64,000 bases of DNA, taken from the NCBI GenBank assembly GCA_001769805.1, contig MEPO01000019.1, positions 37,093 to 101,092 of the forward strand, written 5' to 3'. The notes beneath the pieces are model-generated. The model saw only the letters and a list, made by a program, of their open reading frames with translations, searched no databases and had not been told where the DNA came from. Made by a program: the position numbers and the translations under genes. The stretch's first letter is position 1. The number at the start of each line of letters is the position of its first letter. Origin of the DNA: Bdellovibrionales bacterium GWA1_52_35. GTDB lineage: Bacteria > Bdellovibrionota > UBA1018. Positions 1 to 64,000 of this stretch are shown piece by piece.

Positions 1-473
1 CGGCTCGGCTTCGAATTCCGGCATTTAATGAGAAGATGATCAGGTTCTTTTCTCCGATCATAAGAAGCCATGAGTGTGAGCAGCCAACTGCAATTCCTCC
101 CTACCTTCTGTCTGCCGTAATTGCGGTTCTAGTTTTCCCCAAACCCATAGCTATCCTCAGCATACTTTTCCTCGCCTGTGGAGATCCACTCGCGTCCGTC
201 TTTGGAATTCTTTACGGCAAGCACAGTATCCGCTTTGCCAACGGAAAATCCCTGATCGGGTCTTTGGCGGGAATCCTTACCTGCGCTGCCATCACCTTTA
301 TGTTTTTGAAAATGATGTCCATCCCGATGCCGGCACTCCTTGCGGTTACGATGATCGGCGGCCTGGCCGGTGGAACAGCCGAAATGGCGCCGGTGGATGT
401 GGATGATAATTTCTCAATCCCGGTGATTTCAGGGTTTGTTCTCTGGTTGGCCTTCATCGTCTTTGGTGTCTAA
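1..473 (+). CDS. Polytopic membrane protein, C-terminal part of a dolichol-kinase / phosphatidate cytidylyltransferase-like (CTP-dependent prenol kinase) family protein. The 5' end is probably outside the window.
   Basis: The frame is open from base 3 with no upstream stop. Multiple hydrophobic helices. The C-terminal 'GGLAGGTAEMAPVDVDDNFSIPV' resembles the conserved C-terminus of this family. Confidence 0.5.
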   Translation, partial: ARLRIPAFNEKMIRFFSPIIRSHECEQPTAIPPYLLSAVIAVLVFPKPIAILSILFLACGDPLASVFGILYGKHSIRFANGKSLIGSLAGILTCAAITFMFLKMMSIPMPALLAVTMIGGLAGGTAEMAPVDVDDNFSIPVISGFVLWLAFIVFGV

Positions 474-595
474 ACGACCCGCCGGGTGTCAAATAGTTCG
501 ACAGCACCCTGAGCCTTCTTCCCTTGAAAAGACAGGATTTTTTACAATATAGATCTGGTATGTACATTGCTCTTTCCACGGTTAGGGGAAGAATC

Positions 596-1438
596 ATGTT
601 CAACCGGCTCAATTACAAAATCGCGCTAGCACTGCTTCCTTTGCTGCCGTTGCTGGCACAAGGGAGCTCGAGCCTGCGCCCGGAGTGGACGAAAAAGTCT
701 TATTACAACATGAATACGAATGAGTCTTTTTTGGGTGCAATCAAGGTGAATGCAACACCAAAAAGTGATTTGGATCTTTCTCTCGACAAGAAATTAGCGA
801 ACGAAACGCAACTCAAGTACGAGGGCATCGTACGAAACTACGAAATGCGACGAACCTACGGCCTGACTGATTCCCAAGAGGAGCTCGACTTCGCCTCGCA
901 AATGGGAGGAATGGCCAAGGACCTGGCTCGTCAGGTGCAGAACACCCAAATCAAGAGAAAAATGAAAAGCGCCCGGACTGCGGCAATGCGAGATGAAAAT
1001 ATCAGTAAAGCCGCCAAGCCGATCGCAATTGCAACGGCAATTACCGCCGCCTGCACAGGCACACCCGTGACCCTGCGTTTCGGAAACAGCACGGAAGTAC
1101 ACAGTATTACCAATGTGATAGAGCAGACCGGACAAATCCAGTTTGTTTCGCCAGAGATCAAGGGTGGAATTGATGTTGCGGTAAAGACGCCGGAAAGGGC
1201 GCGTGAAGTCGCGATACCTGGCGAAAAATACCGTTTCTCGCTTCTGCGAGATATTCCCCTGGTGGATGTGACCAGTGGAATTGCCTATGGAACAACCAGC
1301 ACGGGATTCACTGCCTCCTTGAGCAAGCAGGTTTATGATAATGTTACCTGTGTTGTGGATTCTACGAGACCCCTTTATGAGTCCGCTCTCCCCGCGCATC
1401 AGGAAACCGTGAGACTTCTCTACGGAATAACCTTTTAA
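596..1438 (+). CDS. Secreted / outer-membrane hypothetical protein
   Basis: The track ORF 524..1438 starts at TTG. An internal ATG at 596 follows 'aggggaag' and gives the signal peptide MFNRLNYKIALALLPLLPLLAQG. The C-terminus '...VRLLYGITF' has the terminal Phe typical of OM beta-barrels. Confidence 0.55.
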   Translation: MFNRLNYKIALALLPLLPLLAQGSSSLRPEWTKKSYYNMNTNESFLGAIKVNATPKSDLDLSLDKKLANETQLKYEGIVRNYEMRRTYGLTDSQEELDFASQMGGMAKDLARQVQNTQIKRKMKSARTAAMRDENISKAAKPIAIATAITAACTGTPVTLRFGNSTEVHSITNVIEQTGQIQFVSPEIKGGIDVAVKTPERAREVAIPGEKYRFSLLRDIPLVDVTSGIAYGTTSTGFTASLSKQVYDNVTCVVDSTRPLYESALPAHQETVRLLYGITF

Positions 1439-3876
1439 GGGCGCTCGAATTCCACGAGCGTGGCGCCGGTCCCACCCCTTCCAGGTCCCCCATCACGATA
1501 AGCTTTGACGTAAGGTAACGAGTTGAAGAGCGCCCGCGCCCCCTCTCGCAAAGCCCCGGTGCCGAGGCCGTGAATGACGGTCACTTCAACATACGAACCG
1601 CTTCGGTAGGCCTGATCCAGATAGTGCTCAAGCTTGGACATGGCTTCATCCAGTCTCTCGCCGCGCAGATCAATGCTGGCAGCTGGTGCCGCGGGCGCAT
1701 CGTTCCGTGCTCGCTTACGGGCTTCCGAGCGTCGAATTTCTGCCAGTGCTTTGGTTTCAGATTCGTGAAGGGGCTGGATGTCTTCGGGAGCAACTGTGAT
1801 CTGCAGGTTCCCCAAGGCCACTTTAATATTATTTCCACGGATTTCGAGAATGCTTCCTGTGCTCTTCCATTTTGGGACACGGACCGTCGTCCCAATCTCC
1901 AGTGCCTTGGCTTGGGGCTGGGCGTACTGGGGCCGGGTGCTTTGCTGCTTCTCCAGAACTGCGGCAGCCTCTGGCGCCTCTTCTTTGAGCGCGAGGTCAA
2001 TTTTTTCGGAAGCGGCCGCAAGTGAGTGATCGAACTGTGCCCGCGTGCTGTCCACTTCACGACGAGAACGCATTTGATCCAGCTTCCGGACAGAGGCCCT
2101 GACCTCATCCTCGGCCTGCTCCAGTATCCGTCGAAGTTTCTGGCGGGTGGTCTCCAGCAGTTCCGACGCACTCCTTCCGGTGCGGCTCGTCCACTCATCG
2201 CGAAGTTTCGCGGCCTCATCGCGTAGAGTGACCGCGTCTTTTCGCGCGCGCGCCGCCTCATGGCTATCTTTTTCCAGCTTCGAAAGCATCCCCTCAAAGA
2301 GCCGGTGTTCTTTGGATAAATAGCTGTGGGCAAGCTGCAAAACCGCAGCAGGCATCCCAAGGCGCTCGGCGGTTTCCAGGGCCCGAGATCTGCCCGGTAT
2401 TCCAAGAACCAGTTGAAACGTGGGAGTGCGCGACTCTTCGTCAAATTCCATGCTCGCATTCAAAATGCGGGGATCAGAAACAGCCATTCCTTTGAGGTGG
2501 GGATCGTGAGTCGTTGTTACCAGCAATGCCCCGCGACTCATTACAGTCTCAAGAAACGCGCGGCCAAGTGCTGCCCCCTCTTCGGGATCAGTCGCTGTAT
2601 TCAGTTCGTCGATCAGGACCAGTCCGTGCTCGGAAACCTCTTCGAGAATCTGTTTGAAGCGCAAAATATGACCGGCAAAGCTTGAGAGGTGCTCTTCTAT
2701 GGATTGGGGGTCGCCCAAATCCGCGAAAAATGAATCAAAGAACGGCACTTCCGGGGGTGCGGAAGCCGGAAAGGGAAAGCCGGTACGAGCGCAAAGCCCA
2801 GCGAGGCCCAGACATTTCAGAAGAACGGTCTTGCCACCCGTGTTCGGACCGGTAATCAGAAAACTCCTGATTGAAGCCCCGAAGTCAATTGTGTTTCTCA
2901 CGATTTGCTCGGGCCGTAGTGAAAACCAAAGTAGCGGGTTTGCGCTGTCGGGCAGATAAAAACGGCGCTCTTGCGTGACCTGGATGGTATGCCCTGAATA
3001 TCGAAGACCCAGGGCGGCCCGCGCCTGTACCGCGTCCCAGTGAATCATGATCTGGGCGGCGAGCCCGAGTTCCTCAGTAAAAGGTTTAAGGCGGGCAGAA
3101 GCTTCAGAAAGTACAATAAAAATTTCCTGAATAAGCTCGTTCTGCCGTTGCCTGAGTCGATTGTTCAGAAGAGAGACTTCTCTCGGTTCAACAAATACCG
3201 TCTGCCGGCTGGCCGAGGCCTCGCAAATTATTCCCTCGACCTCGTTTTGTGCAGAGATCTTCACCGGGAGTACATAGCGTCCATCGCGGACGTCGGTATA
3301 GTTTTCCTGTAGAACCCCTTTCTGCGAGAGATCTCTGAGAAGCACGTCCAGTGTCTGCCCGATTTCGCGTTTCACTGAACGAATTTCTGAATAGATCATC
3401 GCCAGGCGTGTCGATGCTCGCTCCGAGAGCTCACCGTCGGGAGTGAGTATCTTTTCAAGTACCCGGAGGGGCTCTCGCGGGTCGGGCAATGCCGTCACTG
3501 CTTTCTGGAAGAGATTACCCGGCAGTTCATCGCGTGGAATCTGGGTCCAGGAGTCCGCAACATAAAGCCAACGTCTGATGGCGACGAATTCAGTCAGTTC
3601 GAGAACCGAACCTCTTTCGAGGCGTTCGAGTGTGCTGGAGATATCCGTCAGACCTTCGAGTGGCGACCAAAGCGCCTGTTTGCCCAGCAACAGTGAAATC
3701 TCTCCAGTCTCTTTCTGGCGCAGGTTCGCCGAGCCAACACTTGCGGCCCACTCTTCAGCACTCTGAAGTGCTTCGATCGAAGCCTTGGCGGGTTCCGATT
3801 TGGCTTCGGCTTTTGCCAATTCCAAAAACCGATTCCATTCGAGAGCATGAGCGGCCTGCTTTAACCAAATCGTCAT
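1435..3876 (-). CDS. mutS2: Endonuclease MutS2 (MutS ATPase core plus C-terminal Smr domain)
   Basis: 813 aa. Walker A 'GPNTGGKTVLLK', a coiled-coil middle region and a C-terminal Smr motif 'IDLRGERLDEA...VIHGLGTGALR'. ATG start at 3876. Confidence 0.9.
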   Translation of the reverse strand: MTIWLKQAAHALEWNRFLELAKAEAKSEPAKASIEALQSAEEWAASVGSANLRQKETGEISLLLGKQALWSPLEGLTDISSTLERLERGSVLELTEFVAIRRWLYVADSWTQIPRDELPGNLFQKAVTALPDPREPLRVLEKILTPDGELSERASTRLAMIYSEIRSVKREIGQTLDVLLRDLSQKGVLQENYTDVRDGRYVLPVKISAQNEVEGIICEASASRQTVFVEPREVSLLNNRLRQRQNELIQEIFIVLSEASARLKPFTEELGLAAQIMIHWDAVQARAALGLRYSGHTIQVTQERRFYLPDSANPLLWFSLRPEQIVRNTIDFGASIRSFLITGPNTGGKTVLLKCLGLAGLCARTGFPFPASAPPEVPFFDSFFADLGDPQSIEEHLSSFAGHILRFKQILEEVSEHGLVLIDELNTATDPEEGAALGRAFLETVMSRGALLVTTTHDPHLKGMAVSDPRILNASMEFDEESRTPTFQLVLGIPGRSRALETAERLGMPAAVLQLAHSYLSKEHRLFEGMLSKLEKDSHEAARARKDAVTLRDEAAKLRDEWTSRTGRSASELLETTRQKLRRILEQAEDEVRASVRKLDQMRSRREVDSTRAQFDHSLAAASEKIDLALKEEAPEAAAVLEKQQSTRPQYAQPQAKALEIGTTVRVPKWKSTGSILEIRGNNIKVALGNLQITVAPEDIQPLHESETKALAEIRRSEARKRARNDAPAAPAASIDLRGERLDEAMSKLEHYLDQAYRSGSYVEVTVIHGLGTGALREGARALFNSLPYVKAYRDGGPGRGGTGATLVEFERP

Positions 3877-3972
3877 AATCAGTTTTTATCATCGCAAAGG
3901 AGGAACAGCCATTGATTAAAATGAAGATCCACGCCGATTGACACATCGGAGTTTGTGTCGCATTCTCGGGCT

Positions 3973-4518
3973 ATGAGCAGTATTTCGCTCGAAACAGTTT
4001 TTGATGAAGTGAATCAAAAGTATTTTGATGGATTCCTTGATCGGCCGGTTCTGCGGTGGAACTCCCGCTTGCGTGCGAGTGCTGGAAGATTCTTCCCGGG
4101 TAGCCGAAAATTCTTTTATGCAGCCCCTCCGGTAATTGAGATCGCAGCGTATTTGCTGCAGGAAAATGAAAGCCAGCAACACGTTTCTGATACGGTTGCC
4201 CATGAAATGATTCATTACTGGCTTTGGGTTCGCAAGAGGCCCTATGGGCATACACCGGAGTTTCATTCGAAGATGAATGCGCTGGGGGTAAGTCGGTATA
4301 ACAAGGTCCCCCGCCTTCGAAGATTTCATTATATTTATCGCTGTGATGGTTGTGGCAAAGAATTTCCAGTAAGACGGAAGCTGGGTACGCTTGCCTGTTC
4401 GAATTGCTGCAAACTGCACGCACGAGGGAAGTATGACTCGAGATTCATTCTTGTCCTAACGCGGACTTTGAGCGCCCTTGAGGCGGCTCAGCTCAGCACT
4501 CAGAAGACCGGGGCCTGA
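3973..4518 (+). CDS. SprT-like zinc metalloprotease-domain protein with C-terminal Cys4 zinc ribbon
   Basis: HExxH motif in 'VAHEMIHYWLW'. 'NSRLRASAGRF' is typical of SprT-like N-termini. Cys pairs at 'CDGCGKEF...CSNCC'. The track start at 3955 is GTG; the first ATG is at 3973. Confidence 0.7.
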   Translation: MSSISLETVFDEVNQKYFDGFLDRPVLRWNSRLRASAGRFFPGSRKFFYAAPPVIEIAAYLLQENESQQHVSDTVAHEMIHYWLWVRKRPYGHTPEFHSKMNALGVSRYNKVPRLRRFHYIYRCDGCGKEFPVRRKLGTLACSNCCKLHARGKYDSRFILVLTRTLSALEAAQLSTQKTGA

Positions 4519-5070
4519 CGACGAGTGCAGGCTTAAAAATAAGAACGCGTTTAGCATCAAGGCGTGATTGATTGTGCCGTTCAGTATTAACGGCGCAATT
4601 TCTTCCAGAGATATTTCAACGACCTCGATCATTTCGCTTTGATCGAGATGCTGTTCCTGTATTTTTTCGACCGGTCCGATTGCAAAAGACCAGCAGCGGT
4701 TGTCCAGAATGGCTGGATTGGGGTGGGTCCACCCCAGGTTCAGACACTGTGATGCGGCCGTGGGCGCGTAACCGGTTTCTTCTGTCATTTCCCGTATTGC
4801 TGCCGCGATATTGTCGGGGTCCGTGGAATCAATCACTCCCCCTGGTATCTCTAGCGTGAAATCCGCGATTCCGGCGCGGAACTGTTTGACCAGGACCACC
4901 TTCCCGTCTGCTGTGACAGGAATAATGTTGGCCCAGTTCTTTGATTTCATCACGAAGAAATCATGCGTGCGCTGGCGGTCATCGGAGCGGCAGCTCCGGA
5001 CAAGCACATCCAGAACTTTGGAACTGTAGATGATTTTTTCCGCCTCGCAAGACCAGCCGTTTTTGCTCAT
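4456..5070 (-). CDS. NUDIX hydrolase (ADP-ribose pyrophosphatase-like)
   Basis: Nudix box 'GGVIDSTDPDNIAAAIREMTEETGY'. The ATG at 5070 overlaps the stop of the upstream AAA+ regulator gene (ATGA at 5067-5070). Confidence 0.8.
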   Translation of the reverse strand: MSKNGWSCEAEKIIYSSKVLDVLVRSCRSDDRQRTHDFFVMKSKNWANIIPVTADGKVVLVKQFRAGIADFTLEIPGGVIDSTDPDNIAAAIREMTEETGYAPTAASQCLNLGWTHPNPAILDNRCWSFAIGPVEKIQEQHLDQSEMIEVVEISLEEIAPLILNGTINHALMLNAFLFLSLHSSSGPGLLSAELSRLKGAQSPR

Positions 5071-5909
5071 GGATGCTGGGTGATTCCATACTGGGAGATT
5101 TTTTGAACCAGAGTCTCCCGATTCATTTTTGCCATTTTGCAGGTGGTATCCACTTCCCAGTTGAAGGTCCGGAGAAGTTCAAGGATATAGGTTTTTTCGA
5201 ATTGTTCACGGGTCGTGCGAAAATCAATCCGGTCGTTTCCGAGGTCCGGCAGATCTGTCACTTCAATCAGGTCTCCCTGCGCAGCTGCAACCGTCAAGCG
5301 CAGGACATTTCGAAGTTCACGCAAGTTCCCGGGCCACTCATAGGAGCGAACGCGACTCCAGGCCTTCGGCGTCAGATCTCGAAGGTGCGCCTTGTGGAGG
5401 TCACGGGTGATTTCCGCGACAATTCCAAGGACGATATCTTCGAATTCGTCTACGCGTTTTGAAAGCGGCGGCATTTCTATGCGGAATACATTGAGTTTTT
5501 GGAGTAGTTCCGAGTTGAAGAGACCAGTCTGGGCCCGGCCTTCCAGTGATTGGCTGGTCGTGGCAATGATCCGGACATTCACGAGCATTCGGATTCCGTT
5601 TGAAATGGGGAGGGATTTTGTCTTTAAAAAAGTGAGTAAATTGAGTTGCTCGGAAAGAGGCCATTCACCGATCTCGTGAATTACCAGAGTTCCGCCCTGG
5701 GCTAGGGGAATATTATCAATCAAGGAGGTGTCGCGAGTCGCCTCCCGGAAAACGCAGGCGGCACGAGGACCGGAGGTATGAATCCACTTTGCGATGGCAC
5801 CCTTACCCGTCCCGCTTGCACCATAGATCAAAGCAGGGGCTGTATCAGCCTGTGCTGCCAGGAGGGCTAGGCGGCGTTGCTGTGGGGGTATGAAAAAAAC
5901 CATCTTCAT
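5067..5909 (-). CDS. Sigma54-activator-family AAA+ protein with C-terminal HTH. It has no N-terminal sensory domain and lacks the GAFTGA loop.
   Basis: Walker A 'GASGTGKGAIAKWIH', sensor II 'WPGNLRELRNV' and a C-terminal Fis-type HTH-like tail. The ESELFGHEKGAFTGA region is absent. Walker B reads 'LVIHEIGE' (His where Asp is expected). The track start at 6008 is TTG; I chose the ATG at 5909 (MKMVFF...). Confidence 0.7.
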   Translation of the reverse strand: MKMVFFIPPQQRRLALLAAQADTAPALIYGASGTGKGAIAKWIHTSGPRAACVFREATRDTSLIDNIPLAQGGTLVIHEIGEWPLSEQLNLLTFLKTKSLPISNGIRMLVNVRIIATTSQSLEGRAQTGLFNSELLQKLNVFRIEMPPLSKRVDEFEDIVLGIVAEITRDLHKAHLRDLTPKAWSRVRSYEWPGNLRELRNVLRLTVAAAQGDLIEVTDLPDLGNDRIDFRTTREQFEKTYILELLRTFNWEVDTTCKMAKMNRETLVQKISQYGITQHP

Positions 5910-5989
5910 AAATTGAGTCCTATGACAGTTAGGACGGTGATAACGCTGTGCGACATACTTGTCAATGATCGTCCTGGGGGGCTGAGGGC

Positions 5990-6433
5990 TTATTTCCAGG
6001 TGCTGCAAGACGGCGCAATGCTGACAAAATCATCTCTGTACCTATTACAGAGTTCAAAAACCTCAGTGCGCGCCTCATGAAGATGCGCGAAAATCCGGCT
6101 GCGGAAAGGCATTTCTTCGATTGGCCCTGTAATAATGCGTCTTTCCGTTCCATTCCAAGCAGGGCAAAGAACTGCCGCGCGCCGAATGATCGAGTATTTA
6201 GCGGTGCTTTGGTAGTTTCCGAGTGATCCTGAGTCGTAGACGAGCGTACAGGAGGTCGCCTTGACCAAACACCAGTCTTCGATCTCACAACCCCTTGGGA
6301 TGAAAAATTCTGGTGCCCCGATTGATCCCAGTTCGGGAGAATCGTAATCGGCAGAGGCTGGCATCGATGAAAGAGTGGCCGCAAAAGCCACTAATCCTAA
6401 TAATATTAATGATTTAAGACGTAAAATTTTCAT
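5990..6433 (-). CDS. Small secreted cysteine-containing hypothetical protein
   Basis: Signal peptide MKILRLKSLILLGLVAFAATLSSMPASA. Six Cys in the mature part. No family recognised. Confidence 0.5.
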   Translation of the reverse strand: MKILRLKSLILLGLVAFAATLSSMPASADYDSPELGSIGAPEFFIPRGCEIEDWCLVKATSCTLVYDSGSLGNYQSTAKYSIIRRAAVLCPAWNGTERRIITGPIEEMPFRSRIFAHLHEARTEVFELCNRYRDDFVSIAPSCSTWK

Positions 6434-6524
6434 CGGGGCTCCCTGTTTTTATGCTCAGCGTAAAGGACATCAGAAATGACAGATTGCGTCATAACTTAAA
6501 CAGCGTACCAATTCAAGAATTAAC

Positions 6525-6545
6525 AGGAAAATTGCTAGGAAAATT
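6525..6545 (+). promoter_or_regulatory. Tandem 9-bp direct repeat AGGAAAATT-gct-AGGAAAATT upstream of the BMP/ABC operon
   Basis: Exact repeat at 6525-6533 and 6537-6545, 12 bp centre to centre, about 45 bp upstream of the ATG at 6589. Confidence 0.35.
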
Positions 6546-6588
6546 CTGCGCATTGCGGCGGGCTCGGGTTTTAGGGTAAAAATTTAAG

Positions 6589-7590
6589 ATGAACTTCAAT
6601 AAAAACGTTGGTCTCCTTCTGGGTGGACTGCTCTGGTCTGCAGTTCAGCTTTCGGCTCCTTTGGCCCATGCGGAATTCAAAGTGGCCCTCGTGCTGGATA
6701 AGGGTGGCAGGGACGACAAATCCTTCAATTCCGCCGCTTATAATGGTGCGACCCAGGCCAAAGACGAATTCAAGCTTCTGCTGAAATACGTAGAGGCCGG
6801 TGATGACAATGCGTACGAGGCATTGCTTCGTTCCTTTGCGCAGAAAAATTTTGATCTGATCATCAGTATCGGTGTTGCCCAGGCAGAGGCGGTGAAGAAG
6901 GCGGCGGAAAAATTTCCTCAAAAACATTTCGCGATTGTAGATGCGACTGTTGATTTACCCAATGTGCGATCTCTGCTTTTTGAGGAACACGAGGGCTCTT
7001 ACCTGGTCGGAGCGGCAGCGGCACTGGTCTCCAAATCCAATATCATCGGATATATTGGCGGCATGGATATCCCACTGATCAGAAGGTTTGAAATGGGTTA
7101 CGCGGCGGGTGCTAAAAAAATCAATCCCAAGATCAAGGTGATCTCGAACTTCATAGGTGTGACCAGTGATTCCTGGAATAATCCTGCAAAAGCCAAGGAA
7201 CTTGCGCTGACTCAGTTCAATGGCGGCGCCGATGTGGTTTTTGCGGCAGCCGGGGCCTCGAATGCGGGCCTGATGGATGCTGCGGAAGAGACCAGGAAGT
7301 ATGCCATCGGGGTGGATTCAAACCAGAACTGGATCAAGCCCGGGCGTGTTCTGACCAGTATGCTCAAGCGTGTGGATACTGCGGTGTATGCTGCCTGCAA
7401 AGACGCGTTTAATAATAAATTCACGGGTGGGGTGGTCCGCTTTGGCCTGCAGAACAAGGGTGTGGATTATGCCGTCGATCAGCACAACGAAAAGCTTTTG
7501 ACCCCCGAAATCAGGAAAAAACTGGATCAACTAAAAATTGAAATCATCAGCCGGAAAATAAAGGTTCCTGATTATTACACAAAGAAATGA
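6589..7590 (+). CDS. BMP-family (Med/PnrA-like) ABC transporter substrate-binding protein
   Basis: Signal peptide. 'VALVLDKGGRDDKSFNSAAYNG' and 'GYIGGMDIPLIRRFEMGYAAGAK' are typical of basic membrane protein / purine-nucleoside receptor family binding proteins. Confidence 0.85.
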   Translation: MNFNKNVGLLLGGLLWSAVQLSAPLAHAEFKVALVLDKGGRDDKSFNSAAYNGATQAKDEFKLLLKYVEAGDDNAYEALLRSFAQKNFDLIISIGVAQAEAVKKAAEKFPQKHFAIVDATVDLPNVRSLLFEEHEGSYLVGAAAALVSKSNIIGYIGGMDIPLIRRFEMGYAAGAKKINPKIKVISNFIGVTSDSWNNPAKAKELALTQFNGGADVVFAAAGASNAGLMDAAEETRKYAIGVDSNQNWIKPGRVLTSMLKRVDTAVYAACKDAFNNKFTGGVVRFGLQNKGVDYAVDQHNEKLLTPEIRKKLDQLKIEIISRKIKVPDYYTKK

Positions 7591-7600
7591 TCACCTGGAA

Positions 7601-9217
7601 ATGACCTCCGCAGACAAAGCGGTACCAGCAGTCGAGCTGCGCGGCTTAAGCAAGGCGTTCAACGGCTTTGCAGCCAACACGGACGTGAATCTGCTGGTTC
7701 GTCCCGGAACCATTCACGCCATCATCGGAGAGAATGGCGCGGGCAAATCCACAGCGATGAAACTTCTCTACGGAATTCACAAACCCGACAAGGGCGAAAT
7801 CCGGATCCGGGGTGAAACAAAAGTATGGAAGACCCCTGCGGAGGCAATCGCCTGCGGCATCGGAATGGTCCATCAGCATTTCATGCTGGCTGGGCCCTAC
7901 TCGGCGCTGGAAAATATTCTGCTTGGAGTCGAATCATCAGCTTCAGCGGAGGGGAGGGCGTCGTTCATTCCCAAATTTCTGAGACCCGTGGGCCGTAGCC
8001 GTGCGATTAGGCAGCTTGATGAGATTTCCTCTCAGTACGGGCTGAAGGGAATTCCCTGGGATACGGAGGTCGAAGCTCTGCCCGTTGGGGTACAGCAGCG
8101 GATCGAAATTCTCAAGCTCCTTTATCAAAATGCCTCGATCCTGATTCTGGATGAACCCACCGCCGTGCTGACGCCACAAGAAACCGTTGAGCTGTTCATG
8201 AATCTGAAAAAACTGGCAGCCGAGGGGAAGTCCATTCTCATCATCACCCACAAACTCAAAGAGGTGATGAACCTCAGCGATGATGTCACGGTTTTGCGTG
8301 GTGGTCGGGTAGTGGGGTGTCGTCGCACTCCGGAGACGAATATCGAGGAACTGGCTGGGTTGATGGTGGGTCGAAAAGTGAATCTGCAGGTGGCTGCACC
8401 ACCTGCTCCGGTTCTGGGTCCGGCGGTGCTTGCGCTGAAGAATGTTTCCTTGAAAACCCGCTCCGTCCACGAAACCGGCATGCACCGTCTCAATGATCTG
8501 TCGTTTGAGGTTCGAAGCGGTGAGGTCGTGGGCATCGCCGGCGTGGAAGGCAACGGGCAATCGGAACTGCTGCATGTGCTGCTGCATCCGCTTGAGTTCT
8601 GCAAGAGTCGCGATGGCGGCCTCTCCGGGGAAATCAACTGCCTGGGTTCCGTAACACACGACGCACGGCGATCGCTTTCGACAAAAAGGATCAGAGATCT
8701 CGGGGTAGGGATTATTCCGGAAGATCGTCACAAGGAAGGTCTTTTGCTTGAACGTTCCGTGGAGGACAATTTTCTACTGGGCCAGGAAACCAGGAAACCG
8801 TTTTCGGTCAGCGGATTCATTTCGGGTGGAGCCCTTCGTGCTGCGGCGAACGTCGCGATCGAAAAATATGATGTGCGGCCAAGAAATCTCACCATTGAAG
8901 CTGGAAATCTTTCAGGCGGAAACCAGCAAAAATTGATCATCGCCCGTGAATTTGAGCAGTCGCCCAGATTTATCATCGCAGCACAGCCGACCCGAGGCGT
9001 GGATGTGGGGGCAATTGAGTTCATTCACCAGAAAATCCTGTTGGCACGCACCGCCGGCGCAGGAGTCTTGCTGATTTCATCGGAACTGGATGAAATTCTG
9101 GCCTTATCAGACAGAATCCTCGTCATGTATGGCGGCAAAATCGTTGCTCGCTTTCAGCGGGGAGAGGCGACCGAACAGGCGCTTGGACTCTATATGGGGG
9201 GCGCAGGTTCCAAATGA
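7601..9217 (+). CDS. ABC transporter ATP-binding protein with duplicated NBDs (nucleoside/sugar importer type)
   Basis: Walker A 'GENGAGKST', second NBD 'GVEGNGQSELL', signature 'LSGGNQQKLIIAREF'. Confidence 0.9.
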   Translation: MTSADKAVPAVELRGLSKAFNGFAANTDVNLLVRPGTIHAIIGENGAGKSTAMKLLYGIHKPDKGEIRIRGETKVWKTPAEAIACGIGMVHQHFMLAGPYSALENILLGVESSASAEGRASFIPKFLRPVGRSRAIRQLDEISSQYGLKGIPWDTEVEALPVGVQQRIEILKLLYQNASILILDEPTAVLTPQETVELFMNLKKLAAEGKSILIITHKLKEVMNLSDDVTVLRGGRVVGCRRTPETNIEELAGLMVGRKVNLQVAAPPAPVLGPAVLALKNVSLKTRSVHETGMHRLNDLSFEVRSGEVVGIAGVEGNGQSELLHVLLHPLEFCKSRDGGLSGEINCLGSVTHDARRSLSTKRIRDLGVGIIPEDRHKEGLLLERSVEDNFLLGQETRKPFSVSGFISGGALRAAANVAIEKYDVRPRNLTIEAGNLSGGNQQKLIIAREFEQSPRFIIAAQPTRGVDVGAIEFIHQKILLARTAGAGVLLISSELDEILALSDRILVMYGGKIVARFQRGEATEQALGLYMGGAGSK

Positions 9218-10257
9218 AATTCCTGGAACGGATTCAACCCCTCATTGCCGTAATCGTCGGGCTGGCACTCGGGCTTCTGATTACTCAGTTTGCCGGCGAG
9301 AGCCCGTGGCATGTTCTCAAGGTCCTGGCTGGCAGCGCCTTTGGCTCCCGTTATGACATCGGCATGACCTTGTTTTATGCAACTCCTTTGATTTTCACCG
9401 GATTGGCGGTTGCGATTCCTTTCCACGCCGGATTGTTCAATATCGGGGCCGAAGGGCAACTGACCTTGGGCGCCCTGGCTGCAGCTGCGGTTGGGATATG
9501 GTTTCCCAATGCGCCCTGGCCGCTGGCACCGCTTTTTGCAGGACTCGCGGCATTCTCTGCGGGCGCACTCTGGGCGGCAATTCCGGGATGGCTGAGGGCA
9601 CGCAGAGGCAGTCACGAGGTGATCACCACGATCATGCTCAATTTCGTTGCGGCCGGAGTGGCCAGTTATGCCACGCTTTATCTTTTGAAGAATCCTGATT
9701 CACAAAATCCGGAAACGATGGCTGTCGGGGCAGGATATCTGTTAGAACACATTAAATTTTTCGGCGATGCTCCCGTGAATTCCGCGCTCTTCCTTGCGCT
9801 CATCGCCGCGGCTCTCGTTGGGGTGTTTCTATGGAGAACAGTCGGCGGCTTTCAGCTTCGAGCTGTCGGGCAGGGGGAGCAGGCTGCGAAAACAGCCGGA
9901 ATAGATCCTGGAAAGATGAGAATTCTTGCGATGTGTCTAGCAGGCGGGATGGCGGGCCTGGTTGGAGTGGCCGAGGTTTTGGGCAATGCCACGCGATTCA
10001 AACTTGGTTTCTCCCCGGATTATGGTTTCATCGGAATTGCGGTTGCTTTGCTCGGACGGAACAAACCCCTCGGCGTCATAGCCGCAGCGGTTTTGTTTGG
10101 CGCGCTTCACAAAGGGACGATTGACCTGGATCTGGAAACGGAGAACGTCACAAGAGATCTTTCTTTGATTTTGCAGGCCCTGATCATAGTGACCGTCTCT
10201 GCTGACGGGCTCTGGAGCTGGATGCGCAAGGCAAAGACAAATGGAGGCACCCTTTAA
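9214..10257 (+). CDS. ABC transporter permease
   Basis: Polytopic membrane protein. ATGA overlap with the upstream ATPase gene (9214-9217). Position in the BMP-type importer operon. Confidence 0.85.
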   Translation: MKFLERIQPLIAVIVGLALGLLITQFAGESPWHVLKVLAGSAFGSRYDIGMTLFYATPLIFTGLAVAIPFHAGLFNIGAEGQLTLGALAAAAVGIWFPNAPWPLAPLFAGLAAFSAGALWAAIPGWLRARRGSHEVITTIMLNFVAAGVASYATLYLLKNPDSQNPETMAVGAGYLLEHIKFFGDAPVNSALFLALIAAALVGVFLWRTVGGFQLRAVGQGEQAAKTAGIDPGKMRILAMCLAGGMAGLVGVAEVLGNATRFKLGFSPDYGFIGIAVALLGRNKPLGVIAAAVLFGALHKGTIDLDLETENVTRDLSLILQALIIVTVSADGLWSWMRKAKTNGGTL

Positions 10258-11123
10258 TGGAAGTCATAGCCTCTATGTTAAGAGTCGCGACCCCCCTGCT
10301 CTTTGCAGCACTGGGTGGCATGGTCAGCGAGCGCGCAGGTGTCGTGAATATTGCTCTTGAAGGCATGATGTTGATAGGCGCCTTTGCGGGAGCTGCGGTG
10401 GCCTATACCACGCAGTCACCCTGGCTCGGAGCGGGTGCGGCGATGCTGGCTGGGGTATTTATCGCCGCGTTTTACGGGTTAATAGTCATCCAGCTTCGCG
10501 CCAATCAGATCATCGGTGGTACGGCGATCAACATGCTGGCCGCAGGGCTCACCCCCTTTCTTTCGAAAATTTTCTTTGATGTCACCGGAAATACACCGAG
10601 TCTTCCAATGGAGGCGCGGTTTCAGTACGCCCCGATGATAGCGGCCTGGGTTTTGGTGATAGGCGCCTGGTTTTGGTTGAAATACACCCCTTCTGGAACC
10701 TGGGTGCGCTTTGCCGGCGAAAAACCGGAAGCCCTGGAATCGGCGGGCGTGCGAGTGAATCGGGTGCGCTGGATCTCCGTGCTCATCAGCGGTTGTCTTG
10801 CGGGGCTGGGAGGGGCATCCCTTTCAATCTTTCTGGCCTCCTCTTTTTCGCGGAATATGACTGCGGGTCGCGGATTCATGGCGCTGGCGGCCCTTATTTT
10901 CGGAAGGTGGATGCCGATACCTACGGCTATCGCGTGTCTCCTTTTCGGTTTCGCCGACGCGGCGCAGATCCGACTACAGGGTGTCGTGCTTTGGGGGGCC
11001 GAACCCGTGCCGGTCCAGTTCATTCAAATTTTGCCCTATCTTGCAACTATTCTTGTGCTTGCCGGTTTCGTAGGACAATCGCGCGCTCCCAAGTCCCTTG
11101 GCTTGCCCTTCAAGAAGGGCTGA
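10257..11123 (+). CDS. ABC transporter permease (second subunit)
   Basis: Polytopic membrane protein. TAATG 1-nt overlap with the upstream permease gene. Confidence 0.85.
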   Translation: MEVIASMLRVATPLLFAALGGMVSERAGVVNIALEGMMLIGAFAGAAVAYTTQSPWLGAGAAMLAGVFIAAFYGLIVIQLRANQIIGGTAINMLAAGLTPFLSKIFFDVTGNTPSLPMEARFQYAPMIAAWVLVIGAWFWLKYTPSGTWVRFAGEKPEALESAGVRVNRVRWISVLISGCLAGLGGASLSIFLASSFSRNMTAGRGFMALAALIFGRWMPIPTAIACLLFGFADAAQIRLQGVVLWGAEPVPVQFIQILPYLATILVLAGFVGQSRAPKSLGLPFKKG

Positions 11124-11152
11124 CCTAGAATTTTCAATGAAAGGTATCGATT

Positions 11153-11935
11153 ATGAATAAACGATGGAACGCTTCTCTGATGGTTTTGGCTGCACTGTTC
11201 TCCTCCTCCGCTTTCGCCTTCAGCGATTACAATCTTATGAATGCAAATCTGAATGACGGGGTAATTGAAAGTCTTTTGAAAACGGCAGCAATGAGTTCTG
11301 AACATCGCCCGTACAGCTCAGCCAGCCCACTTGGATATGTGATTGGCCTGGATGTGGGCATCGCAATTACGGCCGCGCCTGTCACCAGTGATTTCAAATC
11401 TGCTTTGTCTCTGGCAACCGGTCAGGCAGAAAGCGAAATTCCCGCTTTTCTTCCGGTCCCTCAGATCGCAATCCGCAAGGGCTTCCCAAAAGGGTTTGAT
11501 CTGGGCATCACTTTCGCGACTTCGAGCACCCTGCTGGGGCAACCGGGCCTGTTCAGCCTCTATGGCGGAGATCTTCAGTGGGCGTTCGTCAGCGGCGCTG
11601 GCGCCAAGCCGGCTTTGGCAGCACGAATCAGCTACTCAAATTCCACGCTCTGGTTTTTGAAAACAAATTCCTATGCTCTGGATGTGATCGCTTCCAAAAA
11701 TCTTTACATCATTGATCCGTACGCCGGAATCGGCTTGAAGCACTGGAGTGGAAGCCTGGAGCTGCAACCGTTCCAGGAGTTACCCTATACCGTTTCTGGA
11801 AGCAAATCGGGCACGAATCCTCATGTGTTTTTCGGGCTGCCGCTCAAGATGGCCTTCATTAATATGACGTTTGAGGCCGATTACAATTTCAACGGCATGT
11901 CTACTTATGGATCGAAAATCAGTTTACATTTTTAA
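11153..11935 (+). CDS. Outer-membrane beta-barrel hypothetical protein
   Basis: Signal peptide MNKRWNASLMVLAALFSSSAFA. Alternating-hydrophobic strands. C-terminal '...SKISLHF' with terminal Phe. Confidence 0.5.
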   Translation: MNKRWNASLMVLAALFSSSAFAFSDYNLMNANLNDGVIESLLKTAAMSSEHRPYSSASPLGYVIGLDVGIAITAAPVTSDFKSALSLATGQAESEIPAFLPVPQIAIRKGFPKGFDLGITFATSSTLLGQPGLFSLYGGDLQWAFVSGAGAKPALAARISYSNSTLWFLKTNSYALDVIASKNLYIIDPYAGIGLKHWSGSLELQPFQELPYTVSGSKSGTNPHVFFGLPLKMAFINMTFEADYNFNGMSTYGSKISLHF

Positions 11936-11944
11936 GGAAATTCC

Positions 11945-13626
<1,682 letters not shown>

Positions 13627-14856
13627 TCAGCCGAAATAATTTTGCGGGAAATCCAGGCCCTGCTCTTTGAGCCGGTCCAGGAACGTCGGCACCAGCCCGG
13701 TGCATTTGAAAAAGCCGTCCACGCTGCCGTCTGGACCGGTCTTTCCGGCCACTTCATACGTGAATAAATCCTGCAGAGTCAGGGTCTCGCCTTCAATTCC
13801 GGTAACCTCGGATACCGCCACGACGTGGCGGTGCCCGTTTCGGAAGCGCTTGAGCTGAATCACCAGATCAATGGCGCTGGCCATCTGTTTGCGTATCGCA
13901 ATGAGCGGGAGTTCAACCCCACCCATCAGGCAGAGTGTTTCCAGCCGCGCCAGCGCATCTCTTGGTGAGTTCGCATGTACGGTCGTCATGGAGCCCGCGT
14001 GACCGGTGTTCATTGCCTGAAGCATATCCAGGGCTTCGCCACGCCGGCACTCGCCTACTATGATCCGATCGGGTCGCATTCGCAAAGCATTCGCCAATAG
14101 TTCGCGGGCGCCAATCGCGGGCAGTGTGGGCGACTGCGGCTTGGTCTGCATCCTGACGCTGTTCGGATGACCAATGGCCAGCTCGGGGGTGTCTTCAATC
14201 GTAACAATGCGCTCATTCTTCGACACGAAGGCAGCCAGCGCATTCAGCAGGGTTGTTTTTCCAGTGCCGGCCCCACCTGAGATAATGATGTTCAGGCGGC
14301 CCACCACGCAGATATTCAGAAAATACGCGATACGCCGATCCACAGTACCGGATTTGATCATGTCTTCGATCGAAGGGCGTTGGGTTGGAAATTTCCGGAT
14401 AGTGATGCAAGGGCCTCCCAAGGTAAGAGGCGGGCCAACGATATTCACGCGCGAACCATCCGGCAGACTGGTGTCCACGAAGGGGTGATCTGGGGTAAGA
14501 ATACGGCCGGTAAAATCGAGAATCGAGCGAGTCAAGCGATTCAAATCATCGAGACCCGGATAGGTGAAACCCGAAAAAGACATTTTACCGTCTTTCTCAA
14601 TCATGACATTGCGGATATCATTCACGAGGACTTCGGTGATATTGGGATCTTTCATGAAAACATCCAAAGGTCCGAGATCGGGCATTTTGGTGTTTGCTGG
14701 TATTGGGGTTGAAGGAGTCTGGACGGTCGCTTGGGGCACCGGGTTTTTCGGAATAGGCCTGCTCGGCATAATCAGCCCCGGATCAGTCGGTTCTTCGACT
14801 TCGACCCCGATCAGGGTATGTTCTTCGTCGGAGAAATCGGATGGTTTTTGGGCCAT
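13627..14856 (-). CDS. CpaF/TadA-family type II/IV secretion ATPase
   Basis: Walker A 'GGAGTGKTTLLNAL', 'RIIVGECRRGEALDMLQAMNTGHAGSMTTVHAN'. The track start at 14934 is TTG and would overlap the divergent gene; the first ATG is at 14856. Confidence 0.8.
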   Translation of the reverse strand: MAQKPSDFSDEEHTLIGVEVEEPTDPGLIMPSRPIPKNPVPQATVQTPSTPIPANTKMPDLGPLDVFMKDPNITEVLVNDIRNVMIEKDGKMSFSGFTYPGLDDLNRLTRSILDFTGRILTPDHPFVDTSLPDGSRVNIVGPPLTLGGPCITIRKFPTQRPSIEDMIKSGTVDRRIAYFLNICVVGRLNIIISGGAGTGKTTLLNALAAFVSKNERIVTIEDTPELAIGHPNSVRMQTKPQSPTLPAIGARELLANALRMRPDRIIVGECRRGEALDMLQAMNTGHAGSMTTVHANSPRDALARLETLCLMGGVELPLIAIRKQMASAIDLVIQLKRFRNGHRHVVAVSEVTGIEGETLTLQDLFTYEVAGKTGPDGSVDGFFKCTGLVPTFLDRLKEQGLDFPQNYFG

Positions 14857-14884
14857 AATGCAATTGTAGCACCTGGATTTACTT

Positions 14885-15844
14885 ATGCCGCTTAAAAAAT
14901 TTACCCTGAAAACCACCGAGGCCGATCGTGGCAAAAGACTGGATCAGGTCTTGAGTGACTGGTTGCCTGGAGCGGCTTCCACTGAGCTATCCAAAGGAAA
15001 AATCCGAAAATTGATTGTAGCCGGAGCAGTCTACCTGAACGGAAAACGTCTCAGGATCGCGTCCAAGAATATCCTGCCCAATGCTAAAATCGACGCTTTC
15101 GTGGATTTCGAAAAACTTGCTGCCGCTGGGCCTGGAAAAGACCGTCCTTTTGAAATGAAGCCCTGCGACATCCTTTTTGAAGACCAGTACATTATTGTCG
15201 TCAATAAGCCGGCGGGTTTACCGACCCAGCCCACGCTGGATGAATCGAGGGATAACCTTTTCGCAGTTCTGAAAAGTTATATCGCAAAGCGGGATGGAGT
15301 TGTGGACCCGTATGTTGGGCTTCACCATCGCTTGGATCGCGATACCTCAGGTGTCATTCTTCTTACCAAAGACAGGCAGGTCAATCGCGCGGTTGCGGAT
15401 CTCTTTTCGGAACGGCAGGCCCAAAAGACATACCTGGCGCTGACTGCCAAGCCAAAAGCCTGGGATAAAAAAACCTGGAGCATCAAAAACCATCTGGGAC
15501 GAGCCGTCGGATCCGGCAAAAAGGCGCGTTTTGGCGCGGTTCGCTCCGGAGGGGATTTTGCCCATACCGATTTTGAGGTGCTGGAGGAGGTGGGGGCGGG
15601 ACTCGTGATCCAGGCTTCTCCTCGCACCGGCCGTACGCATCAAATACGCGTTCACCTTTCAGAGGCAGGCCTGCCGATTCTGGGCGACACTCATTACGGT
15701 GGTTCAGACGCACGAGCCGCAAGAGTCATGCTTCACGCCTGGCGCCTTCAGTTTAACCACCCCGTTTCCGCTCAACCGCTCCAGATTGAAAGCCCGATTC
15801 CCCAGGATTTTTCGGAATGTCTCAAAAAGTTGAAAACCCGTTGA
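14885..15844 (+). CDS. RluA-family 23S rRNA pseudouridine synthase (RluD/RluC-like, with N-terminal S4-like domain)
   Basis: Catalytic motif 'HRLDRDTSGVILL', 'GRTHQIRVHL', and an S4-like N-terminus 'RLDQVLSDWL...'. Confidence 0.85.
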   Translation: MPLKKFTLKTTEADRGKRLDQVLSDWLPGAASTELSKGKIRKLIVAGAVYLNGKRLRIASKNILPNAKIDAFVDFEKLAAAGPGKDRPFEMKPCDILFEDQYIIVVNKPAGLPTQPTLDESRDNLFAVLKSYIAKRDGVVDPYVGLHHRLDRDTSGVILLTKDRQVNRAVADLFSERQAQKTYLALTAKPKAWDKKTWSIKNHLGRAVGSGKKARFGAVRSGGDFAHTDFEVLEEVGAGLVIQASPRTGRTHQIRVHLSEAGLPILGDTHYGGSDARAARVMLHAWRLQFNHPVSAQPLQIESPIPQDFSECLKKLKTR

Positions 15845-17712
15845 TTGCAGATATGTATGCCAGATTGATCGGGAGACCGTACGCACGATTTCTCGAGGAA
15901 AGTGTCTTTATACGCCAGTACTTGTGGATCAACCGCCGCCTCGTGGGGGTTGGACTGGTCGCACTCGTCATCGTCGATATTCTCGAGGTCCTGCCTCCGC
16001 TGTATCTCAAGAATGCAGTGGACGTCGCGGTAGAAAAAAAGCCGCCGGTGCTGCTGCTGTATTTTGCCGGAGCTTACCTTTTAACCGCGCTCGTGCAGGC
16101 GATCTGCCGCTATGGCTGGCGGATGTACCTGATTCGCGCCAGCATGCTTTCCGGACGTGACCTCAGGAATCGACTCTCACGACATCTCTTTGGCTTGGGT
16201 GCCAGCTTTTTTGACCGCAGCCGGATCGGAAATTTAATGTCTCTCACAACGAGTGATGTCGAAGCGGTGCGGATGGAGATCGGACCAGGAGTCCTGGTTC
16301 TTGCCGATGCCCTGTTTTACTTTTTGACCGTCCCCGTCGCCATGTTTATGCTCTCGCCAAAACTGGCATTGATTGCTTTTCTTCCTCTTCCATTTATTCC
16401 ATGGATCGTTATCAGAAATGAACGTGAGATCAACAAGCGGTACGAAAAAGTCCAGGAAAGCGTCGCGAATATTTCGGCCGTGGTGCAGGAAGGTCTGGCT
16501 GGCGTTCGCGTGATCAAGGCTTTCGGCAAGGAGGACGAGCAGGTCGCCCTGCTGCGAAGCAAAGGAAATGAGCTGATGAAGTTCAGCATGCATCTTGCGC
16601 GCGTGCAAACCTCTTTTGGCCCGACGCTGGATTTTGCAATGAGTACGGGCATGATGGTCCTGATTTTCGTAGGTGGTTACGACCTGATTCGCGGCTCGAC
16701 AGGGGTTGCCGGTGCCGTTACGCTGGGCACCTTTGTCGCTTTTCAACGATACGTTCAAAAAATGGTTTGGCCCATGGCCGCCATCGGGATGGCTTTGACA
16801 TTTTACCAGCGGGCAGTAGCCAGCTCAGACCGCCTGAAAAAAGTGCTTGCGGAACGATCTGATATTTTGGAGCCAAACCCAGATTCCAAAAGACCTTCCA
16901 CAAAAATGCGAGGGAAAATCGAATTCAGAAATCTGCGTTTCAGATTCCCGGGAGCTTCGTCTTCGGGCGCCAAAGATGCTCTGAGCGGGATTTCCCTGGT
17001 GATCCAGCCAGGGGAGCGCATCGCCTTCATCGGTGGAATCGGCTCCGGAAAATCAGCCCTGCTCTCTCTTCTCCCCCGACTCTATCCAGTGGAGCGGGGA
17101 ATGTTATTTATCGACGATATTGATATCAATGACTGGCCAATCGCAGAACTGCGACGAAATGTAGGCTACGTCAGCCAGGATGTATTTCTTTTCGGCGAAA
17201 CAGTCGCTGAAAACGTGATTTTTGGATTGCACGACTGGGCAGCGGGTCAGTCCAGTAGACGCGCGCTTGAAGAGGCAACGGCACTTGCCTCAGTACATGA
17301 GGATGTTATGGGGCTCGAGGGGGCATATGACACGCGTTTGGGTGAACGGGGCGTTAACCTTTCGGGTGGACAAAAGCAGAGAATCACCATTGCGCGAGCT
17401 CTGATCATGCAGCCCGCCGTTCTGGTGCTCGATGATGCTCTCTCCGCCGTCGATGTTCATACTGAAGAAAATATTCTAAGCGGTCTTCGTTCCCGAGCCA
17501 ACCGCAATACCGAGGTGATTTCAGCACATCGGATTTCGACCGTACGCGACGCGGATAAAATAGTGGTTCTCGAGCACGGTCAAGTCCGACAGATGGGTAG
17601 CCACGACGAGCTGATCCAGAACCAACGGGGGGCTTACCGGAAGTTTTATCAAGAACAGCGGTGCAAGGAAGAGCTTGAAGGATATGCTGAGCACATTGGA
17701 GTGCCACAATGA
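15817..17712 (+). CDS. ABC exporter half-transporter (TMD-NBD), subunit 1 of a heterodimer
   Basis: Six-helix TMD followed by an NBD. Walker A 'GGIGSGKSALL', signature 'LSGGQKQRITIARAL', Walker B 'VLVLDDALSAVD' (Asp in place of the catalytic Glu). An alternative ATG lies at 15853. Confidence 0.85.
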   Translation: MSQKVENPLIADMYARLIGRPYARFLEESVFIRQYLWINRRLVGVGLVALVIVDILEVLPPLYLKNAVDVAVEKKPPVLLLYFAGAYLLTALVQAICRYGWRMYLIRASMLSGRDLRNRLSRHLFGLGASFFDRSRIGNLMSLTTSDVEAVRMEIGPGVLVLADALFYFLTVPVAMFMLSPKLALIAFLPLPFIPWIVIRNEREINKRYEKVQESVANISAVVQEGLAGVRVIKAFGKEDEQVALLRSKGNELMKFSMHLARVQTSFGPTLDFAMSTGMMVLIFVGGYDLIRGSTGVAGAVTLGTFVAFQRYVQKMVWPMAAIGMALTFYQRAVASSDRLKKVLAERSDILEPNPDSKRPSTKMRGKIEFRNLRFRFPGASSSGAKDALSGISLVIQPGERIAFIGGIGSGKSALLSLLPRLYPVERGMLFIDDIDINDWPIAELRRNVGYVSQDVFLFGETVAENVIFGLHDWAAGQSSRRALEEATALASVHEDVMGLEGAYDTRLGERGVNLSGGQKQRITIARALIMQPAVLVLDDALSAVDVHTEENILSGLRSRANRNTEVISAHRISTVRDADKIVVLEHGQVRQMGSHDELIQNQRGAYRKFYQEQRCKEELEGYAEHIGVPQ

Positions 17713-19502
17713 GCACCACGCCAGGGCTGGAACACTATTTGGATGTTGAGGAGAAGGACTCGCGACGGGCAGACCCCAGAACATTGAGAAAGCTTATTCC
17801 CTATATCGCGCGTCACCGCCTGATTCTGATGCTCGGACTTCTGGTGATGGGCCTCGGGGTCTTCGCTACTTTGATGGAGCCACGGATTTTCGGCTGGGCA
17901 GTGGATCTCGCCATCATTCCCAAAGATGAAGAAATGCTGAAAAAGCTGGGGTTGGGCTATTTACTGGTGGTGATCATCAGAATTCTCAGCGCGATTTCCC
18001 AGGCCTATTGCTTTGAGCTGCTGGGGCAACGGATCGCACAGGATTTGCGCTGCGAAATTTACGAACATCTTCTTCGAGCCCCGGTTGCGACTTTCGACAA
18101 GAATCCGGTGGGCCGGCTGATGACCCGGGTGACTAACGATATTACTTCCCTGGGAGAGATGTTTTCTGCCGGTTTTGTCTCCATGGTGGGAAATGCGATC
18201 CTCGTAGTGGGAATTCTCATTTGGCTGATTGTCCTCGACCTCAAGCTGGGCTTGCTCTCCCTTGCTGTATTCCCTGTATTGGCGGCCATCACCGCGCATT
18301 TCAGCGGGAAATTAAAAATCGCCTACCGCGAAGCGCGCAGCCGGCTTTCCGCCCTGAACGCCTTCATCGCCGAAAACATTCTTGGCATCAGGGTGGTCCA
18401 CCTTTTCAATCGTCAGAAACTCCATCAGGAGCGTTTTGAGCGGATCAACCAGTGGTATTCTGATGCGCAGATTTCCACAGTACGGGTTTTTGCACTTTTT
18501 CAACCTGCAATTACCCTTGCCTCAGGAACTGCCATCGCTTTGATCATCTGGTACGGAGGGGGACGCTCTCATGAGGGTGTCCTGCCGATTGGCCTATTGA
18601 TCGCATATTTTACTTACGTCCTTACCTTATTCCAGCCGCTCCGGGAGATGGCCGATAAGTGGAACATATTTCTCTCTGGCATGGCTTCCGCCGAGCGGAT
18701 ATTCTCGATTTTATCTTGGCTTCTGGAGCCCGGAGCGAGGATGCAAAACCCCGTGGGAAATTCGCAAAAAAGCGGAGCTCCGTTCAGGGGGGATATTGAA
18801 TTTGAACATGTCTGGTTTGCTTATTCAGGTGAACATTGGGTCTTGCGCGATCTTTCCTTGAAAGTACAGGCGGGCGAGCGGCTCGGAATTGTTGGTCATA
18901 CCGGTGGCGGAAAGACCACGCTGATCAGCCTGCTTCTGCGTTTCTATGAACCGCAGCGAGGCCGGATCCTGCTCGATGGAATCGATATCCAGGAATATCC
19001 GCTGACTGACTTGCGCTCCAAATTTGGCGTGATCCAGCAGGATGGTTACCTTTTCAGCGGCAACCTCAAAGAGAACATCGGAAACGATCTCCAGGACCTG
19101 CTCAAAACCATGGGTATGTCGATCGAAGCCCTGGGTTTGCCGGAAGAACTCCGTGAACGGGCTTCGAATATTTCCACCGGACAGAAACAGGTTCTTGCCT
19201 TTGCCCGCGCACTGGCGGCCAAACCCCAGATCTGGATTCTGGACGAAGCCACTGCCAACATGGATTCCGCCACTGAGCGGCTTTTGCAGCAAGGACTATC
19301 GACCGCAACCGTAAATCGCACGGTTTTACTGGTAGCTCATCGTCTATCAACAATTCGCTCTGCGGACCGTATAGCGGTTCTCAACAAGGGAATACTCTGT
19401 GAGCAGGGAAACCATGCAGAATTACTGCGAATGAACGGATTATACGCGCGCCTCTATCGTTATCAGGCAGCGAAAGAGGCTCAAGAAAGCCACATCGTAT
19501 AA
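17709..19502 (+). CDS. ABC exporter half-transporter (TMD-NBD), subunit 2 of a heterodimer
   Basis: ATGA overlap with subunit 1. Walker A 'GHTGGGKTTLI', degenerate signature 'ISTGQKQVLAFARAL', Walker B 'IWILDEATANMD'. Confidence 0.85.
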   Translation: MSTTPGLEHYLDVEEKDSRRADPRTLRKLIPYIARHRLILMLGLLVMGLGVFATLMEPRIFGWAVDLAIIPKDEEMLKKLGLGYLLVVIIRILSAISQAYCFELLGQRIAQDLRCEIYEHLLRAPVATFDKNPVGRLMTRVTNDITSLGEMFSAGFVSMVGNAILVVGILIWLIVLDLKLGLLSLAVFPVLAAITAHFSGKLKIAYREARSRLSALNAFIAENILGIRVVHLFNRQKLHQERFERINQWYSDAQISTVRVFALFQPAITLASGTAIALIIWYGGGRSHEGVLPIGLLIAYFTYVLTLFQPLREMADKWNIFLSGMASAERIFSILSWLLEPGARMQNPVGNSQKSGAPFRGDIEFEHVWFAYSGEHWVLRDLSLKVQAGERLGIVGHTGGGKTTLISLLLRFYEPQRGRILLDGIDIQEYPLTDLRSKFGVIQQDGYLFSGNLKENIGNDLQDLLKTMGMSIEALGLPEELRERASNISTGQKQVLAFARALAAKPQIWILDEATANMDSATERLLQQGLSTATVNRTVLLVAHRLSTIRSADRIAVLNKGILCEQGNHAELLRMNGLYARLYRYQAAKEAQESHIV

Positions 19503-20674
19503 TGAATATCCGGTTCGTCGGCCAGGAGCATGACGAGCCGATCAACGCCGAGAGCATTTCCGCCGGAGGGAGGCATGCCTTCCGTGAGCGCCGATAGAAA
19601 GTCTTCGTCCAGCGGGTTTTTTGGGAAGGCCGGTCCATAAATCTGCTCGCGTAAATTCATGTCCTTTACAAAACGTGCGCGCTGCTCAACGGGATCAGTA
19701 AGCTCTTCAAAAGCATTGCAGAGTTCGATCCCGCCCACGTAAACTTCAAAGCGACGTGCCCAGGAAGTCCCGTCGGCGTGTTTGGCCAAGACAGCAAGCG
19801 CCGCCTGGCTGACCGGATAGTCGACCACAAAAACAGCCTGGTCCGCAGGTAATCTGGGTTCAATCAAATTGAGCCAGATCTTGAAGTAAACATCGTCCCA
19901 GTTTTCGCCGGGATTCACTTTGATATTCAGGCGCTGCGCCTCGTCTATAAGCAAAGCAAGGTTATGTGCCCGCGTCAGATCGATGCCGGTATGCTGAAGG
20001 AATAGGTCCCGGACGCGGAGGCGAGGCCAGGGCGGCTTCACAGAAATGGTTTTACCTTCAAATTGAATTTCACCAGACGCGCTGCCGAGTACCTCTTTGG
20101 CGGTGAACGCCAGCAGCTCTTCGGTGTCACGCATGATTTCCTCATAGCCCGCGTAAGCCCGGTACCATTCGAGCATCGTGAACTCGGGATGGTGCGTTCT
20201 GGAGGGGGGTTCATCCCGAAATGCGGGGCTGAGCTGAAAAATCCGCTCCAAGCCACCAACGAGCAGGCGCTTCATGGCAAATTCGGGAGAGGTGGGTAGA
20301 AAAAGCAGAGGCTCTTCCCGGTGGATTTTAAATGGCCGAATATGGGTCTCCATCCCGGGACAGGGTACAAGGAGGGGGGTCCGGACTTCACGGAAATCGT
20401 TCCCTGCAAAAAAATTCCGAATTGCTCTCTCGGTTTTGTTTCGTACGGCAGTTCCATGCAGTCGCCGCGGGTCCAGGACAGCGCTAGTCCACTTGATCGA
20501 ACGATCGGGGCACCGGTTGGGCGTGAGCGGGCGCGCGAAACCACCCTGAATTTCTACGAGATCCCCTACCCGAAGGACTTCAGGATTTGAAATGGTAACC
20601 CGGGTCGCTCCCCGTTCCGAAAGGATTGTGGCATGAGTCTCTCCATGTTCGATGCAGCGACCGTGGATATTCAT
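19481..20674 (-). CDS. epmA: EF-P lysine ligase EpmA/PoxA-like class II aminoacyl-tRNA-synthetase paralogue with an extra N-terminal domain of about 70 aa
   Basis: The core 'FREVRTPLLV...SPEFAMKRLLVGG...FQLSPAFRDE...HHPEFTMLEWY' aligns by eye to E. coli EpmA. The N-terminal 'RVTISNPEVLRVGDLVEIQG' looks OB-fold-like. The track start at 20710 is TTG; the first ATG is at 20674. Confidence 0.65.
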   Translation of the reverse strand: MNIHGRCIEHGETHATILSERGATRVTISNPEVLRVGDLVEIQGGFARPLTPNRCPDRSIKWTSAVLDPRRLHGTAVRNKTERAIRNFFAGNDFREVRTPLLVPCPGMETHIRPFKIHREEPLLFLPTSPEFAMKRLLVGGLERIFQLSPAFRDEPPSRTHHPEFTMLEWYRAYAGYEEIMRDTEELLAFTAKEVLGSASGEIQFEGKTISVKPPWPRLRVRDLFLQHTGIDLTRAHNLALLIDEAQRLNIKVNPGENWDDVYFKIWLNLIEPRLPADQAVFVVDYPVSQAALAVLAKHADGTSWARRFEVYVGGIELCNAFEELTDPVEQRARFVKDMNLREQIYGPAFPKNPLDEDFLSALTEGMPPSGGNALGVDRLVMLLADEPDIHYTMWLS

Positions 20675-20807
20675 TTGTCCGCTTATACGCAATTGCCATG
20701 ACAGGGACAATTCAAACCTTTGGCATTCAAAAGAAAAAAACGAGTACCATTGCTAAGACATAAAGAGACTCATTGGAGTTTCCCCGCCATTTTTGTATAC
20801 ATAGGTG

Positions 20808-22229
20808 ATGAAGAAGTCGCGTCGCCACCTAGATTTACGCACAAAAATCAGCCTGGTGCTCGCTGCGGTCATTCTTCCCACTTTTTTGATTGTGACTTTT
20901 GCTGAAAACCAGGTGACCAAGCCCATTCTGGAAGATGAGATCCGGCAGGTGGGTATCACCTCGGCAAAGACGCTGGCCGCTGAGATCGTCAGCTCCCGGC
21001 TGCTTGCGTTGTCGGATCCGACGCCGGCAATCGAGCGGCGCATTCAGGAATTGATCTACTCGCAGCCGAACATTTTGCGTCTGGAGGTCATTGCACGTGA
21101 TCCTCTCACCGGTCTTCCAAAAATTTTTGGCTCGAATATTGAGGATGAACCGGATTCGGTTCAGATCGTTCCGTTGCTGGTGGATTCTGTTTCAAGCAAG
21201 TACATGACCAATGATGATTCGGGCAACTTTTGGGATATTTTTGTACCGATTGAACAGAAGGCGCGAGTGGCGCATGGCTCCCATAAAATTATCGGAGCAG
21301 TTCACATTGAAATATCCACCAAGCTTGTCAGCCAAATCGTAAACACATTGTGGAAAACAACTGCGAGCGCGGCAGCTTTCAGCGTGGTCACCCTGATAGT
21401 GGTATTGGGCTACTTCCTTAAGAAAACCGTCGCCAATGACCGAAAGCTACGGGAAGCGGAAACGCAGAATCTGCAACTCACCGAGCAGTTGCATGAAGTC
21501 GAGCGAAAACTGATGAATACTGAGAAGCTCGCAGTCATGGGTCAGTTGACCGCGAGCTTCGCTCACGAAATCGGAACGCCGCTCAATGCAGTTGGCGGGC
21601 ACATGCAATTGCTGGAAGACGAGCTCAGGATCGGTGGCACCACAATCTATAACGAGCGTTTTTCAGTGATCAATGGGCAGCTCTTAAAAATTGAAACCAT
21701 CGTGAAAGGCTTTCTGCAGAGCACGGCCAAACCGGAATCACAGCGACAGCTCGTCGATTTAAACCGCCTGCTCGATCGTACGCTGGCAATACTGAGACCC
21801 AGGATTGATCTTTTGAGAGTGGATCTGAAGAGTGCCCTGGAAAAGAAAATGGGACCTGTACGGGCAGTTCCACTGGAAATTGAACAGATTCTGCTTAATC
21901 TGCTGAATAACTCTCTCGATAGCATGGCATCCAAGCGCCTGGAAAAAGAGAAAGCGCGACTGGCGATCGAAATCAGTACCGAAGCATCCGAAGAAGATGG
22001 AAGGAGTTGGGCGAAAATCATGATTTTTGATACGGGCGAGGGAATTCCAAAGGAGGATCTCGGAAACGTGCTTAAGCCATTTTTTACCACCAAAAAACCG
22101 GAAGAAGGAACTGGTCTGGGTTTGACCATTTGCCAGCAGCTTGTGCACAAGCACGGAGGTGCGCTCAATATTGATTCCAAGGAAGGGGCATGGACGAAAG
22201 TGACTTTAAAGCTTCCGTACACACGTTGA
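20808..22229 (+). CDS. Sensor histidine kinase (membrane-anchored; periplasmic or extracytoplasmic domain, HisKA, HATPase_c)
   Basis: H-box 'FAHEIGTPLNAV', N-box 'LLNLLNNSLDS', G-boxes 'DTGEGIP' and 'GTGLGLTICQQL'. Two hydrophobic segments flank a domain of about 150 aa. Confidence 0.85.
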   Translation: MKKSRRHLDLRTKISLVLAAVILPTFLIVTFAENQVTKPILEDEIRQVGITSAKTLAAEIVSSRLLALSDPTPAIERRIQELIYSQPNILRLEVIARDPLTGLPKIFGSNIEDEPDSVQIVPLLVDSVSSKYMTNDDSGNFWDIFVPIEQKARVAHGSHKIIGAVHIEISTKLVSQIVNTLWKTTASAAAFSVVTLIVVLGYFLKKTVANDRKLREAETQNLQLTEQLHEVERKLMNTEKLAVMGQLTASFAHEIGTPLNAVGGHMQLLEDELRIGGTTIYNERFSVINGQLLKIETIVKGFLQSTAKPESQRQLVDLNRLLDRTLAILRPRIDLLRVDLKSALEKKMGPVRAVPLEIEQILLNLLNNSLDSMASKRLEKEKARLAIEISTEASEEDGRSWAKIMIFDTGEGIPKEDLGNVLKPFFTTKKPEEGTGLGLTICQQLVHKHGGALNIDSKEGAWTKVTLKLPYTR

Positions 22230-22230
22230 T

Positions 22231-23592
22231 ATGAACCAGACGAATGCAAAAATCCGAATCTTGGTTGTCGATGACGATGACGTCACCCGCCGCCTGCTCC
22301 TCGAGGTCCTCGAGAAGGAAGGCTATTCCGTTCAGCTGGCCGAAAGTGGCGAGGAAGCTATCCAGGTAATTCAACGCGAGGTGTTCTCGATCGTGCTCTC
22401 GGATATACGGATGATCGAGCTGGATGGAATGGCTGTACTCCGGGAGATCAAAAAGACCGGAACAGGCACGCTCGTGATCCTGATGACGGGATTTGGCAGC
22501 ATGGAGGGCGCAATTGAGGCGATTCAGGAGGGCGCCTTTGATTACGTCAGTAAACCATTCAGAATAGACAGCCTCAGGACGGTGCTCAGCCGTGCGGCAA
22601 AATACTGGGAATCTCTGCACCAGCAAAAATCCCAGGTTTTTGCAGTCAAAACCCGGATAGAAACAGACGAGCGGGCAATCATCGGGAAGTCGCCGAAAAT
22701 CGTCGAAGTCTACAAAATGCTCGCCCGGGCTGCCATGTCAGCCAGTAATGTTCTCGTGGCCGGAGAGGCCGGAACCGGAAAGGAGCTCGTGGCGCGCGCC
22801 ATTCACGAAAACAGCGCGCGGAAGAATCGTGATCTGGTGCTTGTGAATTGCGGGTCCATCGGAGAGCCGTTCCTGGAAACCGAGTTTTTCGGCAATGGTA
22901 AAGAGAAGAAAGGATTTCTTGAGGAAGCGAATGGCAGCAGTATCTTCCTGGATGAGGTGGGAGAGCTGCCTTTGACTTTTCAGACGAAACTGGTGAGGGT
23001 TTTACAGGAGCGCGAAGTCAAGCCGGTCGGTGGCAGGGAAATGCGGAAAATCGATGTCCGGGTGATAGCAGCGACCCACCGGGAACTGGATCAGCTCGTG
23101 AAAGCAGGAAAATTTCGCGAGGATCTCTGTTATCGTCTTAAGGTGATTTCCATCGAAATGCCTCCGCTGCGAGAACGAATGGAGGATTTGCCCGAGTTGG
23201 TCAGTTTTTTTCTCGCACGATATGCCGAGAAGGACAAGAAAAGCGTATCGCACGTTTCTGATGAAGGAATGGATCTGCTGATGAAATATCGTTGGCCGGG
23301 CAATATTCACGAACTGGAGCATGCAATCGAGCATGCGGTTGCGATGACCCGTTCTTCCGTTTTGTTTCCCGATGATTTCCCGCAAGAGATATTGGGTGAA
23401 ATGCCGCCATTGTTCGCCGATAGCAATTTATATTTCCAGAGTTCTCTTGAAGATCTTGAGAAATCCCACATTTTGAAAGTTCTTAAAGAGGTTCATTACA
23501 ATAAATCCAGGGCTTCTGAGATTCTGGGAATTGATCGGGCGACCCTTTACCGCAAAGCGCAGAGATATGGGATTGAGTTGAGGGAAAAATGA
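22231..23592 (+). CDS. NtrC-family response regulator (REC + sigma54-interaction-type AAA+ + Fis HTH) lacking the GAFTGA loop
   Basis: REC 'ILVVDDDD...LSDIRM...YVSKPF'. Walker A 'GEAGTGKELVARAIH'. 'FLDEVGEL', 'WPGNIHELEH', HTH 'ASEILGIDRATLYRKAQ'. The L1 region reads 'ETEFFGNGKEKKGFLEEANG', about 8 aa shorter than canonical, with no GAFTGA. Confidence 0.85.
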   Translation: MNQTNAKIRILVVDDDDVTRRLLLEVLEKEGYSVQLAESGEEAIQVIQREVFSIVLSDIRMIELDGMAVLREIKKTGTGTLVILMTGFGSMEGAIEAIQEGAFDYVSKPFRIDSLRTVLSRAAKYWESLHQQKSQVFAVKTRIETDERAIIGKSPKIVEVYKMLARAAMSASNVLVAGEAGTGKELVARAIHENSARKNRDLVLVNCGSIGEPFLETEFFGNGKEKKGFLEEANGSSIFLDEVGELPLTFQTKLVRVLQEREVKPVGGREMRKIDVRVIAATHRELDQLVKAGKFREDLCYRLKVISIEMPPLRERMEDLPELVSFFLARYAEKDKKSVSHVSDEGMDLLMKYRWPGNIHELEHAIEHAVAMTRSSVLFPDDFPQEILGEMPPLFADSNLYFQSSLEDLEKSHILKVLKEVHYNKSRASEILGIDRATLYRKAQRYGIELREK

Positions 23593-24206
23593 CGGAATTA
23601 TCTGAGGCGCAGGAGAGTTTTGAGCGAAAAATTCAGCTGGCACTGAAGCTCTCGGTACCCTACTCACCCAGAACTCTGGGTCAGGCTGTTCCGGAAGTTG
23701 ATACTCCAGCGGCGGTACTCATCCTTTTCGCATGGGAAAAAGGCAAGCCTCGCCTCCTCTTGACCAAGAGAACTGAGTTTGTGGAAACCCACAAGGGCCA
23801 GTACGCGTTTCCGGGAGGAAGAATTGAGGATAACGATCGCAGTTCCATTCTGGCCGCACTGAGGGAGACCGAAGAAGAGGTTGGGGTTCCGCTGATCGCA
23901 GTCCGTGTTTTGGGTGAGCTGCCGGGCTTGAGGACTCCCACGGGATATTGGATTACGCCCGTCATTGGGTTTTTGAACCGGGTGCTTGAGCAAACTCCGC
24001 TAAAAATGAGTGCAGAGGAAACGGCTGAAGCCTTCTGGGTGGATTTTGGGGAGTTCAGTCAAGAGGGTGTTTATAGCTGTGAGCGGTTTGAGTTGGGGTC
24101 GGGTTCTTTCCCTGTTCATGTTTACCAGCTCGGTGATCGCAGAATTTGGGGTGTTACCGGCGCCATGTTGAAAAACTTGCTCGATCGTCTGGCCGAGGTC
24201 GGGTAA
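23589..24206 (+). CDS. NUDIX hydrolase, CoA pyrophosphatase (NudL)-like
   Basis: Nudix box 'GGRIEDNDRSSILAALRETEEEVGV', preceded by 'LLLTKRTEFVETHKGQYAFPGG', which resembles the CoA-pyrophosphatase signature. ATGA overlap with the regulator gene. Confidence 0.75.
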   Translation: MTELSEAQESFERKIQLALKLSVPYSPRTLGQAVPEVDTPAAVLILFAWEKGKPRLLLTKRTEFVETHKGQYAFPGGRIEDNDRSSILAALRETEEEVGVPLIAVRVLGELPGLRTPTGYWITPVIGFLNRVLEQTPLKMSAEETAEAFWVDFGEFSQEGVYSCERFELGSGSFPVHVYQLGDRRIWGVTGAMLKNLLDRLAEVG

Positions 24207-24215
24207 GATCGGGCT

Positions 24216-24719
24216 ATGAAACGAATCCTCATCCTTTTGTTGGCTTTGACTTACTCCTTGAACGGTTTTTGCGCGCTCGAGTCTTACGAGGACTGGAAGT
24301 CGCCTGCTGATCCCGCTGAAGCACATTTTGGTGTTTTGATGGGAATGGGAGTATTGGACTCTTCTGCAGGACTCACCCTCTTGGGGACGGCGAGCAAAAA
24401 AATTGTTCATCAGGGATTCATTCCAGATATCAATAATTCGGTTTCGATTGAATTTCAGGGCGGACCTTTGTTTGTTGAGGGCAGTCGGGCTTTTTCCTAC
24501 AGCACACATCTGCGCTGGGACTTCCGGCGCGATGCTCTGTGGACCTTCTACGCTCTCGGTGGTTTTGCCGGACACGTCACCAGTGAGGCCATGGGAAGTC
24601 GCTTTCTGATGTTCCCGAGATTTGGGGTTGGAGCAATGAGAGAGTCTTCTCTGGGTTTTGCGTTTCGGGGTGAGCTAAGCCACGAGTTCATCACCTTTGG
24701 ATTGGTCTGGCCCATCTAG
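24216..24719 (+). CDS. Small secreted / outer-membrane hypothetical protein
   Basis: Signal peptide MKRILILLLALTYSLNGFCA. Short beta-strand-like segments. 9-bp gap to the NUDIX gene. Confidence 0.45.
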   Translation: MKRILILLLALTYSLNGFCALESYEDWKSPADPAEAHFGVLMGMGVLDSSAGLTLLGTASKKIVHQGFIPDINNSVSIEFQGGPLFVEGSRAFSYSTHLRWDFRRDALWTFYALGGFAGHVTSEAMGSRFLMFPRFGVGAMRESSLGFAFRGELSHEFITFGLVWPI

Positions 24720-24758
24720 CTCAGCGACCGTGCCTCGCGGCTCGTTGAGCTCTTAAGC

Positions 24759-24908
24759 TTAGGGACCTAGGCTGGCTAAAACCTGTTCTTCCGGATTGAC
24801 GTCCCAGCCTCCGGGTAATCCGTAGGCCTTGGATGCTTTCGATGAATGGCTGAATGCGAGTGCGGCGATCACGATGATGGCCGCGATCAGGCTCTTGAGT
24901 GTCTGCAT
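24759..24908 (-). CDS. Possible 49-aa secreted peptide, too short for the ORF track
   Basis: My own translation of the minus strand from the ATG at 24908 gives MQTLKSLIAAIIVIAALAFSHSSKASKAYGLPGGWDVNPEEQVLASLGP, stop TAA at 24759-24761. The N-terminus is a clean signal-peptide-like segment. Confidence 0.3.
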   Translation of the reverse strand: MQTLKSLIAAIIVIAALAFSHSSKASKAYGLPGGWDVNPEEQVLASLGP

Positions 24909-25005
24909 AATTTTGTTTGCGATCCATTAACAGGCTGCTCGGTTCCAAACAACCGCAAAAATAAATCCAGTCAATTCAATATCATACCAATAAAGTCAAC
25001 TATGT

Positions 25006-25039
25006 TTGACTAACCCCGCAAAAGAGTGTTTAATATAAT
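25006..25039 (+). promoter_or_regulatory. Sigma70-like promoter for the 25065 gene
   Basis: TTGACT (25006-25011), 17 nt, TTTAAT (25029-25034), overlapped by a perfect TATAAT at 25034-39. The -35 box is half of the palindrome AGTCAA-N6-TTGACT (24994-25011). Confidence 0.45.
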
Positions 25040-25064
25040 TAGTACTGTTAAGGAAGATTAACAA

Positions 25065-26024
25065 ATGGAGTTTAAAATGAAACGGATTCTGACTCTGGTT
25101 TCGATGGCAATGATAGCCGCATCCAGTCCTCAAAATGGTTTCACGATGGGTAAAAAGTCTTCCACAGCGCAGGCCTCGTCCACATGCAGCGCTCCAAGCG
25201 CGAGTATAGCGACTCCAATCCGAAATGTCGTAGTTGCCCCAGTAAAAAGTCAAAGGTTTCCATTACCTAACGGTACAATGGCGGATCTCACCCCGAGCTT
25301 GGGTGACATCATGATCGCCGCTGTGAATGGCACGGGTGCTTTTCACCCCATCCTTGATCCCCAAGCCGCCCCAGATGCTTGCAACAGTTACTTACGGGTC
25401 AGCTCGTATGTTACGGCAATCGAAATGGATCTTTACGATTTCAAGCTCAGCGTCGGTTATTCGCCGGACGGGGTATTTGGCCTGACTCCCAACCAAATTC
25501 AGGGTGAGGCCAACGTCAGAATTGGGCGCTTGGACATGGTATTTGCGGTCGAAAAATGCCAAGCCGGCCTTTGTTCGACGATTCTGACCTCTAAGGTAGG
25601 CAAGAACTCAATTGATTCGGACTATCACCTGCGGGCAAATTTCAACACGATTACGGGTGGGGCAGATTTGGTTCAGCACCCTTCATTTAATAAAATTCTC
25701 ACCCAGATCATGGACGCCGGGATGAAGCTGATCGCCCAATCCCCTGATTTGAATAAGCTTCCTTGGACGGCAATCGTACGCGAAAGCAATTCTGCTTCGG
25801 GAACCCTCATTTTTGACGCGGGGCACGGTTCCGGCATTGCCAACAACCAGGCTTTCGTGATTTATGCTGCAGAGCAAGCAACCGGGAACTGCAATTTATA
25901 TAAAGCCGTCGCCTACGTTCATACAACTCGCGTTGACCCGATTTCGTCCGTAGCAATTGTGGATCAATCCCTTGATCAACGGGGCATTAAAGACGGCGAC
26001 GTGGTCATGGTGAAGAGCCGTTAA
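25065..26024 (+). CDS. Secreted hypothetical protein, apparently paralogous to the N-terminal region of the downstream S8 protease
   Basis: AGGAAG sits 8 nt upstream of the ATG. Signal-like 'MKRILTLVSMAMIAASS'. The segment 'FNKILTQIMDAGMKLIAQSPDLNKLPWTAIV' resembles 'FDAFNRAVAAAVQAIDRAASNLPLTALV' in the next gene. Confidence 0.55.
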   Translation: MEFKMKRILTLVSMAMIAASSPQNGFTMGKKSSTAQASSTCSAPSASIATPIRNVVVAPVKSQRFPLPNGTMADLTPSLGDIMIAAVNGTGAFHPILDPQAAPDACNSYLRVSSYVTAIEMDLYDFKLSVGYSPDGVFGLTPNQIQGEANVRIGRLDMVFAVEKCQAGLCSTILTSKVGKNSIDSDYHLRANFNTITGGADLVQHPSFNKILTQIMDAGMKLIAQSPDLNKLPWTAIVRESNSASGTLIFDAGHGSGIANNQAFVIYAAEQATGNCNLYKAVAYVHTTRVDPISSVAIVDQSLDQRGIKDGDVVMVKSR

Positions 26025-26066
26025 CGCATAAACGCAGTAACCTACAACAAGTTTACAGAGGATCGG

Positions 26067-28247
26067 ATGTTTCGATTCATAACCCTTTCACTTTCCGCAC
26101 TGATCTTGCTGGGAATCTCTGTTCCCGCTTTCAGTGCAGGAAAAAAAGCCGCAAACGCTGCCACTCCTCAAACCCAGAGTGTCAGCCTGGGTCGGCGCGT
26201 CCTTCTGGTCAACCCGGTCAGAAATGTGCGCATTCAGTTGCCGGACGACAAGCTTAGGGACTTCGGCGTCGATTTTGATGGAGCTGTTGGCCACTATCTT
26301 GCGAATCACCCGTCGTTTATTCTCGCGCGTTCCGAACACTCCAAATCGACTGCAGAAGGTGGTTCTAAAAGTACACCGAAGCTGACCAGGGGTGGTGATG
26401 ATTACGAATGGTCGGGCTCTGTTCTACCCGCAGCGAGTATCACTTTTCATGTCGATGCTTTTAGTCTGATCACCGGGTTCAAGGGTGGACGGATGTTTTA
26501 CGGCTTTGATGAGCGCTTCCGGACCGAGTTCAACGATGGCACAGAGTCGGTCGTCAACGAGTTCCCGCTGATCATCCCCTTCAATTATCCAAATTGGTTT
26601 GATCGCACTTTTGATGAAAAAGGATCCTGGCCCACCAGCTCGACTTCCGGTCTGGATCTTGGAGAAGGCTTCCGTCTGGATTCGCTTTTCGCCTACTTGA
26701 ATGTAAAATACGCGACTTATCATTCAAGCCTGCAGCTCAGGATTGAGGTGGATTCTCCCCTTTCCGGTCGTCACGATTTCCGCACCGTACATGTCAAGGG
26801 CAGCGGTTTTTTTTATGATGTAGTGGGTGGGTATGTAAATTGGCAGGGAGGAATAGGAGTCGCGCGAAATGCTGCAATGTTTGATGCTTTCAACAGGGCG
26901 GTCGCAGCAGCGGTTCAGGCAATTGATCGGGCCGCTTCAAATCTTCCTTTGACGGCTCTGGTGGATTTCATCAAGCAGGACGGTCTGATTTTTCTCGGCA
27001 CTGGAATCAGCGCCAATGTTCCGGCTGGAACTTTGTATCAAGCGGTTGAAAATGAAAACCTTGTGATTCGGGTGGAGACCTCTTATTTGAGCGGTTCGGT
27101 GGCAAGACTTGTAAAGGGTGCCTTCAACGAGGTGAAGCCCGGAATGGCACTTAGGCAGATCCAGAGTGTCGGGGGTGGTGGCGGGGTTCCGAAGGGATCG
27201 GGCAAAATCGCTGATTCAGGCGCTCCATCCCAGAGTACCTTTGAGGTTATCGAACTTCCTGTTCGCAACCTTTCCGAACCCAATCTTAATGGCGTGGTTA
27301 CAAAAATTTCGCGTTGGAAAGCTTTTCTCAAGAGTTTGGTCGAAAACGTTTTCCTCCCCTACCGGATCTGGCGCTATGACCAATACGATCAGGCCTATTT
27401 GCGAAACGCCCGGCTTGCAGACGAGACCGACAGCCCGGACCGCCAGATGAATCCAATTCAGAATACGCAGGATTGGGCCCGTGAGGTGCTGAATCAGCCC
27501 TGGGCGATGGAGTACGATCTTTTCAGAAAGCAGATGTCTTCTGAAGACGTGACAGTGGCGATCATTGATACCGGAATCGATTACAATCATCCGGTGGTGC
27601 ACGATCAGCTTTGGTTCAATCCGGCTCCGACGGAGGACGTAGCAGGGCAGAAGGATCGCTATGGCTGGGATTTCATTTCGGGTGACTCCCGCCCTTATGA
27701 CGACGCCTACCACGGTACGCAAATGGCGGGAGCCGTGCTTGCGGTCGCGCCGAAAGCGCGCTTGATGCCGCTTAAAATTTTCAATCCCTGGGGTGTTACG
27801 AATTCCGCAGCCGTTCTCAGTGCGTTCTCCTATGCCGTGGATCATGGCGCAAAATACATTCTCTGCGGCTGGGCGACGAGAAAGTATTCCAAAGCCATGG
27901 AAATGGGGATCGCCTACGCAAGGGACCATGGGGTTCCCGTGATCGTCGCCGCAGGTGATCTCGGTCTTGATCTGGCCAAGGTCCCGGCATACCCGGCGTC
28001 TTTTGCCAAAAAATATGCAAACGTAATCATTGTTACGGCCCGCGCAACCTCCGGAGCTCAGTGGAAAAACTCGAACTACTATTCAGGACCCGGTCTCGTT
28101 GGCAAAATCGTTTCCGCACCTGGCGAAAACATTCTGGTTCCGGAGCCCCGCGGGCATTATTCTCGGGTATCTTCTTCCGGTGTGAGTGCGGCAATTTATA
28201 CGGGTATCCTCGCGGCAGAGTCGGTAGAGCCCGCCACCACAAAATAG
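26067..28247 (+). CDS. S8 (subtilisin-like) serine peptidase with an N-terminal non-protease region of about 450 aa
   Basis: Signal peptide. Asp 'VAIIDTGIDYNHP', His 'YHGTQMAGAV', Ser 'SSGVSAAIYTG' in the C-terminal third. Confidence 0.8.
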   Translation: MFRFITLSLSALILLGISVPAFSAGKKAANAATPQTQSVSLGRRVLLVNPVRNVRIQLPDDKLRDFGVDFDGAVGHYLANHPSFILARSEHSKSTAEGGSKSTPKLTRGGDDYEWSGSVLPAASITFHVDAFSLITGFKGGRMFYGFDERFRTEFNDGTESVVNEFPLIIPFNYPNWFDRTFDEKGSWPTSSTSGLDLGEGFRLDSLFAYLNVKYATYHSSLQLRIEVDSPLSGRHDFRTVHVKGSGFFYDVVGGYVNWQGGIGVARNAAMFDAFNRAVAAAVQAIDRAASNLPLTALVDFIKQDGLIFLGTGISANVPAGTLYQAVENENLVIRVETSYLSGSVARLVKGAFNEVKPGMALRQIQSVGGGGGVPKGSGKIADSGAPSQSTFEVIELPVRNLSEPNLNGVVTKISRWKAFLKSLVENVFLPYRIWRYDQYDQAYLRNARLADETDSPDRQMNPIQNTQDWAREVLNQPWAMEYDLFRKQMSSEDVTVAIIDTGIDYNHPVVHDQLWFNPAPTEDVAGQKDRYGWDFISGDSRPYDDAYHGTQMAGAVLAVAPKARLMPLKIFNPWGVTNSAAVLSAFSYAVDHGAKYILCGWATRKYSKAMEMGIAYARDHGVPVIVAAGDLGLDLAKVPAYPASFAKKYANVIIVTARATSGAQWKNSNYYSGPGLVGKIVSAPGENILVPEPRGHYSRVSSSGVSAAIYTGILAAESVEPATTK

Positions 28248-28294
28248 CCAATTAAAACAAATAACTAGGAACCGGTCTTATTAAGATAACTAAG

Positions 28295-28323
28295 TTGACT
28301 AATTTGGTCAATTTATGTATGTT
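28295..28323 (+). promoter_or_regulatory. Sigma70-like promoter for the 28369 gene
   Basis: TTGACT (28295-28300), 17 nt, TATGTT (28318-28323). It overlaps the inverted repeat TTGAC-N7-GTCAA (28295-28311). Confidence 0.45.
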
Positions 28324-28368
28324 TCATACGTGTTTCGGACGGCCCTCACTCAGTTGAAGTGGTGAAAA

Positions 28369-29985
28369 ATGCAGATGCGGAAGAAGGGTAGCTCAATTTC
28401 AATAGTTTTCGGCTTGCTGACGGGCGTGATTTCATTCATTGCCTTCAGTGCTAACTTGCGAGCTGATGATTCCCTTGATCCAAAATTCCAGTGGGTCGGC
28501 ACTTCATTTCATTCCCAACGCGTTCAGACGCCCATGGGCGAAAGGGAATACGATTACCGGGTCACCCGATATCTCAATGAACATGGGGACCGCGAAGTAG
28601 CCTATGAGTTTGACCGCAACTGGCTGATGCGGTTCCTGGTGGGTCAACGCCGGAGTGTCTTGATTGTGGGCCGTGATCTGGATGGCAACGATCAATACGA
28701 TGCCTGGTTTGTAATGGGTCGCTCAGGTGTGAGTGAGGTTGTTGATCGGGTCGCAACTGAAAGTGACGGCTGGGATGTGGTATCCGGTCTGCTCCAGAAG
28801 AACCATGCTGCGCTCGCCAACCGTCTCCTTTTGGATGTGCTCTTCAGTAATTTAAGTTTTACGGGAAATACTGTTGATCACTTTTTTGAAACAATCGATC
28901 GCAACCATATTGATCTTCACGATTTCGAACTTCGAACGGACCGCCTCGTGAAGCTGGACAAAGGATCTCCTGCTGCAATGTCCAATTATCGTATGATCTC
29001 TGAGGAATGGGAGTTCCTTGGTGAAGAGATCCAAAAAAAGCAGAATAGCTTGTGGAAGTGGATTGCATTGGATGTGACCGTCGTTCGCCTCAGCTCTTAC
29101 CTTGTGCAGTGGCTCGACAGGTTGAACATCTGGACCGGTGGAAAGCTGGCAATGCTTCAGACCTCGAGCGGTGTGGTCCGGGTCATCACGGAACACATGG
29201 TCGGTCTGTCGAAAAAAGCGCAATCCGCCATGAAGAGAGTCAATGCCAAACTCGGAAAGGGCAACTCCCGGGTCCACGAAATTGGTGCTCGCGCCGCTCT
29301 CCTGAAAATGACCTCGGCACAAAGACTGGATATCGCGATTCGTGGAATGAAGGAGCGCGGGAAAGTTGGTCGACTTTTGGGGTTGGCTACTGAAAAATCC
29401 CTGGCGTTCGGCGCGTCCGGTCTTTCGAATTGGAAATACATTACGGTCACTCAGGCGGCACAACTCGCAATTGAGATGAATGACAAAAAGGAATCAATTT
29501 TCACCAGTTCGAATCCGCTTATTATCACCAAGAACGTAGTCTCGAACAAAGATCTCGTACAGAACGTCTGGTACATGACGAACGAAACCTTCCTGATGTC
29601 AGCTGCGTGGAAAACCGTGAAAAACCCCTTTAAGAGATTTGGCTTTTGCGCGGTTCTCTCCCTGGTTGATTCAGTTGCCATGAATTATCTCGTGAAAGGT
29701 GTCACGGACCAAAAGCGCCTTGCTCTGGATACGGCCTGGGAACTCACGATCGGGAACATGCAAACCGCAATTGTTGATCAGAAAATCTTGAGCTATTTCG
29801 AAACCAGAGCTGCAAATTTGCACAATCCGAAACTTAAGTTGGTCGGATACGCAGGAACACTTCTCGAGCAATCCATCGGCTACGCCGGTTATGCGGCACT
29901 GACTGGTAGCGGGAAGAAAGAAGCGGCTCCGACTGTACGCTGGATTCCAATTTTTGCTGAGCAGACGACCCCGGCTCTGCCTTAG
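28369..29985 (+). CDS. Large hypothetical protein with an N-terminal signal/anchor helix
   Basis: 538 aa. Hydrophobic '[23 protein letters not shown]'. No recognisable domain. Confidence 0.5.
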
Positions 29986-30371
29986 TTTTTCGCGGAACCC
30001 ATCCAACATGCCATGATCGCATCTGCTGTCGCCCTGTTGCAGGCCATGGGGACGTTGTAAACGACAGCAATTCGCAGCAAGGCCTTCACATCGACATCAT
30101 GGGAATGCGGAGAAAGCGGATCCCAAAAGAAAATGACCGCATCCACGCCACCTGTCGCGATCTTCGCTCCGATTTGCTGATCTCCTCCCAGGGGGCCGCT
30201 CTTGAATTTTTTGACTTTCAACCCGGTTTCTTTTTGGAGAAGCGCGCCTGTGGTGCCGGTTGCACAAAGGGTGTGTTGCGAAAGGTACTTCATATTGTCG
30301 CGAGCCCACTCGACCAGAAGGGGCTTTAAATTATCGTGAGCGATCAGTGCAATGCCTTTTTTCTTTGCCAT
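29982..30371 (-). CDS. mgsA: Methylglyoxal synthase
   Basis: '[16 protein letters not shown]', 'ATGTTG', '[11 protein letters not shown]'. The track start at 30377 is TTG; the ATG is at 30371. Confidence 0.9.
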
Positions 30372-30400
30372 AGACAATTATTAGCGCAGGTACCCGGTGA

Positions 30401-32326
30401 TCACAAGCCGACTTCTGAGAGCAGGTTGCAGAGTTCTTCCCATCGCGCTAGTTTGTTTCCGAGATTCAACTCAAGCTGTCGTTGTTCCTCAGCGAGGGCC
30501 ATTGACCTGACCTTGTCATCATAAGTTGCGGTATTGGCAAGCAGCTCGTGCAGCTCGGCCTGCCTTGCTTCGAGTTTTCCGATCTCGCCTTCCACGTTGT
30601 CCCGTTCTCTCGCCCACGCGATCCTCTGGTTATTCGAGGGTCCGCTTCGTTTCTGAGCTTCAGGTGTGGTGCTTTTCTGCTGGGTCTCGGAAGGCGCCGT
30701 GGCTTTTTGCGCCATCTCCTTCATTTTTCGTTCAAGATAATCGTCATAGGTGCCAATGAGCTGGTGGACTTCGGAACCGGAGTCGGACGGCACGATCTCG
30801 AGAACGAGATCAACCAGAGGTGAAACAAAATTACGATCGTGCGAAACCAGGCAAAGAGTTCCGGTATAGTTTTGCAGAGCCTCAAGCAGGACTGCTCGCG
30901 ATTCCGGGTCAAGATGGTTGGTTGGTTCGTCCAGCAGCAGAAAGTTTGAGGGGGAAAGCAGAAGCTTCGCCAAGGCAACACGGGCCTTCTCGCCCCCCGA
31001 GAGCACGGAGCATTTTTTCTCAACCGCGTCTCCGGAAAACAGGAACGCTCCCGCAATACCGCGGACCTGGCTCACTGGCATTTCCGGGGCGGTCATTTCC
31101 AGTTCCTGCAGGACGGTTTTGCTGAAATCAAGACTCTCGGCCTGATGCTGGGCGTAATAGCCGGTCTTCACCAAGTGTCCCATTTTAACTTGACCCTCGG
31201 TTGCCGAAAAAGTGCCTGAGAGCAGCTTCAAAAGCGTCGTCTTGCCTGCGCCGTTCACCCCTACTATGGCAACCCGGGAGCCGCGCTGAATGACCCAGTT
31301 CAGATTTCTGAAAACAACGTTTTCGCCATAGCGAACCGAAACGTTTTTCATCGTCACGACTTCTTTACCGCTGTGGGAAGCCGGTGGGAACCGGAAGCGA
31401 ACGGTTTCGCGCCCTTCATCCAGCTCAATTCTCTCCATGCGATCCAACTGCTTCAGGCGACTCTGCGCCTGCCGGGCTTTCGTGGCCTTCGCGCCGAAGC
31501 GTGCGACAAAGGATTCGATTTCAGCGATTTTGGTCTGCTGCGATTCGTACTGGGAGCGAAGAATCTGAAGGCGCTCTTCCTTCTGCAGAACATAAGAATC
31601 GAGATTGCCGCGATAAGTCCAGAGCCGCTTCTGATCAATTTCGAGGACCTCGTGAACGATCCGGTTAAGGAAGGCCGTATCATGACTCACCAGAAGCATG
31701 GCTCCCCGGAACGCGCGAAGGAAGTCTTCAAGCCAGAGAAGTGTTTCCAGATCCAGGTGATTGGTGGGTTCATCGAGAATCAAAAGATCCGGGTCCATCA
31801 GCAGAACGCGGGAAAGCGCTACCCGCATGAGCCAGCCACCGCTGAATTGAGTCAGTGGGCGATCAAAATCGGAGGGCTTAAAACCCATTCCGGATAAAAT
31901 TTCTTTTGCCCTCGACTCGAGCCGGTATTCGTCGAGGTGCTCGAGCTCTTCCATGACTCGGCCATAGTGTTCGAGAGTGGATGCTGAAGCTTCGCTTGCA
32001 TCCTTGCTCAGGGTTTGTTCGAGCTCGCGTTTCGCTACAAGCAGGTCTTCGCGCCGCCCGTCCATTCGCATGGCTTCGGCGAGAGCAGTCCTTCCGGAAA
32101 ACTTTGGAACTTCCTGCGGCAAATGACCAATGGCGAGATGGCTTCCCCGCGAAATGACGCCAATGTCAGCTGACTCCTGCCCCATGATGAGGCGAATGAG
32201 CGTGCTTTTACCCGAGCCGTTCGGACCAATCAGCGCGGCGCGCGAGCGGTAACCCAGATGGGCTTCCGCACTTTCAAACAAAGTCTTTGAGCCAAACTGC
32301 TTGGACACGCTTTGAATGTGCAGCAC
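30401..32326 (-). CDS. ABC-F family ATPase (two NBDs, no TMD, C-terminal coiled coil)
   Basis: Walker A 'GPNGSGKSTLIRL' and 'GVNGAGKTTLLKL'. Signatures 'FSGGWLMRVALSRVL' and 'LSGGEKARVALAKLL'. GTG start. Confidence 0.9.
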   Translation of the reverse strand: MLHIQSVSKQFGSKTLFESAEAHLGYRSRAALIGPNGSGKSTLIRLIMGQESADIGVISRGSHLAIGHLPQEVPKFSGRTALAEAMRMDGRREDLLVAKRELEQTLSKDASEASASTLEHYGRVMEELEHLDEYRLESRAKEILSGMGFKPSDFDRPLTQFSGGWLMRVALSRVLLMDPDLLILDEPTNHLDLETLLWLEDFLRAFRGAMLLVSHDTAFLNRIVHEVLEIDQKRLWTYRGNLDSYVLQKEERLQILRSQYESQQTKIAEIESFVARFGAKATKARQAQSRLKQLDRMERIELDEGRETVRFRFPPASHSGKEVVTMKNVSVRYGENVVFRNLNWVIQRGSRVAIVGVNGAGKTTLLKLLSGTFSATEGQVKMGHLVKTGYYAQHQAESLDFSKTVLQELEMTAPEMPVSQVRGIAGAFLFSGDAVEKKCSVLSGGEKARVALAKLLLSPSNFLLLDEPTNHLDPESRAVLLEALQNYTGTLCLVSHDRNFVSPLVDLVLEIVPSDSGSEVHQLIGTYDDYLERKMKEMAQKATAPSETQQKSTTPEAQKRSGPSNNQRIAWARERDNVEGEIGKLEARQAELHELLANTATYDDKVRSMALAEEQRQLELNLGNKLARWEELCNLLSEVGL

Positions 32327-32328
32327 GA

Positions 32329-33321
32329 CTAAAATGCCCTGGTTGCCGCTTCGGCGAAGCGCCGCACGATCGCGTGTGCGGATTCAATCTGATTCACGCC
32401 AGCAACACTTTTGCCGGCCTGCCAGTAATCTTTTGAGGAAAGCCCACGGAGCGAAGAGCGCTTCAATTTCCAGCCGGACTGAAGCGTGTAAAACAATCTC
32501 ATCAGGTGCTTGGTCCGCTCATTCCGGAGCAGAAATCTCGCGAAGGGTCCGGCACGAGTTCCGATTTCCTGGACATAGGGTGTCCGGATGACAGAAAGCG
32601 GTATTCCGGTCACACGATCGGTGAGCACAATGTCCTCTTCCTTGGCGTGTACGATGGCTTCTTTGTAGGTAACGTGTGAACCGCATTCAGTGGTGGCTAT
32701 GAAACGAGTGCCCATTTGGACGCCATCATAGCCGAGCTGCAAGGCGCGCACAAATGCAGTCTCATCACCCACCCCACCGGCACAGATCAGTGGGGTCTGG
32801 GGATACTTGTTTTTCAAGGAACTCAGGAGTTCTTCTGCGCTGCGCACCCCCGCATGTCCTCCGGCCCGGTCATTCACGCAATTCAGGCCGTGGACGCCGT
32901 AATCCAGAGCCCGAATCGCCCACTTCTCTTCAGTAATATTATGAAAAACCGTACCGCCGCACTGCTCGGTACGAGCCACGACCCAGCTCGGATTGCCGAG
33001 GGCTGTCACAAAAAAACGCACTCCTTCTTCAAGAGCGATATCTACCCAGCCGCGCATCCGATTTTCGTAAACCTTCGAGCTCTTTTCAACAAGCACGTTC
33101 ATCCCGATCGGTTTGGTGGTGAGCGAGCGTATTCTTCGCAGGCCGGCGCGGAAGTCCTCTCCATAAACGTAAACCAGGCTGATCGGCTGAACGATTCCGA
33201 TACCCCCTGCCTCTGAAACCGCGGCGACAAGCTCAACGTTTGAGCACGGGAACATGGCACCGCAGATGACGGGGACTTCGATTCCGAGAAGTTTTGTAAA
33301 AGCTGTTTCGACGGGTTTCAT
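32329..33321 (-). CDS. Nitronate monooxygenase / FabK-like FMN-dependent oxidoreductase
   Basis: NMO-family TIM-barrel pattern 'GIEVPVICGAMFP...GGIGIVQP...ICAGGVGD'. The ATG at 33321 forms an ATGA overlap with the upstream gene's stop. Confidence 0.8.
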   Translation of the reverse strand: MKPVETAFTKLLGIEVPVICGAMFPCSNVELVAAVSEAGGIGIVQPISLVYVYGEDFRAGLRRIRSLTTKPIGMNVLVEKSSKVYENRMRGWVDIALEEGVRFFVTALGNPSWVVARTEQCGGTVFHNITEEKWAIRALDYGVHGLNCVNDRAGGHAGVRSAEELLSSLKNKYPQTPLICAGGVGDETAFVRALQLGYDGVQMGTRFIATTECGSHVTYKEAIVHAKEEDIVLTDRVTGIPLSVIRTPYVQEIGTRAGPFARFLLRNERTKHLMRLFYTLQSGWKLKRSSLRGLSSKDYWQAGKSVAGVNQIESAHAIVRRFAEAATRAF

Positions 33322-33803
33322 GGCGCGAGCTTGGGTCCTATGAGCCACAGGGCCTGGGCCCGGGTGACAACTGCGCCTGAGGAATCCCGGGTTTCAACGA
33401 TGACGGTGAGTTCCTGTTTAAGATTTGAGGAGGGGAGCGGGGTTTCGCTCGTGGCCGTCAGGGGGCCGCGTGCTTTTTTAAGATAATCGATCGAAAAAGC
33501 TTTCAGAATACCGCGCGCATTTTCAGGCAGCCCACAGTTCAGGGCGAGTCCCGAAGTCAACTCGGCGAGATTGGCGAGAGCCACGGCGTGGATGGATCCC
33601 AGGTGGTTGTGTACGCTACGACGATCTTTCATGCCGATTTTGGCAAAGCCCGGACGAAGCTCCCTTACGTCGGGGTGGATGGTGGCGCTATAGGGAACGG
33701 CCTGGGCCAGCGCGCGACGATAAAGGAACTTTCCCCCTGGAACTGGCCGGAGCATGTTCCAGAGCTTTAGCAGGAATAGGGGGGATTGAACCGGGGTCTT
33801 CAT
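33318..33803 (-). CDS. Hotdog-fold thioesterase-like protein (DUF4442-like)
   Basis: 161 aa. 'NHLGSIHAVALANLAELTSG' is typical of PaaI/DUF4442 hotdog proteins. Confidence 0.6.
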   Translation of the reverse strand: MKTPVQSPLFLLKLWNMLRPVPGGKFLYRRALAQAVPYSATIHPDVRELRPGFAKIGMKDRRSVHNHLGSIHAVALANLAELTSGLALNCGLPENARGILKAFSIDYLKKARGPLTATSETPLPSSNLKQELTVIVETRDSSGAVVTRAQALWLIGPKLAP

Positions 33804-33820
33804 GCTGGCCAGAATAACAC

Positions 33821-33856
33821 AAACGCCGATTCAGCCCTCGGCCGAATCGGCGTTTT
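33821..33856 (-). terminator. Bidirectional rho-independent terminator-like hairpin
   Basis: 10-bp perfect stem ACGCCGATTC (33823-33832) / GAATCGGCGT (33844-33853), flanked by AAA and TTT. It lies between the end of the 33893 gene and the start of the 33803 gene. Confidence 0.5.
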
Positions 33857-33892
33857 AGTATTGAATTGTCGCTGAGAGACGACAAAGATTTT

Positions 33893-34108
33893 TTAAGGTT
33901 TAGCGGTGGTCCTTTCAAACTGCGCCTGAGGATCCTTCTTCACTTCCTCTTTGGGTGACTGAGCAGGAGTGCGCTGAGCTTGCGCATTCCTTTCGGCGGC
34001 CGTTGCGGCGCGCTTTTCAATCAGCTCGAAGAATACATCCTGTCGTGCATAGCTAGTGCTCACGACCCCGGTTACCAATGCAGCTAGAATTAAAATCTTG
34101 GTCTTCAT
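33893..34108 (-). CDS. Small secreted low-complexity protein
   Basis: GGGAGG sits 8 nt upstream of the ATG. Signal peptide MKTKILILAALVTGVVSTSYA. The mature part is rich in A, Q, E and K. Confidence 0.45.
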   Translation of the reverse strand: MKTKILILAALVTGVVSTSYARQDVFFELIEKRAATAAERNAQAQRTPAQSPKEEVKKDPQAQFERTTAKP

Positions 34109-34174
34109 AGCAAGGCCTCCCGACCTCTAATTAGATTGTAACCTGATTTCCGCGGTGCGTTACAAGTTTTGCCA

Positions 34175-34204
34175 ACTGTAGTTGACTTTTTTGATTTGAG
34201 TCAA
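34175..34204 (-). promoter_or_regulatory. Sigma70-like promoter for the 34108 gene
   Basis: On the minus strand: TTGACT (34204-34199), 18 nt, TACAGT (34180-34175). It is part of the inverted repeat TTGACT-N11-AGTCAA (34182-34204). Confidence 0.4.
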
Positions 34205-34397
34205 AAATATGACAGTTCAAGCACTTAGCTTATGTCAGCAGGTACAAGAGCTTGTATGTGTCCGATCAGACCTGTCCAAGACGGCGGCAATATTTTGACG
34301 AAAGTATTTTGAAACAATCCTCGCGACCCTGAGTCCGGCGAGCAAAACACCGACCAGGCTAGCGCCGGACAGCAAAAAGAAAAAGTGTTCCCAGAAT

Positions 34398-34589
34398 TCA
34401 GGAGGTGTTCACAAGACGAAGCCGGTTTTTCTTTTCATCCAGCTGCGCCTTCGACTCATCATAAAGTTCCTGGATCACTTCTGTCAGAATGGCGTCGAGA
34501 TGTACACTAGGCTTGTCGTACTTCGCTGCCAGCTGAAGAAGCAAGAGCTTGAGCGCTTTCCTGAGTAACGGGTCGACGTGGTCTGTCAT
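34398..34589 (-). CDS. Small helical hypothetical protein
   Basis: 63-aa ORF with an ATG start. No motif recognised and the RBS is weak. Confidence 0.3.
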   Translation of the reverse strand: MTDHVDPLLRKALKLLLLQLAAKYDKPSVHLDAILTEVIQELYDESKAQLDEKKNRLRLVNTS

Positions 34590-34684
34590 TAAAGGTCCGA
34601 TTTTTGGGTTCGCACCGCCAACTTAGACGAAATCATGCCCGAAGACTATGCCCGGCGCATTGAGCGGTCTGCGCCATGAATGAT

Positions 34685-35758
34685 TTACTGAGTCAGGAAT
34701 ACTTCGCGAGTCACAATCGTTTTGCCCTCCAGCCAGCTGACGATTTCATCCGCCACAGGATGCTTGTAGCGGGAGTAACTTAAAATCAGATTTTGTTTCT
34801 CTGTTTCGCTCAATTGCTCAAACCCCTTCTGGGTGAAAAGGTGAAGATCCTTCTGAATTTCTGCAGCGAACTTCGGATTTACCAAGGTGGTTGCCGCGCG
34901 GAGAAAGGCGGTCTCCGGGTTGTATGCAGAGCGGTCACGATAGGACTCTTTCAACGTGAGCATCGGGATTTGTGATAAAAGCGCCTGGTTCATCGGGTTC
35001 ACTGCATGAGCTTGAAGAAGATCTGAAAGAATCGCCGGGCGATTGCGGAACGAGTCTACATGAAGGAATTTGCACATTTTCGGACCGTCGTTGACCGGAT
35101 AGTTGTCCCAGAGCCAGACTTTACGATGAAGCTTTTCATTGATTTCAGAAAGATGCTTTTCAGTATATTGCTTTGAGCAGACTTCCTCACCCGTCCAGAT
35201 CACGCCGATGGAGGTGTCGAGTTCACTTCCAAGGACTTCCAGATAATCGGCCGGTCGCTCGCCGAAGATTTTGTCCAGAATTGGGTCCAAAGAGTAATAA
35301 GTCGGGCACATGATGAGCTGTTTGGCGTGACTGCGGTCACGAACCCAATGAAGGATTCCGGCTTGGGTCCGGGCCAGCCCGGGAGCGCACTTCATATCAT
35401 CAAAAAGAATCGCTAGCCGGTCGACCCCCAGCCGATTAAACACTTCGATTCGAGCTTGCAGGTGTTTCTTGGCATCGTCATCAAACGCGAGATAAATTTC
35501 ATAGGGACTGAAGCCGACACCGAACTCCACGCCGGCCGCATGGTACGCATCGATCAGTATGGCCAGCTGTTCATAAAGCTCCTGCGGAAAGGCCTCCCGC
35601 CATTTTCGCCGGAAAAACGGGTCTGACTTGGGTGCATAGTAATAAAAAGAATACCCAACGCGCTTGAGAAACTCGGCATATTCCTTCCGTATGTCCCAGG
35701 ACCACGGTGCTCCGTAAAATCCTTCAATGACTCCAAGCTCAAAAGATTTCGAATTCAT
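34685..35758 (-). CDS. GH84-family beta-N-acetylglucosaminidase (O-GlcNAcase/NagJ-like catalytic domain), no signal peptide
   Basis: 'GVIEGFYGAPWSW' and the catalytic Asp pair in 'LAILFDDMK'. ATGA overlap with the upstream AmpG gene. Confidence 0.75.
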   Translation of the reverse strand: MNSKSFELGVIEGFYGAPWSWDIRKEYAEFLKRVGYSFYYYAPKSDPFFRRKWREAFPQELYEQLAILIDAYHAAGVEFGVGFSPYEIYLAFDDDAKKHLQARIEVFNRLGVDRLAILFDDMKCAPGLARTQAGILHWVRDRSHAKQLIMCPTYYSLDPILDKIFGERPADYLEVLGSELDTSIGVIWTGEEVCSKQYTEKHLSEINEKLHRKVWLWDNYPVNDGPKMCKFLHVDSFRNRPAILSDLLQAHAVNPMNQALLSQIPMLTLKESYRDRSAYNPETAFLRAATTLVNPKFAAEIQKDLHLFTQKGFEQLSETEKQNLILSYSRYKHPVADEIVSWLEGKTIVTREVFLTQ

Positions 35759-37038
35759 ACCTCAAGTCCTTCTTTTCTGGTGCCAACATCAAGCGGGATG
35801 AATTTTAAAAGAATCATTCCGGGAATTGTAGCAATACACACAATGACAAAAAACCAGAAATACCCCACCGACTTCTGGATATAACCGCTGGAGATTCCGG
35901 CGAGCATGGCTCCAAGCGCCATCAGCCCCGTGACAATAGCGTAATGGGAGGTGGCAAACTTCGAGCCCTGCGAGCAGTACATTGCGAAGACCATGTACGA
36001 CGCCATCCCGAAGCCGTAACCGAACTGTTCCAGCGCGGTCAGAACATAAATCGCTCCCGCGCCGGGCTGGGCGTAAGCAACCCAGATATAAAACAGATTT
36101 GGAATCGTCATCACCAGGACCATCGGCCAGGCGCAGCGCCGGAGCCCATAGCGCGAAATCGCGATACCTCCAATCAGGCCTCCTGCTACCAGACAAATGA
36201 CGCCCACATTGCCCAGAATCATTCCAACCTGGAGGGTGTCTAGCCCGATGCCACCCGCTGCCTGGGGATCGAGTAAAAACGGTCCGGCCATTTTCGTCAG
36301 CATGGATTCACCAAAACGATAAAAAAGTATGAACAGCAGAATGGGAACGATTTTGGGTTGTTTGAAAAAACTTCGAACGGCCTCAATGAAGGACGGGCCC
36401 CCTTCGGTGCTCACCGGTCCATCGTTTTCGAGATTGGGCATGACAACAAACGCGTAAACCATCAGAATTCCGTAAACGAGTGCGCCGGTCAAAAGCGCGA
36501 TACGCCAGCTTTCAGAGATGCTGATTCCGCTTTTCTCATAGTAGCCCGCGATCATGACGAGCACTCCGTTGCTGAAGACCATCGCAAGCCTGAAAAACGT
36601 GGAGCGGATTCCCATGAAAAACGCTTGATGTTCTTGACGGAGTGCCAGCATGTAATAGCCGTCGAGAGCAATGTCATGGGTGGCCGAGAAGAACGCAGTC
36701 ACCAGAAAGATACACAGGCTGATGGCCAGAAACGACTCGGTGGTGATCGCGAAAGCACAGGCGATGAGGGCCAGCGTGATCAGAATCTGCATCCCCAGCA
36801 CCCAGCTCCGCTTCCTGCCGTTCATATCGACGAGGGGTCCCCAGAACATCTTGAGAATCCAGGGCCAGATGATCAGGCTTGTCCAAAGGCCGATCTGATC
36901 ATTCGGGATCCCCATCTTCTTGTAAAGCAGAACAGAAACCTGCTGGACGATAATGACTGGCAGTCCCTGTTGAAAATAGAGGAAAGGAACGAAGTACCAG
37001 GGACTGGCTTTGGGATAGGTGAGTGCGGCAGCCTTCAT
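35755..37038 (-). CDS. ampG: AmpG-family MFS permease (muropeptide transporter-like)
   Basis: About 12 TM segments. 'GLPVIIVQQ...IGLWTSLIIWPWILKMFWGPLVDMNGRKRSW' aligns by eye to the E. coli AmpG N-terminus. ATGA overlap with the upstream lipoprotein gene. Confidence 0.75.
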   Translation of the reverse strand: MKAAALTYPKASPWYFVPFLYFQQGLPVIIVQQVSVLLYKKMGIPNDQIGLWTSLIIWPWILKMFWGPLVDMNGRKRSWVLGMQILITLALIACAFAITTESFLAISLCIFLVTAFFSATHDIALDGYYMLALRQEHQAFFMGIRSTFFRLAMVFSNGVLVMIAGYYEKSGISISESWRIALLTGALVYGILMVYAFVVMPNLENDGPVSTEGGPSFIEAVRSFFKQPKIVPILLFILFYRFGESMLTKMAGPFLLDPQAAGGIGLDTLQVGMILGNVGVICLVAGGLIGGIAISRYGLRRCAWPMVLVMTIPNLFYIWVAYAQPGAGAIYVLTALEQFGYGFGMASYMVFAMYCSQGSKFATSHYAIVTGLMALGAMLAGISSGYIQKSVGYFWFFVIVCIATIPGMILLKFIPLDVGTRKEGLEV

Positions 37039-37568
37039 TGGTTGTTGAGCCTTTTGTAATTATGGTTGGCAAACTCGAGATATCTCGGGTCATCAAAGTC
37101 GGCGAGAAATATCCGGGCGATGTGAACCAGGAACGGATAACGCTTCGTGATCAGTTTCATTTTTTCGTCGACATAAAGCGTATCTCTCGAAAGGTCATCT
37201 TCGAGCAGGAGAATTTTCGCATAAAAGCACCAGTGATATTTGTCGGGATCACTTTTAACATGTTCCGGCAAGGCCATGAAAAGCTCTTCACGGTTGCGCG
37301 CAATTGTTGATTCCGCGTAATAGTCAAAGTCACAATTGAGCTGCGTATCGAGCTGTGGGGCTCCTGGAGAGGTGAAGAGTGCGCGTACATCGCTGATGTT
37401 AAAACCGTCAGGATGACGTGTGCGGCTGGTGAACTTTGTTTTCTCATCCATGGGAGCAGGGGTGTTTGCCGCCGGCGTTATTACTTGCGCAGAGCTGCAG
37501 CCTGACAAAATAAGGATCAGTGCCGCAAATATCCGGCGTGATGGATGAGGTGGCAAGGTTCGCGTCAT
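37035..37568 (-). CDS. Lipoprotein, hypothetical
   Basis: The internal ATG at 37568 gives 'MTRTLPPHPSRRIFAALILILSGC' with the canonical lipobox LSGC. The ORF-track start is at 37676. Confidence 0.5.
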   Translation of the reverse strand: MTRTLPPHPSRRIFAALILILSGCSSAQVITPAANTPAPMDEKTKFTSRTRHPDGFNISDVRALFTSPGAPQLDTQLNCDFDYYAESTIARNREELFMALPEHVKSDPDKYHWCFYAKILLLEDDLSRDTLYVDEKMKLITKRYPFLVHIARIFLADFDDPRYLEFANHNYKRLNNQ

Positions 37569-37779
37569 GATCCAAGTGTACACGTGGAGAGTAATTTGGT
37601 CCAAAGTCAAGACCGTTGAATGTAAAAAATTTTCAACGCATGAATTTGATTGCCTTGTCAGAAACTCAGAGGACAATAACCGTACGCTTCTTAAGAAGTG
37701 ACAGTAGTGAGCTGAGGTGTCTGAGATAACCGATTTCCAGATATTTCTTACGCCTCTATTAATATAAGGAGAACATCAA

Positions 37780-38844
37780 ATGAATAAAGTACTAGCTCTG
37801 GCTTTTGTGACCATGATGATTGCGCCGGGTTTTGCCCAGGCGGAAACGTCCAATGTCAATGTATACGGAACAATCAATACTACGTTTGAATCTGTAAAGG
37901 CCGCTGACCCAGCGGTCGGTGAGTCGTACACCGGCCGACTTCGTATGAACAGTAACTCCAGTAACGTGGGCGTCAAGGGCTCCGAAGAACTCGGAAATGA
38001 TTTGAAAGGTGTTTTTCAGGTTGAGCTGGATGTCCGGATTCCGGAAGCGTCACTGAGTCCAACACTAAGAAATTCCATGATCGGCCTCCAGGGCAACTGG
38101 GGAACGGCCTTCATCGGCAAATGGGATACACCCTTTAAATCTGCTAACAGCTTCATGGAGCCTTTCTATGCTACCGGTGTGGGTTATCTTGCGAACATCG
38201 CTGATACCATCAACGGCGTAACGGGCACGAGCTCCTTCAACGTGCGCAAAGAAAACACGATTAACTACTGGTCTCCGAAATTCGCGGGCGCCTCTTTCAA
38301 CTTGATGTATTCCCCCAAAGGAAGCGCGGCGGCGGCGAGTGACAATCTGCTCAGCGGCTCCGTGAATTATGCAGAAGGACCCATAAATGCGGCTTTTGCG
38401 TACGAAACGCACAAGGACTTTGTCACCGTAGGTCAGCGAGATACCGGCATAAAAGCAGCAGCCGGCTATAAGCTCTTTGACAGCACGAGCCTCAATGTAG
38501 CCTGGGACCAGATCAGCCAAAAAAATTCGGCCGATGTTGTGACCAAGAGAACAGCCTTGCTCTTCTCAGTCGTTCACAAAATCGATGATTTTGCCCTGCG
38601 CGCCGGTTATGGGATCGCCGGCAAACTGAACCGGGACAATGCCGAAGTGGCCAATACCGGTGCAAGGCAACTGAGCCTCGGTGGCTCATATAGTCTGAGC
38701 AAGAGAACCGATCTTTATACGGTCTATTCCAAGATCAGCAATGAGGATGCGGCTGGTTACAATTTCCTGATCAGCGCTGTAGGTCCAAGTGCTGCGGGAG
38801 CCGATCCCCAGTCCATCGCACTGGGCGTCAGACACGCGTTCTAA
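37780..38844 (+). CDS. Gram-negative general porin
   Basis: AAGGAGA RBS. Signal peptide ending AQA. 'VNVYGTINTTFESV'. Repeated beta-strand pattern. C-terminal 'LGVRHAF'. Confidence 0.8.
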   Translation: MNKVLALAFVTMMIAPGFAQAETSNVNVYGTINTTFESVKAADPAVGESYTGRLRMNSNSSNVGVKGSEELGNDLKGVFQVELDVRIPEASLSPTLRNSMIGLQGNWGTAFIGKWDTPFKSANSFMEPFYATGVGYLANIADTINGVTGTSSFNVRKENTINYWSPKFAGASFNLMYSPKGSAAAASDNLLSGSVNYAEGPINAAFAYETHKDFVTVGQRDTGIKAAAGYKLFDSTSLNVAWDQISQKNSADVVTKRTALLFSVVHKIDDFALRAGYGIAGKLNRDNAEVANTGARQLSLGGSYSLSKRTDLYTVYSKISNEDAAGYNFLISAVGPSAAGADPQSIALGVRHAF

Positions 38845-38866
38845 GCGGCGCGATATTTGAATCGCT

Positions 38867-38898
38867 GGGGGCACCTGATGAGGGGTGCCCCACTTTTT
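38867..38898 (+). terminator. Rho-independent terminator after the porin gene
   Basis: 8-bp GC-rich stem GGGGCACC (38868-38875) / GGTGCCCC (38884-38891), 8-nt loop, followed by ACTTTTT. Confidence 0.75.
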
Positions 38899-38920
38899 CT
38901 AAGCCACCGCAGGAGGCGGA

Positions 38921-39817
38921 ATGAAATCAAGGATGGTTTTATTTTGCGCATTGGGTCTTCTCGTAAGTTCACCACTGTTCGGGGCGGAAACGGACCAGTA
39001 CACGGGGCGGAAAGTCCGACTGGAAGACGCACGCGAAACGATCAATAGAAGAGTGAACGCCCTGATCCGGCGAACTGCCCAGGGATGGCGCGGACCGAGA
39101 GACGATTATCGCTTTGCTAAAGAGGTCCGCAAGGCAGTGGACGGATTCGTCGTTTTCAATAAATTCAATAAATGGATTGGCAATAACCCGGAAATTGATC
39201 ATCTCAATACCCGGCCGACTTCAATTTACCGGAATATTCCATTCTATAAGACCATCGTACCTGTGTCACTGATCGTCGCAGAGACGGTCTTCGTGAATGG
39301 AAACCGGGTGGGGCTCGACAAATTCTCTCATATGTTCACTGTTGGGTGGAACTCTTACAAAAAGTACCGGATTGCTGGCGAAAGCGCGGCGAATGAATAC
39401 GATGCCGGTACCGAGCGAGGTCTCCTTGGATTACGGGTCTCAGGCGTTTACAGTAATGCTGATCTGGTTGCCGACTTCGAGGGCCGACATTTCTATCAAA
39501 GCCTGAGCGAGGACGAAGTCATCCCGGGGAAGGATGCCATCATTGCTTGGGAGGGTGACTATCCACACATGCAGCGAGCTTTCGATATAGCCGATCATGT
39601 TAACGCTTTCTGGGATGAGTCGATCAATACCAATCAGTATCGAAAGGGGCTGGCCCAACGCGTATTGCGCAATCTGCGGGCTCTCTGTACCGCTTACGTC
39701 CAAAGCCCGGAGTACTGGGATATCACGCCCGATCTGGATTCACATTTGCTGGCACGCTACTCCTCAATTGGACTTTGGAAAAACTCGGAATACCGGCTTG
39801 CCGCGATCTGCCGCTGA
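38921..39817 (+). CDS. Secreted hypothetical protein
   Basis: AGGAGG RBS. Signal peptide MKSRMVLFCALGLLVSSPLFGA. No family recognised. Confidence 0.5.
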   Translation: MKSRMVLFCALGLLVSSPLFGAETDQYTGRKVRLEDARETINRRVNALIRRTAQGWRGPRDDYRFAKEVRKAVDGFVVFNKFNKWIGNNPEIDHLNTRPTSIYRNIPFYKTIVPVSLIVAETVFVNGNRVGLDKFSHMFTVGWNSYKKYRIAGESAANEYDAGTERGLLGLRVSGVYSNADLVADFEGRHFYQSLSEDEVIPGKDAIIAWEGDYPHMQRAFDIADHVNAFWDESINTNQYRKGLAQRVLRNLRALCTAYVQSPEYWDITPDLDSHLLARYSSIGLWKNSEYRLAAICR

Positions 39818-39910
39818 CCCGTCATTATTATGACAGGCCGGAGAATAGTACTTTGCATTCGCGGGTCTGCCGAATTGTAGAGCCGCTCTTTGTCTGGTAC
39901 CATTCCTCTG

Positions 39911-40414
39911 ATGAAATATTTAAAACAGCTCGATGCCTTTATCGAGAAATGTGAGGGCTGGGCGCTCATTGCCATTCTCTCGGTGATGATGACCGTTGCC
40001 TTTCTTCAGGTTGTGCTCCGGAACTTCTTTTCCACCGCCCTTTCCTGGGGAGATGGCCTGACGCGTGCGCTGGTCCTGTGGGCCGGATTTGTGGGCGCCT
40101 CGATGGCAGTGAAGCAGGGCCGTTATATCAATATCGATGCGTTCTCCAGATTGCTGGGTGAGAGGTCAAAAAGAGTCAGTCGCTTTGTGGTTTATGTATT
40201 TTCCGCGCTGGTCTGCGGAGTCATGGGCTGGGCCTCCATCACCTTTATCCAGATGGAGCTCGAGGCAGCACAAAAATATTCGATCGGTGTTGATGCCTGG
40301 ATCATTGAACTGGTGATCCCAATTGTGTTTTTCTTTCTCACCTTCAGGTTTTTGTTGAAAGCCGCCTGTCTTGCCGCAGGAGAACCTCTTGAGAAGCAAG
40401 AATGGGAACGGTAA
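39911..40414 (+). CDS. TRAP transporter small permease (DctQ-like)
   Basis: Four hydrophobic helices. Position directly upstream of, and overlapping, the DctM gene. The track start at 39890 is TTG; the ATG is at 39911. Confidence 0.75.
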   Translation: MKYLKQLDAFIEKCEGWALIAILSVMMTVAFLQVVLRNFFSTALSWGDGLTRALVLWAGFVGASMAVKQGRYINIDAFSRLLGERSKRVSRFVVYVFSALVCGVMGWASITFIQMELEAAQKYSIGVDAWIIELVIPIVFFFLTFRFLLKAACLAAGEPLEKQEWER

Positions 40415-41676
40415 TCGCGATTGTCATTATAGCCCTGGCACTTCTTGGGGCACCGCTGTTCGTGGTTTTCAGTGCGGCAGCGCTCTCGCTCTTCTATTTC
40501 GCAGGCACCGATATGTCCGCAGTGATCGTGGAGCTTTACCGAATATCCACGATTCCCCTGCTCATCACGATCCCTCTTTTCACCTTTGCCGGATATCTCC
40601 TGGCGGAAAGCAAATCCCCACAGCGAATCGTTCGCTTCAGCCGTGCCCTGGTGGGTTGGATGCCCGGTGGACTTGCAATCGTCGCTCTCGTGGTTTGTGC
40701 GTTCTTCACCGCGTTTACTGGTGCATCCGGCGTGACCATCATAGCAATCGGCGGTCTCATGCTGCCGGTGCTCGCGGCAGAAGGTTATCAGGAGAAGTTC
40801 AGTATCGGCCTTTTGACCACTTCTGGAAGTCTTGGTCTGCTGTTTCCTCCGAGTCTGCCCATCATCATCTATGGTCTGGTATCGGGCACGAGCATTGATC
40901 AGCTTTTCATAGCAGGACTGCTGCCCGGCACCTTTATCGTGGTGCTGCTGAGTGTCTACTCGATGGTCATTGCCCAGCGAAGCGGGGTGAGGCGCAGCGA
41001 ATTTTCCTGGAGAGAGCTGGCAAGTGCCACCCGTGAGTTCAGCTGGGAACTTCCGCTGCCGGTCGTCGTCATCGGGGGGATTTACAGCGGACTTTTCACC
41101 GCAACCGAGGCCGCCGCAATTACAGCATTTTATGCCTTTATCATTGAAGTCTGGGTTTACAAGGATCTCAGCCTGACCCGGGACATCCCGCGTGTGATGC
41201 GGGAGAGTATGCTGCTGGTAGGTGCAATACTCATTATTCTGGGATCCGTGCTGGGTTTCACCAATTACATCGTGGATGCACAGATTCCGATTGTAGCGCT
41301 CGAATGGATCAAACAATACATGTCGAGCAAGATTGTGTTTCTAATTCTGCTGAATGTCGTGCTGCTGATTGGTGGCGCCCTACTGGACATGCTTTCGGCA
41401 CTGATGCTCGTACCGCTCGTCTTGCCTATCGCGAAGGAATTCGGAATTGACCCAATTCATCTCGGAATCATCTATCTGGCGAATCTGGAAATTGGTTACA
41501 GTTCTCCGCCGGCCGGTTTGAATCTGTTCATAGGAAGTTTCCGGTTTAAAAAGCCGGTGGTGCAGCTCTACTGGGCCTCGTTGCCCTTTCTTTCCTTTTA
41601 CGTCATAGCTCTAGGAGTAATTACCTACTGGCCCGATCTGAGTCTCGTTCTCCTGAAATACTTCGGTGGAAAATAA
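40402..41676 (+). CDS. TRAP transporter large permease (DctM-like)
   Basis: 424-aa polytopic protein with the typical DctM pattern 'SGVTIIAIGGLMLP...GSLGLLFPPSLPIIIYG'. Confidence 0.9.
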   Translation: MGTVIAIVIIALALLGAPLFVVFSAAALSLFYFAGTDMSAVIVELYRISTIPLLITIPLFTFAGYLLAESKSPQRIVRFSRALVGWMPGGLAIVALVVCAFFTAFTGASGVTIIAIGGLMLPVLAAEGYQEKFSIGLLTTSGSLGLLFPPSLPIIIYGLVSGTSIDQLFIAGLLPGTFIVVLLSVYSMVIAQRSGVRRSEFSWRELASATREFSWELPLPVVVIGGIYSGLFTATEAAAITAFYAFIIEVWVYKDLSLTRDIPRVMRESMLLVGAILIILGSVLGFTNYIVDAQIPIVALEWIKQYMSSKIVFLILLNVVLLIGGALLDMLSALMLVPLVLPIAKEFGIDPIHLGIIYLANLEIGYSSPPAGLNLFIGSFRFKKPVVQLYWASLPFLSFYVIALGVITYWPDLSLVLLKYFGGK

Positions 41677-41677
41677 T

Positions 41678-42544
41678 ATGAAAACCGCAGCCAACCTTCT
41701 GCTTATATTATGCATCGGATTGAACTTGGGATGTTCGATGAAGCGCTTTGCAGTCAAGACCACGATTCAAGTCATGGAACCCGCCGCGCAGGCTTTTTAT
41801 GAAGAAGGTGATCTGGAATTCGCTCGAGAGGCCATGCCCGCCAATCTGAAAATGATGGAAGGGCTGCTCAAATCAGTTCCTGACGATGAAGCTTTGCTGA
41901 GCTTGCTCGCCCAGGGTTATTGTTCCTATTCGTTTGCGTTCCTGGAAGATTCCGAGAAATCGGGCGACCTTGACCGCGCCAAAATGATGTATAAAAAGGG
42001 CTTTCAGTTCGGATTGCGCGCATTGCCCGAGTCGGTGCGCGCTCACGCGGGCGGTAATCTGGAAAAATTCGAAAATGCCCTGAATGACATCAAAGATGTC
42101 GCGCCCCTGTTTTGGTCCGCTTACTGCCTGGGGAGCTGGGTGAACATCAATAAGCAGGATGTCGATGCGGTTGGAGAGCTCATTCGCGTGGAGCTGATGA
42201 TGAAACGTGCGCTGGCTCTTGATGAAGAATTCTATCATGGAAGCATTCACCTGTTTTATGGAGCCTATTTCGGTGGCCGTCCCAAGATGCTGGGCGGCAG
42301 TGCAGAAAAGGCAAAGGAGCATCTGGATAAAGCGATCACCCTGAGGCAGGGTCGCTTCCTGATGCCCAAGTTGTATTATGCTCAGTTTTATGCAGTTCCC
42401 ACCCAGAACGAGGAACTATTTGAGAGGACCTTGCGCGAGGTACTTGAAGCCTCCCCAGAGCTGATGCCCGAGGAGCGCCTGGCAAACCAGGTTGCTAAAA
42501 GGCGGGCCGCAAAACTTCTTAAACAGAAGAAAGATCTATTCTAA
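41678..42544 (+). CDS. TRAP-associated TatT-like TPR protein (T component)
   Basis: Signal/lipoprotein-like N-terminus. Helical repeats. 'FYHGSIHLFYGAYFGGRPKMLGGSAEKAKEHLDKAI' matches my memory of the TatT family. The track start at 41666 is GTG; the ATG is at 41678. Confidence 0.7.
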   Translation: MKTAANLLLILCIGLNLGCSMKRFAVKTTIQVMEPAAQAFYEEGDLEFAREAMPANLKMMEGLLKSVPDDEALLSLLAQGYCSYSFAFLEDSEKSGDLDRAKMMYKKGFQFGLRALPESVRAHAGGNLEKFENALNDIKDVAPLFWSAYCLGSWVNINKQDVDAVGELIRVELMMKRALALDEEFYHGSIHLFYGAYFGGRPKMLGGSAEKAKEHLDKAITLRQGRFLMPKLYYAQFYAVPTQNEELFERTLREVLEASPELMPEERLANQVAKRRAAKLLKQKKDLF

Positions 42545-42553
42545 GGAGATAAC

Positions 42554-43567
42554 ATGAAGACGCTTGCTCTATTTTTGCTGCTCTGTGGGTTTGCAGGGGT
42601 GAATGCCGCTTCCGCCGCGAGCGTGGCATTCAAGTTCGCCACAGTCGCTCCAGAAGGATCGATGTGGATGGTTGTCATGCACGAGGTCGCGGACGAGATC
42701 AAGGCAAAGACCAAGGGTAATGTAGAGATCAAGCTATATCCAGGTGGCATTGCGGGCGATGAGCCCGACGTGCTTCGAAAGATGCGGGTAGGCCAATATC
42801 ATGGTGCTGGTTTCACCGGCGTGGGGCTTGGCGAGGTGGCGCCAGAAATTCGTATTCTGGAGCTGCCATTTTTCTACGACAGTCTGGATGAACTCCATTA
42901 TGTACGCGACAAACTGACTCCGTATTTTGAAGAAAAGCTGAAGGCTAAGAACTATATATTTCTGGATTGGGCGGAGCCCGGTCTGGTTTACCTCCTTTCG
43001 CAAAAACCCATTCGCGGCGTTGATGACATGAATGGCGTGAAAATGTGGGCGTGGGAAGGTGATCCGCTGGCGGATGCCATGCTGAAAATGTTCAAAATTT
43101 CTCCGGTGCGTGTTGCGCTTCAGGATGTTCTCATGGGTTTGCAAACCGGCATGATCAATGCCGCCTATGCGCCACCGCTTGCCGCTCTGGCCCTACAGTG
43201 GCAGACCAAGGTGAAGTACATGACCAGTGAGCCGATGACCAATAGTGTCGGCGCAATTCTGTTTTCAAAAACCCAGTGGGAAAAGCTCACCCCGGCGGAT
43301 CAACAGCTGGTTCGCAAGATCATGGCCAACGGTGCGGCGAAGCTCGCCCAGTCAACGGCAAAACAGAATTCAGAAGTCATTGAAAAGTTCAAACAGCAGG
43401 GTATCCAGATTGTCACTCCCGCAAAAGAGGGACGCGACGAGATGTTCAATGCCGGGGCCAAAGTCCGGCAAGAGCTGGTTGGAAAGCTTTATTCGGCTGA
43501 CCTGTTGAAGCGGGTCGAGGATTTGGTACAGGAATTTCGAACCAAAAAGCCCGCAAAGAAAAAATAG
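42554..43567 (+). CDS. TRAP transporter substrate-binding protein (DctP family)
   Basis: AAGGAG RBS. Signal peptide. DctP-like 'FKFATVAPEGSMW...VEIKLYPGGIAGDEPDVLRKMRVGQ'. Confidence 0.85.
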   Translation: MKTLALFLLLCGFAGVNAASAASVAFKFATVAPEGSMWMVVMHEVADEIKAKTKGNVEIKLYPGGIAGDEPDVLRKMRVGQYHGAGFTGVGLGEVAPEIRILELPFFYDSLDELHYVRDKLTPYFEEKLKAKNYIFLDWAEPGLVYLLSQKPIRGVDDMNGVKMWAWEGDPLADAMLKMFKISPVRVALQDVLMGLQTGMINAAYAPPLAALALQWQTKVKYMTSEPMTNSVGAILFSKTQWEKLTPADQQLVRKIMANGAAKLAQSTAKQNSEVIEKFKQQGIQIVTPAKEGRDEMFNAGAKVRQELVGKLYSADLLKRVEDLVQEFRTKKPAKKK

Positions 43568-43570
43568 AAG

Positions 43571-43936
43571 CTACTCGGGAAAAAGAAGTTTCTCGGCCTC
43601 TTCCGGGGAAATGCTGCCTTCCTGAACAGCCCGAAGAACTGTGAGTCGGGCTTGATGAAGATCGATTTCTGCATCGGGCGCGCTTTGGGCTGTGGAGGTA
43701 ATCGGCTGGGCGCCAGGACTCATTGAGCCGCCCGCCAGTTTCAGCAGCTTCTCCCGGAAATCGGGTGGAAGGCTGTTTTCGAATTCCTCCATTTCCTTTT
43801 TCACGTCGAAACCAGCCATCATATTATGCATCAATCTTTGCATTCGATTGAGCTGCTCGGGCGGGAGCTGCTGGATCAGCTGGGAAATTTCCATCAGGGC
43901 TTTGGGGTCCATTTTACTGGGATCGAATGGGATCAT
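43571..43936 (-). CDS. Hypothetical protein with a SHOCT-like C-terminal helix
   Basis: C-terminal 'LRAVQEGSISPEEAEKLL'. The track start is GTG at 43960; the first ATG is at 43936. Confidence 0.4.
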   Translation of the reverse strand: MIPFDPSKMDPKALMEISQLIQQLPPEQLNRMQRLMHNMMAGFDVKKEMEEFENSLPPDFREKLLKLAGGSMSPGAQPITSTAQSAPDAEIDLHQARLTVLRAVQEGSISPEEAEKLLFPE

Positions 43937-44028
43937 AGCGGCCCAACATAGCCGAAACACAAGGATTCGTCAGCTACTTCCAGCACCGGGCTTGCGTTCC
44001 AACTGGCTTCCGCCCAGAATAGGCAGGT

Positions 44029-44373
44029 ATGGATGAAACATCGCATTGGAAACGATGCAGTAGCTGCAAAAAACCAATTGGATTCGGGATCAAATACTGG
44101 GTGTGCAATGTCTCCACTTGTAACCGTAAGCGTACGGGCCTGCTCTTCTGCAGTGTATCCTGTTGGGATGCACACGTGCCCCAGATGAATCATAGGGAAA
44201 GCTGGGCTGAGGAGCGGAGTTCGCCATCGCAGAGCGACTGGGCGCGGACATTGTCGGGGGAGGACAAAATTCCACGAACGCGAAAGACCGTTGAGCACGC
44301 GCAGAAAGAGGCTCGGCAACAAAAGGCGCCATTACAGCCGCAAGTAATTTTGCGACGATCTCGATCCGAGTAG
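44029..44373 (+). CDS. Small Cys-rich (zinc-ribbon-like) protein with a basic tail
   Basis: 'CSSCKKPI...WVCNVSTCNRK...FCSVSCWDAH' gives several CxxC-like pairs. Confidence 0.4.
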   Translation: MDETSHWKRCSSCKKPIGFGIKYWVCNVSTCNRKRTGLLFCSVSCWDAHVPQMNHRESWAEERSSPSQSDWARTLSGEDKIPRTRKTVEHAQKEARQQKAPLQPQVILRRSRSE

Positions 44374-44440
44374 TGGAGCCGTAAACTCCGCCAACTAAAA
44401 TTTTTTAGCCTATTCAGCGGACAGCTGATAGTTTTGAAGA

Positions 44441-45967
44441 ATGAATATCAGAATCCTCGCAATGGCTTTTGTCGCCCTGTCCTTTCCGCTCTTCTCTGCG
44501 GCAACTGATTCCAGAACGGTTGACTTGAAACAGATCCAGGGCGCGTTAAATAGATCAAAAGCAAATTGGAGTGCGAAAGCAACCTGGCTTTCAGAATTGC
44601 CCGCGAGTGAACTTGAAAAAGTGATGGGGCTTCAGCATGCTCCTGAAGGCGATCTGGATTTTGAAGCAGTTCCCGGGTTCAGAAATAATGAGCTGCCCGT
44701 TTCGATTGATTGGCGGAACAAGGATGGGGTGAACTGGATCGGGCCTATCATGAACCAGGGCAATTGTGGAAGCTGCGTCGCGTTCGCGGCAGTTGCCACG
44801 CTGGAAGCCCAGGCCTCGATTAGTGCAGGCCTCCCCTGGTTGCGCTCAAGTTTTTCACCCCAAGCCCTTTTTTCCTGCGGTGGCGGCGGCTGTGGTATCG
44901 GATGGCTCTCCGGAGAAGCAGCGGCTTTCCTTTCTTCCAGGGGTGTTCCGGACGAAGCGTGCATGCCTTACACCTCCGGGTCGACTTCCGAGGATGTTGC
45001 CTGCAGTAATCTTTGCGCAGATGCAAGCGCACGCACTTATAAAATAGCAAGCTACACGATGCCGAGTCATTTCGGCACAGGCCGTGAGGTTGTGAAGGAA
45101 GCGCTCAAAAATGGTCCTCTCGTGACCTCAATGAGAGTGTACGCCGACTTCGTTACTTATGCGGGCGGAATATACAAACACGTCTCTGGGCCCTCGCTCG
45201 GTGGACATGCAATCAGCCTTATCGGTTACGATGAAAACAAGCGTGCCTGGCTCATCCGCAACAGCTGGGGCATGGAGTGGGGCGAGGCAGGTTTCGGTTG
45301 GATCAGCTGGGACGATCGTTCGGGCGTTGGTGTGGATACCTACAAGTACAACCCGATGCCGGAGAAGACCCATATTTCAGTCAATGCTCCGCTGGATCGT
45401 GAATACATCTCTGGAGAGTATTTACTTTTGGCACGTGCACAGGGGCTGGCAACGGATCTGCTCCAGTTTCGGATCAAAAGCCCACAAGGGAAGGATTTTG
45501 GAGCATATTCCTGCACCCTTCAAAAAGACACCTGTTCGACTCAGCTGGATACGCGACAGCTGCCGGAAGGAAGGTATGAGGTTTTTGCTGAAACCGCCAC
45601 GTCAGGCATAAAATCGCAGCCCCGGAGTTTTTACGTGATCAACAGTAAGCCTCGTTTGAGTCTCAGCTTTCAGGCCGCATCTGGAGTTGATCTGAGCAAA
45701 CCGCTGAAAGGTCGGCCTGAGTTCTTGATTCAGGCGGTTTCATCACCCGTTCCAATTCAACACCTGGAATTCGTGGTGCTTGATCTGAACGAAAAACCGG
45801 TCGTTATTAAAACCAATGAATACGTCCTGGAATCCATTAAGATGGGTTGGCGTACATTGGGTGTTCCGAACGGCGCGTATAAAATATATTTCCGTGGTGA
45901 AACCAATTATAACGGGAAAACTTATTCCGTTGAGACACCCCGCGCGTCGGTAACGGTTCAGAACTAA
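44441..45967 (+). CDS. C1 (papain-like) cysteine peptidase with two C-terminal beta-sandwich-like repeats
   Basis: Signal peptide. Cys 'QGNCGSCVAFAAVA', His 'GGHAISLIGYD', 'NSWGMEWGEAGF'. C-terminal repeats end '...LPEGRYEVFAE...' and '...VPNGAYKIYFRGE...'. Confidence 0.85.
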   Translation: MNIRILAMAFVALSFPLFSAATDSRTVDLKQIQGALNRSKANWSAKATWLSELPASELEKVMGLQHAPEGDLDFEAVPGFRNNELPVSIDWRNKDGVNWIGPIMNQGNCGSCVAFAAVATLEAQASISAGLPWLRSSFSPQALFSCGGGGCGIGWLSGEAAAFLSSRGVPDEACMPYTSGSTSEDVACSNLCADASARTYKIASYTMPSHFGTGREVVKEALKNGPLVTSMRVYADFVTYAGGIYKHVSGPSLGGHAISLIGYDENKRAWLIRNSWGMEWGEAGFGWISWDDRSGVGVDTYKYNPMPEKTHISVNAPLDREYISGEYLLLARAQGLATDLLQFRIKSPQGKDFGAYSCTLQKDTCSTQLDTRQLPEGRYEVFAETATSGIKSQPRSFYVINSKPRLSLSFQAASGVDLSKPLKGRPEFLIQAVSSPVPIQHLEFVVLDLNEKPVVIKTNEYVLESIKMGWRTLGVPNGAYKIYFRGETNYNGKTYSVETPRASVTVQN

Positions 45968-46007
45968 ACGGCCATAGCGGTACAAGTATTGCTGATTTCA
46001 GGCCTGC

Positions 46008-47033
46008 GTGCCGGAAGATAAACCCAGGGTTTCTATACATCGCGCTTTAATTATCGTATTTCTCAGTACGCTGATTCTGGCCATTGAGTTTGCGCTCTAT
46101 TCTGTTCGGTGGATTGCGCTAGCCGCCGTCATTGGAATTGCGCTGAGTGTGATACTTTACCCAGCCATGCGGTTTATGAAACAGAAACTCAAAATTCCGC
46201 AGGGCGTAAGCGCTTTCTTGTTTTTCGTCGGATCCCTGGGTTTGATCGTCGGGTCTGCTATTATCTTGTACTCCGTCGTGGCTGAGCAGTTATTTCCACT
46301 TGTTGATAAACTGCCGGATTTAATACAGCAAGCTAGGCAAAGAATGAGTGAGCTCCTTGCATACGCGCCCGGTTTGTCCAGACAAATGGGATCAATCGAT
46401 CTCGGCGAGTTGCTCGGCGCAGCTCCCGCAGAGCTTGCTCATGGCTTTCGTCTCGGCGCTTCGGCCATTGGGGGGCTTGTATTTGTCGTGATTCTGGCCG
46501 TTTATCTGGCGATCGACGCACAAAGCTATATGAGCGGTCTGCTTTCGCTATGGCCAAAGCAGGCCCGACCCAAGGTCAGTAAAGCCTTAGGGGAATCGGC
46601 GTACACGATCCGGCAATGGTTTGTCTCTCAACTGATTGCAATGACGGCAGTGGGTGTATTGACAGGTTTGGGCTTGTGGTTAGCAGGTTTCGATTATTGG
46701 CTTTTATTTGGGGTTTTAACGGGAGCTTTGGATATCATCCCGTACCTGGGACCACTCGCATCGGCAAGCGCCGCAATCCTTATAGCGATAGCCTCAGATC
46801 CTGACAAAATTATTTGGATTATTTTTGTATACGTTGTGATGCAGCAGATTGAGGGCCATCTGATCATTCCGCTGGTGATGAAAGAGCGCATTGATTTGCC
46901 GCCCGCCCATTTAATGACGCTCATGCTTGTGCTGGGCTCGTGGTTTGGAATAATTGGTCTACTGATCGCCCCCGGATTATTGGCGGTGAGTCGAACCATT
47001 TATCAAAAATTTTACGCAAGGAACGATTTTTGA
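46008..47033 (+). CDS. AI-2E family (PerM/UPF0118) transporter
   Basis: Polytopic protein. 'GALDIIPYLGPL' motif. GTG start. Confidence 0.8.
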   Translation: MPEDKPRVSIHRALIIVFLSTLILAIEFALYSVRWIALAAVIGIALSVILYPAMRFMKQKLKIPQGVSAFLFFVGSLGLIVGSAIILYSVVAEQLFPLVDKLPDLIQQARQRMSELLAYAPGLSRQMGSIDLGELLGAAPAELAHGFRLGASAIGGLVFVVILAVYLAIDAQSYMSGLLSLWPKQARPKVSKALGESAYTIRQWFVSQLIAMTAVGVLTGLGLWLAGFDYWLLFGVLTGALDIIPYLGPLASASAAILIAIASDPDKIIWIIFVYVVMQQIEGHLIIPLVMKERIDLPPAHLMTLMLVLGSWFGIIGLLIAPGLLAVSRTIYQKFYARNDF

Positions 47034-47081
47034 GTTTATTGAAGTAGCTTTTGCTCCCGCGCCTAAGCAAAATCAGTAATC

Positions 47082-47984
47082 ATGCGATGCGCCGACCTCC
47101 GTCTTCTTATTACTATTTGTCTGTATTGGGGTGTTTGCACTTCGGCATATTCAGCTGAGGCTTCGCTGAATCCAGGGCCCGTGGATTTTGCAGTAAATAA
47201 GCTCAAAAAAGCGGAAGTGTCGGAAGGCTTTATATTGCAGCTCCAGCAGCTCCACATTCCCGAGGATCGCGACCGGATTATAGAGCTGAACGTCCTGGGC
47301 GGTCTGGCCACAGCAGATTACTCAGGACATTACAGCAAACGGGCACTCAAGCGTTGTGCAGATTTCATTAAAAAATATCGCAAGGATCTGAAAAAAGCCG
47401 AGAAGACCTTCGGAATTTCAAAGGAAGTGATCGCAGCTCTGCTTTGGGTTGAAACGAAGCACGGAAAGATCACCGGAAGATACAATGTCGCCAATGTATT
47501 CTTCAGTCTTCTGCAGGCAGATCACCCGGAGGTGATCAAGTCCAGCCTTGTCGCAGGAGCGGCCAAATTTCCTGGTCGAGGAGAGGAGTACCGGCAGAAA
47601 ATCATCGAGCGTTCCCTGACGAAGGCAAACTGGGCCAAGAATGAGCTTCTGTCTCTTGATGTGGTATTTCGCGGCAAGCCCGGCCGTCTGATGATGCTGT
47701 CGGGCTCCCACTCGGGTGCATTTGGGATACCGCAGTTTATTCCTTCCAGTTATGTTCAATGGGCCCGGACCCCGTCGAAGACACGGAAGCCGGACCTTTT
47801 CAAAATCAACGACGTGATCCAGAGTGTGGCCTTTTATCTGAAGGCAAATGGCTGGATTCATGGAGATGAAGCAGCACAGAGAACTGCGCTTTTTCATTAT
47901 AATCGAGCTCAGGGTTATGTGGATGTCATATTGAAGATAGCAGCTGCTCTGCAGTCTCAGGGAAAGGCCGGTAAATCCCGCTGA
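47082..47984 (+). CDS. MltB-family lytic murein transglycosylase
   Basis: Signal peptide. Catalytic Glu context 'LLWVETKHGKITG'. 'GAFGIPQFIPSSY'. Confidence 0.75.
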   Translation: MRCADLRLLITICLYWGVCTSAYSAEASLNPGPVDFAVNKLKKAEVSEGFILQLQQLHIPEDRDRIIELNVLGGLATADYSGHYSKRALKRCADFIKKYRKDLKKAEKTFGISKEVIAALLWVETKHGKITGRYNVANVFFSLLQADHPEVIKSSLVAGAAKFPGRGEEYRQKIIERSLTKANWAKNELLSLDVVFRGKPGRLMMLSGSHSGAFGIPQFIPSSYVQWARTPSKTRKPDLFKINDVIQSVAFYLKANGWIHGDEAAQRTALFHYNRAQGYVDVILKIAAALQSQGKAGKSR

Positions 47985-48775
47985 CTGAGTCCCGCTTGGA
48001 TCATTTGCCAGGCAAACGCTGGCGCAACAGCCTCCAGCTTGTTCAATCCCAGTTCCTGGAGAATTTCTCTCGTAATCGCCGGGTGGAATCCAGAAAGTAA
48101 TACGAAGCCGCGACCCGCACGAAGCTGGGTGATTGCGGGCTTGCCGTCCGGGTACCGGGCGATCACACCACCCGGAATGGCAGGCGTGACAGGACCGCCG
48201 AACCAGAGAAGTTCCCTTGATCTACCATCTGGAAATTGCGCAAGGCTTAACGCGTATTCCCGGCCTTGTCGCTGTAAGTAACTTTGCTCCTGGATCGGGC
48301 CTGTGACAATGCCAAACCCGTAACTTTGGTCATCCACCACTGGATCGGGAGTGATCGCGGCCCAGGCTCCCGCGCAGAATCCAAGATAGCTCAGTCCGTG
48401 CTCTCGCACGGCAATGCGAAGTCTGTTTCGCGTTGAACCACGTAAGTTCCTTGTGAGCGTCCAGGCATCTCCACCAGGAAAAATCAGCAGCCGAAACTTT
48501 GTGATTTGCTCAAGCGAGAATGAGTCGAGTTCCTGACCGGAGACTTGCTGGTAGGTGGCTCCGTGTTCATAGAGAATGCTCGACAGGGTTTCCACTTCCA
48601 ATCCCCAGCTGCCCGGCCCGGAATAGATCAGCGCGTCGGTACGCTCCCGGCCCGGATTGGATGCCGGAGCGGGTGGAGTGCCGCCGGGTGAATCTCCTTT
48701 TGGATAAGAACAACCCGCAATGGCAAAAAAAATGACAATCGCGAAAGCCCGAAAAACCCCGCCCCCTGCTTGCAT
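47957..48775 (-). CDS. Lipoprotein with a class-I glutamine-amidotransferase-like (BPL_N/DJ-1-like) fold and a candidate nucleophilic Cys
   Basis: The ATG at 48775 overlaps the upstream stop (TAATG). Lipobox 'IAGC'. 'LLIFPGGDA' and a nucleophile-elbow-like 'LGFCAGAW'. Confidence 0.5.
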   Translation of the reverse strand: MQAGGGVFRAFAIVIFFAIAGCSYPKGDSPGGTPPAPASNPGRERTDALIYSGPGSWGLEVETLSSILYEHGATYQQVSGQELDSFSLEQITKFRLLIFPGGDAWTLTRNLRGSTRNRLRIAVREHGLSYLGFCAGAWAAITPDPVVDDQSYGFGIVTGPIQEQSYLQRQGREYALSLAQFPDGRSRELLWFGGPVTPAIPGGVIARYPDGKPAITQLRAGRGFVLLSGFHPAITREILQELGLNKLEAVAPAFAWQMIQAGLSQRDLPAFP

Positions 48776-49587
48776 TATATTTTGGTGGTCAACGAGAGAG
48801 AGGACCATAATTCATTTCCGGCATTCAAATCTGATCGATAGGACCACTGCCTGTCCAGGCTTAAGCTGATGGTGAACCTGGAAATATATATGCTGGTTCC
48901 TATCTGGAGCGTGGAATGAGTCAGTCCGGGTCGAATATTGAATACACCATCGTGGTAATTCAGTGATCCGCTGATTCCAAGGTACTGAGCCAATGTGCCG
49001 GGTAGAAGAGTCGGAACTTCATGCGCATAACGAAGATGCGCCTGGTGAAGTGCTCCACCCTGGTATTGATCTTTTCTATTCCGTTCCCAGTAAATCGAGT
49101 AGTAGACATTATAGGCGGGAATGACGTGAGAGCCGGCAATCGGCAAGAGCGCCGGCAAGGACAGGCCAAGATGCAATTTATTTCCCTGTTTTATTTCGAG
49201 TGGTTTTTCGATGCCAAACTCGTCCACCTGTAATTCCGGTTTAGGATAAATCCAATAATCGGCAAAGCCTTGAACCTGAATCGCCAGCGGCGAGCCCCTG
49301 AAAATGATCCGGCTGTATCTCGCCATTACATCCAGCTCATCATTAAAATGATTTGCCCGATCCAGCTGCAGAGCGGACCAGAACATAAGAGAGAAACCGG
49401 GGGTAAGGATGTCGATACTGAGTGAAGGCTGCACTACCGGGTGGTCTCCCCCGACTTTAAATCCATCCATCATGTATTTTGAGGAAAAGGTCAGATCTGT
49501 CGTTACACCAAGGTGGCCAGCTTCACTGCTGAGAACATTGGAAGCTGTAAACAAAAACCCGAATATGACTAATAAACGTATTTTCAT
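48775..49587 (-). CDS. Outer-membrane beta-barrel, TorF / Gcw_chp-like putative porin
   Basis: Signal peptide. 'TTDLTFSSKYMMDGFKVGGDHPVVQPSLSID' resembles the TorF-family N-terminal motif. ATGA overlap with the upstream gene. Confidence 0.5.
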   Translation of the reverse strand: MKIRLLVIFGFLFTASNVLSSEAGHLGVTTDLTFSSKYMMDGFKVGGDHPVVQPSLSIDILTPGFSLMFWSALQLDRANHFNDELDVMARYSRIIFRGSPLAIQVQGFADYWIYPKPELQVDEFGIEKPLEIKQGNKLHLGLSLPALLPIAGSHVIPAYNVYYSIYWERNRKDQYQGGALHQAHLRYAHEVPTLLPGTLAQYLGISGSLNYHDGVFNIRPGLTHSTLQIGTSIYISRFTISLSLDRQWSYRSDLNAGNELWSSLSLTTKI

Positions 49588-50585
49588 GCTGCATTCTCTG
49601 ATTCGTGCACATCATGAACAGCAGGTTTCAGTTGGGCGCGAGCCGGAACGAGCAAGCGCTGGTCGGGAGCCCAGCTGAGGCTGATACGCGGAACGCGACT
49701 TAGAATAGCAAGCCACAGGGTGAGAACGTAGGGAAGACTCAATGCGGGAAGCCCGATACGTTTCAAAAATTGATCAGCAGCGATGGTGATGAAACACGAA
49801 AAGGTGCAGAAGATGAAAATCGTCCGCCAAGAATATTTTTGGGGAAAGGACGCCAGACCCAGTCCGACCAGCCCGGCACTATAACTGAAATATCCGTACT
49901 CCCAGACTCCTGCACCGGTCGAGAGCAGGTAGGAACCGAGCAGGGCACAGCCCGTACCCGCAATAAAGTAAATCGCCCTTCGCGGGCTGAAAACGAAGAG
50001 AAGGGCCGTAGCCGCCAAACCGAAGGAGGCATTGGGAATAAAAAGCAGGCGCCCAGCACTCAGGAACAGGGCATCTGCAAGTCTTAACGGTAAACCCCAC
50101 GCGGTGTGCAGGCCAGGAAGGGCGGCAATCTCAGGAGGCCATGCCTGAGGATTCAGGGTGAGTGAAAAACCGGGTGCGCTCAGCCAGAATATCCAGACTA
50201 CGGCGATGTAGGGGAAGATGAAGGGACTCAGCTTCCAGTGCTGCAGAACCTCGTGACTGGCTTTTACAAAATACGGCAACGCCAGTGAGCCGAGCAGTAC
50301 GCATAGGTATAAGGTAACCGAGCTTTCAAAAAAATGGGCCATAGCCAGACCAAAGAAAAATCCGTTAAGGGATATTAAACCATAGTGTTTGAGCACCTTT
50401 GGAGTGCTGTAATTTCTGGAAAACGCATATCCCAGGAGGGATGAGTAAAGCGCAATCAAAAATGCGCGAAAGTCAAAAGCCGAAACGAGCAAAAGCAGGC
50501 CTGCTCCGAACAGGGGATGATCAAGAAAAAATGCGTTTGCAATCCCTGACAAATATTCCTGAATACCAGCGCTTATCTTTTTCAT
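49584..50585 (-). CDS. Urea-transporter (UT) family membrane channel-like protein
   Basis: 'LSGIANAFFLDHPLFGAGLLLLVS...GLISLNGFFFGLAMAHFF' follows the UT pattern (GIGQvfF...GLyGfNgvLvGlal). The ATG at 50585 forms ATGA with the upstream stop. Confidence 0.6.
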   Translation of the reverse strand: MKKISAGIQEYLSGIANAFFLDHPLFGAGLLLLVSAFDFRAFLIALYSSLLGYAFSRNYSTPKVLKHYGLISLNGFFFGLAMAHFFESSVTLYLCVLLGSLALPYFVKASHEVLQHWKLSPFIFPYIAVVWIFWLSAPGFSLTLNPQAWPPEIAALPGLHTAWGLPLRLADALFLSAGRLLFIPNASFGLAATALLFVFSPRRAIYFIAGTGCALLGSYLLSTGAGVWEYGYFSYSAGLVGLGLASFPQKYSWRTIFIFCTFSCFITIAADQFLKRIGLPALSLPYVLTLWLAILSRVPRISLSWAPDQRLLVPARAQLKPAVHDVHESENAA

Positions 50586-51229
50586 AATTCCACCCATTCT
50601 CCGCAAGCAACAGTCCGGCTTCCCCAGCGCAGCAGTCGCGGACATTCGGAGCGGACCGCGAGCACAGCTCCAAATCCGAAACGAGGCTGCGATAAATACC
50701 AGTTTCCCCAAGTGGAGTCGTAAAATTTCGCCGTCCCATCGGGCAGCTCAAGGACGCAAAGCTCGTGATAGACAAGTCGATCACCGATCCAGGGAAAAAC
50801 AGTGTCATCTTTGCCCTTTTTCCAAAGCGCTTTCCAATGATTGGTACAGGTTTCGTTGTAGCTGAGCAGGGCCTGTGCGGGATGGACCTCGTGCCCCTGG
50901 GCTTTGAAAACCTCTCGGGCCAGCGCCGCAAACACGCCGCAGTCCAGGACCTTCTTGTTTACCAGTTCGCACCAGGCAATAGGCCAGGACGACGGACCCC
51001 ACGAGTAGAGCTGCTGAAGCCAGATTGGGGCCTTGATTTCAAATTGCGAAATATTCCCGATCTCCATGGATCTCGCGTAAGCGAGAAACCAGAGACGGGC
51101 GCGCTCACAGCATTCGGCATCATGATGGACCAGCGATGAGGATGGGTGCTCTGTCCATTCCTGAAAATGCTTTTCACGGGCGACAAGCTCAGCGATGGGA
51201 TCCTGCAGGTTAGCCGCGACCAAACCCAT
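50582..51229 (-). CDS. Transglutaminase-core-like (papain-fold Cys-His-Asp) cytoplasmic protein
   Basis: Candidate triad: Cys in 'VLDCGVFAALAREVFKAQGH', His in 'LVYHELCVLE', Asp in 'KFYDSTWG'. No signal peptide. Confidence 0.5.
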   Translation of the reverse strand: MGLVAANLQDPIAELVAREKHFQEWTEHPSSSLVHHDAECCERARLWFLAYARSMEIGNISQFEIKAPIWLQQLYSWGPSSWPIAWCELVNKKVLDCGVFAALAREVFKAQGHEVHPAQALLSYNETCTNHWKALWKKGKDDTVFPWIGDRLVYHELCVLELPDGTAKFYDSTWGNWYLSQPRFGFGAVLAVRSECPRLLRWGSRTVACGEWVEL

Positions 51230-53480
51230 AGCTCATGCTCCTTTCGTATCCACCGGCATCACCAAAGATCACATAATCCCCGATTTGTGCCGATTCTGGC
51301 AGGGAAACGCCATCACTGAGAATGTCGTCTTCCATGCAAATTCGTCCCAGAATGCGGGTTTCTCCCTTGCTGAGTCGAACCGGCGGGGAATTGGCTTCCA
51401 AAGAGCCGATTTGTTTGAAAAACAGCCGATGCGAGTACGCCTGAGCCAGGGGCAGTTCGGCGATGCAGGCATCGACCACGATTTCATGAAGGCTGGCATC
51501 CGGTGTTTTTCTCAGATCGAGAATTCTGGAAACCAGTATTTCACCGTCCTGGGTAAGTGAGCGGCCCGGTTCAAGGTACAGCGTGCCGACATTCGGAAGG
51601 GCCTTCCGCACGCTTTCCTGAATTCCGCTGATATCCAGCCGTTCCAAATCCGCCGGAAAGAAGCCACCCCCGAGATCCAGATGCTTTACGGGTCTTCCGC
51701 TGAGCCTTTCGGCAATCTGGCACCAAATCAGAAGCGAATCGAGCGCCTGCATCCAGGTCTGAAGTCCGATCGCCCAGCTTGGCATGTGAAAGTGAAATCC
51801 CAGCTCCGCCCTGCCCTGAAGCTTCTTCATCTTGTGGATCAAGTCGGAAAATCTGCGGGGGTCATCGAGCGGATTTCCAAAACGTGAGTGTACTTTCGGC
51901 ACTCGCATTCTAAATCCAATCACCTTTGCGATCCCCGGCAGCGCTATGACACGATCGAATTCTTCCGGTGAATCACAGTACAGTGCGTGGAGTCCCGTTA
52001 CCGGTTTGTCAGTCAGGGGCCAGAATTTCCCTGGCCCATTCAAAATGATCTGGGAAGGCAAAAAGCCAAAGGACAGAGCGCGTTGAACCTCCATTTGGCT
52101 GATGCATTCCGCAAAAAAGCCGGATTCCTTTGCCTTCCTGAGGTAATCATCCGTAGGGCAGGTTTTGACACTGAACCCGATCTGAATACGGCTGGTGTTT
52201 AAAGACGCTTGTTTAACCCGTTTCGCCAGGCGATCGAAACGGCCGCGCGCCCACTGCTCCAGATGAATCCGAGCAGGCGTGGGTCCGACATACTGCTCTG
52301 TTAGACTTGAAATTTCAGTGAAATACGAAGGATCGATGTGTTCCGGGACATCACCGGATTTGTCCGGTGTTTTCGAGTGCTGTTCCTGGGCGGAGGCGAG
52401 GGTCGGAATCAGTGCTGAAAAATCCGGACCTGATTTGCCTTTTTTGCCTTCACTCGCCCAAGCCATGGTTGCGGGATCTGGCGGCAAGGGAATGCCCACG
52501 GATTCTTTTGCTGGGATATCCTGAACAACACGCGTGAAGAACGGGTAGGGATTGACCGTTTCGAGAAATGGCATATTCCAGACATGCGCGATGAGCTTGG
52601 CAACGACGTTCTGGCCGGCGAGAGCCCCTCCATAAACCCAGGCTGGAAATCGAGGATTGCATTCTATCAACCACTTGTGGCCATCGGGATCGCGCGCGAA
52701 CTCGACTTCGCCGCCGCCCGTGTAATTCAGTTTACGAATGGCTTCCTTAAAACCCTCGAGAAAGTCCGGCTCAACCGCAGTGACGCGTGCCGCCCAGGTT
52801 TTCCCTTCTGGCGTGATCTGTCTCTTCTGCATGTGAGCCGCGGCTATGAGTTCACCTTGATAGGCCGCGAAAGCGATCGTTTCTTCTGAGCCAATGATAT
52901 GTCTTTGCAGAAATAGCTTTGAGGTTCGCCAGCTCTTCGCCATGGCATCGCGAGCTTTCACAAAACCGATCCAGGAAGAAATTCGTTTGGCATCATGATA
53001 GGGACTCTTCAGCCAGCATTGCCAGGCGTGCTGTCGCAGGAAATAGTGGATATCGGAATCCGGCAGAGATGCGGAAATGAAATCGGGAACACGAAAGCCC
53101 AAGCCGTCCAGCCCCGAGACAGCCGGTTTCGCAGTTAGCTCCAGGGCCTTCGCACCGGGGGCAAGTAGATTGGAATGAGCGCCAAGGTGCTCGGCGAGCC
53201 AGTGAACCTCCATATCCATGGCCGCAATCCAAAGATGATCATCATTTAGAATGGATAGAATGTGGTCACCGTGTTGAGCATCATTGATCTGCTTCCACTG
53301 GGGTAGCAGCAGGGTTTCATCGATTGACTTGTCGTGTAATCCTGAGCTTCCCTGCCAGTGGTCAACACCGACAAGCGTCAAATTTGGAAACGCGGCCCTG
53401 AGGCATCGTGCTATCCCCACGCCTGAACAGGGATTCTGACCTGAGTGCATTCCGCTGATGAATATTTTTGGTGGCGCCAT
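51210..53480 (-). CDS. Fusion protein: N-terminal ATP-grasp ligase plus C-terminal fold-type-III PLP-dependent decarboxylase (Orn/DAP/Arg decarboxylase family)
   Basis: ATP-grasp 'GGGEVEFARDPDGHKWLIECNPRFPAWVYG'. Decarboxylase motifs: 'IGFSVKTCP' (PLP Lys), 'GFHFHMPS', 'HLDLGGGF', 'LYLEPGRSL', 'GRICMEDD', 'GDAGGYERSMS'. ATG at 53480; the track TTG start is at 53522. Confidence 0.75.
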   Translation of the reverse strand: MAPPKIFISGMHSGQNPCSGVGIARCLRAAFPNLTLVGVDHWQGSSGLHDKSIDETLLLPQWKQINDAQHGDHILSILNDDHLWIAAMDMEVHWLAEHLGAHSNLLAPGAKALELTAKPAVSGLDGLGFRVPDFISASLPDSDIHYFLRQHAWQCWLKSPYHDAKRISSWIGFVKARDAMAKSWRTSKLFLQRHIIGSEETIAFAAYQGELIAAAHMQKRQITPEGKTWAARVTAVEPDFLEGFKEAIRKLNYTGGGEVEFARDPDGHKWLIECNPRFPAWVYGGALAGQNVVAKLIAHVWNMPFLETVNPYPFFTRVVQDIPAKESVGIPLPPDPATMAWASEGKKGKSGPDFSALIPTLASAQEQHSKTPDKSGDVPEHIDPSYFTEISSLTEQYVGPTPARIHLEQWARGRFDRLAKRVKQASLNTSRIQIGFSVKTCPTDDYLRKAKESGFFAECISQMEVQRALSFGFLPSQIILNGPGKFWPLTDKPVTGLHALYCDSPEEFDRVIALPGIAKVIGFRMRVPKVHSRFGNPLDDPRRFSDLIHKMKKLQGRAELGFHFHMPSWAIGLQTWMQALDSLLIWCQIAERLSGRPVKHLDLGGGFFPADLERLDISGIQESVRKALPNVGTLYLEPGRSLTQDGEILVSRILDLRKTPDASLHEIVVDACIAELPLAQAYSHRLFFKQIGSLEANSPPVRLSKGETRILGRICMEDDILSDGVSLPESAQIGDYVIFGDAGGYERSMSYGFGRG

Positions 53481-53488
53481 AAATTTAC

Positions 53489-53508
53489 CTGCCGCGCATT
53501 TGCGGCAG
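53489..53508 (-). promoter_or_regulatory. Perfect 7-bp inverted repeat / leader hairpin immediately upstream of the fusion-gene ATG
   Basis: CTGCCGC (53489-53495), gcattt, GCGGCAG (53502-53508). On the mRNA strand the 3' arm contains GCAGG, the only SD-like element, 9 nt from the ATG at 53480. Confidence 0.35.
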
Positions 53509-53595
53509 CGCTGCGAATGCAATTCTGGTGCTACCCGCTTCTGATAATTTGGGATTATGATATTTTGATAAAAGTGCTAAATCCATTTGCGAACT

Positions 53596-54033
53596 ATGGC
53601 CTTGTTGAAGCGTAACCCAAGCCTGCAAAGTATTCCCGTTCCCCAGGAACATACAATGGGTTGTGCGGTGGCTTGCGTCGCTGCCAGATGTGGGCTGAAT
53701 TATCAGAAAGGATTAAGGTTGTTTTCACGGGCGCAAAACGCCTGGACACGTGGGTATTATTGCGGGGAAGTCGTGCAGGCATTGAGAAATGCGGGATTTC
53801 GGTATCGATATGATCCTTATGATCACGACGCGCACCATCGTTTTTTGAGCCGGGTAGGAACGATCATATTCATCGATCCCGATCGCTCCTACCCTGTCGG
53901 ACACTATTTGTTGCGTGTTCCAGAAGGTTGGATGAATTCCTGGGTCAACTGCCCGAGAATCCTGCCGGTTCAAGCGGCGGTTCAAAGAAAAAGGATTGGC
54001 AAAACTTCCTTCATTATTTACGAGGCTGAATGA
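53596..54033 (+). CDS. Stand-alone C39-like (papain-fold) cysteine peptidase domain protein
   Basis: 'VPQEHTMGCAVACVAARCGL' (Gln...Cys, as in the C39 Q-x5-C motif) and 'YPVGHYLLRV' (His). The track start at 53587 is TTG; the ATG is at 53596. Confidence 0.5.
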   Translation: MALLKRNPSLQSIPVPQEHTMGCAVACVAARCGLNYQKGLRLFSRAQNAWTRGYYCGEVVQALRNAGFRYRYDPYDHDAHHRFLSRVGTIIFIDPDRSYPVGHYLLRVPEGWMNSWVNCPRILPVQAAVQRKRIGKTSFIIYEAE

Positions 54034-54045
54034 AATGGCTGGTGC

Positions 54046-54567
54046 CTATTCGTTCGGACCAAGCTCACTGAGTAATTTAAGGAGCCCGAGAAGATGGCCC
54101 TTCTCTTCGTTCGCAAGCTCAACCATGTATTTCTTATGTGAAGCTTTGACGTGGTTTTTCAGGCCGGAATAAAACGCGACAGCCGCTTCTTCAATGCTGA
54201 TTGCATAACGAACCAACTGGATGGGAGTCAGATTTGATAGAGATGCCGGGTCCAGCACAAGGCCGAGCTTTTTGAACACTTCTGTTTCGAAATCCAGGCT
54301 TATTTTCATCACAAATTCATCGGTAGTGGCTCCCCTGATCAGCCAGTTGAAAATATCGTCTTCGCTGTTGGTCCGCACATTCTTCTCGAACTCCCGGAAA
54401 AAGTCGCCATGTTTCCGTTCCTGCTCAGCCAGTTCCGAGCAAAGTTTTGCGACGGCCGGCTGTTTGGCATTTTTGCTGCCGAAATCATAAAGGCTCAGCG
54501 ATGCGGCTTCGATTTTTAAAGCAAGCGAGCAAACGGCGGTTGGATCGAGCTTCTTGAACGTTTTCAT
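54046..54567 (-). CDS. Ferritin-like / rubrerythrin-like di-iron four-helix-bundle protein
   Basis: Two ExxH motifs: 'ELAEQERKHGDFF' and 'ELANEEKGHLLGL'. Confidence 0.6.
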   Translation of the reverse strand: MKTFKKLDPTAVCSLALKIEAASLSLYDFGSKNAKQPAVAKLCSELAEQERKHGDFFREFEKNVRTNSEDDIFNWLIRGATTDEFVMKISLDFETEVFKKLGLVLDPASLSNLTPIQLVRYAISIEEAAVAFYSGLKNHVKASHKKYMVELANEEKGHLLGLLKLLSELGPNE

Positions 54568-54713
54568 AATGAAATATATAGTACCACGGGGTGGAGTGCG
54601 GGGCTATGGGTGATTTATAGCAGCGAGTTATTGAAAAAATATGTAATATTGTCGCCCCGTTCAACCAGCTCGGCACAAAGTTTAAGCAACAGCTGGCTGT
54701 TTTGTTTTCGTAT

Positions 54714-54872
54714 TTAAGCCGCCTGATTATGCCGTTGCTTCTGCGAACGCAGGGCTTTAGCTCCTTTGACTGCAGCCAGCAGCAGGACACTTCCGAGCCA
54801 GCCAAAGCGCCTGAAAACCAATAAATAAATTGTTGCCCATGCTTTCCGTCGGACGCTGTACGGCAGTTTCAT
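54714..54872 (-). CDS. Possible 52-aa single-pass membrane protein
   Basis: An internal ATG at 54872 is preceded by GAGGTG with a 4-nt spacer. Sequence MKLPYSVRRKAWATIYLLVFRRFGWLGSVLLLAAVKG... contains one hydrophobic helix. Confidence 0.3.
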   Translation of the reverse strand: MKLPYSVRRKAWATIYLLVFRRFGWLGSVLLLAAVKGAKALRSQKQRHNQAA

Positions 54873-54943
54873 ATTCACCTCGGGTGGATCAATGTGCTGC
54901 AAGTCAAATTCCATCTGGGCACGTCCGTTGTAAGTGCGACCGT

Positions 54944-55978
54944 ATGGTTTCACGACAAATCAAAAATGTTCTGGTAACGGGCGGCGCAGGATACATCGGC
55001 AGTCACGCAGTCAGAAGGCTCCTCAGGGCGGGCTATGCCGTGACGGTACTGGACGATCTTTCCAGCGGTTACCGCATTGCCGTAGAGAGATCATCCGCAG
55101 GACTTTTCCAGCATGCGAGATTCGTGGAGGGAAGTATTTCGGACCGCGCAGTTACGGTGAGACTTCTTCGCGAATCGGGTATTGATGCGGTCATGCACTT
55201 TGCTGCATTTATAGAGGTGGGGGAAAGCGTCACGGATCCTGCAAAGTACTACGAGAACAATTTCGCCGGAGCTTTGCAGCTTATGCAGGCAATGAATGAG
55301 GCAGAGGTGAAGAAACTGGTCTTCTCGTCGACGGCAGCCGTTTACGGAAATCCGCTTTCGACCCCAATTTCAGAAGAGCAACCTCGAATGCCGATTAATC
55401 CCTATGGACGATCAAAATTGATGGTGGAGTTGGCGATCGAGGATTTTGCCGCGGCCTACGGTCTGGGCTACGCTATTCTAAGATACTTCAACGTGGCTGG
55501 TGCAAACCCTGAGGGCCTCATTGGTGAAGCTCACGAACCCGAGAGCCACCTGATCCCGCGAATATTGGATGTCGCTTGCGGCAAGGTCGACACCATTGGG
55601 ATCTTTGGAACGGATTATCCAACCCCAGACGGTACCTGTATTCGGGACTATATCCATGTCGAGGATCTCGTGGATGCGCACCTTCTGGCCATGGAGGCGA
55701 TCCATGGCGGAGCGGGTAAGGTCTTCAATATCGGAAGCGAAAGTGGCTTTTCTGTACGAGAGGTAATTGAGGCTTGTGCAAAAGTGACCGGTAAATCCAT
55801 ACCAGTCCTTGAGAAGCCCCGCAGACTGGGTGACCCAGCGATCCTTGTCGCGTCCAGCGCGAAAATAAGAAACGAGCTGGGTTGGCAGCGCCAACGCCCC
55901 GATTTGGAAACAATAGCGGCTGATGCCTGGGCCTGGTATCAGCGGCGATCTGATCTATTCACAAAAAGAGTCGCTTGA
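54944..55978 (+). CDS. galE: UDP-glucose 4-epimerase
   Basis: 'VLVTGGAGYIGSH', 'PYGRSKLM' (YxxxK), 'RYFNVAGA'. The ORF-track start is at 54830; the ATG at 54944 gives the canonical N-terminus. Confidence 0.9.
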   Translation: MVSRQIKNVLVTGGAGYIGSHAVRRLLRAGYAVTVLDDLSSGYRIAVERSSAGLFQHARFVEGSISDRAVTVRLLRESGIDAVMHFAAFIEVGESVTDPAKYYENNFAGALQLMQAMNEAEVKKLVFSSTAAVYGNPLSTPISEEQPRMPINPYGRSKLMVELAIEDFAAAYGLGYAILRYFNVAGANPEGLIGEAHEPESHLIPRILDVACGKVDTIGIFGTDYPTPDGTCIRDYIHVEDLVDAHLLAMEAIHGGAGKVFNIGSESGFSVREVIEACAKVTGKSIPVLEKPRRLGDPAILVASSAKIRNELGWQRQRPDLETIAADAWAWYQRRSDLFTKRVA

Positions 55979-56005
55979 AGGAAGATTCCAGGCTCTCGCG
56001 ACGCT

Positions 56006-57436
56006 TCAAAGTGGATACGGCAGAGTCATTCCGAGCAGGGTGACCATGATTAGGACGGCCGGAAGCAGGACAATAAAAACGACAGCCGTGTAGCCCATCA
56101 CGTCCCGCGCTTTAAGTCCTAGAATCGTGAGAATGGGCACCATCCAGAAGGGTTGGATCAGGTTGGCCAGCGCCTCACCGAGATTGTAAACAGAAACCAC
56201 CCACCCTAAATGCACCTTGAGATCGTGCGCTGCAGTCAGCACATAGGGTGCTTCGATGATCCATTTGGAACCACCCGATGGGACAAAAACACCCAAGATC
56301 GTCGAGTAAATCGAAATAATCGGGGCAAATGTGATTGGATTCGAAATTGAGACGAAAAATCCGGCGATTTTTTCGTTCAGTCCCGTGCTCGTGATCATAC
56401 CGGCAATGCCCGCGTAAAATGGGAACTGAAGAATCGCGCCCCAAACCGCGGGTGTGGCCTCTCTGAAGGCGTTCATCAGGCGGTGAGGGGTTCCGTGCGC
56501 GAGAACTCCGACCATCAGGAAAAAGAAATTGATATTGTTCAGTGTGATTGCAGAAATCGTGCTCGGTGCGCGAAGAAGTGTGGTCAAAAGATAGGTGATC
56601 CCCATTGTGCCGATGAGAGTATTCAAAAGTGGAGAGTACTCCAACCATTCGCCGGGTGTCCGCGCTTGAGTTGGAAGCTCAGGTGGATCTGATCCGAGGT
56701 TGACGTTCAAGGCTTTCGCCGTCTTGGCTTTCGCTCCCAGCGGCGTATAAAACCAGACGATCGCCCCAACTAGAATGATTTCGATGACTACTGTGAGAAG
56801 TGTCTGCCAGAGAAAGGCGGTGTGCTGCAGTCCAATGAGTCCGCCTGGAACCACGCCTCCATTTTCGACAACCCTGCGAATCGCCGGTTGCAGAGATTCT
56901 GCGGTACACATCTGGAGATTCGCTGAACCGGAAATCCCCTGCGCCCACATGCTGCCCTGTCCGAGGAAGCTTGCGGCAGCGAGTGCTCTGTAGTCCACAA
57001 GCTTGTTTCGCTTGGCGACCTCTCTCGCCAGAATCGCACTGATGATCAGACTGAAGCCCCAGTTGAACCAGGAGGTGATCATCGAAAAGAGCGCTACCAT
57101 CAGAACCGCCCCGCGTGGAGTCTGTGGCGCGGCGGCCAGCCGAGAAATGAGCCGGTAAACAGGACGTGCAGTAGCCAGCACATAGCCGGTGATAATGATC
57201 AGGGCCATTTGCATCGTGAAAGGAATGAGCTCCCAAAAGCCCTTGCCCCAGCCATTCAGAACCGCAAGTGCCGGAGCTTGGGCCACGGTCATGCTCAGGA
57301 CAAAGATGATCAAAGTTGCGATCAAAGCAAAGATGAACGCATCCGGAATGAAGCGCTCACTCCATTCGGTGAATTTTATAGCAACCCGGGACAGGCGTCC
57401 TTCGGATGAGGACGGATAAGCATTATCGGCGGACAT
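56006..57436 (-). CDS. AtoE-family short-chain fatty acid / small carboxylate transporter
   Basis: 476-aa polytopic protein. The N-terminus 'FTEWSERFIPDAFIFALIATLIIFVL' is typical of the AtoE (TIGR00366) family. Confidence 0.8.
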   Translation of the reverse strand: MSADNAYPSSSEGRLSRVAIKFTEWSERFIPDAFIFALIATLIIFVLSMTVAQAPALAVLNGWGKGFWELIPFTMQMALIIITGYVLATARPVYRLISRLAAAPQTPRGAVLMVALFSMITSWFNWGFSLIISAILAREVAKRNKLVDYRALAAASFLGQGSMWAQGISGSANLQMCTAESLQPAIRRVVENGGVVPGGLIGLQHTAFLWQTLLTVVIEIILVGAIVWFYTPLGAKAKTAKALNVNLGSDPPELPTQARTPGEWLEYSPLLNTLIGTMGITYLLTTLLRAPSTISAITLNNINFFFLMVGVLAHGTPHRLMNAFREATPAVWGAILQFPFYAGIAGMITSTGLNEKIAGFFVSISNPITFAPIISIYSTILGVFVPSGGSKWIIEAPYVLTAAHDLKVHLGWVVSVYNLGEALANLIQPFWMVPILTILGLKARDVMGYTAVVFIVLLPAVLIMVTLLGMTLPYPL

Positions 57437-57459
57437 TGTAGCCTCAGCGTGAGTTCGGG

Positions 57460-58374
57460 ATGAGTTATTCTGTCAATAATCGGGGAAACTTCAACTTGAT
57501 AATCCAACTTAGAAATTTTAATGATGAGAGAGGGGGCATTGTGAGGCAGGAAACACATATTATTTCCGTGGGCGATCGCGTCACTGCTGGCCTTTACTCG
57601 CTCCACTCCCGCTTTGAACGTGTAGTTAATTTCAAAAGCAATACTTCAATCGTCTCATTTGTGACGGAAGAGGTGGGAGCAGGACCCAATAACATTGTAT
57701 ACCGGGGGGCAGCTTCTGGGTTGAAGAGGGCGCCCACAGCGGTTCTGACGGAAGACAAGTTCATTTTGATCGGTGGCGATTGTTTCTCAACTGCCGGAAT
57801 ACCGCGTTTCAATTCCACGCTGGAGTTAAACTCGGGTACTTGTGGCTCAGCAGGGGACTTGGCAATACTGGAATCGTTTCTGGTCGCCCATGCGCAGGAA
57901 AAGAGCCTCTGTTTCCTTTTGGATCCAAGGCGGGAAGTCCAATTCAGATCCGGGTTTGAGCTTGGCGTCGTTCGGGCGTTCAAAAATGCCAAGCTTCAGA
58001 TCGGCTCTGGTGAGCTGTGTTCTGCAATCAGAGGTGTCCAGGGGCTGGGATGGGGTCTGACCCCCAGTGGTGATGATTTCGTCACGGGACTTTTGATCGG
58101 AGCGCGGATCTATCATTTGCCGGTTCTTTCTGAGATCATCGGAGCCATTGACTTTGAGAGGCTCGCTCCACTGTCGGCTTTGTTTTTAAGGAATGCCGCC
58201 GAAGGACGTGTCTGCGGCCGCTGGAAGAACCTGCTGCAGGAATTGGCGGGTGGAAACAGCTGCAAAATCATGCGGGCTGCCGAGCGAGTATTGCAGGTGG
58301 GAGCAAGTTCGGGGGCAGATACCCTGGTAGGATTCATCATTGCCGCCCGTTTGTTACGGGGAAGAGAGGGTTAA
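57460..58374 (+). CDS. DUF2877 (YlbF-like) protein
   Basis: 'GLGWGLTPSGDDFVTGLLIG' and 'GASSGADTLVG' motifs. Position directly upstream of fdrA. Confidence 0.7.
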   Translation: MSYSVNNRGNFNLIIQLRNFNDERGGIVRQETHIISVGDRVTAGLYSLHSRFERVVNFKSNTSIVSFVTEEVGAGPNNIVYRGAASGLKRAPTAVLTEDKFILIGGDCFSTAGIPRFNSTLELNSGTCGSAGDLAILESFLVAHAQEKSLCFLLDPRREVQFRSGFELGVVRAFKNAKLQIGSGELCSAIRGVQGLGWGLTPSGDDFVTGLLIGARIYHLPVLSEIIGAIDFERLAPLSALFLRNAAEGRVCGRWKNLLQELAGGNSCKIMRAAERVLQVGASSGADTLVGFIIAARLLRGREG

Positions 58375-59952
58375 ATGGTTGTTAAAGGCTTTGTAAGAAA
58401 AGGTGAGTACCACGATTCCGTCACGCTGATGAGAGTTGCGAAATTTCTTTCAGAGCAAGCTGGGGTTTCTGATTCTGCCATTGTCATGGCAACCGAAGAG
58501 AACAAGCATGTTCTCAGTGCTGCGGGGCTGGCGTTTCCGGAGATCAGGAACGCTGTCGAAACGGATCTGATCATGGTTGTCAAGGTGGAATCAGCTGATA
58601 AAGCGGAAGATCTGCTTGCCGAAGCGTCAAGAGAATTGAAAGCTCGTAACAAGAACAGTGAAATATCGTATCAGCCCAAGAGCCTGGACTCTGCTCTTAA
58701 AATCCTGCCGACCGCCAATTTTGCCTTGATCTCGGTGGCGGGACGGTATGCGGGAGACGAGGCGATGAAAGCTCTGCAAAGAGGTCTCCATGTAATGCTA
58801 TTTTCTGACAACGTTTCGATCGAAAAAGAAATCGAGCTCAAGACTTACGCGGCTTCGAAGGATCTGCTGGTCATGGGACCCGACGCAGGTACCGCCATTA
58901 TCAATGGAGTTCCGCTTGCGTTTGCAAATAATGTGAGGCGCGGAAATGTGGGCATAGTCGCAGCATCCGGCACGGGGTTGCAGGAAGCCTCCACTTTGAT
59001 TTCAAACTATGGAGCCGGAATTTCGCAGGCAATTGGAACAGGCGGGAGAGATGTAAAAGAAAAAGTGGGAGGGTTGATGTTTTTACAGGCAGTCAAACTC
59101 CTCCTGGATGACCCAGACACCAAGGTCATTCTCCTGATTTCCAAGCCCCCGCATGAAAGCGTGCTAAAGAAAATTATCGCTGCAGTCAAGAACACGGGCA
59201 AACCAGTCATCACCACTTTTCTGGGATCGGATCCCACACCGATTCTGAAGGCAGGACTGATTCCTACAATAACGTTGGACGAGGGTGCATGGAAGGCCGC
59301 CAGGATGGTTATGGGAAGATCAGCAGCGGAATCCGTTTTGGAGGTCAACCAGGATATTTCCAGAACGCGCGCCCAGCTGGACACGACTGCAGCACAACTG
59401 ACATCAACGCTTGCGAAAACGCAGCAGTACCTTCGCGCCCTGTACACAGGCGGGACTTACGTCGGTGAGACACAGGTCCTATTAAATGGAAAGATAAAGA
59501 ACATATTCTCAAATGCCCCATGGGGAGAGTCGAAGATTGCTCTTGATTCCATGAAGAGCCAGTTCAACACAATCATTGATTTTGGAGAGGACGAATTCAC
59601 CGTGGGACGACCACATCCCATGATTGATTTTTCATTGAGAAACAGGCGAATTCTCGAAGAAGCGCGTGATCCGGAAACCGCTGTTCTGCTGCTGGATCTT
59701 GTTTTGGGCTGGGGGGCCCACAAGGATCCGCTTGCGGAGCTGATCCCCGTGTTGCGGGAAGCGCAGACCATCGCAAAAACCGCCGGCCGTCAACTGCCGA
59801 TAGTCATGTGTATCACGGGCACGGATACCGACCCCCAATGTCGCTCAAGGGTGGTCACAGCTATCAAGGAATGCGGAGTAATTGTGGTGGAATCTAACGC
59901 GGGAGCCGCTTATCTCGTCGGGAAAATTGTCCAAAGTGTGAGGCAGTCATGA
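58375..59952 (+). CDS. fdrA: FdrA-family acyl-CoA-synthetase / succinyl-CoA-synthetase-alpha-like protein
   Basis: The N-terminus 'VKGFVRKGEYHDSVTLMRVAKFL' closely resembles E. coli FdrA. CoA-ligase-like 'MGPDAGTAIINGVPLAFAN'. Confidence 0.85.
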   Translation: MVVKGFVRKGEYHDSVTLMRVAKFLSEQAGVSDSAIVMATEENKHVLSAAGLAFPEIRNAVETDLIMVVKVESADKAEDLLAEASRELKARNKNSEISYQPKSLDSALKILPTANFALISVAGRYAGDEAMKALQRGLHVMLFSDNVSIEKEIELKTYAASKDLLVMGPDAGTAIINGVPLAFANNVRRGNVGIVAASGTGLQEASTLISNYGAGISQAIGTGGRDVKEKVGGLMFLQAVKLLLDDPDTKVILLISKPPHESVLKKIIAAVKNTGKPVITTFLGSDPTPILKAGLIPTITLDEGAWKAARMVMGRSAAESVLEVNQDISRTRAQLDTTAAQLTSTLAKTQQYLRALYTGGTYVGETQVLLNGKIKNIFSNAPWGESKIALDSMKSQFNTIIDFGEDEFTVGRPHPMIDFSLRNRRILEEARDPETAVLLLDLVLGWGAHKDPLAELIPVLREAQTIAKTAGRQLPIVMCITGTDTDPQCRSRVVTAIKECGVIVVESNAGAAYLVGKIVQSVRQS

Positions 59953-61346
59953 CGGGTTCCCAGAAACTTTTCGAAAGTAAGCTCGAAATCATCAATATCG
60001 GATTGCCGGATTTTACTCTGCCCTTTCAACAACACGAGACCAAGTTCGTCCAGGTGGATTTCAGGCCAGGACTTCAGGCCAACGCGGGCGCATGCGCCAA
60101 AGCTCTTTTGCAAACCTCTCTGACTGAAAATGCAAATCAGGAGGTGATGGAAAAGATTCTGGCCGCCAGACCCGCCTGGACCGGGATGGGGATTGCACGT
60201 GACCTTATTCCAGGAATGAGGGAAAACACAATTTTGCATGCAGGACCGCCAATCTCCTGGGACAGGATGTGCGGACCGATGAGGGGTGGAATCATCGGTG
60301 CCATTATTTACGAGGGAAAAGCAAATACCCCGGACGAGGCGGAAGAGCTCGCGGCGGGTGGTGTTTTCGAATTCCGGCCGTGTCATGAACATAATGCGGT
60401 TGGTCCAATGGCCGGAATTGTATCGCCCTCAATGCCGGTCTTCGTTGTAAAAAACGAAACCCATGGCAACGTCGCTTATGCCACGCAGAACGAAGGACTC
60501 GGGAAGGTTCTCCGCTACGGCGCTTACAGCGATGAAGTGATTGCACGCCTGAAGTGGATGGAACAGACTCTTTACCCCACATTAAAAGGTGCAATCGAAA
60601 AAGCGGGGCGTATTGATCTCAAGAATATCATCGCGCAAGCCCTGCACATGGGAGACGAGGTCCATAACCGGAATCGAGCTGCAACCTCTCTCTTTTATCG
60701 GGCACTCGCACCTTGGGTTGTCGAGACCGCCAAGAGCAGGGAAGTGGCGGTCGAAGTTTTAAATTTCATCAACGGGAATGATCATTTTTTTCTGAACCTT
60801 TCGATGGCGGCCTCGAAGGCCACATTACAGGCGGCGCAAGGCATTGAGAACTCGAGCATTGTCGTGACGATGGCTCGCAATGGAACTGATTTCGGGGTTC
60901 AGCTTGCCGGAACGGGAGGTCGCTGGTTCACGGGGCCCGCGCCCGTACCTGACGCTTTATTTTTCAAGGGCTATACCAAAGACGACGCTAACCCTGATAT
61001 CGGCGATAGTGCGATCACCGAGACAGCCGGGCTGGGAGGTTTTGCGATTGCGGCCTCTCCAGCTATTGTGCAGTTCGTGGGCGGACAGGCAGCGGATGCG
61101 GTGAACTATACACTGCAGATGTACGAGATCACCGCGGCAGAGAATAACGTGTATCAGATTCCCGGTCTGGATTTTCGCGGAACGCCGACCGGCATTGATG
61201 TGCGCAAAGTAATCGAAAAGAATATTCTGCCTTTCATCGATACGGGCGTCGCTCACAAGAATCCCGGAATCGGTCAGGTGGGTGCAGGAGTGCTGAGTGC
61301 CCCCGCCGAGCCCTTTGTCAGGGCTTTTGAGGGACTTTTCGGTTGA
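59949..61346 (+). CDS. DUF1116 (YlbE-like) protein
   Basis: ATGA overlap with fdrA. Size and sequence pattern are consistent with YlbE, the usual partner of FdrA. Confidence 0.75.
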   Translation: MTGSQKLFESKLEIINIGLPDFTLPFQQHETKFVQVDFRPGLQANAGACAKALLQTSLTENANQEVMEKILAARPAWTGMGIARDLIPGMRENTILHAGPPISWDRMCGPMRGGIIGAIIYEGKANTPDEAEELAAGGVFEFRPCHEHNAVGPMAGIVSPSMPVFVVKNETHGNVAYATQNEGLGKVLRYGAYSDEVIARLKWMEQTLYPTLKGAIEKAGRIDLKNIIAQALHMGDEVHNRNRAATSLFYRALAPWVVETAKSREVAVEVLNFINGNDHFFLNLSMAASKATLQAAQGIENSSIVVTMARNGTDFGVQLAGTGGRWFTGPAPVPDALFFKGYTKDDANPDIGDSAITETAGLGGFAIAASPAIVQFVGGQAADAVNYTLQMYEITAAENNVYQIPGLDFRGTPTGIDVRKVIEKNILPFIDTGVAHKNPGIGQVGAGVLSAPAEPFVRAFEGLFG

Positions 61347-61417
61347 TAATCCTCGCCAGCTTCACGGATTTTGGATAGATTCAGGGCATATTCCCAAGGC
61401 ATTCCAAGGAGGCCACC

Positions 61418-62257
61418 ATGGCACGCAAGAATTCGGAAGATTTTCTCAAGTACATGAGCAGTTTGAAAATGTATGATCTCACGCAGCGGCTGAGCATTCA
61501 TACTCCACCTTGGCCAAGTTATGTGCCGCTGAGTATTCAATATTTCAAACGCATTGCCGGCGCCCACATGGGACAGGGTGCCAATGGTCAGGTGATCACC
61601 ACCAGCAATCACGTCGGCACTCACATTGATGGTGAAATCCATTTTCACGCTTCGGGTCGTTCCATTGGACAGGTTCCGATGAAGGAATGGGTAGGGCCGG
61701 GTGTCATTGCCGATATTTCGGATGAAGTATCGGATTACAGTCTGTACACACCGGAGATGATCACCAAGCGGGTCGAGATCAAGAAGGGTGACATTCTCAT
61801 CATCAATACGGGCTACCACCGTTACGGCTGGGACCAGAAGAAAAGCGATGAATTGCGGTATTTTGTGCGCCATCCCGGTCCCTCTCCCGAATTCCACAAA
61901 TGGGCTCTCAAGATGAAAATCAAATGGATCGGTGTGGATTGCGGTAGCGCCGATCATCCGATGAATACGATCATTCGCAAGTGGCATCCTGATGCTTTCA
62001 TTGCCGCCGAGAACAAGCTCAAGCAGCAGTACAACGGGAAGTCCTGGGACGAGGTGTTTCCTCAGGATGAATATTATCAGGTCATGCACCTAAAGCTTTT
62101 TCCGAAGAAGCTGGTGCATGCCGAGAACGTTGGCGGCGAAATCGATCAACTGTCGAATAAGCGCGTTTACGTCGGGCTGTTTCCCACAAAGGGAATCGAG
62201 TTGGAATCAGCTTTCTGCCGGATTGTGGCCTGGGACATGCCTGGCGCCGGAAAGTAG
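61418..62257 (+). CDS. Cyclase-family protein (kynurenine formamidase / arylformamidase-like metal hydrolase)
   Basis: AAGGAGG RBS. 'SNHVGTHIDGEIHF' matches the HxGTHxDxxxH motif. Confidence 0.75.
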   Translation: MARKNSEDFLKYMSSLKMYDLTQRLSIHTPPWPSYVPLSIQYFKRIAGAHMGQGANGQVITTSNHVGTHIDGEIHFHASGRSIGQVPMKEWVGPGVIADISDEVSDYSLYTPEMITKRVEIKKGDILIINTGYHRYGWDQKKSDELRYFVRHPGPSPEFHKWALKMKIKWIGVDCGSADHPMNTIIRKWHPDAFIAAENKLKQQYNGKSWDEVFPQDEYYQVMHLKLFPKKLVHAENVGGEIDQLSNKRVYVGLFPTKGIELESAFCRIVAWDMPGAGK

Positions 62258-62268
62258 AAGCCGAGCAC

Positions 62269-63165
62269 ATGTCGATCACGAATGACTTCGAATATGTGAA
62301 ACCGAAATCGCTGGCCGAAACGCTCAAGATCCTTGTTAAAAATAAAAATGCCATGGTCCTGGCGGGCGGAACGGATCTCGTCGGCAGCCTCAAGGAACGC
62401 ACCGTGGCTCCGGATCTCGTCATTGACATCAAGGGTCTCAAGGAGTTGAAAAAAATTGAAAAAAAGGGCGGCGCGATTCATATTGGCGCCCTCGTAACCT
62501 TCTCGGAGCTGATCGAATCAAAACTTGTCGGTAAAAGAATGCCGGTGCTGGTTGAAATTTCTAAGAAGGTCGCCTCGGTCGGAATACGGAATCGGGCGAC
62601 GTTCATTGGCAACATCTGTTCTGCGGTGCCGTGCCTGGATTCCGGGCCGGTGCTGGTTGCAATGGGTGGATTCGTCCACGTGAAGAGCCGGTTGAGAACG
62701 CGAAAAATTCCGGCTGAGAAGTGGTTCATTCATGCGCGCAAGACTGCCCGCAAACCAGGAGAGCTCGTCATTGGCGCTTCGATCCCGCTTCCGCGCGAAA
62801 AGAACGGCGCCTGCTATATCAAATTGGGAAGATACCAGGGTGAAGATCTCGCTCAGGCCAGCGTCTTTGTTCATCTTTCGCTGAAGAATAAAATTCCACT
62901 TTATCAAATTGCCTTTGGGTCGGTGGCACCGGTTCCGAGGCGGGCGCATCGGATTGAAAAAGCCTTGAACGGACGAAAGCTCAATCATGAGCTGGTCACC
63001 GAGGCGCGGAATTTGGTGGCTTCGGTCGTGACCCCAATCACCGATATCCGTGCGACCAGGGAATACCGGCTGCTCATGTGTGAAGTAATGTTGGAACGTG
63101 CACTTCTGGCCGCCCAAGAGCGCCTGAATGGACGCGGTCCGGCTTACGGCGTGAACCTGATCTGA
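62269..63165 (+). CDS. Molybdenum hydroxylase FAD-binding subunit (CoxM/XdhB-like)
   Basis: 'MVLAGGTDLVGSLKE', 'DIRATREYR'. Confidence 0.85.
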   Translation: MSITNDFEYVKPKSLAETLKILVKNKNAMVLAGGTDLVGSLKERTVAPDLVIDIKGLKELKKIEKKGGAIHIGALVTFSELIESKLVGKRMPVLVEISKKVASVGIRNRATFIGNICSAVPCLDSGPVLVAMGGFVHVKSRLRTRKIPAEKWFIHARKTARKPGELVIGASIPLPREKNGACYIKLGRYQGEDLAQASVFVHLSLKNKIPLYQIAFGSVAPVPRRAHRIEKALNGRKLNHELVTEARNLVASVVTPITDIRATREYRLLMCEVMLERALLAAQERLNGRGPAYGVNLI

Positions 63166-63181
63166 AATGGACGGAGTGACG

Positions 63182-63664
63182 ATGGAAAAAAGTATCAGCT
63201 TCCTGCTAAATGGTGAAAAACGCACAGTCGAGGTTTCCCCTTCTGAGGGCCTGCTTGGAATGCTCCGGGACAAGATTGGCGTGAAAAGTCCTAAGTGCGG
63301 TTGCGATCGTGGCGACTGCGGAACCTGTTCCGTTATGATAGACGGGCGCGTAGTGCGCAGCTGTCTGGTGCTGGCGATCGAAGTGGACGGAGCCGCGCTC
63401 ACCACCCTTGAGGGTTTGTTGGAAAACGGGGATTTGAATCCGCTGCAGAAAGCTTTTCTCAACAAGAATGCCTTTCAGTGCGGCTTCTGTGCACCCGGAA
63501 TGATCATGTCCGCAACCGAGCTTTTGAAGAGAAACAGCCAGCCCACGCGCGACGAGATTAAAGAGGGTTTGGCTGGAAATCTTTGTCGTTGCACGGGTTA
63601 TACACCCATAATTGACGCCGTTCTCGATCTGGTGAGCGAACAGAAAAAGGACCGAAAGCAATGA
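63182..63664 (+). CDS. Molybdenum hydroxylase [2Fe-2S] subunit (CoxS-like)
   Basis: 'CGCDRGDCGTCSV', 'FQCGFCAPGM', 'NLCRCTGY'. GGAG sits 6 nt upstream of the ATG at 63182; the track ATG is at 63167. Confidence 0.9.
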   Translation: MEKSISFLLNGEKRTVEVSPSEGLLGMLRDKIGVKSPKCGCDRGDCGTCSVMIDGRVVRSCLVLAIEVDGAALTTLEGLLENGDLNPLQKAFLNKNAFQCGFCAPGMIMSATELLKRNSQPTRDEIKEGLAGNLCRCTGYTPIIDAVLDLVSEQKKDRKQ

Positions 63665-64000
63665 GCGGTTACAAATACATTGGCAAATCCACTGTGCGTG
63701 TTGACGGAAAAGTAAAAATTTCTGGAGCTGCACAGTACATTGACGATCTTGAGTTCGGCCCCGGGCTTCTTTTTGCCGAAATTGTCGAAAGTCCGCATGC
63801 CTACGCCCGGATCAAGAAAATCGACTGTTCAAAAGCGCTCAAGGTCGAGGGCGTTGTGAAGATTGTTACCGGCAAAGAGTTCCCTTATCGGTTTGGACTT
63901 TACATGCACGACCGGTACATCTTCGCCCAGGATCATGTTCGTTTCGTGGGTGAGCAGGTGGGCGCAGTCATCGCCCGTACGCCTGAGATTGCAAAGCGAG
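63661..64000 (+). CDS. Molybdenum hydroxylase large molybdopterin-binding subunit (CoxL/XdhA-like), N-terminal fragment running off the window
   Basis: My own translation: MSGYKYIGKSTVRVDGKVKISGAAQYIDDLEFGPGLLFAEIVESPHAYARIKKID... This is the typical a/b-hammerhead N-terminus. ATGA overlap with the 2Fe-2S gene. Confidence 0.8.
   Translation, partial: MSGYKYIGKSTVRVDGKVKISGAAQYIDDLEFGPGLLFAEIVESPHAYARIKKIDCSKALKVEGVVKIVTGKEFPYRFGLYMHDRYIFAQDHVRFVGEQVGAVIARTPEIAKR

Follow-up and report, generated by a model that had tools for sequence, protein, structure and literature searches.

The coupled genes and their divergent neighbour

The window, a 64,000-nucleotide stretch of DNA from Bdellovibrionales bacterium GWA1_52_35, carries five minus-strand genes (A-B-C-D-E) at 47957-53480, as delimited from a list of open reading frames and by reading the reverse-complement sequence. 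All four stop/start junctions described in the first-pass annotation were found on reading the sequence. The stop codon of gene A (TAA, 51212-51210) and the start codon of gene B (ATG, 51229-51227) create a 20-nt overlap, an ATGA is common to both genes at the B/C (50585-50582) and C/D (49587-49584) junctions, and D is joined to E by TAATG (48777-48773). Alignment with homologues indicated that ATG 53480 is a likelier start for gene A than TTG 53522, and set the start of gene E at 48775. In 70 of 82 non-redundant loci from several phyla, B has an in-frame ATG placed so as to give the identical 20-nt overlap with A, an arrangement that goes beyond chance, and the ATGA at the B/C junction was seen in all six Bdellovibrionota loci of this set. 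The Bdellovibrionota loci keep the five genes together without a break, although one of them (L012) has the order D-E-A-B-C. The five-gene set is a genuine, tightly coupled operon. Searches of named families, riboswitches, defence models and the literature gave no match to the set, and no characterised locus was found, in agreement with the earlier statement that no described pathway has the full gene set.

A 106-nt divergent intergenic region (53481..53586, read from the sequence) separates gene A from a plus-strand gene, up148 (53587..54033; start TTG 53587 or ATG 53596), and is presumed to hold promoters. A promoter scan of this region gave a score no better than that of shuffled sequence, and no Rfam match was found in it. 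The 148-residue product of up148, predicted to be cytoplasmic and lacking a signal peptide, has a papain-like Q-x5-C ... G-H ... N motif. Residues Q20, C26, H106 and N117 are invariant in its family, of which only two of seven members matched Peptidase_C39 (E 0.08). The gene is kept within ~2 kb upstream of A in five Bdellovibrionota loci (L001, L007, L008, L009 and L011) and in L057, and unnamed divergent small genes of 124-152 aa were present in the same position in further loci that were looked up. The five genes of the original annotation stood, and a conserved sixth lies outside the extent given there.

The encoded proteins

Gene A (51210..53480, minus strand) encodes a 756-residue protein in which a variable linker connects an N-terminal ATP-grasp domain (residues ~1-330) to a fold-type III PLP decarboxylase (~400-756). 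The decarboxylase matched Orn_Arg_deC_N (4.7e-17) and Orn_DAP_Arg_deC (1e-6) in Pfam, both above cut-off, and a match to ATPgrasp_Ter was sub-threshold (E 0.009). An AF2 model of residues 1-347 (pLDDT 92.6) gave 708 PDB matches with E<1e-3 in Foldseek, the top ones all ATP-grasp enzymes, indicating that the N-terminal domain is ATP-grasp at the level of its predicted fold. Alignment showed that an E-x-N-P-R motif, the PLP lysine K439, and the motifs GGG, EPG and CMExD are invariant across phyla. Both the ligase and the decarboxylase domains are intact, and the fusion recognised earlier was upheld by Pfam and the fold search.

The closest PDB relative of the decarboxylase domain was FslC (7kh2), with 3.7e-35 in a profile search in which the best DAP decarboxylase reached 4e-28, and 2e-14 with the single sequence; BtrK matched at 3.5e-22. 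Common to A and FslC are the motifs CM[EQ]xD and DAxIxx[LI]P....YxH, in place of which DAP decarboxylases have CESGD and an IRP arginine. The score against the NCBIfam FslC model was 54 bits (cut-off 500), and the best NCBIfam match, lysA (81 bits), was far under its cut-off of 298. In Foldseek, the ATP-grasp domain was as near to bicarbonate-activating enzymes (CPS-like, biotin carboxylase and PurK) as to amino-acid ligases such as RizA and PylC.

Gene B (50582..51229, minus strand) encodes a 215-residue protein, predicted to be cytoplasmic and without a signal peptide, from an unnamed family of ~270 clusters at 50% identity among 1.8 billion representatives. No sequence match was found in Pfam, NCBIfam or PDB. 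The family has an invariant triad, in which Cys97 sits at the N-terminal end of a helix and successive strands carry His155 and Asp171. Foldseek matches to its AF2 model (pLDDT 89.7) were weak (E 4e-3 to 0.5, TM 0.2-0.4, none <1e-3), and the named ones were mostly transglutaminase-like, NAT, LapG, FXIII, NTAQ1 or CtaG (E 0.24, TM 0.14). The invariant residues and weak fold matches support a thiol enzyme of transglutaminase/papain-like topology; of the earlier transglutaminase-like Cys-His-Asp assignment, the triad was borne out and the fold weakly so.

Another reading is modification of a peptide or protein, RiPP-like or by tagging, in which the ATP-grasp domain would be the ligase and the thiol enzymes would serve as leader peptidases or in tag processing. 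Iyer and colleagues reportedly proposed in 2009 that ATP-grasp enzymes paired with transglutaminase-like peptidases are peptide-tagging systems, and the Q-x5-C motif of up148 is C39-like. We nevertheless find this highly improbable, because the gene overlaps leave no space for a precursor ORF, the related loci inspected showed no conserved small ORF, the PLP decarboxylase belongs to a type that acts on small molecules, and the C39 similarity of up148 is marginal.

Gene C (49584..50585, minus strand) encodes a 333-residue inner-membrane channel of a divergent UT subfamily. Its assignment to the UT family, made earlier from the sequence, was confirmed by PF03253 (E 5.7e-34, 118 bits), and the protein scored 79.6 bits against the urea-transporter (Yut) equivalog TIGR03441, which has a cut-off of 274.6. 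Alignment with dvUT (3k3f, 4e-9) shows two repeats. At the positions of dvUT Q24 and E187, which we take to be pore (ladder) residues, the window protein has N and R, and many relatives have Q or E. C directly follows B in 14 of the 82 loci and in all five further loci looked up; every C-like gene examined adjoins B, with overlaps of 4-8 nt, and no urease genes are linked to the gene C loci.

This invariable pairing would suit a chemistry of urea or primary carboxamides, in which C conducts urea or a similar compound, and B attacks it in the way that a transglutaminase attacks the amide of glutamine, makes a carbamoyl- or acyl-thioester, releases ammonia and passes the group to an amine made by the decarboxylase; the product would be a ureido compound or an amide, and the ATP-grasp domain would supply activated bicarbonate or an activated second acid. 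Primary carboxamides are the archetypal substrates of all three protein families, those of B, C and E, and the CPS-like, biotin carboxylase and PurK fold neighbours of the ATP-grasp domain are in keeping with it. Such a role is improbable, however, given the N and R at the pore positions, a score far under the urea-transporter cut-off and the lack of a UT gene in most A-B loci; we know of no precedent for chemistry of this kind.

Genes D and E both carry export signals. D (48775..49587, minus strand) encodes a secreted protein of 270 residues with a signal peptide, which is probably an outer-membrane beta-barrel, as weakly supported by a C-terminal Phe in five of seven homologues and a beta periodicity just slightly above that of control proteins. 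The signal peptide noted earlier was confirmed, but the label 'TorF-like' was not: the matches to Gcw_chp/TorF were sub-threshold (E 0.009 and 0.027) and confined to the window copy, and none of six homologues matched the TorF family. The 272-residue product of E (47957..48775, minus strand) has a lipoprotein signal with the lipobox IAGC, and matched BPL_N (1.4e-10, above the Pfam cut-off) and PdxT (7.9e-5, PDB profile search). Among ten homologues, BPL_N was found in all, Peptidase_S51 in nine and GATase in four; YLGxCAGA and SGxHP were invariant and the lipobox Cys nearly so. E is thus predicted to be a lipoprotein that has a Cys-His pair and a fold resembling that of class-I glutamine amidotransferases, as its cysteine elbow had first suggested.

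Both the window and L091 have an SLT_2 transglycosylase gene beside E, which could indicate a module for cell-wall precursors or peptidoglycan recycling, with A acting on DAP-containing peptides and B, E and up148 as peptidoglycan amidases or peptidases. lysA is the best NCBIfam match of A, and cell-wall peptidases occur among papain-like and S51/GATase1-like folds. This explanation is nonetheless quite improbable: the lysA score is far under cut-off, A has an FslC-like motif in place of what we take to be the distal-carboxylate-binding arginine motif of DAP decarboxylases, B and up148 lack signal peptides, no SLT_2 neighbour was found at the other loci inspected, and muropeptides are too large to pass a UT pore.

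Distribution and proposed function

A and B adjoin in all 82 non-redundant loci, which represent at least eight phyla, and ~80% of these loci have the A-B core with no transport gene. Among the 82, D and E were present only in Bdellovibrionota. The conserved core is A and B, to which some lineages add C and Bdellovibrionota alone add D and E. Synteny in other genomes, which the first-pass annotation had proposed as a check, was found, but the five genes do not form a single indivisible unit. In lineages without C, genes of tailoring type are among the neighbours; 56/82 loci have an unnamed HxD...H protein, 10/82 a TauD-family dioxygenase and 8/82 GNATs, and one B-GNAT fusion is apparently genuine. 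There was no carrier protein gene in any locus examined, no second ligase in the locus, and no regulator or binding protein travelling with the module in the related loci inspected.

We tentatively propose, as the likeliest of the functions considered, that the locus directs NRPS-independent synthesis of a small N-acyl-diamine-type amide, with transit through the envelope. The cytoplasmic A-B core would contain three active sites. The ATP-grasp domain of A would convert a carboxylic acid to an acyl phosphate and link it to a diamino acid (such as ornithine, lysine or a DAP-like compound) through the amine of the side chain, and the FslC-like domain would then strip the alpha-carboxyl to leave an N-acyl-diamine; alternatively, decarboxylation may come first and ligation second. 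B could form a thioester acyl-enzyme and either pass the acyl group on, creating a second amide, or trim it. In lineages with C, the small uncharged product might cross the inner membrane passively through it, or C might carry a small carboxamide that is a by-product or substrate of B. In Bdellovibrionota, D would take the compound across the outer membrane, and the outer-membrane-anchored amidase E, with the cytoplasmic papain-like up148, would mature or recycle it. The earlier suggestion that the compound is a small aminoacyl- or gamma-glutamyl-amine that crosses both membranes is plausible, and gains some weight from the FslC-like decarboxylase.

Synthesis is favoured by the invariant catalytic residues and confirmed ATP-grasp fold of A; by the nearness of its decarboxylase to FslC, which acts on side-chain-acylated ornithine; and by the constant adjacency of A and B, with the same overlap in most loci. 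It is also favoured by the topology and triad of B, which are those of transglutaminase/NAT/papain-like acyl-enzyme catalysts, by the C subfamily always adjoining B, by the tailoring-type neighbours where C is absent and the B-GNAT fusion, and by precedents in the butirosin side chain, closthioamide and E-64, where ATP-grasp enzymes are partnered by PLP decarboxylases and at times by a papain-like enzyme of acyl transfer. The equal nearness of the ATP-grasp domain to bicarbonate-activating enzymes, the weak fold matches of B, the unproven identity of D, and the lack of a carrier protein and second ligase weaken it, as does the role of known bacterial UT channels, all of which, to our knowledge, serve urea uptake and none export.

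This last point may indicate uptake and trapping instead, in which D admits a compound through the outer membrane, E frees a small uncharged amide or amine from it, C lets this into the cytoplasm, and A-B trap or convert it, with ATP-dependent ligation as the sink, much as UT channels feed cytoplasmic urease and putrescine is gamma-glutamylated in the Puu pathway. D and E, with their export signals, are co-translated with C, E has a hydrolase-type Cys-His site, and the full gene set occurs only in Bdellovibrionota, a phylum with predatory members in which scavenging is plausible. We consider uptake rather unlikely, since most A-B loci have no transport gene, fusions of a ligase with a decarboxylase are typically biosynthetic, other lineages pair A-B with oxygenase- or GNAT-type tailoring genes, and no regulator or binding protein accompanies the module in the loci inspected.

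Comparison with known systems

UT urea channels (dvUT, Yut) belong to the same Pfam family as C and have the same two-repeat architecture, but differ in the equivalog score, in the pore positions, and in that C is always coupled to B and not linked to urease genes. In glutathionylspermidine synthetase/amidase, an ATP-dependent amide ligase is joined to a Cys amidase of papain fold whose substrate is an acyl-polyamine, a pairing similar to A with B. No Pfam match to that family was found at the locus; B is a separate protein of another subfamily, and it is a decarboxylase domain that is fused to the ligase of A.

The butirosin AHBA side chain is made by the carrier protein BtrI, the ATP-grasp enzyme BtrJ, the decarboxylase BtrK, the acyltransferase BtrH and BtrG; the last steps involve a papain-like acyltransferase and the removal of a protecting gamma-glutamyl group. 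BtrJ and BtrK, like A, combine an ATP-grasp ligase with a fold-type III PLP decarboxylase. Here, however, the two are fused, the examined loci lack a carrier protein gene, B is not similar in sequence to BtrH, and there is no aminoglycoside context.

Closthioamide, made NRPS-independently with the ATP-grasp enzyme CtaD and the papain-fold CtaG, which makes amide bonds (PMC7183216, PMC12865890), and E-64, made NRPS-independently by an Fe/2OG oxygenase, an ATP-grasp enzyme, a PLP decarboxylase and an amide bond synthetase (PMC12568646), both combine an ATP-grasp enzyme with an amine-supplying decarboxylase, as we propose for A. CtaG is among the fold matches of B, very weakly. The ATP-grasp enzyme of the E-64 pathway belongs to the glutathione-synthetase type, and that of A is instead like CPS, biotin carboxylase and RizA; the locus has no ANL ligase or carrier protein, and neither pathway has a UT-fold channel, barrel or lipoprotein.

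The Francisella rhizoferrin pathway, with the synthetase FslA and the N-citrylornithine decarboxylase FslC, has the decarboxylase nearest to that of A among solved structures. It uses an NIS synthetase where A has an ATP-grasp ligase domain, it has no counterpart to B, C, D or E, and the locus has neither a receptor nor an exporter for siderophores. Its logic, in which a side-chain amine is acylated and the product then decarboxylated, fits the ligase-decarboxylase fusion of A.

Organisation of the operon and its distribution

The first-pass annotation had proposed five consecutive minus-strand genes joined by overlaps, and both the ORF list and the reverse-complement sequence confirmed this arrangement at 47957-53480. 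We refer to these genes, in order of transcription, as A (an ATP-grasp::decarboxylase fusion), B (a 215-aa Cys-His-Asp protein), C (a UT-family protein), D (a candidate outer-membrane barrel) and E (a GATase1-like lipoprotein). The stop of A at 51210 and the start of B at 51229 result in a 20-nt overlap; ATGA at 50585-50582 is common to B and C, ATGA at 49587-49584 to C and D, and TAATG at 48777-48773 to D and E. Alignment with homologues favoured the ATG at 53480 as the start of A (756 aa) over the TTG at 53522, and placing the start of E at 48775 exposed a lipoprotein signal ending in IAGC. The base composition of the operon region was unremarkable, and promoter and terminator scans gave scores no better than those for shuffled sequence. 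No Rfam match was found in the window at gathering thresholds, and the interval 53300-54100 at E<=1, as well as the region upstream of A in nine related loci, was also empty; a riboswitch or other RNA clue to the operon was therefore rejected.

In the window, the operon is flanked by plus-strand genes for a secreted papain-family C1 protease with a long C-terminal extension (44441-45967), an AI-2E family transporter (46008-47033) and an SLT_2 lytic transglycosylase (47082-47984), the last being convergent with E and overlapping its 3' end by 28 nt. L091, a locus from a close relative of the window, has these three genes beside its operon as well; the other loci lacked them, and their flanking genes varied. 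A few kb from the operon, the plus-strand gene at 57460-58374 matched AllH, an oxamate carbamoyltransferase subunit, in Pfam (3.4e-19), and several tightly packed plus-strand ORFs followed it up to ~63660. The AllH gene and these co-directional ORFs may constitute a cluster for nitrogen catabolism of the allantoin/oxamate type.

One genome per species was scanned, and 243 stretches encoding a relative of A were found. The best 80 of these 243 were retrieved and combined with six loci from contig look-ups, resulting in 82 non-redundant loci (86 before removal of duplicates). These were from Bdellovibrionota, Myxococcota, Methylomirabilota, Pyrinomonadaceae, Sphingomonadales, Caulobacterales and Abditibacteriota (the look-up loci L005 and L006), along with single bins of Verrucomicrobiota, Anaerolineae, Burkholderiaceae and Bathyarchaeia. 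B was directly downstream of A in all 82 loci of this set, and in 70 of them it started exactly 20 nt inside A, in frame, its ATG being made up of the Tyr codon that is invariant in the SMSYxFGRG tail of A and the next codon, which begins with G. In most of the remaining loci the overlap differed because A carries a short C-terminal extension. We read the retention of the 20-nt overlap in 70 of 82 loci as selection for coupled translation and probably also for the formation of a complex between A and B.

C came after B in 14 of the 82 loci (16 of 86 with duplicates included), namely in those from Bdellovibrionota and in a clade spanning Myxococcota, Methylomirabilota and part of the Alphaproteobacteria. 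D and E were found, within this set, only in Bdellovibrionota. Since the gene order in one locus (L012) is D-E-A-B-C, the linkage of D and E to A-B-C survives rearrangement. The proposal of a five-gene system was thus borne out as far as synteny in other genomes is concerned, but the operon consists of a two-gene core that is widespread and to which particular lineages add genes of their own; it is not a fixed set of five.

A-B is a conserved, unannotated two-gene module of soil and freshwater bacteria from many phyla, with relatives of A in no fewer than 243 genomes, each representing one species; source databases call A 'ATP-grasp domain-containing protein', 'diaminopimelate decarboxylase' or 'hypothetical protein', and B 'hypothetical protein'. 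This conservation across many genomes and phyla makes it likely that the product is a recurrent small metabolite, and the cultured carriers Sphingomonas qilianensis, S. xinjiangensis and Sphingomonas sp. PB2P19 allow a direct test. A full A-B pair was also present in a bin labelled Candidatus Bathyarchaeia (L068, contig JAWAXL010000051.1); being the only archaeal label among the loci (best 80 of 243 plus six), it points to bin contamination or horizontal transfer.

The ligase-decarboxylase fusion and its coupled partner

The sequence of A alone gave only a sub-threshold hint of an ATP-grasp domain, and no named ATP-grasp family scored above its cut-off (PF15632, 16.2 vs 29.1 bits; PRK12767, 27.6 vs 218 bits). 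Residues 1-347 were therefore modelled with AF2 from an alignment of 40 homologues, resulting in a model with a pLDDT of 92.6. A Foldseek search with this model returned 708 PDB matches at E<1e-3, the best of which were all ATP-grasp enzymes (2pn1, which is CPS-like, biotin carboxylases, RizA, PylC and PurK; E 1e-13 to 1e-11), and for this reason we regard the three-subdomain ATP-grasp fold predicted for the domain as certain. Residues K158, K219, E199-E200, E258, E260, E273, N275 and R277 showed little or no variation among 10 sequences from several phyla, and by analogy the Lys, the E-E hinge and the E-x-N motif would have nucleotide- and Mg-binding roles.

Both Orn/DAP/Arg decarboxylase Pfam domains were above cut-off in the C-terminal half of A (62.6 vs 23.4 bits and 29.4 vs 23 bits), in agreement with the fusion to a PLP decarboxylase that had been claimed earlier. 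The PLP lysine K439, H563/H565, the GGG motif at G604-606, the EPG motif at E637-G639 and C715 were invariant. Since the ligand-binding residues of the one half and the PLP-decarboxylase motifs of the other are invariant across phyla, both halves look active. A is a member neither of the LysA equivalog TIGR01048 (81.4 bits, cut-off 297.9) nor of the FslC model NF041039 (54 bits, cut-off 500). Nevertheless, the closest solved structure to this half was FslC (3.7e-35 by profile), followed by DAP decarboxylases (4e-28), DokD and BtrK. FslC is the N-citrylornithine decarboxylase, and its substrate is a side-chain-acylated ornithine. Pairwise alignment revealed the motifs CM[EQ]xD and DAxIxx[LI]P....YxH to be common to A and FslC; at these positions DAP decarboxylases have CESGD and the IRP arginine that binds the distal carboxylate, and at the site of this arginine A follows the FslC pattern. 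In one metagenomic contig (L088, 3208-5337, plus strand) the ATP-grasp and decarboxylase halves of A were called as distinct genes (326 and 285 aa) separated by a gap, which reflects a truly split form or else an error of assembly.

No sequence match to B was found in Pfam, NCBIfam or the PDB, and Transglut_core was not matched. An exhaustive search showed that its family comprises ~270 clusters at 50% identity, nearly all of 190-250 aa, with Cys97, His155 and Asp171 invariant in 35 sequences. In the AF2 model (pLDDT 89.7), C97 opens the helix 97-110, and H155 and D171 are on the strands 152-161 and 166-171; the predicted layout of these three residues is that of papain and transglutaminases. 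Fold matches were weak, with none at E<1e-3 and TM scores of 0.2-0.4, and most of the named top matches were of the papain/transglutaminase-like superfamily (among them 3isr, TglA, arylamine N-acetyltransferases, LapG, factor XIII, NTAQ1 and CtaG). The earlier description of B as a transglutaminase-like Cys-His-Asp protein is thus upheld by the triad layout in the model, but not by any named family or strong fold match. B defines a protein family without a Pfam entry, an NCBIfam entry or a solved relative.

Two fusions of the B-family domain look genuine: one to a GNAT acetyltransferase (P0369, 376 aa), the other to a ~390-aa C-terminal Cys-rich domain with a CxxxxxxxCxxC motif and no Pfam match (P0253, 584 aa). 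Apparent fusions of A to B (P0356) and of B to a UT protein (P0305) were discarded, because their sequences were garbled at conserved motifs (DAGGYERSMSYxFGRG of A and DCGVF of B); they are probably frameshift artefacts across overlapping junctions.

The channel, the envelope proteins and lineage-specific neighbours

As with A and E, the first-pass family assignment of C proved correct, the protein matching PF03253 with 118 bits against a cut-off of 25 (5.7e-34) and aligning with dvUT over both homologous repeats. Its score was far below the cut-off of the urea-transporter equivalog TIGR03441 (79.6 vs 274.6 bits). At the positions aligned with Q24 and E187, the pore-ladder side chains of dvUT, the window protein has N and R, and many relatives have Q or E. 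A search with C resulted in 32 relatives, 16 of them on contigs equal in length to the contig of an A or B match, and in further look-ups A or B was beside the UT gene in four of four cases; in one of these four, identity to C was only 27%, and the gene upstream of that UT gene was 42% identical to B. Since relatives of C were found beside A or B in the look-ups, this channel subfamily appears to be dedicated to the A-B module, and such strict coupling suggests substrates or roles of the UT family beyond urea uptake.

A signal peptide is present in D, most of its homologues have Phe as the last residue, and its beta periodicity was only slightly above that of control proteins; the signal peptide and C-terminal Phe suggest an outer-membrane barrel. 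Its assignment as TorF-like did not hold (16.5 vs 24 bits in Pfam, 14 vs 47.15 in NCBIfam), the sub-threshold TorF/Gcw_chp similarity being confined to the window copy and none of six homologues matching. E is a lipoprotein with a class-I-amidotransferase-like fold, as had been recognised. It matched BPL_N with 41 bits (cut-off 24.2), ten of ten homologues matched BPL_N, nine Peptidase_S51 and four GATase, and YLGxCAGA, which holds the nucleophile-elbow Cys, and a downstream SGxHP were invariant among them. A divergent second paralogue of E with a canonical HPE motif was present slightly downstream in several Bdellovibrionota loci (plus strand; L001 14848-15732, L007 12743-13669 and L011 11455-12324).

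A sixth gene, of 148 aa, lies divergently upstream of A (53587-54033). It recurs close to A in the Bdellovibrionota loci as well as in Pseudobacteriovorax, and unnamed small divergent genes hold its position in further look-ups. A Q-x5-C ... G-H ... N pattern is invariant in its family. The match to Peptidase_C39 was marginal, PDB sequence searches gave noise, and a Pfam scan of the family gave nothing usable. In one Bdellovibrionales genome (L001) a lysyl-oxidase-family gene (6168-7916, plus strand) lies between the homologue of this gene and A; the arginase, lysyl oxidase and peptidase M14 genes near that operon were not recurrent at the other loci examined.

In lineages without the UT gene, a gene for an unnamed protein of ~220-240 aa was directly upstream of A in 56 of the 82 loci (best 80 of 243 plus six), for example at L083 5300-6031 (plus strand), L005 6864-7589 (minus) and L022 6117-6785 (minus). 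The motifs AHRDH ... NQxHG ... SIRVDG (HxD ... H ... R) are invariant in this family; a PDB sequence search with it returned only noise and a Pfam scan nothing usable. Its HxD ... H pattern may be that of a 2-His-1-carboxylate oxygenase. Within the same set, a TauD-family dioxygenase gene was present in 10 Pyrinomonadaceae and related loci, and a GNAT gene was added in eight. In a Pyrinomonadaceae genome (L028), two copies of the Acido-Lenti-1 RNA motif in opposite orientation (9988-10034, minus strand; 10129-10176, plus strand) lie a short way downstream of the B homologue.

Proposed pathway and comparison with known systems

We tentatively propose, as a possible reading, that A-E carry out NRPS-independent amide synthesis. 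The fusion of a ligase to a decarboxylase nearest FslC, an enzyme of side-chain-acylated ornithine, suggests that A would form an N-acyl-diamine by acylating a diamino acid at its distal amine and decarboxylating it, in this order or the reverse; such a fusion could serve as a compact biocatalyst for these compounds. Translational coupling to A suggests that B works on the product of A, and B would transfer or trim an acyl group. The papain/transglutaminase-like superfamily works through thioester acyl-enzymes. The oxygenase- and GNAT-type neighbours in other phyla are consistent with tailoring. The role of C would be to let a small uncharged molecule, be it a product or else a by-product or substrate of B, through the inner membrane; in Bdellovibrionota this route would be prolonged by D and by E, a Cys-His amidase anchored in the outer membrane, which would also mature or recycle the compound.

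The main rival, which we hold to be unlikely, runs in the reverse direction, from uptake through D, E and C to ATP-dependent trapping. To our knowledge, known bacterial UT channels serve uptake, as this rival would have it, but in most lineages the A-B core occurs without a transporter. Amide synthesis remains our preferred reading; urea- or carboxamide-based transfer chemistry, a role in the cell wall and the tagging of peptides are less likely. Anti-phage defence was rejected, since none of the six proteins had a PADLOC match. We also rejected a RiPP precursor or carrier protein within the operon, where the overlapping genes leave no room, and none was found among the neighbours; no PP-binding family was present among called neighbours in 10 look-ups, very small window ORFs being outside the HMM scan.

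A more far-reaching reading, which we consider quite improbable, is that A-B is a self-contained, carrier-free amide-forming machine, in which the Cys of B would act as thiol template and receive an acyl or carbamoyl group that A has built or decarboxylated; C would transport either a small amide other than urea or urea itself as a building block. If so, C would be without precedent in the UT family in acting outside urea uptake, and in Bdellovibrionota it would also provide the first step in a route across the envelope for small-amide metabolites of a new class.

Literature searches returned analogues only and no description of this gene set, in line with the earlier statement that no described pathway has all five genes. 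The closest analogues are the FslA/FslC steps of rhizoferrin synthesis and BtrJ/BtrK/BtrH of butirosin synthesis, and neither is a match. The CtaD/CtaG logic of closthioamide (PMC7183216, PMC12865890), the E-64 pathway (PMC12568646), whose ATP-grasp subtype differs from that of A, and glutathionylspermidine synthetase/amidase are likewise analogues and not matches. The A-E locus has no carrier protein, NIS synthetase or ANL ligase, and so lacks the dedicated carrier protein of a butirosin-type thiotemplated system. Conversely, the UT-fold channel, the barrel and the lipoprotein amidase occur in none of the rhizoferrin, butirosin, closthioamide, E-64 and glutathionylspermidine systems. Every component belongs to a known superfamily and the operon is akin to ATP-grasp/decarboxylase amide pathways; its surprising element is a UT-family channel apparently dedicated to a non-urease enzyme pair.
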